Shown: positions 1-64,000 of the stretch, piece after piece
Numbering within the stretch: the stretch's first letter is position 1
How the letters are laid out: every line of letters starts with the position of its first letter
Made by a program: the position numbers and the translations under genes
NCBI GenBank assembly: GCA_030295235.1
Contig: AP026173.1
Location: 248,001-312,000, forward strand
DNA length: 64,000 nucleotides
Direction: 5' to 3'
Origin: Fistulifera solaris
Lineage: Eukaryota
Notes under the pieces: model-generated
What the model was told of the DNA's origin: nothing
Database searches by the model: none
Seen by the model: the letters and a program-made list of their open reading frames with translations, nothing else

Positions 1-361
1 GATGCGACTGTTCGGAGTGAAAGACTGCCTCATCATTCGCTACAAAGTCGTCCGGAAACGGATGTTCCGATTCTTCGGGCCACTCGGTGGCCTCGAAGTG
101 TCCTGCCTCGTCGTCCTGACTTTTACTACTATCTTCTACGGTAGCAAAGTCTCCAAAGTCGGCCGCCGCAAAGATATCCGATAGGTGACTGTCGTGAAAT
201 GCGGCCATTGTGTTTGCTTCGCGTTGCTGATTGAGTTCGGCGACCAAGGTATTCAAATCCTCCAAAGGAACGTCCCCATTTTGAATTAAACCTTGCAAGG
301 TTTGAAAGAGCGTTTCCCGTTCGTCCGGTGCCAATCTTCTCGAGGTAGCCGTTTGCATCAT
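1..361 (-). CDS. 5' part of an unknown acidic protein, running off the window edge
   Basis: Open frame from ATG at 361 (MMQTATSRRLAPDERETLFQTLQGLIQNGDVPLEDLN...) with no stop before position 1; absent from the ORF track because it has no stop. Confidence 0.6.
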   Translation of the reverse strand, partial: MMQTATSRRLAPDERETLFQTLQGLIQNGDVPLEDLNTLVAELNQQREANTMAAFHDSHLSDIFAAADFGDFATVEDSSKSQDDEAGHFEATEWPEESEHPFPDDFVANDEAVFHSEQSH

Positions 362-1173
362 TCTGGGTTTCGAAAATCAATGGATGTGAACTTTTGAAGT
401 GAATGATGGACGAAAGATTGTGCTATGCTTCCCCAGTTAGAGTGTGAAGTGTGAAGAAGGATGAGAATGATGACATGGCGCCGCGACGAAAGCGTGAGGT
501 TGTTTGGATCAAGCGGGGCGGGGATCGGGAAAGCGCTCGGAAAAAGTCGGAACAGTCACTAACTGTACTAATTGCGACTACAAGATTCCGTGAACGGTAC
601 TCGATAGTTAAGCCATTGATTCGGACGCTTCCTTATTTCATAATAGGGTATGAACAAAACAGTAGATGCTTGGTATAATTGCATCATTACATAGTATATT
701 TCCAATCCGCTGTTGTTCACGTTGCCGGGCAATCTTCAATGATGGCAAAATGACTCTATTTCCCAATAGTAGACCTATCTGATCGTAATGTCGAAGCGGC
801 TTTATGGCTTCGTGCTTCGTTGTCTTTTATAGTATTGCCCGTTGTTGTTTGGCGCCAGAATGGATAGTGTTGAGTGTTGAGGAAGAAAATTAACGGTGCG
901 CTTAACGCTCGAGGCCCAATGAAACGCGAAGCTTGAGGTCGTCCGAGATCAATAAAAGGTCGTACAGGTACTCAAAGGACATCTTCCACGTTTCATTCCC
1001 CAGACACGATCCGGAAATAATTTATTGCATCGAAGAAACGAATGAATCCAAGCAGTTTGCTTCACATCGTAAAGCCATTTTTTTGAGGTGCAACACCGAC
1101 ATAACGTACCTTAAAGCTCGAACGTACGGGGCGGCGACTCTATTGTAAACAAAGAAGAAACGAAGCACTCAAC

Positions 1174-2508
1174 ATGACACGCTGCATCTCACGATCGATC
1201 CATCTGTTCTATTTGTTGGTGGCATGTTCCCACGCTTACATGACTCTGCCATGGCGTCCCGAACAATATCCTCATCCCGATCTGGATGCTCGGGTTTGTC
1301 GGACGGAATATCATCGTTTTTGTGATCCAGATCAAATATTGATGGAATCGGAAATTCAAAGTGTCGAAGCGTATTTACGAAAGGATCGGCGTCTCGAATG
1401 TCAGGAAAACATGTATGAAGTCCAATTTGGCGTTGCGATTGTGAAACAAGTGAGTTCGACAGATATGAGTCGGTTGTGACGATGAAATTTCCGGGCTCAC
1501 TTCATCTTTGTGTTTGTACAGATGGAATTGAATGGTTCTTTGGCACTGAACGCCGCCGAAGCCTTTGCTCGTACCATTCATGACAGTTGGGGCGTTGGGC
1601 AACAAACATCCTGTGGGGACACGGGAGCCTTGTTGTTTTTGAGTGAACACGATCGGACTCTGTATATTTCACGGGGCAGTGCCCTGGAGACGTACTTGAC
1701 GAATGCGCGCATCGACAAGATTGTCGCAGCGATGCGTCCCTATTTGCGAAAACAGCAATACGGACGCGCCATTTTGGAAGGATTACGACAAATGGATCAC
1801 TGGATGGAACAAGGACCCGCCACCGAAGATGAGAATAGCCCCGGTTGGGCTCCCGTCGTGATTGTCGTAATCTTTGTGGCCGTCTTTGTCGGCGTGGTCG
1901 TGTATGCCGCTCAGGAACAGAAACGAGAACGCGAACAATATGCCCGAATACAATATCATTTGAGTGAACTGGATCAACAACAAGCACAAGCGAAGCAGGG
2001 ACAGTATCACAGTACATCGTGTCCCATTTGTTTGGACGATTTTCAAACGACGCATACCCATCCCATGATGGGCTCCGATGGTCTTCCCGTGCGATATTTG
2101 CGGTGCGGTCACGTCTTGGACGAAACTTGTTGGAGAGACTGGACGGCGACACGATTCGATATTACGTGTCCGATTTGTCGAGAGCCCGTGAGTAGTCGTC
2201 TGCAGGAGGACACGGAACGACACGAATTGCTGCGCCATCGGTGGGACGATGAATTGCGTCAACGTCGATACCGCGAAGAACGCAATTTTCGACTCCATCG
2301 ACTGCAATCGCGTTATCCACGACACATTCGTCCGTCCTTGATCCAGACGTGGACGTCGGCGCAGTACAGTGGCTTGCTGGCACAAGACCCGGCCTTTGTG
2401 CGACTCGATCCGCGTCTGCGGGACACCACCAACACAACAAGTAGTAACAGTCATTCGAGTGGATTTGGGGGCGGTCGTAGTAGTGGTGGTGGAGGTGGCA
2501 CGTGGTGA
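1174..2508 (+). CDS. TPM (TLP18.3/Psb32/MOLO-1) domain membrane protein with cytosolic RING finger
   Basis: Signal peptide; TPM motifs CDPDQIL and FARTIHDSWGVG...GALLFLSEHDR; one TM helix; RING CPICLDDF...CGHVLDETC...CPICR; Gly-rich tail ending in W; GT-AG intron 1450-1521. Confidence 0.8.
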
Positions 2509-2909
2509 AACGAAGTGTTTGTTGGCAGTACGAATGAATCGATCCTTAAAAACGCTGTTACATTCTTGTATTGCTACAGAGATAGAAAGGTTAAGAATTC
2601 GAAGAAGCAAGTACGCCGTATCCATTTTAGTATTAGACCCTATGTTTGCAAAACAACGATCTGGCAATTCGATCGCAACCGTACGCAGTGCGTAAAGGAA
2701 TTCTATTCAAGCCATAGTTTTTTACGGACTCGATTTTCGCGGGACTGAAAAGTGATCAATGTCACTTCCAACGATCGTTTGGAGTCGTACTGGTACTAGT
2801 GGCGGCGCGGGTCTACACGATAACCATCGCACTGCGCTGTTGTTGCAATTCTTCATCATATTATCATTTGTATATATTGTACTCATTTTATCTCTTATCA
2901 TTCATCAAC

Positions 2910-5490
2910 ATGTCAAACACACGACGCAACAATGTCATAACGAATGGCTGTGATATTTGTTTGGGCAAGAATCAATGCGCCGGAATGCCGCTCTGGAATT
3001 GTCGCACTTGTCACATCCACATTCATCCGCTTTGTTATGGGAGACGAAGAAGATCAGTTTGAATGTTGGGCGTGTCGGGCCGTCGGCACGGAAATCGAAG
3101 GACGCTGTTTGATGACGGGACAAATGAAACCAATCAAAGTCCAAAAACGACCGACGGAATGTTGTTTGTGCGGGGTCGACAATGGCAATGAATTTCTACA
3201 CGCGATGCATCCCGTCTACGATTATCACGGCGGATATCACATACTATTACCGCCCTCCAGGGAAGGACCGGAACGATTGGCGTGGGCGCATTCCTTATGT
3301 TGTTTTGCCCTCTGTAGTCATGATGCGGTTTCGGGGTGTTTGTACGGATGTACGATGAACGGGACGTACGATGGCGTGCCGCATCCGGACGAGAAAGAAC
3401 GAAAGAATCCGCATTTGCCGTTGTTGCCGAACGTCGGCAAACAAACCATTCATCACTTTGCGTATTGGGGCATTCGTCGTCCCGACAACGAGGATCCTTG
3501 GACACGGACATTGCGCGAACATCAGCAACTCAAATGTCGATTGTGTGGCAAAGACGATCGACCGGCGCACGTGTTGCGTATTCCTATCCAGTGTTCCGCC
3601 AATGCGGCGCACGAGTTTAGTGAATTCAAGGGTCGGCACGTGAATTTGCGAGGCGATCACTGCTACGAGGCAATTCATGTCGGATGTGCGATCTGGAAGA
3701 AGGATGACACCGGAGCGTGGCCGTCTCGGCGGCGCGTGTACTTTCATCCGGGGCGGTCTGAAGGAACCGTGCAAATTGATCCGGTCATTAATGTCTTTTG
3801 TACGACGCATGCGGATGATTTGTGTGGAGTTGGAGGGAGTCGTCTGTTGCGCTATCCGGTCCCCGAACAGCCAGGGAGATCGGTCGGTACGCTGCCCCCT
3901 TCGCAGAGAGTTCCACCGGGGAGATCGGCATCTGTAGGTGCGGTCCCTTCTTCACATAGAGTTCCACCGGGGAGATCGGCTTCTGTAGGTGCGGTCCCTT
4001 CTTCACATAGAATACCTCCAGAAAAGCCACAAAGTATAACGGGGAAATCCGCGTCTGTAGGAACGGTACCTTCTTCACATAGAGTGCCTCCGGAAAAGCC
4101 ACAGACCATAACGGGGAGATCCGCGTCTCTCGGTACCCCTTCACATAAAGTGCCCCCAGAGAAGACGCGAGATTATAGGGAGATCGTCATCGGTCGGTAC
4201 ATTGCCTCCGCCACATAAGGCGCCTCCAGAAAAGCCACAGATGATAATGGGGAGATTGGCTTCTGTAGGTACGGTGCCAAAGTGTATTCCCTTGTCACAA
4301 ACAGCGGTGCCCTTAGAAAAGCCACAAGTGATAACGGGAAGATCTGCATCCGTTGGCACATTGCCCAGGTCCAGCCCTCTGTCACAAAAGCCGGCTTTCC
4401 AGTCACCGAAGGATACGAACATTGTTGAAGTGCACAAAGCGCCATCCTGTGCCTCGCCCAAAACGAGTAGCTCGGATCATGAGCGATCGGCTATCCGCTT
4501 ATCCAGTGCGTCGGGGCCTCCGGGGTTGTTTCACATAACAAGAAAAACGATAAACAACTCCGTCACCGGGATATCTCCGCCCATGAATAAAGAGCCTACC
4601 GGTAAGCCCAACGTAGATGGCAGTGATCTGAACCATGCTAAAGCACCAAATAAGATACCAGCCGACCCTACCCCGGAGAAGACGCCCGGCACTATTCCCC
4701 GAAAAGCCACTGCTGCACAGTCGTCGTTGTTGGACGGGAAATCACAAAAGCGATCGCCACTTCGTTACCAGCGGTACCCAAGCGCAAGCATAGTAGCTCG
4801 TCCGTTCCCCCGACCGATACCGGGCTCGATCATGTTCCCAGAAAAAGGCCAGCTGTACTGCAAAACGTAATTGAACCGACTAAGAAGCGAAAGCAGTCGT
4901 CTCAAGCAAACTCTGTGAAGGATAAGAAGGCCGGAGGTCCAGCACGACGGATCGAAGATGTCGCCGACACAAATCCATTATCGGCAGAAGCTACGCTAAA
5001 GTCGGGTAAGAAGAAAAAAGCAACTGCATCGGCTCTTGAAGGCAAGAAGAAGAAGAAGAAAGTCGGAAAGAAAATAATTGTTGAACCAGCTGCTCCGTCC
5101 AAACCGGTCAGTGTCCCCCCTCCATTGAAACGGAGCATTTCTGAGTCCAAATGCCACTCGTACGATGACACAGAGTTAGAGAGAAAGTATTTGAAGATCT
5201 TAGAATCTCTCAAGGGCGTCGTTGAAAAATTCGCTTACTCTGAAGAGACCTTCAATGAAGTGATGAATGACGAGAGACCGAACTGGGAGAAGGAAATCAA
5301 CACGCGTCGGCCGGTTTTCAATGTACTTTGGAGCAAGGTGGAAAAAGCCTTGTCAAAGAATGTTGACTTTTCTGGTGAAGACTGGAGCTTTTTGGTTGTC
5401 GGGAAAAATTTTGACCTCGGCAAAATGGATTTTAGCCAGTGGGAGTCCTACGAGGTAATAAAGGATGATAATGACGAGATGAGCGTTTAA
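2910..5490 (+). CDS. PHD plus extended PHD (PZP-like) chromatin reader with repetitive low-complexity C-terminal region
   Basis: CDIC...CRTCHIHIHPLCYG...CWAC PHD; then CCLC...WAHSLC knuckle and CRLC...IQC...CYEAIHVGCA...FCTTH; Lys-rich NLS-like stretch; several 1-nt frameshifts join ORFs 2799, 2944, 4202 and 4915. Confidence 0.75.
3872..4400 (+). repeat. Coding minisatellite, about 8 units of 51-72 bp (GRSASVGTVPSSHRVPP[EKPQTIT])
   Basis: Repeated gggagatcggc.tctgtagg...cttcacatagagt.cc.cc units visible in both DNA and translation. Confidence 0.85.
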
Positions 5491-5644
5491 GATACGGACT
5501 AATTACATGAATTACGAATCTTAGAATCCGTGTGACTTGTGCAAACTCTTTTTTTCTAATTATTTTTTCTTCTCACGACGAAATACATCTGCGTGTCTAG
5601 CTAGTAGCCATCCACACACACAAGCGCCTCAACGTCAGCAATTC

Positions 5645-7127
5645 CTACTGGAGAACTCGTTTGAAGACGATACACAAGTACCCTTCACCATTTGCATTAG
5701 GCAAGACCGAATGATGGAACTTGCCATTGCAGGTGTCGTGCATTAGTACAAGATCTCCAGAGAAGAAGCGAATGGCCACGGCTTCTTTATCATTAGTTGT
5801 GGCTTGATTCTTCTCAACGACTGATATATTCGTATTTTCCTTGTCCCAGTCCTCCCACGATGTTCGAATGGGACGAAAAACAAATTGGAATACATCGCCT
5901 GATGCTAGAAGACAAGTTCGCCGATCCCATTTTGTTCCTGAGACCATGCAAGCAAAGGTAAGACGGTCAATGAGGCCAAATAAAATGATCACATCATCAA
6001 AGGATATAACCAAGCTACACCAAAACATGAAACGCACCGTGTCCTCGTTCTGTATGAAATCTAGAGGCCGTTTTTTCTCAGAATACCAATTGCAGCGCGC
6101 ACAATCGTAGAAACCATAGTCATTGGTGACCAGTTCCACTTCCCTCATAATGGTCAATATAGATGCGGTCTGAGAAGCTTCCCGCCGTCCGTCACAGCAT
6201 CAATCCCTCGTCGTGCAAGCCAAACTGCATTACAACGTTTTCTATCACCGGACCCTTTTCGCGTGCGAGGCGAATCAAAGTGGAACAGAATTTCCTGTTG
6301 CACTGCCCGCATTGGTTCACGCTGAAGAAAATTAACTGCTCGAGGAAGTATATCAAAGGGTAACGCGGATACGCGCTTTTCAAGACGCGGAAGTTTTGAG
6401 GATAGTTTCCGTTGAAGGTCATTGACGAAGTAAGGATTTGCGTACGGTTTTAAAGTGACCATTAAACCTCGTGCTGCCCATCGCACTTCAACTGCTTCAT
6501 TCAATGGAATTGAGAATGCCATTTGCTCCGCGCGTTCAATTAATAACCAAATGGCATGAGAAATGGTGGAAGGCAGGTCAAATGTATTGGCATATGTAAC
6601 GTCGGACATGACATTCTTTCGCAAAAGCGTATAAAGGGCAACGAGAGCCTGCCGAATGGCTCTTCTTTCTTTGCTAGTGGGATCAGTACTTTCGTCAGCA
6701 TAATTGTAACCCGCGGAAAAACAGCTCTCTCGAATGCTTTTTCTCGCCACAAAGATGACTTATTTTCACAATCGTAGACATCGGTCAATTCCACCAGACG
6801 CGTTAGCCATAGTGCGCCCAACTGTCGTCGCTTTGCATGCTGCCAGCGTTTCGAAAAGTAACCAGATGGTACTTCAGGGCTATTAGGCATCCATAAATAT
6901 ATGGAAAGAAGCTCTTCTATTGTGGCTGCATTTTTAATATTTTGTGTGAGGGTCCCAGCGACCACTTTTCTAGCGTTCAGCCCCAGATGATGATTCTTCG
7001 GCTCTCCACGTCGATGCGATGATACAAAGGAAAAGGCAACATTGCAGCTGAGTAGAAAAGCTGTCAATGCGAGAAACAAAAATCGATTGATTAAGTTAAA
7101 AGCAGTTCTCATTTTCAAGGCATCCAT
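5645..7127 (-). CDS. AlkB-like 2OG-Fe(II) dioxygenase, diverged tandem paralog
   Basis: Colinear with the neighbouring gene (LIERAEQ, EVRWAARGLM, LPFDILP, CNWY, FHH, same intron position). HTE motif recovered after one homopolymer frameshift correction; N-terminal signal/transit peptide. Confidence 0.7.
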
Positions 7128-7409
7128 TTACTGAGTTTGATGCAATCGTTCGTCGGGGATTATGCTGCGAACGTCACTGGCGAATCTCCAACTTGGGCAT
7201 TGGCTTAAGGTGGCGGTGTCCAAGTTATCCAGATAAATGCGTAGCTTTAAACTTCAAAAGCATAGAAAGCATTCCAAGAGGTGAGAAACACTTGTTTGCG
7301 CGAAAAGCGCAAAGGTGCAAGGTGTTTTGAAGTTCGTCAGCACCTTCGCATTCCAAACTAAGAAAAAGAGTACTTGTGTGACGCATCGTCGAGTCACCTC
7401 CATTCGTTT

Positions 7410-8820
7410 TTATCGCTTATTCCCACGCGAACGTCGTCCTTGCCCCGCCAATCCATGACCCCGTTGACCTTTGCTTCCACGCGGGAGAGCCCGTTTCAAC
7501 ACCAAACTGACACGGCCGCGACCATCTGCATCAGGATATACCGCATGATGAAAGTCATCGTTGCAGGTATCGTACATTTTCACAATATCTCCCGGAAACA
7601 AGCGAATGACTGCAGGTTCATTGTTGATTCCGTTCTTTTGTGACGTCCCTGCTTGCTGGTTCGTATCCCAATCTTCCCAGGATGTTTGAATCGGACGAAA
7701 GGCGAACCGCCGAGCATCGCCCGCTGCCACAACACAAGTCAGACGATCCCACATTGTACCTGAAACGAAAACAGTGTGAGCGGCGACACAAATGCAAAAG
7801 ATGACGACGACCGTAGCATTTACTCAACGCACCATGCTCCGGATCGGTATGAAATTTACAAGCCGATTCGCCGTATGGGTACCAATTGCACAGGGCACAA
7901 TCGAAGAAAGGACTCTCGGTTCGAAACATGGCGTGTTCGACTTGTCGCATGACATTTGTAACAGACGTTGGCAAAGGATGCGGTGCCATGAGTTTACCAC
8001 TGTACGCCAGGGCCCCGATTCCTTCCTCGGCGACCCACGCCGTGCCGCGCCGTTCTTGGACATTGGCACCGGTACGTGTAATAATGGTATCAAATTGAAA
8101 GGGAATGTCCTGTTGCCAGGCGGAGACGGACTGGAGATCAGAAACTCCGCAAGGGAGTATATCAAAGGGCAATCGCGAGACGCGCTGTTCGAGTTGCGGC
8201 ACTGCGAGACTCTGCAAAGAAGGTTGACTCGCCATGAGACCCCGCACCGCCCATCGCACTTCAATCGCCTCCTGCAACGGTATTGTCGCAGCTGTTTGTT
8301 CGGCGCGTTCTATTAACATATGAATCCCCGATATAATTTTACTTTCTGGAATTAAACCAATTTTGGGGTTCGTTCGCATCAGAGTATGCAAAGCTACCAA
8401 TGATTGCCGTAATGCTTGTGTTTCTTTGCGTGTGGGAGGAATCGTGTCATCGTACGGCATCGCAGCCGCTAAAACCTTCCTCTCCAAGGCTTCTTGATCA
8501 AACGTTTCATCGCACGGCGGCAACTCCATGAATCGCGTCAACCACTGCGCCGCCCATCGTTGTCGTTTTTCGTGGTGAACGTGCTGCGAACGAACATGAG
8601 GTGGCAAATTGTCGTCGGTCGGTAGCCATATTGATATAGACAAGAGATCATTTGTGGATTGCGCGTCTTGAATGGCTTGACCGATACTGGCGGCCGTTGT
8701 CGAGAATTGCAACGTCAAACACTGGGGTGATCGATGCTGCCGATGTGGAAGAAAGGCGTGGCTGCAGCCAAGCAAATAGGATGCTGTAACTGACAGAAAG
8801 ACCGGCAGCTTGTTTATCAT
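7410..8820 (-). CDS. AlkB-like 2OG-Fe(II) dioxygenase, probably plastid-targeted
   Basis: Signal peptide plus SHAF cleavage motif; CNWY...FHTD (HxD), distal FHHAV and RVSLVLKR (RxxxxxR-type); phase-1 intron near 7761-7831. Confidence 0.8.
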
Positions 8821-9404
8821 ACTAAGGTGGGTTTCATTCAGCCTAAAGAAGGTTCTTATTTTTTAGTTTGTTTTATAATACGAAGTTGAGTAGTCTTATG
8901 ATGTTTGGTTTGTTTTATGTTGCATCGCAGCATTATTTTTTTTCCCTTTGTTTTATATTTTATCGGCGTTTGCCGCATGCGTCTGGCCTTAGGCCGCTTC
9001 TTTAGTTTACTATGGCGGGGTGTGTAGGCGACCTTTTATCTCGCAACTGGATTTCAGTCACGCTATTGACGAACACTTACCTGTCGTACAGTTTATGAGA
9101 AGACGTTTTACTGTCATTCATCTTTTTTGTTGATGTTGACGAGATTTACTGAAGACCAATGTATGATTTTGCTTGCAGACCATTTCATACGAACATCTCC
9201 TTCGTTCGTACATTTAACTGAAAAAGAAAGGGAGGAGGTCCAGAGCTTCTTTGGTGAAGAAGCGACGACGTGCTTAATCAAGGATGACCACGAAGAGGAC
9301 GATGTCGGGCTTCTTTTTGATATGTTGTGACATTGAGTCATTCGGATTCAACAACACATGACTAATATATAATTACCTAAAAATACAACGTGTTTGTTTC
9401 CACT

Positions 9405-9652
9405 TTAAGGAATGGGAGAACATCCGGCCGCAATGCAAGAGACCATGCAGACACCGAGGGCCGAGTTGCAACCCACAATGGCGGCCGGAACTCCGGCACC
9501 GGCCGTGACGGTGCCAAAGACGGCTCCCGCGGAAGCATAACACGCTACCGCCACGGCATTGCATCCCGTCTGGCAAATGCCGTACGACAAGGTCCCGCCG
9601 ACACGGTGCTGGCGACCGCCGAGAGAAAGAGGGCTTTCGCTTTTAGATTCAT
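9405..9652 (-). CDS. Small secreted Cys-rich hydrophobic protein (zygote-specific class V-like family), copy 1
   Basis: After one frameshift correction: MNLKAKALFLSAVASTVSAG-PLSYGICQTGCNAVAVACYASAGAVFGTVTAGAGVPAAIVGCNSALGVCMVSCIAAGCSPIP. Confidence 0.75.
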
Positions 9653-10127
9653 GGTACATTTTGAATGATTGAAGAATGGATACGGTGTATGAATGATTTC
9701 GCGCACTTTTGTTTTATGCGCGATTGGTCAACAGGAAATGTGACGGATTCTCAATTTCGTGAAGGTGTCAAGGTGTTCGCAAAATAAGATGCCCTCATGT
9801 CACGGAAGTATGCTCTTATCTATTACTGCAACTGAAGAACGTGACACTTTGTCATGAAGGCATTTGAAGAAGCTGAAACACGACATTGGAAACGGACAAG
9901 TTGACATAAACAGAAACTCACGTCAATCGGTCTTGCAAAGGCCTGCTCATTTGTTTGGATAAACTTATTGAAAAGAGACCCATCAATTAAGCCAGGCAAG
10001 GATTGCTAGAGACCATCGACGGCTCTTCTACTGATGATAATATCTAGTAATCTTGAGCTGGCAGTCGTTTTCAATGAACTATATTATCATTATCAGTAAC
10101 GACTATCAATCGTAGAGCTTTCTTTTC

Positions 10128-10379
10128 TTAGGGAACCGGAGAAATTCCCGCCACCACACACGAGGCCATGCAACATCCGAGGGCCGTGTTGCAACCCACA
10201 ATGGCGGCCGGAATTCCGGCACCGGCGGTCACGGCACCAAAGACAAAGCCCGCCGAGGAATAACACGCCACGGCCATCCCGTTGCAACCCGATTGGCAGA
10301 TGCCGTACGACAAGAGCCCCGCCGAGGCCGAAGAGGTGGTGACCGCCAGGAGAAGGAGCGATTTTGGCGATAGTTTCAT
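10128..10379 (-). CDS. Small secreted Cys-rich hydrophobic protein (zygote-specific class V-like family), copy 2
   Basis: Signal peptide plus YGICQSGCNGMAVACYSSAGFVFGAVTAGAGIPAAIVGCNTALGCCMASC; closely similar to copy 1. Confidence 0.8.
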   Translation of the reverse strand: MKLSPKSLLLLAVTTSSASAGLLSYGICQSGCNGMAVACYSSAGFVFGAVTAGAGIPAAIVGCNTALGCCMASCVVAGISPVP

Positions 10380-10863
10380 GGTGTTTAGTTATGGAAGTGA
10401 AGGACGAAAGTAATCTCGAACACAATTTTATGTGCGAACTCTGATGATTACTCAACAAATTTGAAACGTTATCACTTTCGTGAAAAGATGCTTTCAAAGA
10501 TATCATAGCACGTCACGTTGGCATATTCTTTTTAATTAAGTAATAGAAATGGGAAGGTGACATTGCCTCACGAAGGCATAACGAAGATGTAACGCGACAA
10601 AGAGACGACTTAATTAAGAATAGCGCAAAGAAAAAGCCGTGACTTTCTTCAAAAATCAAAAGATTGTATCCCCTGCTCTCGTCTTTTAGGACATGAAGCG
10701 TCTATCCACGATAAATTCTAGCTAGAATGAAAGAAACGGTGTGGACCTCGACAAGGAACAAATTGACAATCGAAACTAAGTATAACGAAACATTTTTAGC
10801 TTAAAATTGTGTATTACATTTGGTTTCTCTATGACATAATTGTATAGTTTCTCGTTTCTTTCC

Positions 10864-13704
10864 TTACGCTTTGGTCGGTATCGACGCGTCCGGTGTTAAC
10901 GATTTCGAGCGGCTAAAGGCAACCGCTTGTTCCGCGCGGAACACTTGGCGAGCATTGCGTGAGCTTACACGTATCTGTAATGTCGGTAATATGACATTAT
11001 CAAGTGATTGTTTCGCCCGTATTCTTTCTTGGTATTGTTCCAAGATTTCTTCCCATGTTGTCATGGATGCTTTCGGTTGAGCTTCTCCCAAAATAACATT
11101 CTGGACTTCCGACTCGGATTTCGATTGCAATAGAAGATTCGCCACGCGCCGTTCCACTCCACCAATTTGTCGGCCGAGTGTCAAGACCGCAGCGTACAAG
11201 GTCCCGTCCACGACGAGATTCCGCCGTTCCAGTGAGTCCATGACGAATAGCAAAAAGCGAAAGCGCGTCTTGTCTTCCGTAGTTGCTTCTACGACAGAAG
11301 AGCGGAAGATTCCGAATGAATTCACTATGGTGTCAGTGATTTCTTTGCTGGGAATGTATCCCTTGAGTAAGAGATCAGTCAGCACTTGTCGAGCCAAATC
11401 GTAATCGTGCTTTTCCAAAGCGGCTCCTATGACATGTCGATAGGATCGCATGATAAGCTTTCCTGACATCAGTCGGGTTCCCCGTCTTTGATCACGCAAA
11501 ATGGATGCAGCTGCTTCCGGCTCGCCATTTCCGCAAAATGCTTGGATCCCCTGCGACATGGCATACCCATCGGGCTTCTCGATCTTTCGATAAACGCCCA
11601 CCGCCAAATCGTACTTTTGCGAGGCCAAACAAGCGCCCACCACAGACGTGAGTGTCTTCGTGTTAGGTTTGATTCCCACCGCGGTCATGCGCGACACCAA
11701 CTCCAGGGCACGTTCGTGATTTCCCAGCACGGCAGCCGCCGCAATCGCGGTGGTATAAAGGTGGACATTTTGAGTCAATCCAACTGTTTTGGTATTGGCG
11801 CAAGCGGATTCGAACAACGCCAAGCACGCGTTCGGCTTGTCGGCGCGCAGCATACCGTTCATCAAGATTCCGTAGGTCATCGCTTGCGGCGCGACGCCTT
11901 TTGTTTCCATTTCTTGAATCAATTTCGTAGCTTGAGACCATTCTCGATTTTCACTCAAATTTTGAATCATGGCGTTGTAAAAAACCACATCCATTGGGAT
12001 GTTGTATTCTTTCATATCGTAGAAAAGTTCTTGCAAATCCATATTGTTCTTGCATGACTTCATCAACGCATAATACGTGTACTTGTCGGGTCTTACTTTC
12101 GATCGTTTCATTTGATCAAACAGACGAAATGACTCGGTGAACTTCCCCGCCTTGACTAGAATATTCAAATACGTGTTGTAGGTGACAATATCGCGTTCTT
12201 TCATGCGCGCAAACACATCCGTCGCAAACTCGACCGCCCCGACGACTCCCAATTGATCGGCCGCCGCGAGTGCGACATTGTAACAGTACGTATCCAACTG
12301 AATGGAACCATACGCGCCCGTCCACGGCCACGGCGCCACTTCTTCCCCATCCACCGCGAGACCGGAACGTCCTTCCAAAGCCGCGAGAACTCGCTGTACC
12401 GCAGCGAGGTCTTGATTCTGGGCGTGTGCTTGCAACAACATGGTTCCCGTGTAGAGGTTCAACGCCGCATCGTTGGCTTGGAACGTCCGCGATGCATCGG
12501 GCAGTGGCGCCGAGGAGGCATCTCCACGAAACCCCGTCGACGCTTCAAACAATTGAATTGCTTTCAAAGGCTGTTCACACGACAAGTACGCGTGCATAAG
12601 CATGGCGAGTGTTTTCGCATCCATAGCCACCGACGCCGCCGATAACTTCTCCACAACTTTATCGGCCACCAATGCGGGTACCAAATCCAATTTGGAACGA
12701 ATGGACGCTTCTTTCGTACTGTATCGTTGCAGGACCTCGCGACATCGTTGGATGAGTTCTTTGTGATCGGTCGGAACATCTGTTGCGACAGTGTTGGTAG
12801 TGGCAGTCTTGGTGGCGGCGACGATGGGTTCTACGACCGCTCCGGGTTGCCGCTCAAAGCGCAACGTCACCGACTGACCCGGCAATCGTCCCGTGACGGC
12901 CGATATGACTCCTTCCACCGTCGAGACGGGCCACAATTTGTCACCCAACGATGTGTCGATGGCCAGCACGCGGTCTCCGACGCGCAACGCGTGTTGCACT
13001 AAATTGGGTGCGTTTGCCGCAATTTGCGAGACCAACACCATGCCATCGTTCGTTTCTTGTATTTGAAACCCGAGTGGTTTTTTGAGGGTCAATTCAAAGA
13101 CGTTGGTTTCGGTCAACTGCTCGACTTGCAGTCCGATGGACGTTGCGGCTTTCAGGGCGGAACGGACTCCTTGTAACGACACTTTGGGCCACCACCGGCC
13201 GTTGCCAGCCGATACGGACCGTACGACTTGACCTGGTCGCAGGCCTTGTTTCCAGGCCATTGACTCGGAATCGACATGTGACACGAGAATGCCGCGAAAG
13301 GTCGTATCCAACGGCCGTAACCAGGCTGGATCGAGGCGTGTTGTTGTGGTTGTTTTCGTAATTTGCAGTGACTGCAAATCGAGTTCACCGTTCAAGATGT
13401 TTCGTCCGGTATCAATCGCTACCAATCGTACATCTTGCGGCAAAGTGAATTGGAGACGGTGGATTTGCGGAATCGTACTTCGCGCTTGCAATTGTTTTTC
13501 AATCGCTTCTTGATCCATATCTTCTTCTTCCTGGGCAAACAAGTCATCATCGGGAACATAACTTTCCGAAAGTGTAGCCGATATTTGTCGTATCATGGCT
13601 TTTGGACGCATTCTAGGAGACGAGACCAAGGAAATGGGAAACGCATCACTCTCTAAGGACCGTATTACAAGTAACCCGTAGAGTGTTATGAAGGAAAGTC
13701 GCAT
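10864..13704 (-). CDS. PDZ-like plus pentatricopeptide repeat (PPR) protein, probably plastid-targeted
   Basis: 946-aa ORF; signal peptide ending SDAF-P; PDZ-like LKKPLGF...LRVGDRVLAI; multiple 35-aa PPR motifs (DIVTYNTYLNILVKAGKFTESFRLFDQMKRSKVRP). Confidence 0.85.
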   Translation of the reverse strand: MRLSFITLYGLLVIRSLESDAFPISLVSSPRMRPKAMIRQISATLSESYVPDDDLFAQEEEDMDQEAIEKQLQARSTIPQIHRLQFTLPQDVRLVAIDTGRNILNGELDLQSLQITKTTTTTRLDPAWLRPLDTTFRGILVSHVDSESMAWKQGLRPGQVVRSVSAGNGRWWPKVSLQGVRSALKAATSIGLQVEQLTETNVFELTLKKPLGFQIQETNDGMVLVSQIAANAPNLVQHALRVGDRVLAIDTSLGDKLWPVSTVEGVISAVTGRLPGQSVTLRFERQPGAVVEPIVAATKTATTNTVATDVPTDHKELIQRCREVLQRYSTKEASIRSKLDLVPALVADKVVEKLSAASVAMDAKTLAMLMHAYLSCEQPLKAIQLFEASTGFRGDASSAPLPDASRTFQANDAALNLYTGTMLLQAHAQNQDLAAVQRVLAALEGRSGLAVDGEEVAPWPWTGAYGSIQLDTYCYNVALAAADQLGVVGAVEFATDVFARMKERDIVTYNTYLNILVKAGKFTESFRLFDQMKRSKVRPDKYTYYALMKSCKNNMDLQELFYDMKEYNIPMDVVFYNAMIQNLSENREWSQATKLIQEMETKGVAPQAMTYGILMNGMLRADKPNACLALFESACANTKTVGLTQNVHLYTTAIAAAAVLGNHERALELVSRMTAVGIKPNTKTLTSVVGACLASQKYDLAVGVYRKIEKPDGYAMSQGIQAFCGNGEPEAAASILRDQRRGTRLMSGKLIMRSYRHVIGAALEKHDYDLARQVLTDLLLKGYIPSKEITDTIVNSFGIFRSSVVEATTEDKTRFRFLLFVMDSLERRNLVVDGTLYAAVLTLGRQIGGVERRVANLLLQSKSESEVQNVILGEAQPKASMTTWEEILEQYQERIRAKQSLDNVILPTLQIRVSSRNARQVFRAEQAVAFSRSKSLTPDASIPTKA

Positions 13705-14169
13705 GCTGGTTGTTGTGTCGGTAGATTGTATGAATTTGTAGGTCTTTTGTTTGTTTAAATTGAGACAGAGGATGCTGTTCGGAAGGGTTTCTTATTATTT
13801 GTTGTAATAGACTCTTTCTTTCTTTAATCCTTTTTCTTGTTCGCTCCTAAAGCCGGTCTCAATAATCCTGACTTGTTCGTGCCGGCATCTGTTGTTGTTA
13901 TTGCTGACGCAGTGTGCGGTGAGAAAGAGAGGAGATGGCGAAGAACAACGAGAGATCGCAACGTTTGGCTCTGGTCTTCAACTTGCGTCACAGTCGTGAG
14001 TCAAGGAATGACTTATAAGTCACGCTACGACATGTCATTTGCGCGAAAAAACGTCCCGCTCATCACAAAATAAATAAAACAGCGTCGAACCGTCCGCTTC
14101 ATGCGGTTCTCTTGACTCGCATTGCTTGTTATCTATTTCCTTTCAATTGATTCATTCATTTGCATCATC

Positions 14170-14491
14170 ATGAGTGCCGAAGACGAACCCGAAACCTTGA
14201 CGATTCGCATTCGTGATCATGTAAGCATAACGAACAGATGCTCTAAGACAACAAATCATCGCTCACTCTTCTTAACAGAACGAAGAATAAACCTTTTTAA
14301 AATTAAAAAGACGACCAAGATGCAAAAAGTTTTTGAAACGGTACGCGACCCGCAAAGGATTACAGTACGAGAGCTTGCGATTCTTGTTGGATGGTGAACG
14401 GGTCCAGCCCGAGAATACCCCCAAAATGCTCGAATTGGAAGATCAAATTGATGTGGTGCTCGCACAAGTGGGTGGTTCTTGTTCATGGTGA
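14170..14491 (+). CDS. SUMO: SUMO paralog 1
   Basis: TLTIRIRD, intron 14221-14278, FKIKKTTKMQKVF...SLRFLLDGERV...TPKMLELEDQIDVVLAQVGG-SCSW; small indels. Confidence 0.85.
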
Positions 14492-14781
14492 AGAGCACAT
14501 TAAAAGTCAATACTACGTATATAATAGAAAGCTAGAGGCGTATTCTGTATTCTCTCGTTCATTTCCATTTTGATGCCAACGACTCTTTGGATCACGCTAC
14601 GACACTTTTCACTATGGCTGGCCATACAATAAAAAGTGTTATTGGCGGGAAATTTTTCCCGCACGCTCTGCGGCGAGACGCGGACGCAAAGAGCACCTAT
14701 CGTGTTGTGTCGTTGTTGTTACTTCTTTTCGTTGCTACATTATTTCTCTATCAAACTTTTCGTTCCTTTTATTCTTTCATC

Positions 14782-15119
14782 ATGAGCGGAGAAGACCAAC
14801 CGGAGACGTTGACGATTCGTATTCGTGATCAGGTAAGAATGGCAAAGACATCAGTATGCGGAGGTGCTCGATAAAGGACGGAGTCTCATCCTTTTCTCTT
14901 TTTGACAGGACGGTCAGGAAACCTTTTCAAGATCAAAAGACAACAAAGATGCGAAAAGTCTTTGAAAACTACGCTACCCGCAAAGGAGTGCAAATTTCCA
15001 GTTTGAGATTCTTGTTGGATGGAGAAATTGTCGACAACGACACGACACCCAAAATGCTTGAATTGGAAGACCAAGATCAAATTGATTGTATGCTCGCACA
15101 AACGGGTGGTAGCTTGTGA
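14782..15119 (+). CDS. SUMO: SUMO paralog 2
   Basis: MSGEDQPETLTIRIRDQ, intron 14833-14908, ...SLRFLLDGE...TPKMLELEDQDQIDCMLAQTGG-SL. Confidence 0.9.
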
Positions 15120-15456
15120 AACAATAATAGACTTTTTTCTTGATAAGGAGGATAACTTTGGCGATTTAAATACCTGGTACCTGGTATTAGTGACCTTTGC
15201 ACCAATTGCACAGAGCGCTTTGTTACGTCACAATCGTGATTCAATCTTGTACCGCTACGACGCTCCGGCGTCATTGTTCAACGAAGAAACTCCATGGACG
15301 CGATGATGGCGGGAAAATCCTTCTCGCGCTCTCCGTTTCGTTTGGCGGTCGATGACATTATTGTTTGTGCGCACCCTCAACTCATTGTTGTGATTGTTGC
15401 TTGCTTGACTCATTCCCTATCCATTTCATTCTCTTTTTTGTTTGCGACTCATCATC

Positions 15457-15796
15457 ATGAGTGGAGACGACGAACCCAATCCGGACGCCTTGACGATTCG
15501 TATTCGAGATCAGGTAAGAAAGAACGATCTTTGGTGTGAAGCGGTTCGAAAGGAAACGAGTCGACATCTTACTATTAATTTATAGCAAGGAGAAGAGACC
15601 TTTTCAAGATCAAAAAGACGACCAAGATGCAAAAGTATTTGAAACTTACGCGACCCGCAAGGGATTGCAGATTGCGAGCTTGCGATTCTTGTTGGATGGA
15701 GAACGAGTGGAACCGACCAGTACCCCGAAAATGCTCGAATTGGAAGATCAAGATCAGATTGATTGCATGTTGGAACAGGCGGGTGGGTTCATGTGA
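15457..15796 (+). CDS. SUMO: SUMO paralog 3
   Basis: MSGDDEPNPDALTIRIRDQ, intron 15514-15585, ...SLRFLLDGERVEPTSTPKMLELEDQDQIDCMLEQAGG-FM. Confidence 0.9.
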
Positions 15797-15959
15797 CAAA
15801 GAAGAATCACGTGAATGCAAAACAAGATGGGAAGTTCCACGGAGACTGCATGATTGCCATTTTCCCTAACTCAAAACAACATGATCGTATTAGATAGCGC
15901 GCTTGTTGAGTTCTCCATGTCAATTATCTTTCTCAAAATTAGTCTATCTTGCACTATTA

Positions 15960-16392
15960 TTAGCGATACGCCAGAGGCGGTCGACTGGGACGACGGAAAC
16001 TATGGTACAAACTCGTGGCGGCGATCGACACGAGAGCACCCGTCACGTATCGTACGATCAATTCGTGATGGATTTCGGGAAAGTGATAATCCCAGGCACG
16101 TAAAAATCGTCGGATCTGGAATTCGAGACTGGCGCGTTCCGTCGTTTGCTCCAAAGTTCGAACTTGTCGTTGCAGCCTGAAGAGTGATTAAAGAATCGAG
16201 CGTGAGAAGCGTGAACAAGTTGCATAAAAACATCCACAAAGCATGAGCAACGCACCAAGTGGACTCTCCCGCACCACGTCCAGGGACCGTTAGATCCACC
16301 AAGAATTGAATGAGCTTATCGACGACTGCCGTGGGGCTAATTTCACAAACCGTATACCAAAAGGTAATCTGTCCTACGACCAAGACATCCAT
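15960..16392 (-). CDS. Unknown ~115-aa protein, tandem copy 1
   Basis: Exon 1 MDVLVVGQITFWY...GESTW, GT-AG intron, exon 2 LQRQVRTLEQTTERASLEFQIRRFLRAWDYHFPEIHHELIVRYVTGALVSIAATSLYHSFRRP; conserved with copy 2. Confidence 0.65.
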
Positions 16393-16733
16393 GTTTGGTT
16401 ACGTGTCGAAGCTATTGGATGAAAAGAACTTTTGAATGAATCATCATTAGTGCAGGATTGCACGAAAACATCGAAGGAGAGCAGCAACACGATGACAAGA
16501 ACACGCGAGGAAGAGGAAAAAGGATCCCGAATGCATTTGCAACACGTTGTCGTACAGGTTCCATGATTAAAGGTAACAGGGTACCAATCTGACTTTTAGA
16601 CGGATAGTCCACGGATGCCTTTTTCTTAGCCTCTGCATGGCCGTAAACGACTAAAGATAGAAGATAGATAGCGCACTTGTTGATTTCTGTATTTCAGCTA
16701 TCTTGTTACAAGTCAAATTAGGTTGTACTACGA

Positions 16734-17151
16734 TTAGTAATACCCCGGAGGCGGCCGACGACGGAAACTGTTGTACAAACTCGTGGCCGCCACCGACACG
16801 AGCGCACCCGCTACATACCGTACAATCAATTCGTGATGAATTTCGGGATACCGATGATCCCAGGAACGCAAATTCCGTCGAATATCCAATTCGCGACTGC
16901 TGCGTTCAGTTGTTTGTTCCAAAGTACGCACTTGTCGTAATAGCCTAAAGACTGAATGGAGTGAGAATAAGACCAATTTGACATCCAACGAAGAAAAGCA
17001 TCGATACAACGCACCAATTGGATCCTCCCGTACCACGTCCAGGGATTGTTAGATCCAGCCAGAACTCAATGAGCTTATCGACGACGGTTGTGGGGCTAAT
17101 CTCGTACACTGTATACCAAAAGGCAATCTGCCCTACTACCCAACTGTCCAT
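16734..17151 (-). CDS. Unknown ~115-aa protein, tandem copy 2
   Basis: MDSWVVGQIAFWY...GGSNW / LLRQVRTLEQTTERSSRELDIRRNLRSWDHRYPEIHHELIVRYVAGALVSVAATSLYNSFRRRPPPGYY; same intron position as copy 1. Confidence 0.65.
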
Positions 17152-17814
17152 TTTCGACTACGTTTCAAAAATTACTGAAGAAAAGGGCTTGGGGAAGGAG
17201 AATAAAAAATCACGGCAGGATTATTGCATGAAACATTGAATGAAATCATTTGCACGATGAACGCAACACGCGAGCGAGGACGAGAAAAGAGAAAAGCAAG
17301 AGAACGACAAATGCAATAAAACAATTTCATGTGTCGTACAGGTAAACATACTAGGTGGGTAGGTACCAGTCGGACTTATGGGAATTGATGTTTCCTCCAT
17401 GGGAGGGTTTCTACTTACTCCTAACCTTATGATGTTTCCTCCACACTCCACACTCCACAGTCCACAGTCCACAGTCATTTTTGTGGCCTAGAAAACAGTG
17501 CAACTACATTATTTCCACAGTTCGAGTACCGTTTCCACCGGTCACTCGACAATAACGTAGAGCAAAAGGGCCTACAGTGTCCAGCGTGCTCGAAGCGTGC
17601 GGCTTATTGCATTTATTTGTGCAACAACGAAGTGAGTGACAATGATCAAGTGAGGTGAAATGGCTGGATGATGTCTTCAGCGTTAATGATTTGAAAACCA
17701 ATCGTTTCTTTTCTCTTGACTCTCCAACACGAAAACAGCATTTGCGATCCACATGCGCGTATAGCATTCGAAAACAACTACTGTAAAACAGCAATAAAGA
17801 AAGAGTTCGCAATC

Positions 17815-18789
17815 ATGCCGTCGGCGCGGGTCGAAGATGATGACGGCGAACGTCCTTCGTCCTTCGAAACGGAACCAGTCGACGGTATTTTTCACGGCGA
17901 TCTTGTAAATACTGAAAGACCGTCGAATGAACGTTTACTGGCGACCGCTTTTGTGACATTCTTTTCGTTTGCTTCACTGCAACTCGTCTTTGCGTTCATT
18001 GCCGATTCGGAAGCGATGAAAGGTGATTCGGCGGCGATGATGGTCGATTCCATGACCTATTTGTGCAATTGGCTCGCGGAACATCGGAAAAATCATTTTG
18101 ATTGGAATGGAACTACGGGAGATGCTGCTGTGGACTCGGCGCGGGCGCAAAAACTCCGGGAACGCGCCTATCGAAAAATGGTCTTGCAGATGGAAATAAT
18201 ACCACCGCTCGTGAGTGTTTCGACACTGTTGGCCGTCACGACGGTCGTCACCTATCGTGCTATATTGGTATTAATGCGGGGTGTATCATCGTCGTCGCGA
18301 CATCCCAATTTACGTCTCATGATGGGATTTTCGCTCTTCAATTTGGGCTTGGATTGTTTGAACGTTTTTTGTTTTGCCCGCGCCAAGCATTTGACGGGAT
18401 ATTCCACCACTGCCGAGGATGATGACGAAGAAGAACACCGATGTGATTATCACCAGAATGGCACGCATGAAAATGGTTGTCCTCACCATACGCCGCAACA
18501 CGACGACAGCCCGAATTTGAACATGTGTTCGGCTTACACACACGTCATGGCCGATACGTTACGGAGTTTTGCCGTCATTTTGGCCGCACTCACGGCCTTT
18601 GTTACACCGGGTGTCACTCCCGAGCAAGCCGATGCGACGGCGGCCATTGTCGTTTCCGCATTAATTGCGTTGAGTTTGATTCCTCTGTTCAAGGGTTTGC
18701 TACGGTCCATACAGGAATTGCGGGGTATACTGAGGGACGAAGAAACGGAAAAGTTCATGGGAGACGACGACATGTCATCGAGTAGATAG
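17815..18789 (+). CDS. Cation diffusion facilitator (CDF/cation efflux) metal transporter
   Basis: About 6 TM helices; SEAMKGDSAAMMVDS in TM2; His/Asp-rich loop; NLNMCSAYTHVMADTLRS in TM5; ADATAAIVVS. Confidence 0.85.
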   Translation: MPSARVEDDDGERPSSFETEPVDGIFHGDLVNTERPSNERLLATAFVTFFSFASLQLVFAFIADSEAMKGDSAAMMVDSMTYLCNWLAEHRKNHFDWNGTTGDAAVDSARAQKLRERAYRKMVLQMEIIPPLVSVSTLLAVTTVVTYRAILVLMRGVSSSSRHPNLRLMMGFSLFNLGLDCLNVFCFARAKHLTGYSTTAEDDDEEEHRCDYHQNGTHENGCPHHTPQHDDSPNLNMCSAYTHVMADTLRSFAVILAALTAFVTPGVTPEQADATAAIVVSALIALSLIPLFKGLLRSIQELRGILRDEETEKFMGDDDMSSSR

Positions 18790-19009
18790 CTCGCATGGAG
18801 ATTGACGTGTCACGAAGACTCCTGATGCATTAGAACACAGTTCACTTTGTACGCCCCAACGGTGCCCGCCACAAGTGATAGATCGCTAGAGCAGTCCTTA
18901 CGAATGATTGATTAAAAATAATAAAGATCAAACAGTTTTTAAAAAGATTACAATATTTAGAGAATATAATGAATGGACAACAGAAATACTAACAACAACG
19001 ATTCCCCCC

Positions 19010-20144
19010 TTAAGCATGATATTGTTGTTGCCCGTAGACATCGGCCCCATCTTGCGCATAGGCCTCGTACGCCAATTGTGCATTGGGATCCGCGTAATAC
19101 GACGGATCGACGGCCGATGGAGCGGCTTGATTCGCCGTATATTGCTGCATTTCCATTTGAAATCGAATCTTATCTTCCGAAGCCAAATCTTCATAATGCT
19201 TCTTCTCGTCGGGAGTCAAGGCACGCCAGCGTTCTCCCATGACTTTGCCCAAATCCACAAATTTAATGCCCGGGAATTCTTGCATGACTTTGGGACGCAT
19301 CGTGTTGGTGAAAAGACGTACGCTCCACTTGCCCGTTTGGGGGCCGTCGGGTCGCGGGGTCCCCGTTTGTTGCGTCGTTTGGGACGATGATCTTCAATCA
19401 GTACACCCCGCGCGTCGTGTCCCGGTGGTGGCACATAGGAAGCCAGCTCTTCGTCGTAACGCGCCTTGTCTTGTTCGGCCCGTGCCTCCCAGGTGGCCTT
19501 TTCGTCGGGCGTGAGATTCTTGTACATGTGCGACGTGTATTTCGCGAGTTGACCAAACGTCATGCCGGGATTCTCTCGTTTGAATTGATCGCGCATCGCA
19601 TTCTGATAGAGCAAATAAGCACTCATATTTCTTTTGGGAGCATTAGTGTCTCGTTCCGGTTTCCCTCTCTTTCCGCCCTTCATGTTGGCGGGAAGGACAA
19701 TCGCATCTCCTTTAGCATCGTATCCACCAGGAGGAATGTAAGAGGCCAATTCGTGCAAATAACGAGTCTTGTCCGTTTCGGCACGCGCGATCCAAGTATC
19801 TTTTTCTTGGGGAGGAAGCTCCGAGTACATGGCGCTGGTGTACTTGGCGAGTTGACCAAATGTCATTCCGGGGTTCAGTTCTTTAAATTGATCTCTCATG
19901 GCGTTCTGGTACAACAAATAGGCACTCATATTGCGTTTCGGTGCTGCGAAACGCAAGAAAAAATAGAGAGAAAGCAAGAAAGATTGACGAATCATTGTGA
20001 AAAAATGAGGAACAAGCATCAAATAATGATCGAAACAATTCGCCAGCAAGAAGCAAGCAGATCAAGAAAGCCGTTCGACCCCTCATCATCATTGCGTATC
20101 GCGTATTACTTACCATTCGGATCACGTGCTGGTTTCTTTCCCAT
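19010..20144 (-). CDS. HMG-box protein with three HMG boxes (HMGB/NHP6-like)
   Basis: Short exon MGKKPARDPN plus intron; boxes APKRNMSAYLLY...MTFGQLAKY (x2) and APKRASGAYVF...MRPKVMQEFPGIKFVDLGKVMGERWRAL. Confidence 0.9.
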
Positions 20145-22315
20145 GGTCGAAACAAATATCGGATCTGAAAAATTCAAATTTTACGGTGGCCTGCCATGGT
20201 GAAGAACGGGAAAGCATTGGTGTTAGTACAATAAGGAGAGGGTTGACATCATATTTGAATATATTCTCTATACCAGAGTGTACAAACGTGATACGTAGCA
20301 GGTCTACTGCTAAACTACGACAATATTGTGGCGTGGCTGGACTGGCGTGTGCATGCGACATCGAAGCTGATAATACGAGTCCCGCTCTGCCGTCAGCGAA
20401 GCCGATCACGCCGGCCTGCCTTGCCTACACTGAACATGATACTCGTACGCACGAAGCATCTTCGTCGTCGACGGACTTCCCCCTCCATGGTCGTTTTGCT
20501 ACCAATTCCTACGTACAGCCGTAACGATTCGTACTCGATCAACGCGTTGCAACGCATCCTGTTGACGCTGGTACATGGCTTACTTGCATACAAAATGGTA
20601 TGGACTTTTACATACGCAACAACATCGTACTCATTTCAACGTCACGCAAAACAAATTTCGACAAACACAAACACACGCCAACACTCACCACTCTTTTCTT
20701 TTTCTCTTCCTTTGACGACGATGACACAATCGCTCGCTGCTGCAGATTATGACATGTGAGAAATCAATGTTCTCTTCGTCGCTGTTTTTCCCTTCGGTCG
20801 ATGACTGCCTGCGCGGATCGCGGGAAAATTCCAGATTCCGGGTTCCTTCAAGCGCTTTCTGGTTGTTGTTACCAGGTACGACTTGTGGCGGAAATGTTTC
20901 GTTTCGTCTTTGTATTTTATCAAATAAATAAAACAATTCAAACCTGAAACATTCATGGATGAATGACAATAGTCAAAAGTTTGAATGTACGAAAAAGAGC
21001 GGTGACGGCTTTGACATCCGGTGATTTAAGCGGAAGAGAAGGAAAGAATCTGCCGCCGTCGATTGTTGACAATCAACCGTGAATCGAAACATCACTTTCC
21101 GCCTTTTCAATTGTCGATTACAAAATGCGTTGACGAACGTGATGATGACAATTAACAGCGGCCCCTCACTTTCTGTGAGAAATGAATAATGGGACACAGG
21201 CACATGTCAAAACATTCGACGGCCACGGAATGGCCAGTCGTCGGTTCTATTTTACAAACCTTGGAATCATGCATGACGCTTCGTTTCTATGGTTTAACCA
21301 AGAATGGATGATGTTCCGCAAAGGAGTGATTTCCGCGAAGACTTGGTGTCCTCGTGTCGCTTTTCCGCAAAATGTATCCCAAACATGAAATGACACGCTA
21401 TAAAGCCGACGATCTATTCGACACAAGCCTTAGTAATCTAAGCCTGTTTACTCAAGCTTTGCGGCATGGGATAATTACCTTGATGTTACAAGGCTAGAGG
21501 GAGGATACAATGACAGGATATAGGATCGCTCTCTTCTTCAGGGCACAGAAAAAGGAACGTTCCTACGTATCCGCCGGTCAATTATTCTATGTTCGAAGAA
21601 AGTTGACTTCAAGCAATCGGGTGAAGTGAATATCTTGTTGGATTGGCTTGAAACTCCATGTCGGCATTATTGATGATGTTCGGCATTCGACATAAAGCCA
21701 TCGAATCAAACATCGGGAGCACGAGTTGTTGCAGCCCGTGGTCCTATTGTGCTTCAATTTTGCTTCGTCCAGAAAAGTCTTTTAATCCCGCTCATTCGAT
21801 AAGCAGAAAGGTTCAATGGGTCTTTTCACCTCAACAACTATTCTTCCCAAGGGCACCTACACTAGTCTAATTTTCGTCGGGAATGATGGTCGTGTTTCGT
21901 CTCCGACCACGGAGTCGCTCCGGTAACTCCGTCTAAACAATGCACATAAATATTTGTCAAAGTACTTTCTAGCGTAGTGTCGACCCACAAGATTTATGCT
22001 CCTCGGTTTGCTTTAGGTAGCTCGTGTTCTCTTTTCTACTTTTTTCCGTAGTGTAACAGGTCATTTATAACTGACTGTAACATAAAATGTGGGCGAGTCG
22101 TTCCACAGACGTTTTTAGCTTCGCGGTCGTGTCAGCGCGCTGCGGGCTGCGGGCGGTTCCCACTCGAGCAACCTTCCTTCTTTTTTTTTTACTCGGCACA
22201 ACACAACACAAACCGATCTTGTCGCAAGTGAATAAGATATCATTTTGTTGTCGAATCTCAACTCATCGCTCACATTATTCATTGATAACAATTATCGCTT
22301 CTCAAAAAAACAACT

Positions 22316-22983
22316 ATGATGGATTACAAGTTCACCGAAAACCCCTTCAGTTCTCGCAAGCCACCGACGCCCATTGTCGCGCAACGTTCCCCGTGAGCTC
22401 GGGCCAGTCGCGTACACGCTCCTGGGATGCGGATTGCTCATGACGGCCTTTTTCTTCCTCGTTACCGAACAACTCGGTCGTTCTTATTCCGGCACAGTCC
22501 GATCGACCACCCTTTCGACCCGCCGGATTGCGGGGTCAAGCCAGTCTCCGCTTGGTGTCGGGCAAGGACGAATCTTTGCCCAAATTCACCGTCGCGAATG
22601 ACAGTCGCGAAGAAGATGTTGACGATGCGGATCATGATCCGCAGTACATCATGCCGTTGCGCAAGTTTTTAGGAACGCGACAACAAGCGGCGCAGCGGGA
22701 ACATCACGAGATTCATGATCAAGTGCAAGATCATATTTTTGGACAAAATCGAAGTGGTGCGACTGTCGAGATTGAGGAGGATCCGTCGGTCATCATCAAG
22801 GACTGGGAATCGGATGCGGAGGAAAAAGAAGAAAAAGATGATTCGTCGAGCCAAGACACGGTCAAGGCGAAGGAAGAAGAGGTTGAATCTGCTCCTTTGA
22901 AGGAAGAGCCTGCTCATGAAAAAGGAGAAGAGCGCGAGCCCGCTCACCGAGAAGAAGAACAAGTTGCGACGGAGAAACAGTGA
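22316..22983 (+). CDS. Unknown single-pass membrane protein with acidic C-terminus
   Basis: Frameshifted ORFs giving a TM segment (VAYTLLGCGLLMTAFFFLV) followed by a Glu/Asp-rich region. Confidence 0.45.
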
Positions 22984-23832
22984 AGTTTCGAATGACGATC
23001 GAGGCGAAGAATCCAAGCGCGCGTTTTGACAGGTTGGGCCCGTCGCACCCCAGCTAAAATATTACCCACCGCTGTACGATCAACTTGTGAGGCATTTTGG
23101 TGATTTAGCTTGAAACAAAACATCGCTTTATCTGTGATTTCATCCTGTCATTTCTAATGTGATGCGAAAAAAAGAAGGCGTTTCGAATCCTGAATTAGTG
23201 AGGTTCACGGAAACTTCATTCGAGCCTCTTCGCTCGCGCTTGTTCAGTAACATCTTAACTAAAAGTATTTAATGACTCGTAATTCTTCACTTGAATGAAT
23301 ATTTAGTTTTATTCGTAGAGACTTCGCTTGGCCTATTTTTTTTGCAGAAAGCCACGAATGAATGAATCTCCCTAGACTTTTTCATCCGAAATTTGCTTGC
23401 GTAATTTTGGCTGTCACAGTCAATCGTGACTAAAATTAGTTTTCCAGTAAGATGACGTCGAATAAGTGTCTGGCTACAGCGGGACAGGCGCACTTTACCG
23501 TCTTTACCGAGTTACTTGAAAATTAGTTTGCCAAGAAACTAAAACTCTCCCATCGTTGTGTTGGCAGTGCTGCAGGAGATTTCCTTTGCATCAAACTCAA
23601 ACAATAAACGAAGGTAAGAAATTCAATGTGCTAGAAAAAAGAGAAAAGAATAGCTGTAGTAGAATCAAAGCAAACAATTTACATGTGCCGGAGCAATTGT
23701 AGGAAGATAGGGAGTGCGATTGTCGAAGACGAATTGAAAGACATTAAACCATCATGCGGTGACGCTTGTTTCAATTCTATTTGCTTGACTCAATCTCACT
23801 CTTCATTATCGCTCATTCTACAGTATTTAAAA

Positions 23833-24380
23833 ATGACAGTCGCCGGAAAGATGCGCCAATTCCAGGTGGTGGGCCGCAAAGCCCCCTCGGAAGAGCACCC
23901 CAACCCCGAAGCGTACCGTATGATTGTGTTTGCGACCAACCCCGTCATCGCCAAGTCGAAATTTTGGTACTACATGCACCAGTTTCACAAGATGAAGAAA
24001 ACCACGGGTGAAATCTTGGACTGTGTAGAAATTTTCGAAAAGAACTCGCGCATCGTCAATAATTATGCCATCTGGCTGCGTTATTCCTCCAACTCGGGCA
24101 CTCACAACATGTACCGTGAATTCCGTGATGTTACCTTGACGGGTGCTGTCAGCCAACTGTACGATGAAATGGCTGGTCGACACCGTACTCGCCCTCGCTC
24201 CATTCAGATCATCCGAACGGGAATTGTGGGTGCCGGTAGTTTGAAACGCGCGAACCCGATGCAGTATGCCAAGAACGCCAAATTCCCTCTTGTTCATCGT
24301 GTGGCATCGGGAAAGCGTGGACAAAGGCATTGAGCGACCGAACATTCAGCACTGTTCGCCCTACTACTTTCTTCAAATAA
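23833..24380 (+). CDS. RPL18A: 60S ribosomal protein L18a (eL20)
   Basis: MRQFQVVGRKAP...AKSKFWYYM...KKTTGEIL...NYAIWLRY.S.SGTHNMYREFRDVTLTGAVSQLYDEMAGRHR; C-terminal RPTTFFK after one frameshift. Confidence 0.95.
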
Positions 24381-24499
24381 ACTATAGGATGAATTATTCC
24401 GGCAACCATCAGCAGCGTGCCTTTCGTTTATCTTGCGTTCTATGTACAGTAGGAACTAAGACAGTTTGAGGCCCATTGCATCTTCCTAGCTTATCATTT

Positions 24500-27400
24500 C
24501 TAGACCCGCAGAAACTCCCAGCGCGTGAGCGATGGCTTCTGCCGAAAGTCCGTGTCCTTCTTTTTGCCTCCGCTAATCTGTTTGATCAAGACTTTCATTC
24601 GTCTCCAGCTAGTGACATCGTCTTTGGCGGCCAGCTCCGAAGCTTGCTTGAGAAAGTCATGTTTCGACTTGTCATTTAACTTTTCAAAAGCATGACCAGA
24701 AAGCAAGCAACCAGGGGAAACTCCTCCGAAACGGGGAACGTCAGGTAGTAGCCGGATCTCCATTGACCATCGGAACAAGAGTATAAAATCGTTTACGGTT
24801 CTTCCCAAGGCTGCATAAAGGCTACTGTAGATTTCCGGACACATTTCTACGACCCAAGGAGGTAAAGTTCCTTCGGCAGCACGGAATAGCCCTGCAGCAA
24901 TGATAGCCATGCCACGATTGAAGGGTAAAGCGTCGGAGAGTCCGGAGCTCGAAGAGGGGTTGATGGGAATAACATCCACGAGCCTCTCTGCAGCCATCTT
25001 CAACATATGCGGGCCTAAATCGAGGAATTTGACGATGAACATTACCATCATAAGACTGTGTGGTCCATCCATACTCATTCCGGGGTCGCGCCGACGCTCC
25101 TCTTCGGTCTTGCCCAGGCTAGACATGAAGATGAAAGTTATTGATGCCACAAAGGTCTCTGCTAACATTGATTCGTCAACCTGCTCACGAGCATTTGAGA
25201 GCTCCAGCATTGAAAACAGCCACGCCTCTAATAAAGCAGGCCGAGGGTCGACAAATGAGAGGGGGTCGGAGCAGGGATGGGCAACGACACTCAGACATGC
25301 TTGTCGGCATTCCTTAAGAACAAACAAACAAGCGGGATTGATCACACCATTTACGACAACAACTTCTCCAACAACGCGGAGAAATATCCCAGCCGGAATG
25401 GAATCTTCTGAGATCACTTCATCCAAGAAAAGGGAACTTCCTGATTCACTTCCTAGTTCACACTGTCTGTGGGCTGCTTCAAGCTCAGCGATAGCGCAAG
25501 CTCGGATCATTTCTGCCAGTCGCGGAGACCCGTGAATTTTCAAAACGATCCGAAAAAGCTGAAGTAGAGCCGCTCGAAGTCTGTTCCACTATTGTAGTTG
25601 ACAGGATGAAGAAGTCGTTAAGGGTGAGCGCATGTAAGCACCGTATCTTCTTAATAAAGAGGTGCGAAAATGTGACTTACCTGCATGATAGCAGGAGATG
25701 GCGATTCCGACGAAGACAGTTGCTGGTAGCCAGTTATGCAGGTCGTTGTCAGACATTCAAGACACGCCGTGACCAATCCATTTGAGGAGGACTTTTCATC
25801 GGCAAATAGATTGAAAAGAATGGCCGGAGAAAAAGCGACGAGGTCAAAGGTGTGTTCGGCTATCTCGAATATCGTTCGTTCGTCGAAGGCCGTACCACTA
25901 TTACACTGGGCAATGGAACGGACGGCATGGTTAAAAAGCTCCTCTAGCACTGAGGCCGCCCCAGCTTGTCCTTTCGATGTAACTTCCATGTCGGAAAGAA
26001 TACCCAGCAGGATGCGCCGAGATGCAGGTGTAACTCCCTTCCCGTACGAAACGCCAACCCCTCGCTCATTTTCTATTGCTTTCAATTGCTGGTGAAGATG
26101 ACAGAGTCGTGGAACAAACGTTTCAGCATGTATAGTAATTATAATGTTCGTCAAAAGTTCGCTCTCTTGTATCAATCGCATCAGTGTCAGGCATCCAACA
26201 TGGTCTTCTCCTCCTGGTCCGCGCATTGTTCCACGAATATCATATTGTGAATGTTTTAGTGTTGACTCTGCAAATAACTCGGGTATGTGCTCGATTGACA
26301 TCATGGACATGTCGAAAATGGCGGAAAGCAATTTCCCGTCTAGGATGTTAATCATGGCCATGCATGATATCATGGGAGAAAGGGACGCAGCAGCAATTGC
26401 CGCCGTCCTGCAGCGTGGCAGAATGTCCTCAAGTCTCGTTCGCGCGTGAAACAAATCAATAACATTGGTGCAAATGTTACAGAGAAAAGAGAATGCGAAT
26501 TCTAGAAGTGGTTGAATGTCGACGTCCCCTCCTTTCTGAACAACAAACTTGGCAACTGCATTTAAAGGCTTTGCGAAAGCAGAGAATGTATGAATGGCGG
26601 TTTCGGGAAGAAGTTCACCAGACTCTTTGGCAACAACGACAGCATGGTGACACGACATAAGAATTTCGATTAGGATCTTTAGTGTGGTGGATATCGGCCC
26701 GTGTATGCTGGCTGAGTCGGATGTCGATCCACTTTCTCCTGAACCTGAAACGGTTCGAACTACATCGCGAATGTCGTTGCGCAGAATTTCCGTATCCTCA
26801 TCGCTTGGTGCTGCTTTGTCGTCGAAATAATTCACCGGATATGAGCATGCACTTGCTAGGCTGATAACACACTGGCCGGTTGTAAGCTATTCGTGTTTTC
26901 TATCTACCATGAGTTGTTCAGTCTTGTCACTTACCTTCGATAGGTGATTTACAACAAAGGCTTCTAACGATTCACTCAAAGGCCCATGAGCTATGATGCT
27001 CTCCAAAAGTGCAGCGTGTAGATTGTGCAGTGGCTCTAATGCGAGAGCCCGCACTGATGAATTAACATGGTTGCAGAGCTCTTGAAACGATTCCGATATA
27101 GCATGAAATAATTCAGTACCATGCGGAGTCTCTCGGTGCAGAAGAATGAATGGTAGACAAGCATTCGCACAAGCTGCTAGACAGCCCAGTGGGCCCTCTC
27201 CGTCTACTTGGTGATAATTTTGTTGCGACAGTACCTCTTTCACTACAGCGTCAAATGAGTTCCATGCCACAGATACCATGGCGCACGCCATTGCTCCTCG
27301 GTGGCGAGTATCCCATTCGGCGTACGCATACATTTCTTCGGTCGAATCTTCCTCTATCTTCGCCTGCTTCTTCTTCTTTGCTCTACCCGAAAGTCGTTTC

Positions 27401-28459
27401 TTCATTGCTTGCTGACAAGGGCCATCGGCGAGTCCCAAATTCTGCGTCACAATCTCATCCACTGTTAACACGGCACTTTCCATGACAGCTAGCCAATACT
27501 TCAAACAGACTTTCGTGTTCCAATAGTTCATCATGATGGAAGCCGTTTGTCGTATAAAGTCTTCCGGTAAGGGTAAATATCGTGCCCATGCTTCTCCGAG
27601 ACGCAGCACCCACAGTTCATCGGATGGTAAGCACTGAAATAGTATCGGTAACTCCACCGTTCGTAGCTCTTGCGCGATCGTCTGAATACATTTAGGATCG
27701 ATGGATAGTTTGTTTCCAGCGGAATTTGTGAAGACGGTTTCTGGTATAGCTATTAGAGTTAGCGAAAAGCCAAGTGAGTTGGATTGTTGCGTAACTCCCG
27801 CAAAAGCGTGTTGAATACAAACAATCACGGAAGTCGAAGGCGAAGTGCCTGTAAATCGAAGACGCAAAGCCGTGGTCGCGAGAATGGACGCCAGAGTCGC
27901 ACACAAAGGATCCGTCGTGTTGTTGTCGGATATTTCGTGATGCAATATGGAAGCGATGGTCAGCATGGTCAATTCTCCTTTGACACGTTCCGAACATTCC
28001 ACGGAGTGATAGTGTTCCATGCATTGCGCCACGGCTGGATGGATCCGTCTCATCCAGTCTCGATAGGCTTCTAGTAAAATAGCCGCCGGAGGCACTCGGT
28101 TGTAACACCATGACCGCATGTTCAAATTCCCAATCCACCGCTTCCGCAATCGGGACACGACGTATTCTGTGCAACAGCGACTGCGCACAAAACAAGCGTT
28201 CCGTGTGCGACACATTCTGCAGCAAAAGCGCGAGACAGGCCAACCATGATGAACCCACGACAAAGTCGGCCGAAGGCAGTGCATCGGAAGGTTGATCTTT
28301 CTGCTGTTGCTGCCAACTGCGAACCTTGCGTCGAGCATTTCGGCTTTGTACAAAGAGACAATAATCATGAGCTTCTTTCGACGGAGTGTTGGTTTGGTAA
28401 AGAGTTGCTAACCCTGCGCGCAAGTCGGGGAGAAATCTAGGGACTGTGGGAAACTCCAT
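24500..28459 (-). CDS. Large helical-repeat protein, probably importin-beta family (transportin-SR/importin-13-like)
   Basis: Multi-exon, about 1200 aa, Leu-rich helical; N-terminal LATLY...EAHDY...SSWLACLALL...ERLFCAQSLLHRIR resembles the IBN_N region. Confidence 0.5.
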
Positions 28460-29196
28460 TCTAAGCCTGAAAGGGCTGAGGGCTCTAGCGCAACAAGAAA
28501 TCGACTTGCAATGATACTGATACAGGTATTGTTTTTTCAGTTTATTGATGGCACTAAAAATAATAAAATAAATCGGTACCGTACCAGTAGTACGCGGTAC
28601 GTTACCCGTACCATTGTGGACACGGTCGACTGACGGACCCATCGTGTACAAATTATCAGTCCCGGAAAATGCACTCTCCTCGCGTTCTCATCCTACCGTA
28701 TCTGCTAGCTAGAACGATGTTGTCTTCGTGATTGTGCTCGAAAACTCGCTAGATTATGTTTTTGTTCGGAGCTCCTTTATTCAACCTGAGTACTGGATGC
28801 AGGTACCCCCAAATAGACTACTATTGCGACATGGCGTTTGGGCGACACTTGAACCCCAGATATCTATAACAATACAAAAATCAGTTCGTTTTATCAAATC
28901 ACTCCATTCCTTATAAACATATGATGAACACCGAATGCATAACATTTCGTACATCGTGTTTTTGCACGCGAAACGTGAGGGAACGACTTTTCTTCGGTTG
29001 GCAGTTCTGTGATTTCACATCTTAACTGCGTAGCGTATGCGTAACATTAGGTCTAATTGAATACTGAATCAGTCGAGGACTGTGTTCGGACGCATAAGCT
29101 GGTCGGTCTACGCGTTTCATAAAAGGTGACATGGCGAGGATCTTAGCATCATAGCACACAATGTTTCGAGCCAACGCGCACCGACTTGGCTTCTCT

Positions 29197-30624
29197 TCAT
29201 ACTTTCTTTTCGAAGACCATCAAACATTCGATGTGTCGCGTTTGGGGGAATAGATCAAACGGTTGAATATAAGTTGTACTATAGCCGGCTTTCAATATCC
29301 CAGCTGCATCTCGTGCTTGTGTGGTGGGATCACACGACATGTAAACGATTCGCTGCGGAGAAAAGGTGTAAAGCTGTTCTAAAAATTCTTCGCTGCAACC
29401 CTTTCTTGGCGGATCTACTACAACAACACTTGTCTCCCGCGGAAAGTCTTGAATAACCTTAAAGATCCCTTCTGCAGACGCGGAAAGAAACTCAACATTG
29501 CTGATACTATTGGCGACAGCGTTCGTTGTGGCTTCCTCAATCGCCAAGTCATTCACTTCAATGCCCACAACACGGTCGAAGTGTTTGGCTGCGGAAAGTG
29601 CAAACAAGCCGCTTCCACAGTAACAGTCTGCTAAATGAGTCATCTGATCGCCCTTGATTGCCTGTGCCACAAGCTCTTGCACCATGATCGGTAGGACGTA
29701 ATAGTTGTTTTGAAAGAAGTTTCCCGCTCGATACGTAAACTTCAACCCATCCACAACAGTTGTCAAAAAGACTCTATGATCGCTTTCAACATAGTCGTCG
29801 TCTAAATTGGCCTGCCGAAACAGAAGCGTCGCACCTTTTTTCTTCGTCGAAGGCTCCGACAATAACTGATCGCGTGCGGCTTGATACGCCGCATTCACAG
29901 CCGGTGTGGCAATGAGACATTCCGTCACATCAATGATTTGTCGCGATGTTTGCTTTTGAAAACCTATCGCCTCAATGTGTTTCTCGTTCTGGACTCCTCG
30001 CTTGCTTTTCGCGGGTTGTTGATAGTGAGGTGTCAGCTTGCTGCGATAGTGCAGTGTTTCATCCGTCCCCAAACAGGGCTGTATTTCTGAATAAGTCACC
30101 CCATATTGCTCCAAAGCTTCTTGAACCAGCCGTGTTTTCCATTCTCTTTGTAAAGAGATGGACATGTGTTGCCATTGACATCCTCCGCAGGCATCTGCAA
30201 TAGGGCACGGAGGGACAGTTCGCTCAGGGCTGGCTTGCAAAATTTCCACCAAGTCTGCTTCACTGTAGTTTGGAAAATTTCGAAATATTTTTACCACCAC
30301 TTTCTCTCCGGGTATAACACCAGGAACCATAATAACCCAGGGTTTCGTTTCGGAGGAATTGGACGAGTGGGAGGATACGTCGGTTCGACCAATCCCCATT
30401 CCGCGATTTGTAAGAGACACGATCTCGAGCTCAATTTCCCGATGATAATGAAATGGAAATGGAACAAAGCGGGCAGGGGACGCGATAGTATCAGTTGTTG
30501 TCGAAAATAGGAACGTCGTTCGCAAGGAGTGACGAGCCAATGAACGTCTGTTGCAAGAAAAAGAGACACAGTATTTCAACATAGCAGTGACAATCATCAC
30601 TTTGCACGCTCGTGATAAGAACAT
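29197..30624 (-). CDS. TrmA/RlmD/TRM2-family RNA (uracil-5)-methyltransferase, probably organelle-targeted
   Basis: TRAM region; CPIADACGGCQWQH; FFQNN; DCYCGSGLF; VDPPRKG; YMSCDPTTQARD; FDLFPQTRHIE. Confidence 0.92.
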   Translation of the reverse strand: MFLSRACKVMIVTAMLKYCVSFSCNRRSLARHSLRTTFLFSTTTDTIASPARFVPFPFHYHREIELEIVSLTNRGMGIGRTDVSSHSSNSSETKPWVIMVPGVIPGEKVVVKIFRNFPNYSEADLVEILQASPERTVPPCPIADACGGCQWQHMSISLQREWKTRLVQEALEQYGVTYSEIQPCLGTDETLHYRSKLTPHYQQPAKSKRGVQNEKHIEAIGFQKQTSRQIIDVTECLIATPAVNAAYQAARDQLLSEPSTKKKGATLLFRQANLDDDYVESDHRVFLTTVVDGLKFTYRAGNFFQNNYYVLPIMVQELVAQAIKGDQMTHLADCYCGSGLFALSAAKHFDRVVGIEVNDLAIEEATTNAVANSISNVEFLSASAEGIFKVIQDFPRETSVVVVDPPRKGCSEEFLEQLYTFSPQRIVYMSCDPTTQARDAAGILKAGYSTTYIQPFDLFPQTRHIECLMVFEKKV

Positions 30625-31298
30625 GTTAGCTGCAATGGCTCGTTATCAAAGACTACTTGCTCAGGATCAACCCAGTGTGGGCATTCTTGGTCATATCGTC
30701 GGCGAAGAATTTGGTTTTGTCGGAAGTGATGGGCGAGACGCGACGACGACGAATGAATGATGGGCTGGTTGGCATGGCGGGGTAGATGGACAGGCGTCAG
30801 AACCCGCAGTATTATATTTCTCATAGTAAGGCGTAGTGGAAAGGGTGAATGATCGAGTCCCGGATGGACTCTATGGCGAACTCCGACGACCTCGTCTTCC
30901 AAGATGATGAAAGCAAAACCATGGGAACGCCGAAACGATTTTTCGGGTCGTAAATTACGAGTCAAAAAAAGCATGTTATTTTACGTGGATCAATAGGTTT
31001 TTCCACTCCTAGCAATGGTACATCAAAAACTTCAAAGATGAAACGACCAACTGGTCTTGCGGACCTGTGGACCTCCTTTTGTGCTATCGTGAGGTCGTCG
31101 CGACTGAAAATAGAACACCGGTAAATGGTAAATGAGCGAGCGAGATTATGCCATCAAAAGCAGACTGAAACTGTTCTAAAAGCCACGAGCCTCGTGAAAC
31201 GGTGTGCGATAACAGATCGCACCTTCGACTTTCAAATGTCTGCATGCAGGCGCGCCGTTACACTCTTTTGAATGTCTGCGCTCGCTTTCTCGGTCATT

Positions 31299-32349
31299 TT
31301 ATGAGAAATTAAGCGGATTTCGACCACACCCGAACGATTTGATAATGTCTACAGAAAGTCGAACGATTTCAATCTCCCCTCGTAACGTTTCTGGGGGCGA
31401 AAGAATGCTCCTTCTCTTCAAGTCATCGACCGTTCGCAACAGCTTTACAACAAAACCTTGAAAAAATGAGTCAACGCGCGGATCGGAGTTTCCTAACAGC
31501 CTTCGATCCAGCTCAAGCTGCATTATCTCTACCGATAACAAGTCCAGCGTTATCTCACTTGCGTTTGGGCGAGCTTGACTGAAGGGCCCTAGGATCCCAT
31601 CTAAAGGATTCAAAAATGGATTGCCGCCGCCCGCTGCTCTCGTACTTTCTTGGTGGCGCGCTACGAGAGCATTCAGGAGCTCCAAGTCTTCGAGAGATGC
31701 CGTGCTTGAGCCTGTTGGGACTCGAGAGGCTGTGTTGTCAGGAGATGCGCCTAGCAGAGAAAGGGGACTTTCGCCAAGAAGCTGATTTTGCAAAGATAGT
31801 AACAACAATTCTTCTGATACCCTTCCTTGAGAAGATTCCTGCTGCCAACGCTGGGCAGAAAGTCCCTGCAATGCCGCCGCCTGAAGAGGGGCAGCAAACC
31901 GTGACGGTAACAGTGGCTCGAGAATCAATCTGCGAGGTGGAGGAGGGTTAATCTGTGCGCCGTGTCGCAATTGCTCTAAATCCCGGATGACTTGACTTGT
32001 GAAGGGATGATTGTTGGGGGGACTGAGCGTGGGCTTCGTGATTTTCGGCAATCGATTTCGCGACATTAATGTACCCCTCTAGTTTGGTATTTTGCTCTCG
32101 AACCAATTGATTCCGGCTTTCCAGATCCGCCTTCCGTGCCGATAGGGTTTTCATCAATTGACTGCGTCTTCTGTACTTGATTCTGGAATAGATGGCATTC
32201 CGTACACGGCGAAAATGCACCTTTTCCGCTTCGGTAGCTGTCTCAGGGTTGAACGCAGCAGAATGGTCCTTGAGCTCTTGCTGGAGGTCTTCCAACTTCG
32301 CCGAATCATCATCTGTCCTATCGTTTGCGTCGATGTGCTGTTCGCTCAT
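31299..32349 (-). CDS. bZIP-like transcription factor
   Basis: Basic region RRVRNAIYSRIKYRRR followed by heptad L/V repeats (L..LESRNQLVREQNTKLE); one frameshift near 32030. Confidence 0.65.
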
Positions 32350-34318
32350 TGTTGTTTCCTTTACTTTCTATAACATTGTTTTTGAAAAGTTAATTGAAAA
32401 GAGCAGCGTATTAGCTGCAGGTTATGCCGGGCACCGTCGTCCGTTGCCCGCCACCTTTGCGCGCCTTTACAGTTTTTACACAACAACAGACGGAAGGCAA
32501 CGACTTGTTTTTTCGCTCCGTCGACCTTATCACCAAGAATTCAGTCGTTTTCGATCGTAGGTCTTGGTTCTTGGTGCTGCTGTACGCTGTATCGTAGACT
32601 CTCTAGAAAGACGTCATTATTGTATTGTATGATTGTATGGCTCCAAGAGTAACAATAACCATTTTTCCGTGTTCTGTGTCAAAGCCTCTGACGCCAAGTT
32701 GCCTACTATGGTAGGTGACGTTTATACGTGCGGCTACCTAGCGCTCGGCCCTTATGCCCACTATTTATTTTCTGTTTCATGAAAGTACGAAAGTATCACG
32801 AAGACCAAGTGACCAAGCGTTCCCCCTTCCCCCATTCCCATTCTCCGTTTGCTTTTGCTCTCTTTAGACTCTAGAGAGAGAAGAGACACTCATCAGATAA
32901 GTGGTCAGTCTGCCGGCGTATGGCGTATGGCGAAAAACAAAAGGTAAAAGGGCAAAGGGCAAAGGGCTCTCTTATTAGAAACTGAATCCTTGTGTTTCTC
33001 CGCGTGGGTAAAGTGTAAAGTACCAGTTACCAGTATTTCATACTCCTTAGTCCTTAGTTTTCGGCTTGTTGGATTTCATAGTGAAAACAAAAAGTATTAC
33101 GCCCTTTTTCATTTCGACCGGGTGGCACGTGCCTGAAAGCTGAAAGCCCAAGATGTTTACTAGATTTATTTGGCGTGGCGCATGCTTTGCGACAGTTTGT
33201 GTTGTGGAACTTAGGGACGGGACAACGGCATGCATCAAGCAGCACGTAATAGCCAGTGACATCCATAATAACCTAAATAAATGTTGTAGTCTCCAAATGC
33301 ACATCGAGCATCGAGCATCGAACAAGGCCGCGGGCCACGGCCACGGCCCTCGGCAACGAACCACGAACAATTCTCATTCCTCCTTCCTCAATCCAGCATC
33401 CAGCTTCGACTTTCGACTTCGCCTTCCTACTTTCGACGCCATTCTCAAAATTCAAAATTCTGATCATGTTGAGTAGGACTATTTCAGAGTTTCTGAGTCG
33501 GAAAGCGGAGTATTTATATTGGCCACGTCTCAGGTGTCACTGTGTTTTGAAGTAGCGAGAAAGGCCTTGCAGCTTTTCGACGGATCAAAGAGTATGCGAC
33601 AGTTTAGGATACACCATCTACATGAGTAAATTTACTCATGCCATCTATCTTATTATGAGAGATGAGAGTAGCTACGGTTACCAGGTAGCAAGACCCATAG
33701 GAGACTCCCTGTTTGCGTGAAGTTATAGGTTATTCGATCATTTCCTCTCATGATTTTGACGTCTCTTCATCACTCTACCTACATTCGTTGAGATTATTCC
33801 GTAATGGGTTGTTACTAGTCTAATCAATTTGCGGGTGTGAATGACTATGTCGCAATGCGCAAGAGATATTATGAACAACTTTCTACGGCTTTCTCGACGA
33901 CGACTCGAACTTCTACTCTTGCTAAGGACGTGCTAAAAGTGCAGCACTTTTGCGGTGATAAGAACGGACCTAAGCCTAATTGTTATCGTAGATACTTTTG
34001 TAGCTAGCTCTCTAGCTGTCTTGGTTTTTCTTGTTTCTTTCCATCCTGTTGTCAACGTCGCGGGGGGAAACGAAAAATACGGAGTACTTCGTACTATTGG
34101 GGCATTGGGGGATTAAGGCGTTGTCTCTCCGGTTCTAACTTAAGATTTTTTCTTTCTTCCGCAGAATGACGTCCGTGCTTGATCCGGGTGCTTTATTCGT
34201 TTCGAATGTGTTATTGTCGAGAACGTAATTCTTTTTCGTTGCATTTCATTCATTCAGGCTTTCTTTCGTACTCAGACCTCCTTGTTTGTATTGTTTCTAT
34301 AAAAAATATAACGCCAAC

Positions 34319-37300
34319 ATGCTGTACTCCGCACCAGCCGTCGAGTCGGAGGAACAAATTCATCGCAAGCGTCTTGCGCAACTCTTGCGTTACATTGCCA
34401 GTATGCATCAAACGCTCGATCAGACAGAAGAAGGTTGTAGTTTCGTGCGAGAATCTCGTGTCACTCCATCCGATTTCTTTCAAAAAGAACAAGAGGGTAT
34501 TTTGTTTTCAATCAACGACTTTCGACAGTTGCTACGACATCGTATGCAGCCTCCGCCGTTTTCGTTTTACGCGGCCGCCTCGAATCGCAAGCGAACGTTC
34601 TCGGGGGCGATGAAAGACAACACCAAAGCCTGTTGGTTGCGATTGACACGACCCTCGGCGGCACCGGAAGAAGGGACATATTATCGTCGATTACCGGCGG
34701 TACAAGAGTATTTGGAAGGTTGGTTGTCGCGGACACCGTCGGTGCAGTCCGTCGAAGAACTCTTGACGTTGAAGCGTTTTGAGAAAGCTCCCAAGCCGTC
34801 TCCGGATCTGGATTCCCGGAGTCTTCGGGATGTGCGAAATTTTTGCGGTATTATCCAGAATTCTTGGTTCACAAAACGCATCAGCAGACTCTGGAGCCCG
34901 CCTACAATCGTCTGTTTGAATGGGTGCAAGAAAATCATTCCTCGGAACTCGTTTGGGGTATCGGACATGCCAAATGGTTCGATGGTTCAATTTGGGTGAA
35001 CGGACCGGTGTTGGAAGTTATGGTAGAAGTCGAGTTGGCACAGGATGGTGCATTGCTGGTTCGACCGAGGGAACACACGGGTGTGGCATTTCATCGTCCC
35101 ATCCTGGTGGCGTTAAATTGTGCCGGTAGCGGCGCCGTGGCGTTGCATCGCACAATTTCCGAGTTGGAACCAACGAGTCTATCTCCGGGACAGCCGGAAA
35201 CGTATATTCCGCTGTTGAAGCGCATTGCGGTGGAATTGTCGTCGGCGGGGCGTTTCTTGCATTCGAGTGTTCGCAACACTCAATTCAGTGACTTGGTGGT
35301 GACCGAGGCTTGGTGCCTGTTTTGTCGATCCAAACCAAGTTCGGTCTGGGCTCGGGACGCTGTATCCTTTGCCGATCAACTTGTTGTCGAGACACCGCAA
35401 CTTCCCTTGGCTACCTGGTCGTTGACGCATGGTCCCAGCGTCTTGGCGCGCGTGCAGCAAGAGCGATTGAACCGGTCAACAGGTAGTGAACGGCAATGGT
35501 GGCCCTGGGGGAAATCATCCGAGGCTGTGAAGTACGACAAACCTCTCTTTCCCTTGCCAACGTCCGAAGCACAGAACCGTATCGCACAGTTACTCTTGGA
35601 TCAGCAGCTACCAGCGGTCATTTGCGAAGGCCCGCCGGGCACGGGAAAAACTCATACTATCGCCAATATCATTTGTGCGTATTTGTGCAAAGGGAAACGC
35701 GTGCTGGTGACATCGAAGAATTCTGCGGCACTAACGGTGCTCCGAGAACGATTGCCCCCGAGTATCCGCGATTTGTCCGTGGATGTGTCCGCGAGTGAGT
35801 CAACAGGAATGCGACAGTTGCAGCGGACCGTCGAACGATTGGCGCAGCGCATCTGTAGTGTGAGCAATGTATTGGAGGAGGAAAAGTGTCGTTATTTAAA
35901 GGTACGTTTGTTTTCTACGAAGGCTACGGAGAATCGTGTCGTGTCGTGTCGTGTCGTACTAATATACTTGCTTTTAACCAGGCGAATATCAGCGATCTTG
36001 ATCAAGAATTGAACAAAATTGATAGTCAGCTTTCGGAGCGAATTGAAAGTGCCAGGCTATTGGTTCAGCAGCAAGAGGGTGCAAAGCTCTTACGAATAGC
36101 ATTAGAGCTACAAGAGAAAGCCCCTTGGATGTCCAAGTCCTTGTCAGAATGGTCGATCCATCAAGTGAATACTTTAAGTGATGGTGTAGCAAAACTCATC
36201 GTCCAGCACGATGATCCTGTGCATCAAGTTAGTGGGTTCGCTATCCCCGTAACATCGTTTTTAATATCTCGTGTTGCTATGATGGCCGGTTCCTCTTGGT
36301 CCTCTGTCAAAAATAAAGCCAGTGGTATTGTCGCATCTTTGCCATTAGTTGGGCAGGGAGTGAAAGATAAACTTGAGGAAGTCGACGACCTCGTGTCTCG
36401 CATTCGTATACGATCAAAAACTCCGGAGACGCCATCAGATTGGGCAGTCGTGCTAAGGGCACTCCGTAGGGCTAATGACGTTTGTGATTTTACCAATTCC
36501 ACTTGGAAGACTTATGAGTCCTCTCGCGGTTGGCCGCATTGGGAATTTCAAGGGCAAAGCAAAGATCTACATACCTTGCATGGACTACTGCAACAGGCAG
36601 CTGAACTTAAACGCCTTGAAAGAAGCTTGAAGTTAGCTGATCGCAGAGAGGCTGCTGTACATGCCAGAAACCAGGATACGAGACGCGGTGCTATAGTCTC
36701 CCGTCTACAAAAGCTTGCAGAAGAACTGGTTGACAGCACTGTTGTCATGGAACTAAACAATTCATTTTCAGTCGATGCACAGAGCGCCCTCATCAAATTT
36801 GCGCAACTTGCTGGAAAGTCCAAGTTCAATAAATCTGCAAACCCTTCCAAAATGACTGCCCGACAGAGACGCCGGCGCCAGGAATATTTAGCAGCCTTTG
36901 ATCAATGCTGCCGTTTCATACCTTGTTGGATTCTCACAACATCGCAGATATGTGATTATCTGCCGGCAGAACCTGGATTATTTGATCTTGTTATATGCGA
37001 CGAAGCTTCACAAGCAGAAGTTGTTACCATCCTTCCTGGGATGCTCCGAGGGAAACAATGGCTGATTGTAGGTGATACAAAACAGGTTAGCCCCACTGAT
37101 TGTTTCGTTTCGGAGGAACAGATGGATCTTTTACGAGTGAGTCTGCCAGAAACACCATTTTCGGAAGCGTTTCTTCCAGGACAATCCTTCTTTGACTTGT
37201 GTGCTACAGCTTTCCCAACCGGGCGGGTAGTACTGAGTGAACACTTTCGATGCGCTCAAGAGATAATATCTTTTCAAATGAGCAGTTTTACGACGGACAT

Positions 37301-38743
37301 TTACTACCTCTTCGGCTTCCGCTTGCCTCTGAGCGGATAAAACCTAGTCTTCTGGATATAAAAGTGCGGGGAACTAAAGTTGGTAAAGTGAACGAAAAAG
37401 AGGCCGAGGAAATTGTTAATCGAATCCAAGCTATAGTTAACACGACGACAAATACACCTCGAACCATCGGTGTTATTTCGTTGATGGGAGACGAGCAAAG
37501 TCGCCTCATTCGTGGCCGCTTGCTTGATCGGGTAGGGCCGCATAATATGGCGCTTCACAATATTCTTGTCGGCGACCCCCCTACTTTTCAAGGTGCCGAA
37601 CGTGATATCATATTTTTGAGCATGGTCGCATCTCCTGGGAGTGTTCCGACACAATCTCAACTAATGAACTACCAACGTGTCAATGTTGCGATGTCGAGAG
37701 CAAGGGATCAATGCGTTCTTGTACGGAGCATCGAATTGACAGATATCCCCTCACAAGACGATATAAAGGTTCCCGTGCTCACTTTCTTTCGTACAGTAAC
37801 AGAATCAGACGATGCAGGCGAGGTGAAGCCTCAATCACCAGTGCAGCGCTTGCTTCAACGACATCTTGTTGAGCAAGGTTTCTCAATACGTCCAATGGGT
37901 CTCGTTTGGCCCGGTGGTCTTTGCGTTGAGCACGGGGATGCTCGTGTTGCTCTGCTGGTGGAGGGAGATGGAGAGTCCCTTCTAGAATGGAAAAAGAGTT
38001 TTTCACAGCAAAAGGCTATTGAGAGAGTGGGCTGGAAATGTCTGCGAGTTGATGCATGGTCTCTACTAACAGAGCCTGTAGGAACTATGAATTCTGTTTG
38101 TAATTTCATGGAGTCGCATGGAATCGAGAAACCTATGGTTATTTATGATGAGCTCGAAGATGACGAGTCAGAAGTAACCGACCAGGGTAGACAGATGGGA
38201 GATCGGGGTATTCCAGTGCAGGAACAGGCTCCAGATCTTGGACGGGCCCCCGCCGACCCGGAAATTGTCGTAATTAGTAGCGACGACGATGAACAAGCAA
38301 GTCGCCCGGAGCCGGAGGCAGTTACAAGTGGCGGCAATTTCGGTCGTGGATCGGACGTTATGGACGAAAATTTATTTGGTGAAGTTGTCGGAATGGACTT
38401 TTTGTTGCAAAAGCCCGAAGACGACATGGAAGCTGACTCCTCGCTGGGACTTCCGCTTGAAGTACCGTCATCGTCATGGCAAGGGCAATCTACTTATGGA
38501 CGACATGATGATGAATCGAACGACGAGGACAGTGATTCTGATAGCCAAGCTGCGAACAGACGAAGACAAAAGAAGAAGCCTCGTCACGAAAAGCGTTCGA
38601 CTCGCCCACAGCGACGACAAAAGAAAAAATATTCGTTTTCCGATTCAGAAAGTACGGGAGCGGACAGCAAAACGAATGATAGCGGGGACTCCGAAAGAGA
38701 ATGGCTTGAACACAGCTATGATCGACTTTTGCAAAACCCATGA
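34319..38743 (+). CDS. Superfamily 1 (DNA2/NAM7-like) helicase with C-terminal restriction-endonuclease-fold (Vsr/MTES_1575-like) domain
   Basis: EGPPGTGKTHTIAN; RVLVTS; FDLVICDEASQ; IVGDTKQVSP; LSEHFRC; FQGAERD; RVNVAMSRARD; tail SPVQRLL...QKAIERVGWKCLRV; intron 35902-35981. Confidence 0.85.
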
Positions 38744-38940
38744 GAAATGCTTACTATAGAATTTTTCAGCTGCTTATAAACCGCAAACAATTTTTATTTT
38801 GAAAAACCAAATTCGATCCTCGGACCTCGTGGCAAATGTTCGAATGAAGTTGCAAATCAAGCGACAGGAAGTTGTAGCTGAGCCAAAAATCCGAACAGCC
38901 CAAAGCGATGAGCGCTAAGGTCGTCTTTAATGCAGCATTG

Positions 38941-40267
38941 TCAGTTAAACGAAGGATTCCATCTTTTGCCGATTTTCCACAAGACGGGACCGCGTCTACA
39001 AACCGAAAATCTCGTTAGCAATGATATCAAAATAAGCTCCTTTTCCTCGTCTTGGCTAATACTTACATATTCTTTCAATTCATTTTCTAGCTGAGAATCC
39101 GGCACGACAACTTCATCGACTTCTTCCTCATCCTCATCTTCGTCTTCGATTTGATTCTTTCGATGCTTTCTTTTCTTATTCCGTCTTCTCGGAGGCTTCC
39201 ACGAACTCCAAAACGAATCGGGTACTTTCTTTTCTATATCCGGACCCAAATGTTGTTTCAACGCCGCGTCTTGCGCTTTGCCCCGCGACAGTATCGAAAT
39301 CTTGGCCTTGGTGGTATCGCGCATCAACGGCGATAACAACTTATAGATGGTCTGGAACCATTTGGGCGTGTTGACCACCAGTGTTTGATGGGCGCGTTGC
39401 GGATAATACGAGTCCATGGTACTCACAAAGGTCTTGACAAAATTGATCATGTCCATTTGTCGTAAAATACCCAAATTCAATCCTTGCAAATCAATGACCG
39501 ATGTCATGGTCGCGAGCGCATTGTCGGCTTCCACAATTTGCCACAAATACTCATTGACGTACACATAATGCATCAACAGCTCTTCTTCGGTCAAATGATT
39601 GTCGCGGGCACGTTGCAGATTGATCCGCGCGGGATGCTGCACAAATACCACGTGTCCTTCCGGATTGCGACCCAAAAAAATAATGGGGGTACACGGCTTT
39701 GCAAAGATCGAATTTGGGATGCGGCCTATGCAAAATGTGATCAATGTCGTGTGTTTGTCGCCATTGCAGTGCCGCCTCCAAGGACTGTTTCGCGGCCGCG
39801 CGATTCCCACTGTGCATTTTGAGGAAGCGTGTCGGAATTCCGTCGGGATCGTTCTCACTGCCGTCGTTTCGTTGAAACAATCCATACGACTGTGCCCCGC
39901 CTCGTGGATTCGACCACCAAGTCGGAGCCGTGTCGTTGCGTTTCGGAAGATTATTGTATTGGCCTTCTTGGACTGGTAGGCCCGTCAAGACTTCGAGATC
40001 GGCTTCTTCGGTAACTGTCAGTTCGGGCACAAACCAGCAATCATTACTACTGGCGACAGTCAATTCAATGAGAGGTCCCATATTTTGAGTCGCCGCATCG
40101 ACATTAAACTCATAATTGGACCAAAACAACAACCGATCGAGGGCCGAACTCCGACGCAATTGTACCGAATCAACTTTGGCTGTCGTTCGAAGTGTCGCTA
40201 TGGCGACGACCGAAAGTAATACTGTTATGCGGTTATTATTCAGCAACATGGAGATGTGATTATTCAC
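38941..40267 (-). CDS. CRAL-TRIO (Sec14-like) lipid-binding protein
   Basis: RFLKMH...ALQWRQTHDIDHIL; VIDLQGLNL; MDSYYPQRAHQTLVVNTPKWFQTIYKLLSPLM..TKAKISIL; hydrophobic N-terminus; acidic tail. Confidence 0.85.
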
Positions 40268-40694
40268 GTGTTTCCTTTTAGAATAGTAAAATGTTTTGAA
40301 AGAAACTCAACAAAACATTGAGGAGGAGGAGTCGTCAAAAATTAGTCGTATAAAGAGAGCAACGACTTCCATCCATCTCTGTCGGACTTTCAAATTCCAT
40401 CGGTCCGATCTTTGTACTTCTTGTTTCATAGTAAACTGGCACTCCGCGGTGAGGAAGAACGATCCTGTCACCGTTCCGACACGACGGGGTCTTGTTTCTT
40501 CGGAAGGAAGGACGGAAGGACCATTGTGTCCTTCCTTCGCTTCGCTTCGGCGCACTGGCCGGCAGGCGTGCGGACGGGAAAATGACAACGCAAAAAAAAT
40601 GCGTGTGGAGGCAAGGATGATGCGGAGGTGTTGTGTTGTTGTCATCATACTTCAAATTACTTTCTTGCAGCATTAGATCACATAACAAACAATC

Positions 40695-43600
40695 ATGGAA
40701 AAAGACGATGAATCTGTCGCATCTTCGGCCGTCGAATTCGACGGCATGGATATGAATGAAGAAGTCGCGGCCGTCGAAGAGGAAGAGGAAGAGGAAACCA
40801 TATTGCCCGACGATACCAACAACAACACGGAAGACGATTTAGCGAATCAAGATGACTTGGAGATGGAAGAAACGCGAAAAGAACGCATGGAACTCATGGC
40901 AGCGGAAACCAAGTCGACCGTTTTGCCCGACGATGCGCAAGGACGTTTTGAGTACCTGATGCAACAATCCGAAGTCTTTGCTCATTTCTTGGCCGGTGCG
41001 TGTCTGCTAGTAATATGCTTTTTGGAAGCTCATCCTGTACTTACGCTTTGCTTTTCGTAGGATCCGTCGCCGCCACAGAGGCGAAAAAAGAGTAAAAAGG
41101 GATCACGCGGTCGTCTCACCGAGGCGGAAGAAGATGCTTTGTTGCTCAAGAGTGCTGCGAGTAAGCGACGTGTCATTCGCTTGGATCATCAGCCGTCGAA
41201 TTTAGCCGATCATTGTAAAATGCATCCCTATCAGCTAGAAGGTCTCAATTGGTTGATCAAACTTCATGATCATGGCATCAGCGGTATTTTAGCCGATGAA
41301 ATGGGATTGGTAGGTACTGACAACGCATCTTTTCGTCCTTCTTCATTTCACGTGTACTCACCTTTTTGACACAGGGAAAAACGCTACAAACGATCTCCAT
41401 GTTGGCCTATTTGCGCGAAGGCCGAGGAGTGAAAGGACCTCATCTGGTCATTGTCCCCAAAAGTGTCGTGGGAAATTGGATGCGAGAATTCAAAAAGTGG
41501 TGCCCCGTGATTCGTACGATCCGGATGGGTGGTACCAAGGAAGAACGTCAGCGCTTTTTGGCGAATGGATTTGCGCCCGACGCGAACGGAAAACACACCG
41601 TGCCGAAATTCGATGCCCTGGTCACAAGTTACGAAGGTTTGTTGAAAGAAAAGGGGCGTTTGAGCAAAGTGGCGTGGCAGTACGTGATCATTGACGAAGC
41701 GCATCGCATCAAGAACGAGCAGTCGTCACTGAGCATTGCGGTCCGCAATATGAAGACACAGTTCCGATTGCTGATTACGGGAACTCCTTTACAAAACAAT
41801 CTGCGGGAGCTGTGGGCTTTGTTGAACTTTATCATGCCCGATATTTTTGGAGACGCCGACATGTTTGATCAGTGGTTCAGTCTTGCGGACGACTCCGGGA
41901 AAGAGAATGTGATCAAGAAATTGCACACGGTGTTGCGTCCCTTCATGTTGCGTCGTGTGAAAAAGGATGTCGCCACAGCACTTCCTCCGAAGAAAGAGAC
42001 GCGTTTGTATATTGGGTTGACCGAGATGCAACGCGAGTGGTACATCAAATGCCTGCGAAAAGAAGCACACGAACTGAACAAACTAGGCGGACCCGACAAA
42101 AACCGGTTGCTCAATGTGCTGATGCAGTTGCGCAAGTGCTGCAATCATCCTTACTTGTTCGACGGCGCCGAAGAAGGACCTCCCTATTGCGATGGACCGC
42201 ATTTATGGGAAAACAGTGGCAAGATGCAATTGCTTCACAAGCTTCTACCAAAACTGAAGGCCAACGACAGTCGAGTCCTTATATTTAGTCAAATGACGCG
42301 AGTGTTGGATATTTTGGAAGACTACTTTCGATTGGTAAATTACGATTATTGTCGCATTGATGGCAACACCGACGGTGAAAAGCGCGACTCTCAGATGGAC
42401 GAATTCAATCGTGTTGGCTCGCCCAAGTTTGCATTCTTATTGAGCACTCGAGCTGGTGGCCTAGGTATCAATTTGGCGACAGCGGACATTGTCATCTTGT
42501 ACGACAGGTAAGTCTCAAGTTTGACGTGGGCAATTAGAACGTTTTGATGATGAGACCGGTTTCTGATTATTACACCGTCGTATAAAACGCTCTTCAGTGA
42601 CTGGAATCCACAAGTCGATTTGCAAGCTATGGATAGAGCACATCGCATCGGGCAGACAAAGCCGGTTCAAGTATTTCGTTTCATTACGGAAGGAACCGTT
42701 GAAGAAAAGATTATTGAACGAGCAGACCGCAAACTCTTTTTGGATGCCGCAGTTATTCAGCAAGGTCGCCTTGCAGAGCAGCATTCGTCCCTTGAGAAAA
42801 ACGAACTGATGAAGATGGTTCAGTTTGGTGCAGATCAAATTCTCAGCGGGACGGGTGGGCAATACACTGACGAAGATATTGATGCCTTGATTGCAAAAGG
42901 CCAAGAACGCACCGACGCCATGCAAGCAAAGCTTCAGAAAGATGCGAAGCACAACCTTGCTAATTTCAGTCTGCTCTCAGAGGATGAGTCGGGAAGGGAC
43001 ACCTTTGCCTTCGATGGCAAAAATTATCGCGACGCGGACAAAAATCCGGGAAATTTCATCAATCTGCCGCAGCGTCAGCGTAAACGGGTGTACGACCTGG
43101 CCGCTTCAAGTCAGGGTAACTCGGCCGCCATGAAGGGCCATGCCGCTGATGCTACAGCCAAAAAGAAAAGGAAGGGTCCCGCTTTGCACGATTTTCAATT
43201 GTTTGACATGGAGCGCATGAATTCTATTTTGACGAAAGAGCGCGAGCTTGCCACGAAGAAGGCCAATCGAATTGCAGCCATCAACGACATGAGACAGCGA
43301 GGCGTCGAAGCCCCTCCCCGTTCCGCCGGAGTGGCACAGGGACACGGTCGTGAAGACTACCTGGAAGAAGCAGCCCGACAAGAAGCTACATTGGATGATA
43401 TTAAACTAACGCCGCAGGAAGAGGAAGAAAAGAAGAAGCTATTCGCAGAAGGTTTTCCTGACTGGAGTCGCAAGGATTTCAAGGCGTTTTGCTCTGGTCT
43501 TGAGAAATATGGTCGCTACGATTTTCCGAACGTATGTAATGAAGTAATAAGCGAGACAGGGAAGACGCGACAGGAAATTCAGCGATATTTCGTCGCCTTC

Positions 43601-44098
43601 TGGACGCACTATCAAAGAATCAAAGAGTGGCCAAAGATTCTTGAGAAAGTTGAACGCGGTGAAAAGAAGATCTTGCGATTGCGACAGATTCGCGACGCCA
43701 TTCAAGAGAAGGTTGAGCGTCATCTCGAAGACACGTTTGGACCACATTACGGACAAAATGCCAAGACTTTGGAAGGCAAGCCGCTCCCCAGTCTATCCGA
43801 GATGCTTCACTATTCATGGCCTTTGATGAAAATTAACTATGGCTCTAGCGGTCGGGGAAAAGGTTATCGTGAAGACGAGGATGCTTTTCTGGTTTGCATG
43901 ATGTACCGCCACGGATTTGGAGCGGCGGAACGCATCCGTATGGAGATTCGAAGAGCGTGGCAGTTTAGGTTTGACTGGTATTTCAAATCTCGTCCAGCCG
44001 CTGATATTCAACGACGCTGTGAAGCGATTGTGAAGGTGATTGAGCGCGAAAACGAAGAGTTGCGTAAAAAGGAAGAGGGGGTCCAAAGGAGCCGCTGA
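40695..44098 (+). CDS. ISWI: ISWI-family SNF2 chromatin-remodelling ATPase
   Basis: [78 protein letters not shown] ([16 protein letters not shown]); introns 40996-41060, 41310-41374 and 42508-42597. Confidence 0.95.
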
Positions 44099-44535
44099 TT
44101 GAGTTACCAGAACCGACGCCTTCTACACCACTTGCGAGTTAAGAATTATCAACCCGACGTTTCAGTCTTTTGCTGTTTTAGTCTGGTAAGCTGCTGGATA
44201 CTAGTTTAAAATTAAGCAATCGGACAACTTACTCTGTTTCCGTCTCCGTGTTTAACATCAATCTTAGTTTTTTTTTCCCACGCTGCATTCGTGTTGACGG
44301 TTGACGATCCCGAAGTAGGCAAAATATTTCAAAAGTGAAATTAAAGTATAATCTCGTACTGTACTCTTTGAACCGTTCGAAACTGTTTTCGCCGATTTTT
44401 TCTGTTCTCCCATAACCGTCACACAACCACTTTTCACTTCATCAACAACATTGTTCTTGCTTTTCTCCTCTACAAACCTTGCAAAACAGGAAAGTTACAA
44501 AGACATTGAGGAATCGGAGGACAAGGATTGCAAGA

Positions 44536-46230
44536 ATGGACGATTTCTGCGGAATGTGAGTTGTTGGCGCTGTAAATTTCCGTATGGTGTCTGTCTCGCT
44601 TTTAACATGTCTACCGTGTTCTTCCGTTTCGTACAGCAACTTCTGTGGCAACACAGCCGATGTTTTGGGTACCGCTGGACAAGAAGTAGAAGAGTCGTGT
44701 TTAAAAGATGACGAAGCTCTCGCAAAAAGAACGAACGCCGGTGACCTTGTTTCGGTGGCGCTGCACAATGACCTACATTTGACAGAACAAGATGTCGAAG
44801 CCGCGCAACACAACCCTAACAAACGATCCGAGAGTCAGATAGAACAAGTGGAAGACGATTTGAGTCAAAGAGTCAAATCTACCGCGGAGATTGTCGCACG
44901 AACCAGCATCGAAGGCCTAAAATATATCGTGTCCCTTGCCTTGCTCGGCTTTTCCATGGTCCTCATTACCGCGGCTATGTTCACGGAACAAACGACGGCT
45001 ACTGCTGAGAATGGTATTCATCCTGCCGTCACGTTCTGTGTCTTTTCGTTCCTCATTGTCTGGCTCGCCATGATGGAAGGAGGACAAGGTTGTTTGGTCG
45101 GATTGCAAACAATTGACAAAACATTATACGCCGAGTCGCATCCTCGAGCATTTCGGACCGCAAAATTGGCACATAAGGGAGACAACATGGAAAGATTCAT
45201 GGTGGGTCGCCAATTTTTGGTGGTTCTCGTCATTTTCGTGATGAACATGATGTCGTCGACGGTCGAACAAGCCAGTGTGTTCAGTTTGCCGGAAAGCGTG
45301 GTCGGTGTCTTTCTCGACTCTGGAATTGCCGTCATATTGACTACCGTCATAGTGGGTCAATTAACATCGCAAGTGAATGCCGCCCAATGCATGCTGGATT
45401 TCATCAACAATTCGTTCATGACGTTTACCGTCTACGCCTCGTTGGCCATTGAAATGTCTGGGCTGTTGCATTCGGTATACTTAATAAGTATGCTCTTTTC
45501 CATGATATCGAGAAAACCGATCTCATCGAATGAATCGGATCGCACCAATCTACAAAAGTTGTTCTTTTGGATTCGGATTGTATTCTCTGTGGTGATTCTC
45601 GTCGCCGCCTTTGTCTTTACTCTGGGCGCTTTATTCTCGGGCAAGACCATGGCATGGGGTGGTATGCCGAGTGCTGTATCCGTGGCAATTTTCTTTCTTC
45701 TCATGTGCTTTGCGGGTCTTTTGGACGGTCTCCAAATTGCTTTATTCGCCGTGGTGAATTTGACCGAATCCGAACGGACCGCTCACCCCTTGGCGCATCG
45801 AAGTTGTCAGTTGGTGTTCCGAGAACCGCATACATTGGGTGCCTTTTTGATTGGACGTCAAATCTGTGTGACCGTGTGCATGTTCGTGGTGGCGCGTCTT
45901 TCGGCCATTCAGGTCGACGACACCGAGACTCTCTTTGGCGTCAGTGACGGCGTCCAACAATTCCTCAATACGGGCTTGTTGGGAGCTGTCTTAACGACGA
46001 TTGTGGCCTCGTTAATATGGCGCGTCATCGCTTCGGCATTCCCAGTTGCGTTTTTGTCGAATCCTTTGGTGTTTGTGATCATTCGACTGTGTTTGCTCCT
46101 GGAACAATCGGGAATCTGTTCAGCCTCTTGGACGTTGGCCAGTCTGCAAAAGAAACTGTTTGGTTTTCGTCCCGACGACGAGTATTTGGGTGATTTACGA
46201 CGCAAAGAAAGTACTTGCAGTAATTCATAA
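44536..46230 (+). CDS. SIT: Silicon (silicic acid) transporter
   Basis: About 10 TM helices; GXQ motifs MEGGQ, GRQF, DGLQ and GRQI; CMLD motif; probable short first exon with intron 44556-44636. Confidence 0.93.
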
Positions 46231-46370
46231 ACTTGTGGGTCCTGAACATAGTAGAAGTTGATGATAGAACATGGCAATGCTTCGCCTAGAATGCAACAGG
46301 CACGCTCGCACCTAGCACGGAAGGTGAGACGTCGCACTGGTGTCTGACTCATTCGTCTGTAAATTACTGG

Positions 46371-46458
46371 CGAAATAACCGAGTGTAGTACAGACGGGGA
46401 AGCCTCCGTGGTAGATGTAACACTTGTAGTCATAATTTTACACCACTGCCTTATTTCG
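46371..46458 (+). repeat. 5' LTR (88 bp, CGAAATAA...TTATTTCG)
   Basis: Identical to 53086-53173; preceded by CTGG at 46367-46370. Confidence 0.92.
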
Positions 46459-47315
46459 GGTTAAAAACCGGGGTTTCGCGATGAATCCCTCTGAAACGAT
46501 GAAATACACAGGAAAACAATGGTAATATCGTAAGAGTAATGTTCCTTATGTATGTGTTACTAACTGTTGGGCTTGAGTGGTCAAGGAGATGGTCTCGGCG
46601 TTGTCGGAAGTCGACAATTGTCCACATGAAAATGTGAGATCATGACCTTATGTATAGGTCGACCCCATGGAGTCATCATGTTAATCATATGTCTTGATTA
46701 GATAGCTGGGTTTGTGAGGTAATTAGCTTATGAAGCACCGTTGCTTTCCTTTATTGACAGTTCTGGCTCTGTCGATGGATGCATCGGACCACAGTGATTA
46801 TGTCACTTGTCGGGTAAAATATGGGGGACGCCGATACATGCTAATACACCTTTAATGCTAGAATACATAAATGAGTGAATAATTCACCCGATTGTTTCAA
46901 GTCCTCATGGTGGAGGGATGTTTTTCCTCCAGAGGCGGTCAAAGCACAACATCGTCGGATTTCGCGAGAAGTTGCGCAAGTGAAATCGTGTTGTGCGTGT
47001 ATTTTGGCCTGTCCGAGGTCGTGTTCTATACTGTTTAGGCCGATCTGTTTTTTGACTATGAACGGATTCAAAGCTAAATGAGGGTGTGGACGATTGTTCT
47101 GTAGGGCCTAGTGTGTACAATGGCCTTACGTACATAAGGGCACTTTTGACGCTTTACACTGGAGTTCCCTACAGTAAACAACACTCTCGGCGGGGAGAGT
47201 AAAGGGGTCGGAATTTCGTGCAAACGTTATGCACAAAAGAAAAAGAAACGCCGCTTCGCTTTTATCTCCCTCGCATTCCGATTTGTGAACTTTCTCTCCT
47301 TTCTCCTTGTTTACG

Positions 47316-50300
47316 ATGGCAGCCAATCTTGCTGCATTCAACAACTACCTCCGTGATGTCCTCTTTATTGAGGACGCTGGCAGCTCGTCAGGCCATCAAT
47401 GGCCAAGGCATTACCAGCGTTTGACGACTTGACGCACCGGAGTGATAAGTACGCTCAGGAGATCTTTACGAAGATTCGAAACCCTGGGGGTTTGATTCCA
47501 AACCCAGCCTTTGTCCCTCCTGCGGTTGGAGCGGAGGCTGCACCGATGGTACCTGCGATGATTCCGAACCGTGGTATTGCGATCGGAGTCAATCTTGAGC
47601 TCCGTGTTCGTCAGCTTCGCTACTTCCTTTTCCACTTGCACCGCTTGCAGCGCGAAGTTTGTTCCTGGCTTTGCAACTCTTGCTCGATTGGAACGCGCTT
47701 GGACTTTGGCGTGAGCGCATTCGTCGATGCGTGAGACCAACAAAGATCTTCCTAAGATCGATGTGTTGTTGAAGGTGGAAAACGCTTCGGAAGACGATTG
47801 AAGACATCGACGAGGTACTTGGCAATCACCTTGGAGCTTATGGTGCGCCTTTGTCATACCTTGTGCGGGAGCATGTCGATCCCGATGGAATCGAAGGGGT
47901 TGATGATCCAGGTTTCGGTGTCCCTGATGCTATGTCGGAACTTGTTCATCGTGACTCGCCATGATGGAGACCAGTATGAAGAAGACAATATGATGCTGTG
48001 GAGCGTTATTCGTCAGGTTTCACACGGTGGACCAGCTTGGAATTGGGTTAAGCCTTTTGCTTACAGCAAGGATGGACGCCGCTTATTTTGCCTTGAAGAC
48101 TCACTATATGGGGCGTTCTTATCAGAAGCGCAACATTGCTCATGCCGACCGAGTCCTTTTGACAGTCTTCTATGATGGAAAGGCGCGTAACTTCACCTTT
48201 GAAGACTACTGTCAGAAGCTTAACTTGGCTTTCTTGGACTTGGAAGAGGCGGGTGAGGTGATGACTGAAGATAGGAAGGTACGAATCTTTCTAGACAACA
48301 TCTGGGCAGATGAACTAAAGATGAGCGTCGAGCGTCCGGGCTGATGCTGTGTTGGAAAGTACCTTCGAAAACGCGATGAACTACTTGGCTGACCAGGTTG
48401 ATAGAAAGAAGCAAGATGCAGCAAAGACCCGTGGTTCCACTCGCAACATTTCTTCGGTTACCAGAAATTCTGGCGGCGGTAACAACAAGAAAGGTGGCGG
48501 CAAATCTGGTAAAGGAAAGGGCGGAAAAGCAAAGAGAGGCAAAGATGGTGTCCCGTACTACAAATGGAAGGACTGGATCAAGTTACCGAAAGAGAAACAG
48601 GAAGAAGTTCGCAATGCTCGTGAAAGGGCTAAGTCTGAGACGCGAAATGCTTCAGCTGTTGAGACGGCTGACTCCGATAGTGACGATGTGGTTGAGTCGA
48701 CAGGTAACCGCATGAGTCGACGACCTTGACTGGCGGTGCAGCGAGTTCGCGGCGGCAATGCGACAACAGACTCCTGGTAGAGCTGAATTGGACTCGCACT
48801 GTGATACTTGCTCGTTCGGTAAAGACGCCGGTTCTCGTGTATGATACCGGCGAAACAGTTTCGGTGGAACCATTCATTAGTTCTCTTGGGAAAGTGACCA
48901 AAGTTCCCATTGGTACAGTTGCGGTTGCATACGATTGCCCCACGACGCTGCAAACCCACGTTTTGTTCTTTCACCAGTCACTCTACTTTTCAAACATGCA
49001 TCGACACTTGATCAGCCCCGCTCAACCGGCACAACCAAGTCGTTGTGAATGAAACTCCTCTCCTACACCTACCTCCCGGAACAACGTCGCCCGGAGAGCC
49101 ATTCTATTTTGTTTTCTGAGCCAGCTCTCCAGATTCCTTTGAAACTGATGGGGACTATTTCATATTTCCCCACTCGCCGACCGACCGACAAAGAACTGAG
49201 CTCGGACGTTGACTGCATCCATGTAAACGTCACCTCCGAAGTCGTTCTGGGATCCTATGGATTCTAACCACGCGCATGATGAGGACTCATTGCGTGTTTC
49301 CCTTGACTCTGAGCTTCGTTTTAGGGGGACAGAGGATGCTTGGTTCGGTTACGAGTGAGCGCACGTTTGTCCCGCCAGCTCGTTCGATTGCTGTGATTTC
49401 AGCTGAGCGGTTCGGCAGCTTTTGACATCGATTCGTATGCTGCTTCACAAGTGCCGCAATCTCAACGAAGAACCGGAAAGCATATGTCACACCCGAAGAT
49501 TTGGCAAAACAATGGAGTATAGGGATCGAGACGGCTAGGCGAACGCTCCAGCGAACGACGCAACGGGCAATTCGGGACTTCTCGACAGTCTCTGGAACGC
49601 TGCCGTCTCAAACCATTTGGCGTACCAGCTGCGTTATCCTTGGCTTAATACGGAGATGTACTGCGACATTCTGGTCGGTACATGTGTCTCACTGCTGGGT
49701 AACAAATATGCGGCTGTGTATTGCACCCCCTTTCACTGGATATGTGTGGACCCGATTGAAAAGAAAAGCGATGCCCATTACACGCTTGACAACTTGTTTC
49801 GTCCGCCGTCGGGAGTCCCTCACACTTTAATTCCAGACAATGCCGGAGAGTTGACAGCAGGAGAGTTTAAGCGAAGCGCTTAACGAGTGCAAGCGACCAT
49901 TAGGCCGATCGAAGCACACACGCCCAACGCCAACCCTCGCTGAAGACGGCATTCGTGAATTGAAAAGGATGTATAGGCGTGCTATGATTCGCACAAATTC
50001 CCCACGTTGTCTATGGGACCTATGTTTGGTCTACCACGCTGTATGTTCGGAGCCACTCTTGTCTTCGATAAGACAGTTAGATGGTGAAGTGCCGCAGACG
50101 CTTTTGACAGGGGACACCGCTGATATTTCACACATTTGTGAGTTCGGTTGGTATGATTGGGTTTGGTTTATCTCGCCTCAAGACGAAAATATGGAAAGGA
50201 AGCATCTTGGAAGATACCTTGGTCCCAGTTTCGATGTCGGTGATGTCCTATGTGCTAGGATCCTACCCGCTTCTGGTCGACCGATTTCCCGTACAAGTGT

Positions 50301-52784
50301 TTTCCCTTTGTCAGTTGAGGAACAGAATAGCCAAGCCGTTGCTGAGTTGAAGGCAAAGTTCACGCAGACGTTGGAGCAAAAGCTGAAGGACCGAGCCATG
50401 CCCTTGGATCCGACCGAGATACCGGAAGACGAGCGCACCCCAGAGTTGGAATACTATGTTCGACCGAGTCGCAAGATCCCGAAGTTCCCGAGATTAAGGA
50501 AGCTGATGAGTTTGATTACGATTCATACAATCAATATATCTCAGCAAGGGTAATGCTTCCGCAAGGGGACTCGATGTCGACGGTACGGTTAAAGGTCGGA
50601 AGCACGATCAAGACGGGAATCCTATTGGCCGGTACCATCCTAACCCTTTGCTCCGACACCGCTCTGTATGAGATTGAATTTGATACGGGTGAAGTGGAGG
50701 CTTATCATGCGAATCAGATCGCTGAAGCCATCTATGCCGAAGTCGATGACCATGGGCGTGCGAAGTTATGTCCTAAAGGAAATAGTGGACTACAAGAAAG
50801 AGTCGACGCGGTTCCGCATGAAGAGGCATTCGTGATCCACAACGACCGAAAGTATCCTAAGCGGACTACCAAGGGATGGAAACTGTGTTGTCTATGGAAT
50901 GATGGCACTACTACTTGGGAGAAATTGAAAGACCTAAAGCAGTCTCACCCTATACAGTTAGCGGAATTTGCTGTTGCGAGACAGATTGCTGAGGAGCCTG
51001 CTTTCTCATGGTGGGTTCCCTACACGCTCAAGAGAAGGACCAGGATCATCAAAGCGATGGCTAAGCGCTACTTTCGTGTTACTCAGAAATATGGAATCGC
51101 GTTGCCAAAGACAGTCGAAGAAGCATTGGCGATTGATCGCGCTACGGGAACTGACTTTTGGGCGAAGGCGAGAAGAGATGCGGCGGTAGCTAAGGCGTTT
51201 CAGATCCTTGACGAAGACGCCTCCCGATCCTGCTGGTTTTACCAAGATTGGGGTTCACATGGTTTTTGATATAAAACCAGATTTCACACGGAAGGCCCGC
51301 CTCGTAGCAGGGGGGACACATGACGGATCCGCCGAGCTCGATTACCTATGCTAGTGTTGTATCGAGAGAAAGCGTGCGGATTGCCTTCCTACTAGCGGCA
51401 TTGAACGATTTGGACATTATGGCGGCAGATATTGGAAATGCGTACTTGAATGCACCAGTTCGAGAACGAATCTTTATTATTTGCGGTGCCGAATTTGGTC
51501 CACAGTTCAAAGGTCGAAAGGCGAAAATCGTGAAAGCTCTTTACCGGACTGAAGAGTTCTGGAGCTGCGTGGAGGTCGTATCTGAGTGAGTGTTTGCATG
51601 AGTCGTTGAGTTTTACACCTTGTCGAAGCCGGATAACGATGTATGGATACGGCCGGCACAGAAAGCGGATGGGGCTAGTTACTACGAGTTGGTATTGGTC
51701 TATACGGATGACATCCTGTGTGTTTCTGCGGCGCCGGAAGCTATTCTATACAAGCTTGATCAACACTTTCTTCTGAAAGAAGGTTCGATAGGCAAGCCAA
51801 CTCGCTACTTGGGTTCGACAATTGGTCAGCATCAATTCCCGGGTGATGAAAAGCCTTGTTGGTCGATGAGTTCGAATGAATATGTGAAGGAAGCAATACG
51901 AAACGTTTGTCTTTGGTTGGAAAAGCGAGATGAGGCTTTACCGAAGAAGGCGTCAAGTGTTTTACCACCGAAGTACCGTCCGGAGCTTGACATATCGCCG
52001 GGAGTGCGATGACGACGAAATCCAGTTTTATCACTCGCAGATAGGGGTTTTACGCTGGATGGTCGAGCTTGGAAGAGTTGATATTTGTGGTGAAGTTTCG
52101 ATGCTTGCGTCTCACAGTGCGATGCCAAGGAAAGGCCATCTAGCTGCGGTTGTGCATGTCTTTGCATATTTGAAGTCACATGAAAGGTCTAAGATTGTGT
52201 TCGATCCTTCGTATGTCGAGCACGCCAGACAACCTAGACCTGATTGGAACGACTTTTACCGAGATGCTAAGCCTATGATTCCAACGGATTGTCCAAAGCC
52301 ATTGGGTAAGCCTGTGCAAATAACGTGTTTCGTTGATGCTGACTTGGCGGGTGACCATGTTACTCGTCGTTCCCGTACAGGTGTCTTGATCTATTTGAAC
52401 AGGTCATTGACAGTATGGTACAGCAAGAAGCAAACTTCGATTGAGACGTCGACATTTGGTGCTGAGTTTAGTGCTATGAAAACGGCGGTCGAGTTAATCG
52501 AAGGTCTACGGTACAAACTACAGATGATGGGTGTTCCGGTAGAAGATCCTGCGGTTGTCAAAGGTGACAATATGTCGGTGATCAAGAACTCGAGTATTCC
52601 TGAATCAGTTCTGAAGAAGAAGTCCAATTCGGTGGCATATCACTATGTAATGCGTGAGCGAGTTGCGATGGGTATCGTTGATGTATCCTACGAGCCTACG
52701 AAGACGAATTTGGCAGATATTCTGACGAAGATTCAAGCTGGGAATGTACGAGATCCACTGGTGAAGCGTATTTTACATCAGTGA
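47316..52784 (+). CDS. gag-pol of the copia element (many small indels)
   Basis: gag GGPAWNWVK..DGR..YFAL; protease RAELDSHCDTC; integrase D..GVPHTLIPDNAGE..AEDGIRELK; RT YASVVSRESVRI, ADIGNAYLNA and YTDD; RNase H FVDADLAGD..TRRSRTG, KKQTSIETSTFGAEF. Confidence 0.9.
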
Positions 52785-53085
52785 TGCAGGCGATAGGTCC
52801 CGATGCACTGGTTGGGTAGTTATGTTTACTATTCCGATGGGATGAGCCTCCTGGGGATAAGTTTTTCGTCCAGGTACAGTGATTGAAGTTTCAAGTTTGA
52901 TACGTGGTTTTGACGTATTTTCCACGGACAAGTCGATGTGTGGTTTTGATGTATTTTCCACATGATGAAGGATGGATTCGATGAATGAATCGTCATGGTT
53001 TTTATGTTGTTTTTCCATGAAATAAGGGTTTATCGGTTATGAAGGACACGTTGAAGCCCTAGCTCGGGTCTCATCGTGAGGGGAC

Positions 53086-53173
53086 CGAAATAACCGAGTG
53101 TAGTACAGACGGGGAAGCCTCCGTGGTAGATGTAACACTTGTAGTCATAATTTTACACCACTGCCTTATTTCG
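53086..53173 (+). repeat. 3' LTR (88 bp)
   Basis: Identical to the 5' LTR; preceded by purine tract GAGGGGA(C) at 53078-53085; followed by CTGG at 53174-53177. Confidence 0.92.
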
Positions 53174-53281
53174 CTGGAGTATTTGCAAAAAACTTATTAG
53201 ACCTCTTCGACACTTTTTTCGACCATGATGAAACTATTCACAGAAGTCGTATAACCATCTCCATCCATAGTCAACAATACG

Positions 53282-55022
53282 ATGTACCGAATTATAGGAG
53301 CATTAAAGTCGTTTCCCAATCGTGTGGGGAATCTCGATCTCGGCAGGAAATCCGACAATTACGGCCAGGAATGGCCGTCCACGATGCTGTTGTATCGCCT
53401 CGTCTTTTTTGGAGAAATTCACAGTCGGCCGGAAATTGTTCAACGACAGGAAGACGTGTTACAGCAAATGATTGCCACGGGCGATTCGGTGCACGTCATT
53501 ATGGAGCATTTTTCGTTGGATATGCAACAATTGTTAGATGATTATACACAAGGCCGGTGTTCGTTTGAAGAGTTAATCCAACAGTATCAAGACATTGGAA
53601 CCGAAGGTCATGATTTAAAACCGTACGAGTCGTTCTTGGAGAAAACACGACAATCTTCTTCGGTGTTCTTACATGCCGGATTCTTGTCTCGCACCTATGC
53701 ACGCCAGTTGATGAAAGAAGGGGAAGCGGCCGCCTTACAAAGTGCGCGTCTGTGGTTACCGCCAGACACCACGCAATTACAGGGCAATGAATTTCATTAC
53801 AATATTTTTGAAAGTATGATTACGGGACGAAATTTGGCGGAAGATGCGCCGTCCGATACGTTCCGTGGTATTTTTCAAGCGCAATTGTTGAAAGACGTCG
53901 CCATGGCGCATAAAATCAATACAATCATTGAAGGACATCCCAACGATCGGTTTCTGGTACTCGCAGGAAATGGTCACGTATCGCATTATCAAGGTGTTCC
54001 CGAGCGTGTTTTGGCACAACATCCGGATTTGATTCCGCAATCGTGCCTCATTGTGTCTCGTGTATGGAACGAAACGACCCTCATATCGGACGCCGCCGCA
54101 GTACAAATCGTATCATCCTCGTACGAAAATGCTGCGGATTATGTCTTGGCTTATCAAGAAAGAAAGACAGAAGATGCAGTGAAACAGGACGTGGCGGAAA
54201 TGTACAATCAAGTGGGCGACACAGCCCATCTGGAAGGAAATTTGATGCGAGCGCGCGCCATTTTGAAGTACTTGGAGTATACCGACGAAGACATTGCGGT
54301 GGCCGGTCGTGACGCCTACAATTATCAAGGTGTCGGGAATCCGCATAAGCATGCCCAAATTCAGCCGGGAGAGCGTGTCTTGGATGTTGGTTCTGGATTA
54401 GGTGTGGATAGTTTCATTGCCGCACATCGTACCGGTCCACACGGTCGAGTGATTGGCATCGATCTCAGTCACAGTGAAGTGGAACACGCCAATCGTCGAG
54501 CTCTATCCCGAGAGATGAAGCATCTGGAATTTATGGTCGCCGATATGGAACATATACCATTGCCCGATGCTTCGATGGATGTCATTGTATCGAATGGTGC
54601 GTTTTGTCTCGCGCCGAACAAGAAAAAAGGCCTTTGCCGAATTGTTCCGTGTTTTGCGGCCCGGTGGGAGAATCGCCATTTGTACATCGACGCTTCGATC
54701 CAAGCAACTGCCCGAAGGTATCCAGTGGCCTCTCTGTATGGAAATGTTCATTGCCAAAGACCAGTTGGAACCGATGTGTTCGGAATTGGGCTTTGAAAAT
54801 ATTGTAATCGATGACAGCCATTCGAAAATGGTCTACGAATTACCCGAAGAAGAGGAAACAAGTACTTTAAATCCGGATCGACATCGGGTTCATGGCAACA
54901 ATCCCGCGTTTCGGCATTTAGAAGAATTCAATATGAATGAACTTTGTGCTCGAGTTTGCGTCGTTGCAAAGAAACCATTGGGAGACGATGACGTACAGTC
55001 GGAACAGCAAGATGCATTGTAA
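53282..55022 (+). CDS. ChaN-like (haem-uptake/Tiki superfamily) domain fused to ArsM-like SAM-dependent methyltransferase
   Basis: N-terminal half LVFFGEIHS..MEHF..Q.LLDDY..AQLLKDVAMA..LAGNGHVSH..GVPER; C-terminal half GVGNP..IQPGERVLDVGSGLGVD..GRVIGIDLS..DVIVSNG..FRVLRPGGR; one frameshift in an A-run near 54625. Confidence 0.75.
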
Positions 55023-55058
55023 ATTTAACAACAATAAGAAAAGTCTTTTCTATTTCTA

Positions 55059-55694
55059 TTAGTGAGCTTGTGTTGCTAAAACAGACGGCTCTTGGATGGG
55101 AATTTTATTAGTATAAGGCGCCAGTCCATTCAGTTCCCGGAAGATCAATTGTTCCAAATCGTGCCCTTCTTCATTTAGAGAGTTCATTCGATCTTCATTC
55201 GACCACTCCTTACTTTTATGAACCCTCCAAGCCATCAGGCGACTTTTGAGGTCATTGGATACGGGAAGATGTTGGATCGGTACGATGAATCCGTAATTTT
55301 TATCGCGCACGTGCCACCATGCACAGGGACTGTTACCGACTTCAATGTTCGAATACAGAGGACGAAAGTCTTCTACTTGAATCTGACTTTCTAAGCCATG
55401 CTCGCGGAGGACCGTCCGTAGATTTTCAACGAGCTGGATGCCTTTCGCGTTGAACTCGTGAAGCTGTTCAATGGAGGCAAAGAGCGGATGTCCCTTCTTG
55501 GCGACATGCTGTTTCTGCTCCGAGAGCCACTCTTCATACTGCAACATCCACTCGTGCAGTACACCCGATTCCTCTACTTGCAAATCGTTGACGATAGCTG
55601 GTTGGCTGTGTCCCTCCGTGCATTGAATGTGCAGTCCTTTATCGAAACGATGAAGATGTTCGTCGAACGAGAGCAATGAGATGATGTATTTCAT
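55059..55694 (-). CDS. Unknown 211-aa protein
   Basis: Clean ORF with protein-like composition; convergent with the previous gene. Confidence 0.6.
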   Translation of the reverse strand: MKYIISLLSFDEHLHRFDKGLHIQCTEGHSQPAIVNDLQVEESGVLHEWMLQYEEWLSEQKQHVAKKGHPLFASIEQLHEFNAKGIQLVENLRTVLREHGLESQIQVEDFRPLYSNIEVGNSPCAWWHVRDKNYGFIVPIQHLPVSNDLKSRLMAWRVHKSKEWSNEDRMNSLNEEGHDLEQLIFRELNGLAPYTNKIPIQEPSVLATQAH

Positions 55695-56603
55695 AGAAGA
55701 TGGATTTCTATATTAGCTTTTGCAGTAATTATTCACGTAATGTAGTTTATGGCCATGCGGATGGACCCGATGGCACCATCATTTGATGTTTATTGTTGGC
55801 TCCGATACATGCAATGCGAACCATGGAAAGGAACTATTTTATCCCGAAGGTATCTTTTGTGAAGGAAATAATAAAACGTTGACACCACCTATCACGAGTC
55901 ACGAGCAAGATGGGACTGGATCAAGTCAAATCAATGATGACGTCAAATTGTTGTCTCGGTAGAATATTCAATCACCCTTCCTATTAGAAAAGCGCGCCAG
56001 GTTTTGAAGAAGCGCGCCCAAGTTTTGGTGAATACAAAGTAAGAAGCAAAGGAAGGATTGAATAGTGGTAATTGTCATTATTTTGAGACACAATCACCAA
56101 AGCCTATCTTCTTTCAGACACTTTTTTGCCATGCCAGCTTACGATTCTGACGATTCTTCCTATGCTTCGACCGTTAGCGACGACATGCTGCTTGCTGATA
56201 GCGATCTCGAAGAGATTCTCATTCTATGGCTTCTAGCCGAGCAAGAACGCAGAGACACTGATTTATTGCTGCTTGCATTGCTGTTGAGCTAAAAGGAAAA
56301 GGAGCCGGATCAAACGAGACAAGACACAAGCCGAGCTGCTAGACTATACAAGCTGTCTAGTAATTCAACATATTTATCCAGGAATCCTTCTACTTGCTCG
56401 TCTCTTTTAGCAGGACTATGTCAATGATCATGAACTCTGAATGGAGACATGCATACAGAAACGCATCCTTGCTAGCAAGCACAACAATCCCGAGGTGAAA
56501 GGTCGTTACCGAAACTGCGTTCGACTATCGGGCTTGCCTCTTATAGTCGTTGCAGAAGTACTTGTTACAACACTACCTGCAGTAGGTACCTTTGAATGCT
56601 TTT

Positions 56604-58032
56604 CTAAGGGGCGGCACCTTTCAAAAATCCAGCTTTCGTTGGCAGTGCCTTACTTTGTTTATCACACACTGGTAATTGAACGCCTCGCTGTGACCAATCA
56701 ATTGTGTTTTGCAATCGCCAATCGGTGTCGATAATCGTTCCTCCGTTGTAAAGCGGCTCTCCATAACGTTCAAACCAGTTCGTGTGGATTCCAATCACGT
56801 AGTTTTCTGAATCGAGGATGGCCGCTCCCGATAAACCCCCGGCGGTATCACAATAGTAGCAGGCGTAGTTGTCGAGCGATAAACAGTCAAATGCTTCACC
56901 ATGGCAAACACCTGTCGTCCACATACTTCCATACTCCATATCTTCCGGATAGCCATTGATGGTTGCGTCATTCAGGCTCTTCTCGCCAATCTTTGTCTTT
57001 CGAAGCCCGGCAAAGCCAACCACGTCCCCGATGAAAGTACATCCGTCGTCTCTCGGTGCCAACAAGACAACAGCATAATCATGGTTGAATCGATGTTTGG
57101 TACTCGTGCCGCGCAGATAAGCTTGATAGAGGGTAGTACTGGTCGGGTACCATTCCCCAAAGGGATCTTTGATGACATCATTCTCACGAAATCGACCGGG
57201 CACAAAACGGTGAAGCTGTAACCAATCGTCCGCTTCCAGATCGTAGACACAATGTGCCGCCGTCAAAACAGCGTTTCGTGAAATCACCGTACCGCTACAG
57301 AATTTACCGTCTCCGAACTCCATTTGACCCACGACAGAGTAAGGATACACAGTAGTGTTTGCAATGGCAGTACGTCCATCCTCTCCTATGACATTCCGAA
57401 GCATGGGACGCAGCTGACTCGGGGTGTATACGGTGCGTGGGGAAAGAACGAGCTCCGTAGTATTGTATCGCGTCGCGTATTCTAGGCCTTTACTATACGA
57501 AAAGCGCCTAGCACCTATAAAGGCTTCTTCAGAATTGCCTAACATTGTTTCGTTGAACTCATCGCTAATATTGACGCCATTCTTATCGGAAAAGGTACCT
57601 TGCTGTTTTCCGTAAGCAATATCAGCTGATCGTCGTTTCGCTACAAGACGGAATCCCTCGTCCTGAAATTGCAACATCTCCTCCTCAGTGACCGAGCCCG
57701 AACAATCCACATGTCTGTCCCACTCCACATCTATTTCCCGAAACGTAACTCCCTACACAAACGACTTTGAGTGTTCAAAGCAATCGCGCATCACTCAACA
57801 GCAGCATCGTTCGTACCTGACACGTTGCCAAACAAGCATTCATATAAATCTCTCCATCACCACCTTCGACGGCCGGCCCCACGAGTGAACATCCGTATGA
57901 GCATTCGTACGGGTCCACCGCCGCCGCTGCGAGGTAAGCAGGGGATACCCATGAGGCGGCCATGATGAGGACGACGACGACCGTGTCTACCATAACGACC
58001 ATGACGACGACCAGGATGTCGACGACCACCAC
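56604..58032 (-). CDS. Secreted V8/glutamyl-endopeptidase-like S1 serine protease with N-terminal Kazal-like domain
   Basis: CSGTVIS..LTAAHC (His), DYAVV (Asp), CDTAGGLSG (Ser); upstream exon with hydrophobic leader and C..C..VEGGDGEIYMNACLATC spliced in frame via intron 57753-57816; start and end uncertain. Confidence 0.8.
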
Positions 58033-58416
58033 CGTATTGACGAAGTAGTCGCTTCAATTGTGGGAGGTATCTCATTAATTTCATGATGGACGATTTGGGA
58101 GAGAACATTATGAACGAAACTCCTTCGTTTGCGAGAAAGTTCAAGGTGACGTCTGATTTCGATGGATGACTCTTTCCATAATCCTCCACTCTCTCTAACT
58201 AAGCCTGCTTCTTCTTGGGGCTTCCCGTTAGCAGATCACTTATGCGTCGAAAATCATTTTATATGGCCCAGAATCGTCTTCTATTGCCGTTTGGAATGTG
58301 AACTCTCTTATTTGCGCCGAAACGACGAAACAGAAAGAAAACGCCAACCGTACCCTGGTATAGAAACGCGCGCCGAAGAATCAGATGTCGTACCGCGTAA
58401 CATTGCAACGTGATAC

Positions 58417-59944
58417 AAAGGGAACCTTGCTATCTCCATACGGTTACGTCATCACGTCTGTCATCCACCAGTTCGTTCGTCGGCTTGCACGCCAGCCCAC
58501 GTTCTTTGCCATTTCCGTTGGAAGGTCACTTTATCCCGAACTCTCGACACAGTTTTTTTTTTTTCAAGAAGTACGGTACGGTACAAGTATTTGTACGAAG
58601 TACGAAGTCTGCGCCACTGCGGAGTTTCCTAAGACTCTAGACTCTAGACTCTGGTATCAAAGCAAAGGAGCAGGCACAGGAATAATTTATTAAAACAAAT
58701 CGAGTTGAGCAACTTCGTTACATCAGTTTCACACTAGAAATTTCGCACACTTGTTTAATTGGTGCAAAGGCCTCTAGATTGATGAAGATAAACACAAGTC
58801 AAATGATTTTATTTCATATTTTCTTCAATAAATGAGACAATTTCCGTTTCATGGAGAGCCGGATTTGACGTATAGCAGTGCCAACGACATGTGAGCCGGT
58901 TCATGAGCCGCCTGCACTGAGATAATACGGATCAACTACCATCATCCGACTTGAATATAGAGAGGACGACTTTTACCCCTGATGTTGAGCCGGCTACATA
59001 GTGAAGAACCAGATCATGATCCGGCGTGCATGTAGAGCGGACGACTTGTACGCCGGATCATAATCTAGCTAGTACCTTGTGAATAGCCGGGTTAAGATCT
59101 TGCGTATGTAGCACGGATTTCATGCAAACCCATGCTGAATCACAAGCCGATGATTGTAGAGCCTTTAATCCCGATTCCTTAGACTAGGCAGGAGGGCAGT
59201 ATAAGTGTAAAAGGTTTGCACGCAAAGAAATTCTTTGCGCGATAATCAAGATTATCCCGACTCTTAAGTGGTTAAATTACACGCAAAGAAATTCTTTGCG
59301 CGATAACCTGAGATCCGTTTATCCTTACTCTTAAGTGGTAAATTTTATACGCAAAGAAATTATTTGCGTGATATTTGTACAGGTACAGTACCCTTCTCTC
59401 GTCTCCCTAGCTAGTCTTTCGTAGACCTAGTCTAGAAGAAACTGGGAACACAGAAGAAATAATGTGCATGAGCACAGACGTGATATTATCAAAGGCAGAT
59501 GGTTCACCAAACAACCACTCAAATAACTTCCACACCAGAAATCACTTGTTTCCTGAGTACCTTATTTCGTCTCCCTCTAGAGCTCTTTCGTAGGCCTAGT
59601 CTAGAAGAAACTAGGATCACAAGATCAATTATGTGCGTTAGCACAGACTACAAGAACTTAAATAACTTCTACACCAGAAATCACTTGTTTGCTGAGACAA
59701 GAATGAAAAACAAGCGATAACGCGCAAAGAATTTATTTGCGTGATAACCGACTTGGAGTTTTCAAAGATGAATCTTTGATCTACGCCGACAAAAACCAGG
59801 ATGAGACTAGGTAAAAAACGTGATTGGAGAGCCGGCACGTCTTTTGAGGCAGCTGCGTAAACGAAATCTATTCTGGTTACACGTGGAATTTTGCAACCGG
59901 TAATGACGTAACCGTATGGAGATACCAGTAGCAAGGTTCCCTTT
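58417..59944. mobile_element. Putative non-autonomous TIR element (about 1.5 kb)
   Basis: Inverted ends AAAGGGAACCTTGCTA[CTGGTA]TCTCCATACGGTTACGTCAT; non-coding interior with internal repeats; no clear TSD. Confidence 0.65.
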
Positions 59945-61127
59945 CGGAATGAAAAATACTCCGTAATTACGTAATTACCTTCGAGTCACGAAATGCAAAG
60001 ATACGGCAGATGACAGACGAACGTCGCTATTCCTCCAATGAAAAAAGGAAGTCATCGCAAGAACAATCGCGCTTCATAAAAAAAAAGAGACCGAATGACG
60101 AATAAACCATAGACTGATATGACAAAGACAGCGTCATGGCGCTAGCTGTTGCTATTTATGACAGAGACATTCGAAACAAAGATGAAGCAGTATTGAGAAG
60201 GAACGACGCGCTCGAGTCGACGCATGTATGGTGCGTTTCCCCATCCTGTCGTGTTTTTCATTGCAAAAGCAACGAATCGATGATTATACCAAAATATTTG
60301 CTACTCCTCATTGAGTTAATACTCATGACGACATATACTATCACCAAGATCGATGAGATTCTACACTTACGGATGGAACGAAGCCGAATACAACTGAATG
60401 TACAACGTTTTGTTGCGTGTCTTTCTCACCTGTTTGATTCTTCTTTCATCACTATACATAGGGTCTCGATGAAGCAATTTGGCCTTCAAGTAACGTTCAG
60501 ATGAATGCTTTGACGAAGTGACGAGGACAGCACCGGCATCGGATGTTCAATCTGTCGATACCTTCGTGTCGGGAGTCACATTCGCTCGCCTGAGTCTCTA
60601 GCGAAACACTATTCCATCTTGCTGTAGGAACAAAAGGAACGTCGGCTTGAACATAGTTTGAGGAGTCGTCGGAAACGTTGCCAAAAAGGAAGAAACAATC
60701 AGTTCAAAGCATGTTTCTGGCTCTCACATTAGTCACATATATTGAAAAATCCGTTTCGCTCCTTCATTTGCGATAAGGACTTTATCCAAGTACGATTCTT
60801 AGAACTAAATAGCTGCCTTTTACTTCCAAGGTATTTGAAGCGTCTTAGCTATGGGCTATCTTGGTCTTCGCAGTCTCTTCTTTGTGAGGTGCGACGTACG
60901 AACGTATCTAACCTTAACACTATGCGGGTACAAAGGCGATCGTCGGAAGGAAAAAATATTGCAAATATCCGCACCAAACGAAAGCGTCAACCAAACATCA
61001 CCATGGCTCAAATATAACGCATGTTCATCATCTTCAGGTACCATATATATCGCAATTGCATCAAGCGTACCATAAAAGCGCCAGGGATGTTGACTTGGCT
61101 GTGTTGTTTACTACTATCACCAGCGAA

Positions 61128-62253
61128 CATGCGAGGCATGCGTATTGTGTCACGTCGCAGGATGAGTCATCAAGCTACGACAATTCATCCACACTTGTCG
61201 GATGCTCCGATTACCGTCATTGGCGGAGGCATGGCAGGACTGGCGGTCACGTATCATTTGCTTTCGCAAGGACGACCTCCCCATAGCATTCAAGTCTTCG
61301 ACAAAGCCCCCGTCGGACAAGGGGGTGCTTCGGCCGTGGCGGGTGGATTGTTGCATCCCTTGTCTCCCCGCGGTAAACTAGTCTACAAGGGACTGGAAGG
61401 ATTATACGAAACGAATTTATTGTTGCAAACCACTGCGTCAGCGGTCGTGAAAGATCGACTGGTTCGCGTCGCCACGACGGAATCCCAAGCGCGGATGTTG
61501 CAAACGACGGCGCAAACGATCCCTCACATTTGCGAATGGATTGCCGCAGATGAAATGCAACGCATTTGTCCGTCCGAGTACGGTGGATTGATGTTACAGA
61601 ATGGATGTAAAGTCGTCGATGTTCCGGCGTATTTGAAAGGATTGTGGAACGCGTGTGAACAGCTCGCACAAGAAACGAATTGTCAGTTGACTTGGACCGT
61701 CACCGAACATGCCGCAATCGATGAAGATGATATAATTGTTTATACCGCGGGTAGCGGATTGTTCCAGTCGAACTTGTTGAGCGCTTCGACGTTTCCTATG
61801 CAATTGGTGCACGGACAATCGTTGGTGCTTCGCAACAACAATTTCCAGGACGCGTTGTTGTGCGGCAAATACATTTCACCGTTAAACGATCATTCTCGAC
61901 TCTTGGTAGGATCAACTCACGAATTTCGAGACGATCTTTTGTCACCGGAACAAGTGATTCAAGAATTGAAGGAACGGACGAGTGCGGTGGCACCTCACTT
62001 GTGGGAAGACCCTGTCGTCGAGAAGATTACGAAAGGAACGCGCGTGCAGTCCGAACGTGGAACACACGGTCGATTGCCCATTGTCGGGAAGCTTCCGGGA
62101 ACGAAACAGCATTGGGTCTTGACCGGTTTGAGCAGTCGAGGTCTCTTGTATCATGCCTTGTACGGAAAAATGCTCGCGAAGGCCATTTTACAGGGATCGG
62201 AGGACTGTTTGAACGAGTTGGATGATGGTATTTTGTGGTGGAAAAGAAGCTAG
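61128..62253 (+). CDS. FAD-dependent oxidoreductase (DAO/glycine oxidase/MnmC-C-terminal-like)
   Basis: VIGGGMAGLA Rossmann motif; GASAVAGGLLHP; LVGSTHE; LPIVGKL; GLSSRGLLYHAL; start could be 61021. Confidence 0.88.
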
Positions 62254-62533
62254 AACAGTTGAGTCGATGAATGGAAAGAAGGATTTTCGTCCTGAGATGA
62301 GCATTGGAGTGGTCGCGGGACTGGCGAACGCTAGGTCAAGTTTGGGAAGGGGATATCATTACTGTTGTAACGAAGATCACGATCAGCTATTTATTGTGTC
62401 GCGGTCGCGGCAATTGAAACGAAATCCAGTACGAAAGTTCGCATCGTCTTTCTACGGTTCGCTTTGTGAGAACCCGCCTTTCTCGCGAATATTATGTTTC
62501 CTCTTTCACAATTCCACGAAAATATTTGCAACC

Positions 62534-62887
62534 ATGAACGACCAAGAAACTGATCCGAAAATGGGTGAAAACTCATTCCCAGCCTCGCCTTCATCGTCAT
62601 CCTCGTCGTCTTCCTCCTCTTCTTCATCGTCGTCGTCGTCATCCTCTTCTTCATCGGCTTCGGCACAGAAAGAAGCCTCGACCGGTCCCCCGACGCTGGT
62701 CGACGATCAGCAGTATGTCATTTACGAACAGAAGGAAGTAGCTCCGCTCGGCCAGCCGACGATTGTCAAGGGTCAGCAATATTTCACGTACGGACAGAAT
62801 GATGCCAACAACCGTTACGTCTACATTGGAGACGATGAAAGTGGCGAGCCAGAGTTTGTGGATTATGGTCCTCGGATCGAGACTTAG
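62534..62887 (+). CDS. Small unknown protein with poly-Ser tract and YIGxDxSGxPEFVDYGP motif
   Basis: ATG at 62534; C-terminus homologous to the 63413 ORF. Confidence 0.65.
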   Translation: MNDQETDPKMGENSFPASPSSSSSSSSSSSSSSSSSSSSSSASAQKEASTGPPTLVDDQQYVIYEQKEVAPLGQPTIVKGQQYFTYGQNDANNRYVYIGDDESGEPEFVDYGPRIET

Positions 62888-63412
62888 CTTGGACGATTGC
62901 ACTGATAGCAAGAGGGGTGGAGTTCATGTCCTTCGCTTTGCTAATAAGAGATGGTGATAAGTCTGTAGAAATAATATTGTTTATAATGACTTGTGCTCGA
63001 CGTTTTAGATTTTCCAGTAACTGCCAATCAAGTTCTTTGACATTGATATTGGCGTGTTGTTGTTTCGAGGATAATTAGTAAAAACTAGAAACTAGACGTT
63101 CAAGTACATACATAGATTCTTGACAAACTTGAGAGAAGTCGTCGTCATTCGTCATCGTTCTTTGATGTCGCGATCTTTTGTGTATCTTTTTACAGTGCGC
63201 AGATATGTACAAAGTTTCCCTCGTACGATTCTACGTTGTGCAGTACTTAAACTGAAAACGGATCCTGCTCCGTTCCTCGCATCGCGCACTTTCTGCCGAG
63301 AAAAATTTCCCACCACTTTCGTCTCATAAATAATTTCGGCTTGGCGAACTTTTCTCAGTTCTTTCATTGAGCTCGCGTTCGTATTCTTTTTCATCATTGA
63401 CTTTCAAGCACC

Positions 63413-63619
63413 ATGAGCGGCAAAGGATCTTCCGGAAACAACTCTTCGTCCAACACGGGCGGCAACAGCGGTGGCAACTCGTATCCCCAGGTGGTGAGCG
63501 GTCACCAGTATCATCAGTACTCGCAGGGCAACTACGGGTCGGAACGCTATTCCTACATTGGCAAGGACGACAGTGGAACCCCCGAGTTTGTGGACTACGG
63601 TCCCAAGAGCAGTCGTTAG
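63413..63619 (+). CDS. Small unknown 68-aa protein with Gly/Ser/Asn-rich N-terminus and YIGxDxSGxPEFVDYGP motif
   Basis: Shares GxQY..Y.Q...RY.YIG.D.SG.PEFVDYGP with the 62534 ORF. Confidence 0.7.
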   Translation: MSGKGSSGNNSSSNTGGNSGGNSYPQVVSGHQYHQYSQGNYGSERYSYIGKDDSGTPEFVDYGPKSSR

Positions 63620-64000
63620 AGTCTGTTTGAGGAACAAACGAAGGTGATCGATGCTGGATGATGGCGTGTGAGGTAGCATAGAACGACTATTGATGACGGG
63701 ACTGAGCAAACGATCGATGGATGTATGATACCATAAGCTTCTAGACTTTCGCATCGAATCCTAACATAATGCATGCTTTTATTCATTCGTCTTTCTTTAT
63801 ACAATTTACAATATCTTGTCGAAACCCACTCGTGGTTCGCTTTCCGAAATCTGTTGCCGCGCGGATGATATTAACTCGACCGTACCTGGTACACGTCAAT
63901 GTTTACATTTATCCTCGTTCTACGAATGCTACTTAAAGTTTTTTCTGTTAAAGCTTACTATATTGCATGTTTGTTACATCACGCTTCGACGAACCATAAG

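Follow-up and report, generated by a model that had tools for sequence, protein, structure and literature searches.

What kind of element can carry CG at both ends of its long terminal repeats (LTRs) is the question raised by a 6.8-kb segment in the 64-kb window considered here, the window being the whole stretch of DNA that was analysed. The 3' CA of retroviral and LTR-element DNA is among the most conserved of transposition signals, and it is lacking here. Very probably, positions 46371-53173 represent one insertion of a multi-copy diatom LTR retrotransposon of the Ty1/copia type, CoDi-like, with CG...CG LTRs of 88 nt and a 4-bp duplication of CTGG, and its clade is probably the chromodomain-bearing CoDi-like group. 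The features of the locus are collected in Table 1.

Table 1. Features of the element and of its target site, in window coordinates.
Feature	Position	Strand	Basis
Left target-site duplication, CTGG	46367..46370	+	Direct reading; the same as 53174-53177
5' LTR, 88 nt, 5'-CG...CG-3', 8-nt terminal inverted repeat	46371..46458	+	Identity to 53086-53173; contigs of other runs diverge right after 46458
Leader / 5' UTR	46459..47315	+	P0121 gene model begins at 47316
Gag-like region in several frames, stop codon 48727-48729	47316..48729	+	P0121 residues 1-401 on 47316-48702, in alternating frames
Start of pol; putative protease with DTGE motif	48758..49100	+	P0001 residues 1-105, 87-93% identity; protease from the motif alone
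Integrase catalytic core and C-terminal small barrel	49600..50480	+	P0001 residues 295-573 on 49620-50460; fold of the relative P0126
Chromodomain-like module between integrase and reverse transcriptase, limits approximate	50750..50990	+	Model of the homologous L008 stretch
Reverse transcriptase, copia type, RVT_2	51172..52000	+	RVT_2 match on 51320-51589; P0001 mapping
RNase H and end of pol, one open frame, stop 52782-52784	52005..52784	+	P0001 residues 1089-1346, 75-93% identity; RNase H from position and motif
Polypurine-like tract GTGAGGGGAC adjoining the 3' LTR	53076..53085	+	Direct reading
3' LTR, 88 nt	53086..53173	+	Identity to the 5' LTR; two X2 contigs diverge right after 53173
Right target-site duplication, CTGG	53174..53177	+	Direct reading

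The two repeats are identical at all 88 positions (blastn E = 2.6e-43 for the pair within the window) and lie 6715 nt apart from start to start. Their surroundings differ on all four sides, with similarity ending at the repeat limits: ...ACTGG precedes and GGTTAAAA follows the 5' repeat, and ...GGGGAC precedes and CTGGAG follows the 3' repeat. The identity and sharp limits given to these repeats in a preliminary description of this DNA are thereby confirmed, as are, by direct reading of both copies, the CG...CG termini and the inverse terminal motif. Each repeat starts with CGAAATAA and finishes with TTATTTCG, a perfect 8-nt terminal inverted repeat, and TG...CA terminal dinucleotides are absent. 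Directly outside the repeats stands the 4-bp duplication of CTGG, seen in one copy with both flanks; by simple arithmetic, matching 4-nt flanks have a chance of 1 in 256, and for a terminal inverted repeat of 8 nt the chance is 1 in 65,536. Neither a third 88-mer nor a second interior copy is present within the 64-kb window. The insertion occupies a spacer of approximately 244 bp between two host genes, about 140 bp past one stop codon and about 105 bp ahead of the next start codon.

It is very unlikely that the true ends are other than CG...CG, that is, that the termini have mutated or been mis-delimited in a canonical family with TG...CA and a 5-bp duplication. Such a view could point to the single copy in which both flanks are seen, and to two metagenomic relatives, L049 and L051, whose LTRs begin with TG after the same GGAC tract, so that the first C here could be a T-to-C change. 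However, the same ends, regenerated from one template in reverse transcription, stand on both LTRs; the 8-nt inverted repeat includes CG on both sides; contigs of other runs also leave the sequence at this 3' end; and the relatives themselves lack a 3' CA, the LTRs of L049 and L051 ending in ...CTA and the 201-nt LTR of L023 in ...AT. Nor is there a 5-bp duplication at any shifted boundary: it is excluded at the limits given here (ACTGG versus CTGGA), and limits moved one base inward produce a mismatch (CTGGC versus GCTGG). The integrase would join a 3' end finishing in G instead of A to phosphates of the target that are spaced by 4 bp. The earlier claim of a 4-bp staggered cut stands as far as CTGG is found on both flanks, although it is read from one copy, and 4 bp may be the rule across the family. 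Recognition of CG ends by the integrase was overstated; a preference of the enzyme for CG is something that we infer.

The proposed layout runs from LTR through leader, gag, pol (protease, integrase, chromodomain-like module, reverse transcriptase and RNase H) and polypurine tract to LTR. The gag-like region bears a basic stretch rich in Gly and Lys, with no CCHC knuckle seen in it and no Pfam match. The RVT_2 profile scores E 1.2e-4 and 22.2 bits on the window piece 51320-51589, short of the cut-off of 31.6 bits because the reading frame is broken, and intact relatives of 1346-1348 aa (P0001, P0002 and P0005) reach 55-63 bits (P0001 58, P0002 55) at residues 832-1033 with the same cut-off. 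At E <= 0.001, 1568 homologues match the 298-aa open frame in which RNase H lies and pol finishes. Sequence searches were insufficient to identify the integrase, with no significant Pfam rve score in a profile scan of the element's relatives and E values of only 0.06-0.28, to MMTV integrase, in a PDB profile search; its identity was therefore settled by fold. An AlphaFold model of P0126, which corresponds to residues 291-579 of P0001 (pLDDT 87.5), matches the integrases of PFV, STLV, MMTV and RSV with Foldseek E values of 1e-10 to 1e-7, and its invariant alignment columns D20, D76 and E111 fall on MYCD, PDNAGE and LAED in the window. In P0001 this fold lies upstream of RVT_2, which spans residues 832-1028, and the order in the window agrees. 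The chromodomain-like module is called from a model of the relative L008, approximately 55% identical in that stretch, with pLDDT 75-88 over residues 91-180. Chromo or chromoshadow domains make up 22 of the best 24 rows for this linker model, at VIA Z values of 5.0-6.3 that are middling and of a common range; no Foldseek match was returned at E <= 0.001, and the Pfam matches of the stretch are sub-threshold ones to Tudor_2 and DUF7141. The succession of protease, integrase, chromodomain-like module, reverse transcriptase and RNase H is that of a Ty1/copia-type gag-pol, and the element's initial designation as a copia LTR retrotransposon is upheld by RVT_2, an integrase fold ahead of the reverse transcriptase and RNase H in last place.

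Evidence for further copies, and for the state of this insertion, comes from the depths and junctions of Logan contigs from four public runs, whose depths are not equivalent to copy numbers. In run X1, bins within the element have depths of about 55-74, those of the flanks about 18-23 and those of the LTRs 77 and 86; in run X2 the corresponding values are about 200-220, about 40-41, and 339 and 327. An X1 contig of depth 11.3 joins 46363 to 53206 with 21 other letters between, and an X2 contig of depth 16.7 joins 46363 to 53251, the element and both 88-mers being missing from each. The depth of this element-free form is thus roughly one half of that of the flanks (about 18-23 in X1 and about 41 in X2). 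It is also without 10 nt (TTACTGGAGT) around the target, its next 20-odd bases differ, and gaps of 83-99 nt lie nearby. Loose contig ends fall exactly behind 46458 (X1) and 53173 (two contigs of X2), with different sequences following the 3' end of the repeat, and three more lie 1-6 nt later, at 46459 (X5), 53175 (X1) and 53179 (X2). No 5'-end junctions of other copies are found among the loose ends listed. Taken together, the 3'-end junctions, the excess depth of the element and the element-free form indicate that the family is multi-copy and that this insertion is hemizygous. Among the checks proposed in the preliminary description, the one for other copies finds the 3' end of the repeat abutting several different sequences and the element several times deeper than its flanks, and the one for an empty site has a partial outcome: a form without the whole 6.8 kb and without the 88-mer exists, and it does not display a single CTGG. 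These data also bear on whether the insertion at this locus is real at all, since a repeat consensus misplaced between two genes by the assembler could leave the sharp contrast in quality that is observed between element and flanks. Such an artefact is extremely improbable: the CTGG duplication is exact, the element-free form has only about half the flank depth in X1 and X2, which leaves a second, non-bridging form, and one loose end of X2 (53179) continues from the LTR through CTGGAG.

Although the insertion appears genuine, in its assembled form this copy is unable to encode the element's proteins, and the recent activity first proposed for its lineage was overstated. Its gag-pol contains about 20 frame jumps, mostly of one extra base and spaced about every 200 nt. 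Frame-changing junctions are +1 modulo 3 in 13 of 17 cases against P0121 (exactly +1 in nine) and in 13 of 16 against P0001 (exactly +1 in ten). P0121 is open across the frame-jump sites, and 10 of the 22 pieces that align without gaps are at least 98% identical to the window. In X1-X3, contigs of high depth depart from the window at a total of 64 indel places, and among the 12 listed, eight consist of one base extra in the window; one of the best contigs (X2 record 12) has 21 other letters versus 32 gap letters in 3.1 kb, so that indels rival or exceed substitutions. The share of window words found in X1 and X2 is 0.66-0.67. Uncorrected single-base assembly insertions inside the repeat are the likelier source of these jumps, by a modest measure, than real decay. 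A truly defective copy, with its approximately 20 frameshifts real, would be either an old insertion in which chance or gene conversion has kept the LTRs identical, or a dead element mobilised in trans by active relatives, and is regarded as possible though doubtful. The window sequence as given does carry the jumps; by simple arithmetic, 88-nt repeats may remain identical by chance up to about 1-2% divergence; and contig sets lose rare variants, so that the absence of window variants from X1 and X2 is no disproof. Against real decay stand the abundance of indel places relative to substitutions in the best contigs and the strong skew towards one extra base, a bias unlike ordinary decay. The flanks are also without frame errors (three flank contigs have zero differences from the window), and the last 1.17 kb or so (52005-53173) has zero frame jumps and a single in-frame 3-nt difference. 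Two identical 88-nt repeats date an insertion only weakly, and the recency deduced from them was overstated. Repeats in this assembly are apparently rich in single-base insertions, and frameshifted transposable element copies should thus not be called dead before a read check.

The interior sequences adjoining the LTRs would be expected to prime the two strands in the usual LTR cycle. The polypurine-like tract GTGAGGGGAC is short, and its final base is C. In L049 and L051, ...GCGTGGAC stands directly before the LTR start TG, and in L053, ...TGGGGGAC stands before TA, where an LTR is expected; a tract ending in GGAC is common to these three relatives and the present element. Priming of the plus strand at the tract ...GAGGGGAC would thereby set the start of U3. 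At the expected position of the primer-binding site, the sequence from 46459 reads GGTTAAAAACCGGGG...; no such site was found next to the 5' LTR, and TGG is absent after it. There are no tRNA genes in the window and one doubtful case among 30 related loci, complementarity of at least 6 nt to the LTR that might allow self-priming is absent, and shuffled sequences fold as well as the LTR plus leader does (z -0.57). The 15-nt word after the LTR is present in relatives within coding sequence only. Priming by a half-tRNA with a Lys(UUU)-like loop, as in Drosophila copia, was considered and dropped. The transcript would have both its start and its end within the 88 nt; no RNA dataset was listed as containing the sequence.

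The host is probably a diatom, in agreement with the lineage first proposed: the closest named protein is P0121, a partial sequence of Fistulifera solaris, further named relatives come from Seminavis robusta and Cylindrotheca fusiformis, and the nearest Atlas clusters for the integrase part and a flanking gene are of Bacillariophyta, these clusters being leads only. A metagenome scan gave 62 related loci with best-segment identities of only 38-66%, and none of them thus belongs to this element's family. In a dedicated scan, 15 loci of at least 5 kb showed no pair of upstream and downstream repeats, and a 75-nt repeat in L017, considered as a short LTR, was rejected as a truncated copy of the L023-like 201-nt LTR. 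The viral contig collection, searched with the RNase H protein and a 37-nt LTR word, and the genome contig collection, searched with a 28-nt LTR word, gave no match.

The LTR of Bombyx Mag measures 77 bp, and the duplication of gypsy is 4 bp. For the CoDi elements, copia elements of diatoms, the published structural descriptions give total lengths of 5182-8062 bp, LTRs of 153-844 bp, absence of TG/CA in three of 26 families (CoDi3.2, 4.2 and 4.3), terminal inverted repeats of up to 8 nt (CoDi2.2) and haplotype-specific insertions, with Blackbeard bearing a 163-bp LTR and a 4-bp duplication, TTCC (PMC2806351). The present element shares with them a host that is probably a diatom, the copia domain order, a length (6.8 kb) within their range, short LTRs without TG/CA, the 8-nt terminal inverted repeat and the haplotype-specific insertion, and with Blackbeard the 4-bp duplication, whereas its 88-nt LTR is shorter than the minimum of 153 bp in those descriptions (PMC2806351). 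Copia elements of the CoDi-A clade, as outlined from GyDB, have a chromodomain C-terminal on the integrase (PMC2774666); in the clade of the present element a chromodomain-like fold is predicted to follow the integrase, and it is by this domain alone that membership is suggested.

Non-TGCA Copia elements of plants include Tos17 (TG..GA), AtRE1 (TA..TA) and TARE1 (TA..CA), have LTRs with a mean of 272 bp versus 911 bp in canonical copia, lie close to genes and, across the seven motif types described, invariably have T as first base (10.1101/137141). The copia type, the short LTRs and the gene-proximal insertion recur here; in contrast, the first base is C, and G is the last base in none of the plant examples or motif types named in that account. 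Errantiviruses of the Zam/gypsy clade also have LTR ends other than TG...CA, namely AGTTA...TAATT/TAACT (PMC3601003), but differ from this element in their Ty3/gypsy order, long LTRs and insect hosts. With the integrases of the PFV, STLV, MMTV and RSV intasomes, the modelled protein shares the core and C-terminal barrel fold and the conserved D, D and E, at a sequence identity of 11-16%; the end joined here would be CG, in contrast to the 3' CA that retroviral integrases are stated to require (10.1101/137141). Retrotransposon ends in Fistulifera were not found in the literature among the matches listed. The background assumed at the outset, a near-obligatory TG...CA and a usual 5-bp duplication, was too strict in light of the CoDi families without TG/CA, the 4 bp of Blackbeard and a normal range stated as 4-6 bp for LTR elements (PMC2806351; 10.1101/137141). 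As each oddity has a precedent, the element counts as an unusual representative of an established group, not as one of a new kind.

A tentative extension, itself on the unlikely side, is that diatom copia elements of a chromodomain-bearing clade have abandoned the near-universal 3'-CA rule, their integrases accepting ends that differ from family to family (CG...CG in this element, TG...TA and TA...AT in relatives from metagenomes), together with an LTR shrunk to 88 nt or, since no primer-binding site is visible, unconventional priming or strand transfer. If so, the clade would offer a natural system in which to study the reading of DNA ends by integrase and the lower size limit of an LTR. Should a family with 88-nt LTRs, CG at the terminus and a stagger of 4 bp prove to multiply, retroviral-type integrases would be more tolerant than is now known, and such an LTR would test the minimum sequence for a promoter, a repeat (R) region and a polyadenylation or termination signal. 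As anticipated, LTR finders set to a minimum LTR of 100 bp, a setting used in a diatom study (PMC8147415), would miss the element; because finders that require TG/CA or a 100-bp LTR miss such families, the transposable element loads of diatoms and their counts of 'active' elements may be underestimated.

The copia-type LTR retrotransposon in this part of the Fistulifera solaris contig is bounded by two 88-nt direct repeats without a single mismatch between them (blastn within the window, E 2.6e-43), and their similarity ends exactly at the LTR borders. Both LTRs start with CGAAATAA and finish with TTATTTCG, a perfect 8-nt inverted repeat, and CTGG stands directly outside each of them, just as the preliminary description had it. 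No 5-nt duplication fits at the LTR flanks, a boundary moved inward yields no match, and the 64-kb window holds no further LTR or interior copies. The 4-bp duplication and other key generalisations come from one fully flanked copy, and the element is very probably a genuine, multi-copy and hemizygous copia-type insertion with non-canonical ends. It lies in a spacer of roughly 244 bp, with one gene ending about 140 bp before it and the next starting about 105 bp after it.

Coordinates of the element and of associated features
Feature	Position	Strand	Remarks
Element	window 46371-53173	+	copia-type LTR retrotransposon
5' LTR	window 46371-46458	+	88 nt
3' LTR	window 53086-53173	+	88 nt
Target-site duplication CTGG	window 46367-46370 and 53174-53177		directly outside the LTRs
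Last open frame of the element	window 51888-52781	+	
Chromodomain-like module	window about 50750-50990; homologous stretch L008:3458-4201		between integrase and RT; predicted fold
Word TAGTCATAA(T/C)TT	window 53146-53158; L049 102 and 6389; L051 3588; L053 866		in L053, at the expected LTR place
Downstream host gene	window 53282-54796	+	504-aa open frame; start codon about 105 bp downstream of the element

The downstream gene is similar to diatom fusions (Atlas clusters of 618-620 aa) that join a haem-binding ChaN/Cofac_haem_bdg domain to an arsenite-type methyltransferase; the tail of its open frame looks like read-through, with a possible intron or frame problem near the 3' end. The Atlas clusters nearest to this gene and to the integrase part of the element are mostly from Bacillariophyta, and serve as leads only. 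Elsewhere in the window, diverged tandem or dispersed repeat families occur at 14179-17190, 9405-10319 and 3879-4388 (units spaced by 610-770 nt at 61-86% identity, and 51-101-nt units at 3879-4388); these probably reflect gene duplication or the repetition of coding modules.

The open frames on the plus strand of the element are short and alternate between frames. The last of them has 1568 homologues in the size range 523-2000 aa (E <= 0.001); P0001, P0002 and P0004, the closest, are 1346-1348 aa long and 81-88% identical to it. The Pfam domain RVT_2 (copia-type reverse transcriptase) covers residues 832-1033 of intact relatives at 55-63 bits (cut-off 31.6), and is matched in the broken window piece at E 1.2e-4 only. 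Pfam gave no significant match to an integrase and the profile search of PDB sequences gave at best the MMTV integrase, at only E 0.06-0.28; the structure of the related protein P0126 was therefore modelled (317 aa, corresponding to P0001 residues 291-579; 50-row alignment; pLDDT 87.5). The model matches the integrases of PFV, STLV, MMTV and RSV (Foldseek E 1e-10 to 1e-7), and the invariant D, D and E of the P0126 alignment are also found in the window copy. Since the integrase lies upstream of the RT and pol terminates after the RNase H region, the order of the interior is that of Ty1/copia. The closest named protein is P0121, a partial hypothetical protein of F. solaris, with named relatives from Seminavis robusta and Cylindrotheca fusiformis being more distant. 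Together with the Atlas clusters, these proteins indicate that the host is likely to be a raphid pennate diatom near Fistulifera.

The predicted chromodomain-like module was modelled from the homologous stretch of a metagenome locus, L008, and this model is good in residues 91-180 only. Its comparison by VIA gave Z of 5.0-6.3, with chromodomains or chromoshadow domains in 22 of the 24 best rows, including those of HP1, Chp1, Rhino, Polycomb and CHD; Foldseek returned no match to the module model at E <= 0.001. A small Tudor/SH3-like barrel appears to precede the chromodomain-like fold in the model. A predicted fold of this type after the integrase would fit CoDi-A, a clade of diatom copia elements for which a chromodomain in that position has been reported before (PMC2774666).

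The anatomy of the element is observed directly; the enzymology that we infer is most likely that of an ordinary LTR cycle. A transcript would run from the 5' LTR to the 3' LTR, with minus-strand synthesis primed next to 46459. No primer-binding site was found after the 5' LTR, where there is no TGG, no self-complement and no word conserved in relatives, and there was no tRNA for comparison. Plus-strand synthesis would be primed at ...GAGGGGAC, the sequence ahead of the 3' LTR being GTGAGGGGAC, and two strand transfers would regenerate identical 88-nt LTRs. A retroviral-type DDE integrase would, perhaps after 1-base trimming, attach the ...CG-3' ends to phosphates of the target with a 4-bp spacing. 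The inverted repeat runs one base into the interior on each side (a C precedes the 3' LTR, a G follows the 5' LTR), which would fit the trimming of one base per end, although a 1-nt match has a chance of 1 in 4. The chromodomain-like module may steer the choice of target.

Where ungapped pieces of the comparison with P0001 meet, the window pol shifts frame in 16 of 19 cases; for P0121, which spans gag too, the figure is 17 of 18. P0121 stays open across most of these places, and 10 of its 22 ungapped pieces match the window at 98% identity or more. The jumps are one-sided, being +1 modulo 3 in 13/17 (P0121) and 13/16 (P0001), and 9 (P0121) and 10 (P0001) of these amount to exactly one extra window base. 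No jump occurs in the final 1.17 kb of the element. Logan contigs of four public sequencing runs, X1, X2, X3 and X5, were compared with the window. High-depth element contigs of X1-X3 differ from it at 64 indel places in total, the window being one base too long in 8 of the 12 listed, and the longest piece (X2 record 12; 3.1 kb) has 21 other letters against 32 gap letters. Flank contigs show 0 differences (Logan, records 1, 9 and 10). Single-base indels are dense inside 46371-53173, mostly as one extra window base, and about 1.4 kb of flank contigs has none. The jumps are rather likely to be uncorrected single-base insertions of a long-read assembly in a repeat that short reads could not polish; that the copy is truly defective and the jumps real is a possible, somewhat doubtful alternative. 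Whether the jumps are real or artefactual, the family has open-frame copies. Repeats of this assembly may be poorly polished, and broken transposable-element frames elsewhere in it may be artefacts.

Depth in Logan contigs was about 55-74 in element bins against 18-23 in flank bins of X1, and about 200-220 against about 40 in X2, with LTR-holding bins deeper than the rest of the element (77 and 86 in X1; 339 and 327 in X2). Contig depth does not equal copy number, and all that can be concluded from it is that there are several copies of the element and more LTRs than interiors. The point at which contigs depart from the window sequence is directly after 46458 in X1 and directly after 53173 in two contigs of X2; three more depart 1, 2 and 6 nt later (X5, X1 and X2, respectively). 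The LTR 3' end, ...TTATTTCG, is therefore continued by several different sequences and gains support as a feature of the family; the loose ends listed include no 5'-end junction of another copy. By our own reckoning, the contig ends near 53112 and 46436 lie where de Bruijn branching a few bases from the inner LTR borders would place them. One X2 contig runs from the LTR into CTGGAG, the first 6 flank bases (to 53179), and then into unrelated CCAAGTCC...; a variant of the locus, a preference for this target, or another insertion into a target of similar sequence could account for it.

The locus also exists in an element-free form, in which contigs join 46363 to 53206 (X1; depth 11.3) or to 53251 (X2; depth 16.7), with the element and its two 88-mers left out and a depth about half that of the flanks. 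The 88-mer therefore did not pre-exist in this form, contrary to one way in which the preliminary reading might have failed, and the insertion is thus either hemizygous or, given two diverged chromosome sets, limited to one of them. As an empty site this form is not clean: the X1 contig carries 21 other letters, ATTTGCAAAAGAATCATCGAG, at the joint, the element-free form also lacks 10 nt around the target (TTACTGGAGT), and the 20-odd bases that follow are different. Near the joint, just past the stop codon of the upstream gene, there are gaps of 83-99 nt (46230 to 46314 or 46330). Between the two forms, the spacer has diverged far more than the coding flanks have. F. solaris is reported to be allodiploid (PMC13276009, PMC5935921), and the element-free form may be the homoeologous locus.

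Few of the 62 metagenome loci of relatives hold both LTRs. Those of L023 are 201 nt long (TATTA...CATAT; duplication not clear), and those of L049 and L051 are about 215 nt, starting with TG and ending in ...CTA by our own comparison of one 5' with one 3' copy. Non-CA 3' ends thus seem common in the clade, with two copies behind each case. A 75-nt repeat in L017 was considered as a short LTR and rejected as a truncated L023-type LTR. A similar tract ending in GGAC stands directly before the LTR start in L049 and L051 (...GCGTGGAC followed by TG), and at the position expected for the LTR start in L053 (...TGGGGGAC followed by TA); these tracts support 53086 as the start of U3, and suggest that the first LTR base may vary among families. 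The window shares the word TAGTCATAA(T/C)TT near the 3' part of the LTR with L049/L051 and L053, families whose RNase H identity is only 40-53%; the word may be a conserved core-promoter or initiator motif. L010 repeats itself over 1-11246 with a period of 6671 nt (1-4572 equals 6672-11243 at 98.8%), and is a related copia element assembled tandemly or as a circular path through one LTR.

According to the survey of CoDi, the diatom Ty1/copia-like retrotransposons (Maumus et al. 2009, PMC2806351), their LTRs measure 153-844 bp, as against 88 nt here, with pairs 94-100% identical; 3 of 26 families are without TG/CA, terminal repeats reach up to 8 nt, insertions are haplotype-specific, and the element Blackbeard has a 163-bp LTR that functions as a promoter and a 4-bp duplication, TTCC. 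The LTR_retriever preprint gives duplications of normally 4-6 bp and seven plant non-TGCA motifs, mostly of copia elements with short LTRs near genes, in which the first T alone is invariable, whereas the present LTR begins with C (10.1101/137141). Zam-clade errantiviruses end in AGTTA...TAATT (PMC3601003). A diatom study set a 100-bp minimum LTR in LTR_finder (PMC8147415), a value above 88 nt under which this element would be missed, as the preliminary reading expected of finders that demand long LTRs. A published description of an 88-nt LTR, a first-base C or a 3'-end G was not found in the article texts searched. Every oddity has precedent, and the element is probably a novel variant among the known diatom CoDi elements rather than a new kind. 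An LTR only 88 nt long, with C as its first base and G at its joined 3' end, is what is left as unusual, and this tiny size and these ends are noteworthy to integrase and annotation specialists.
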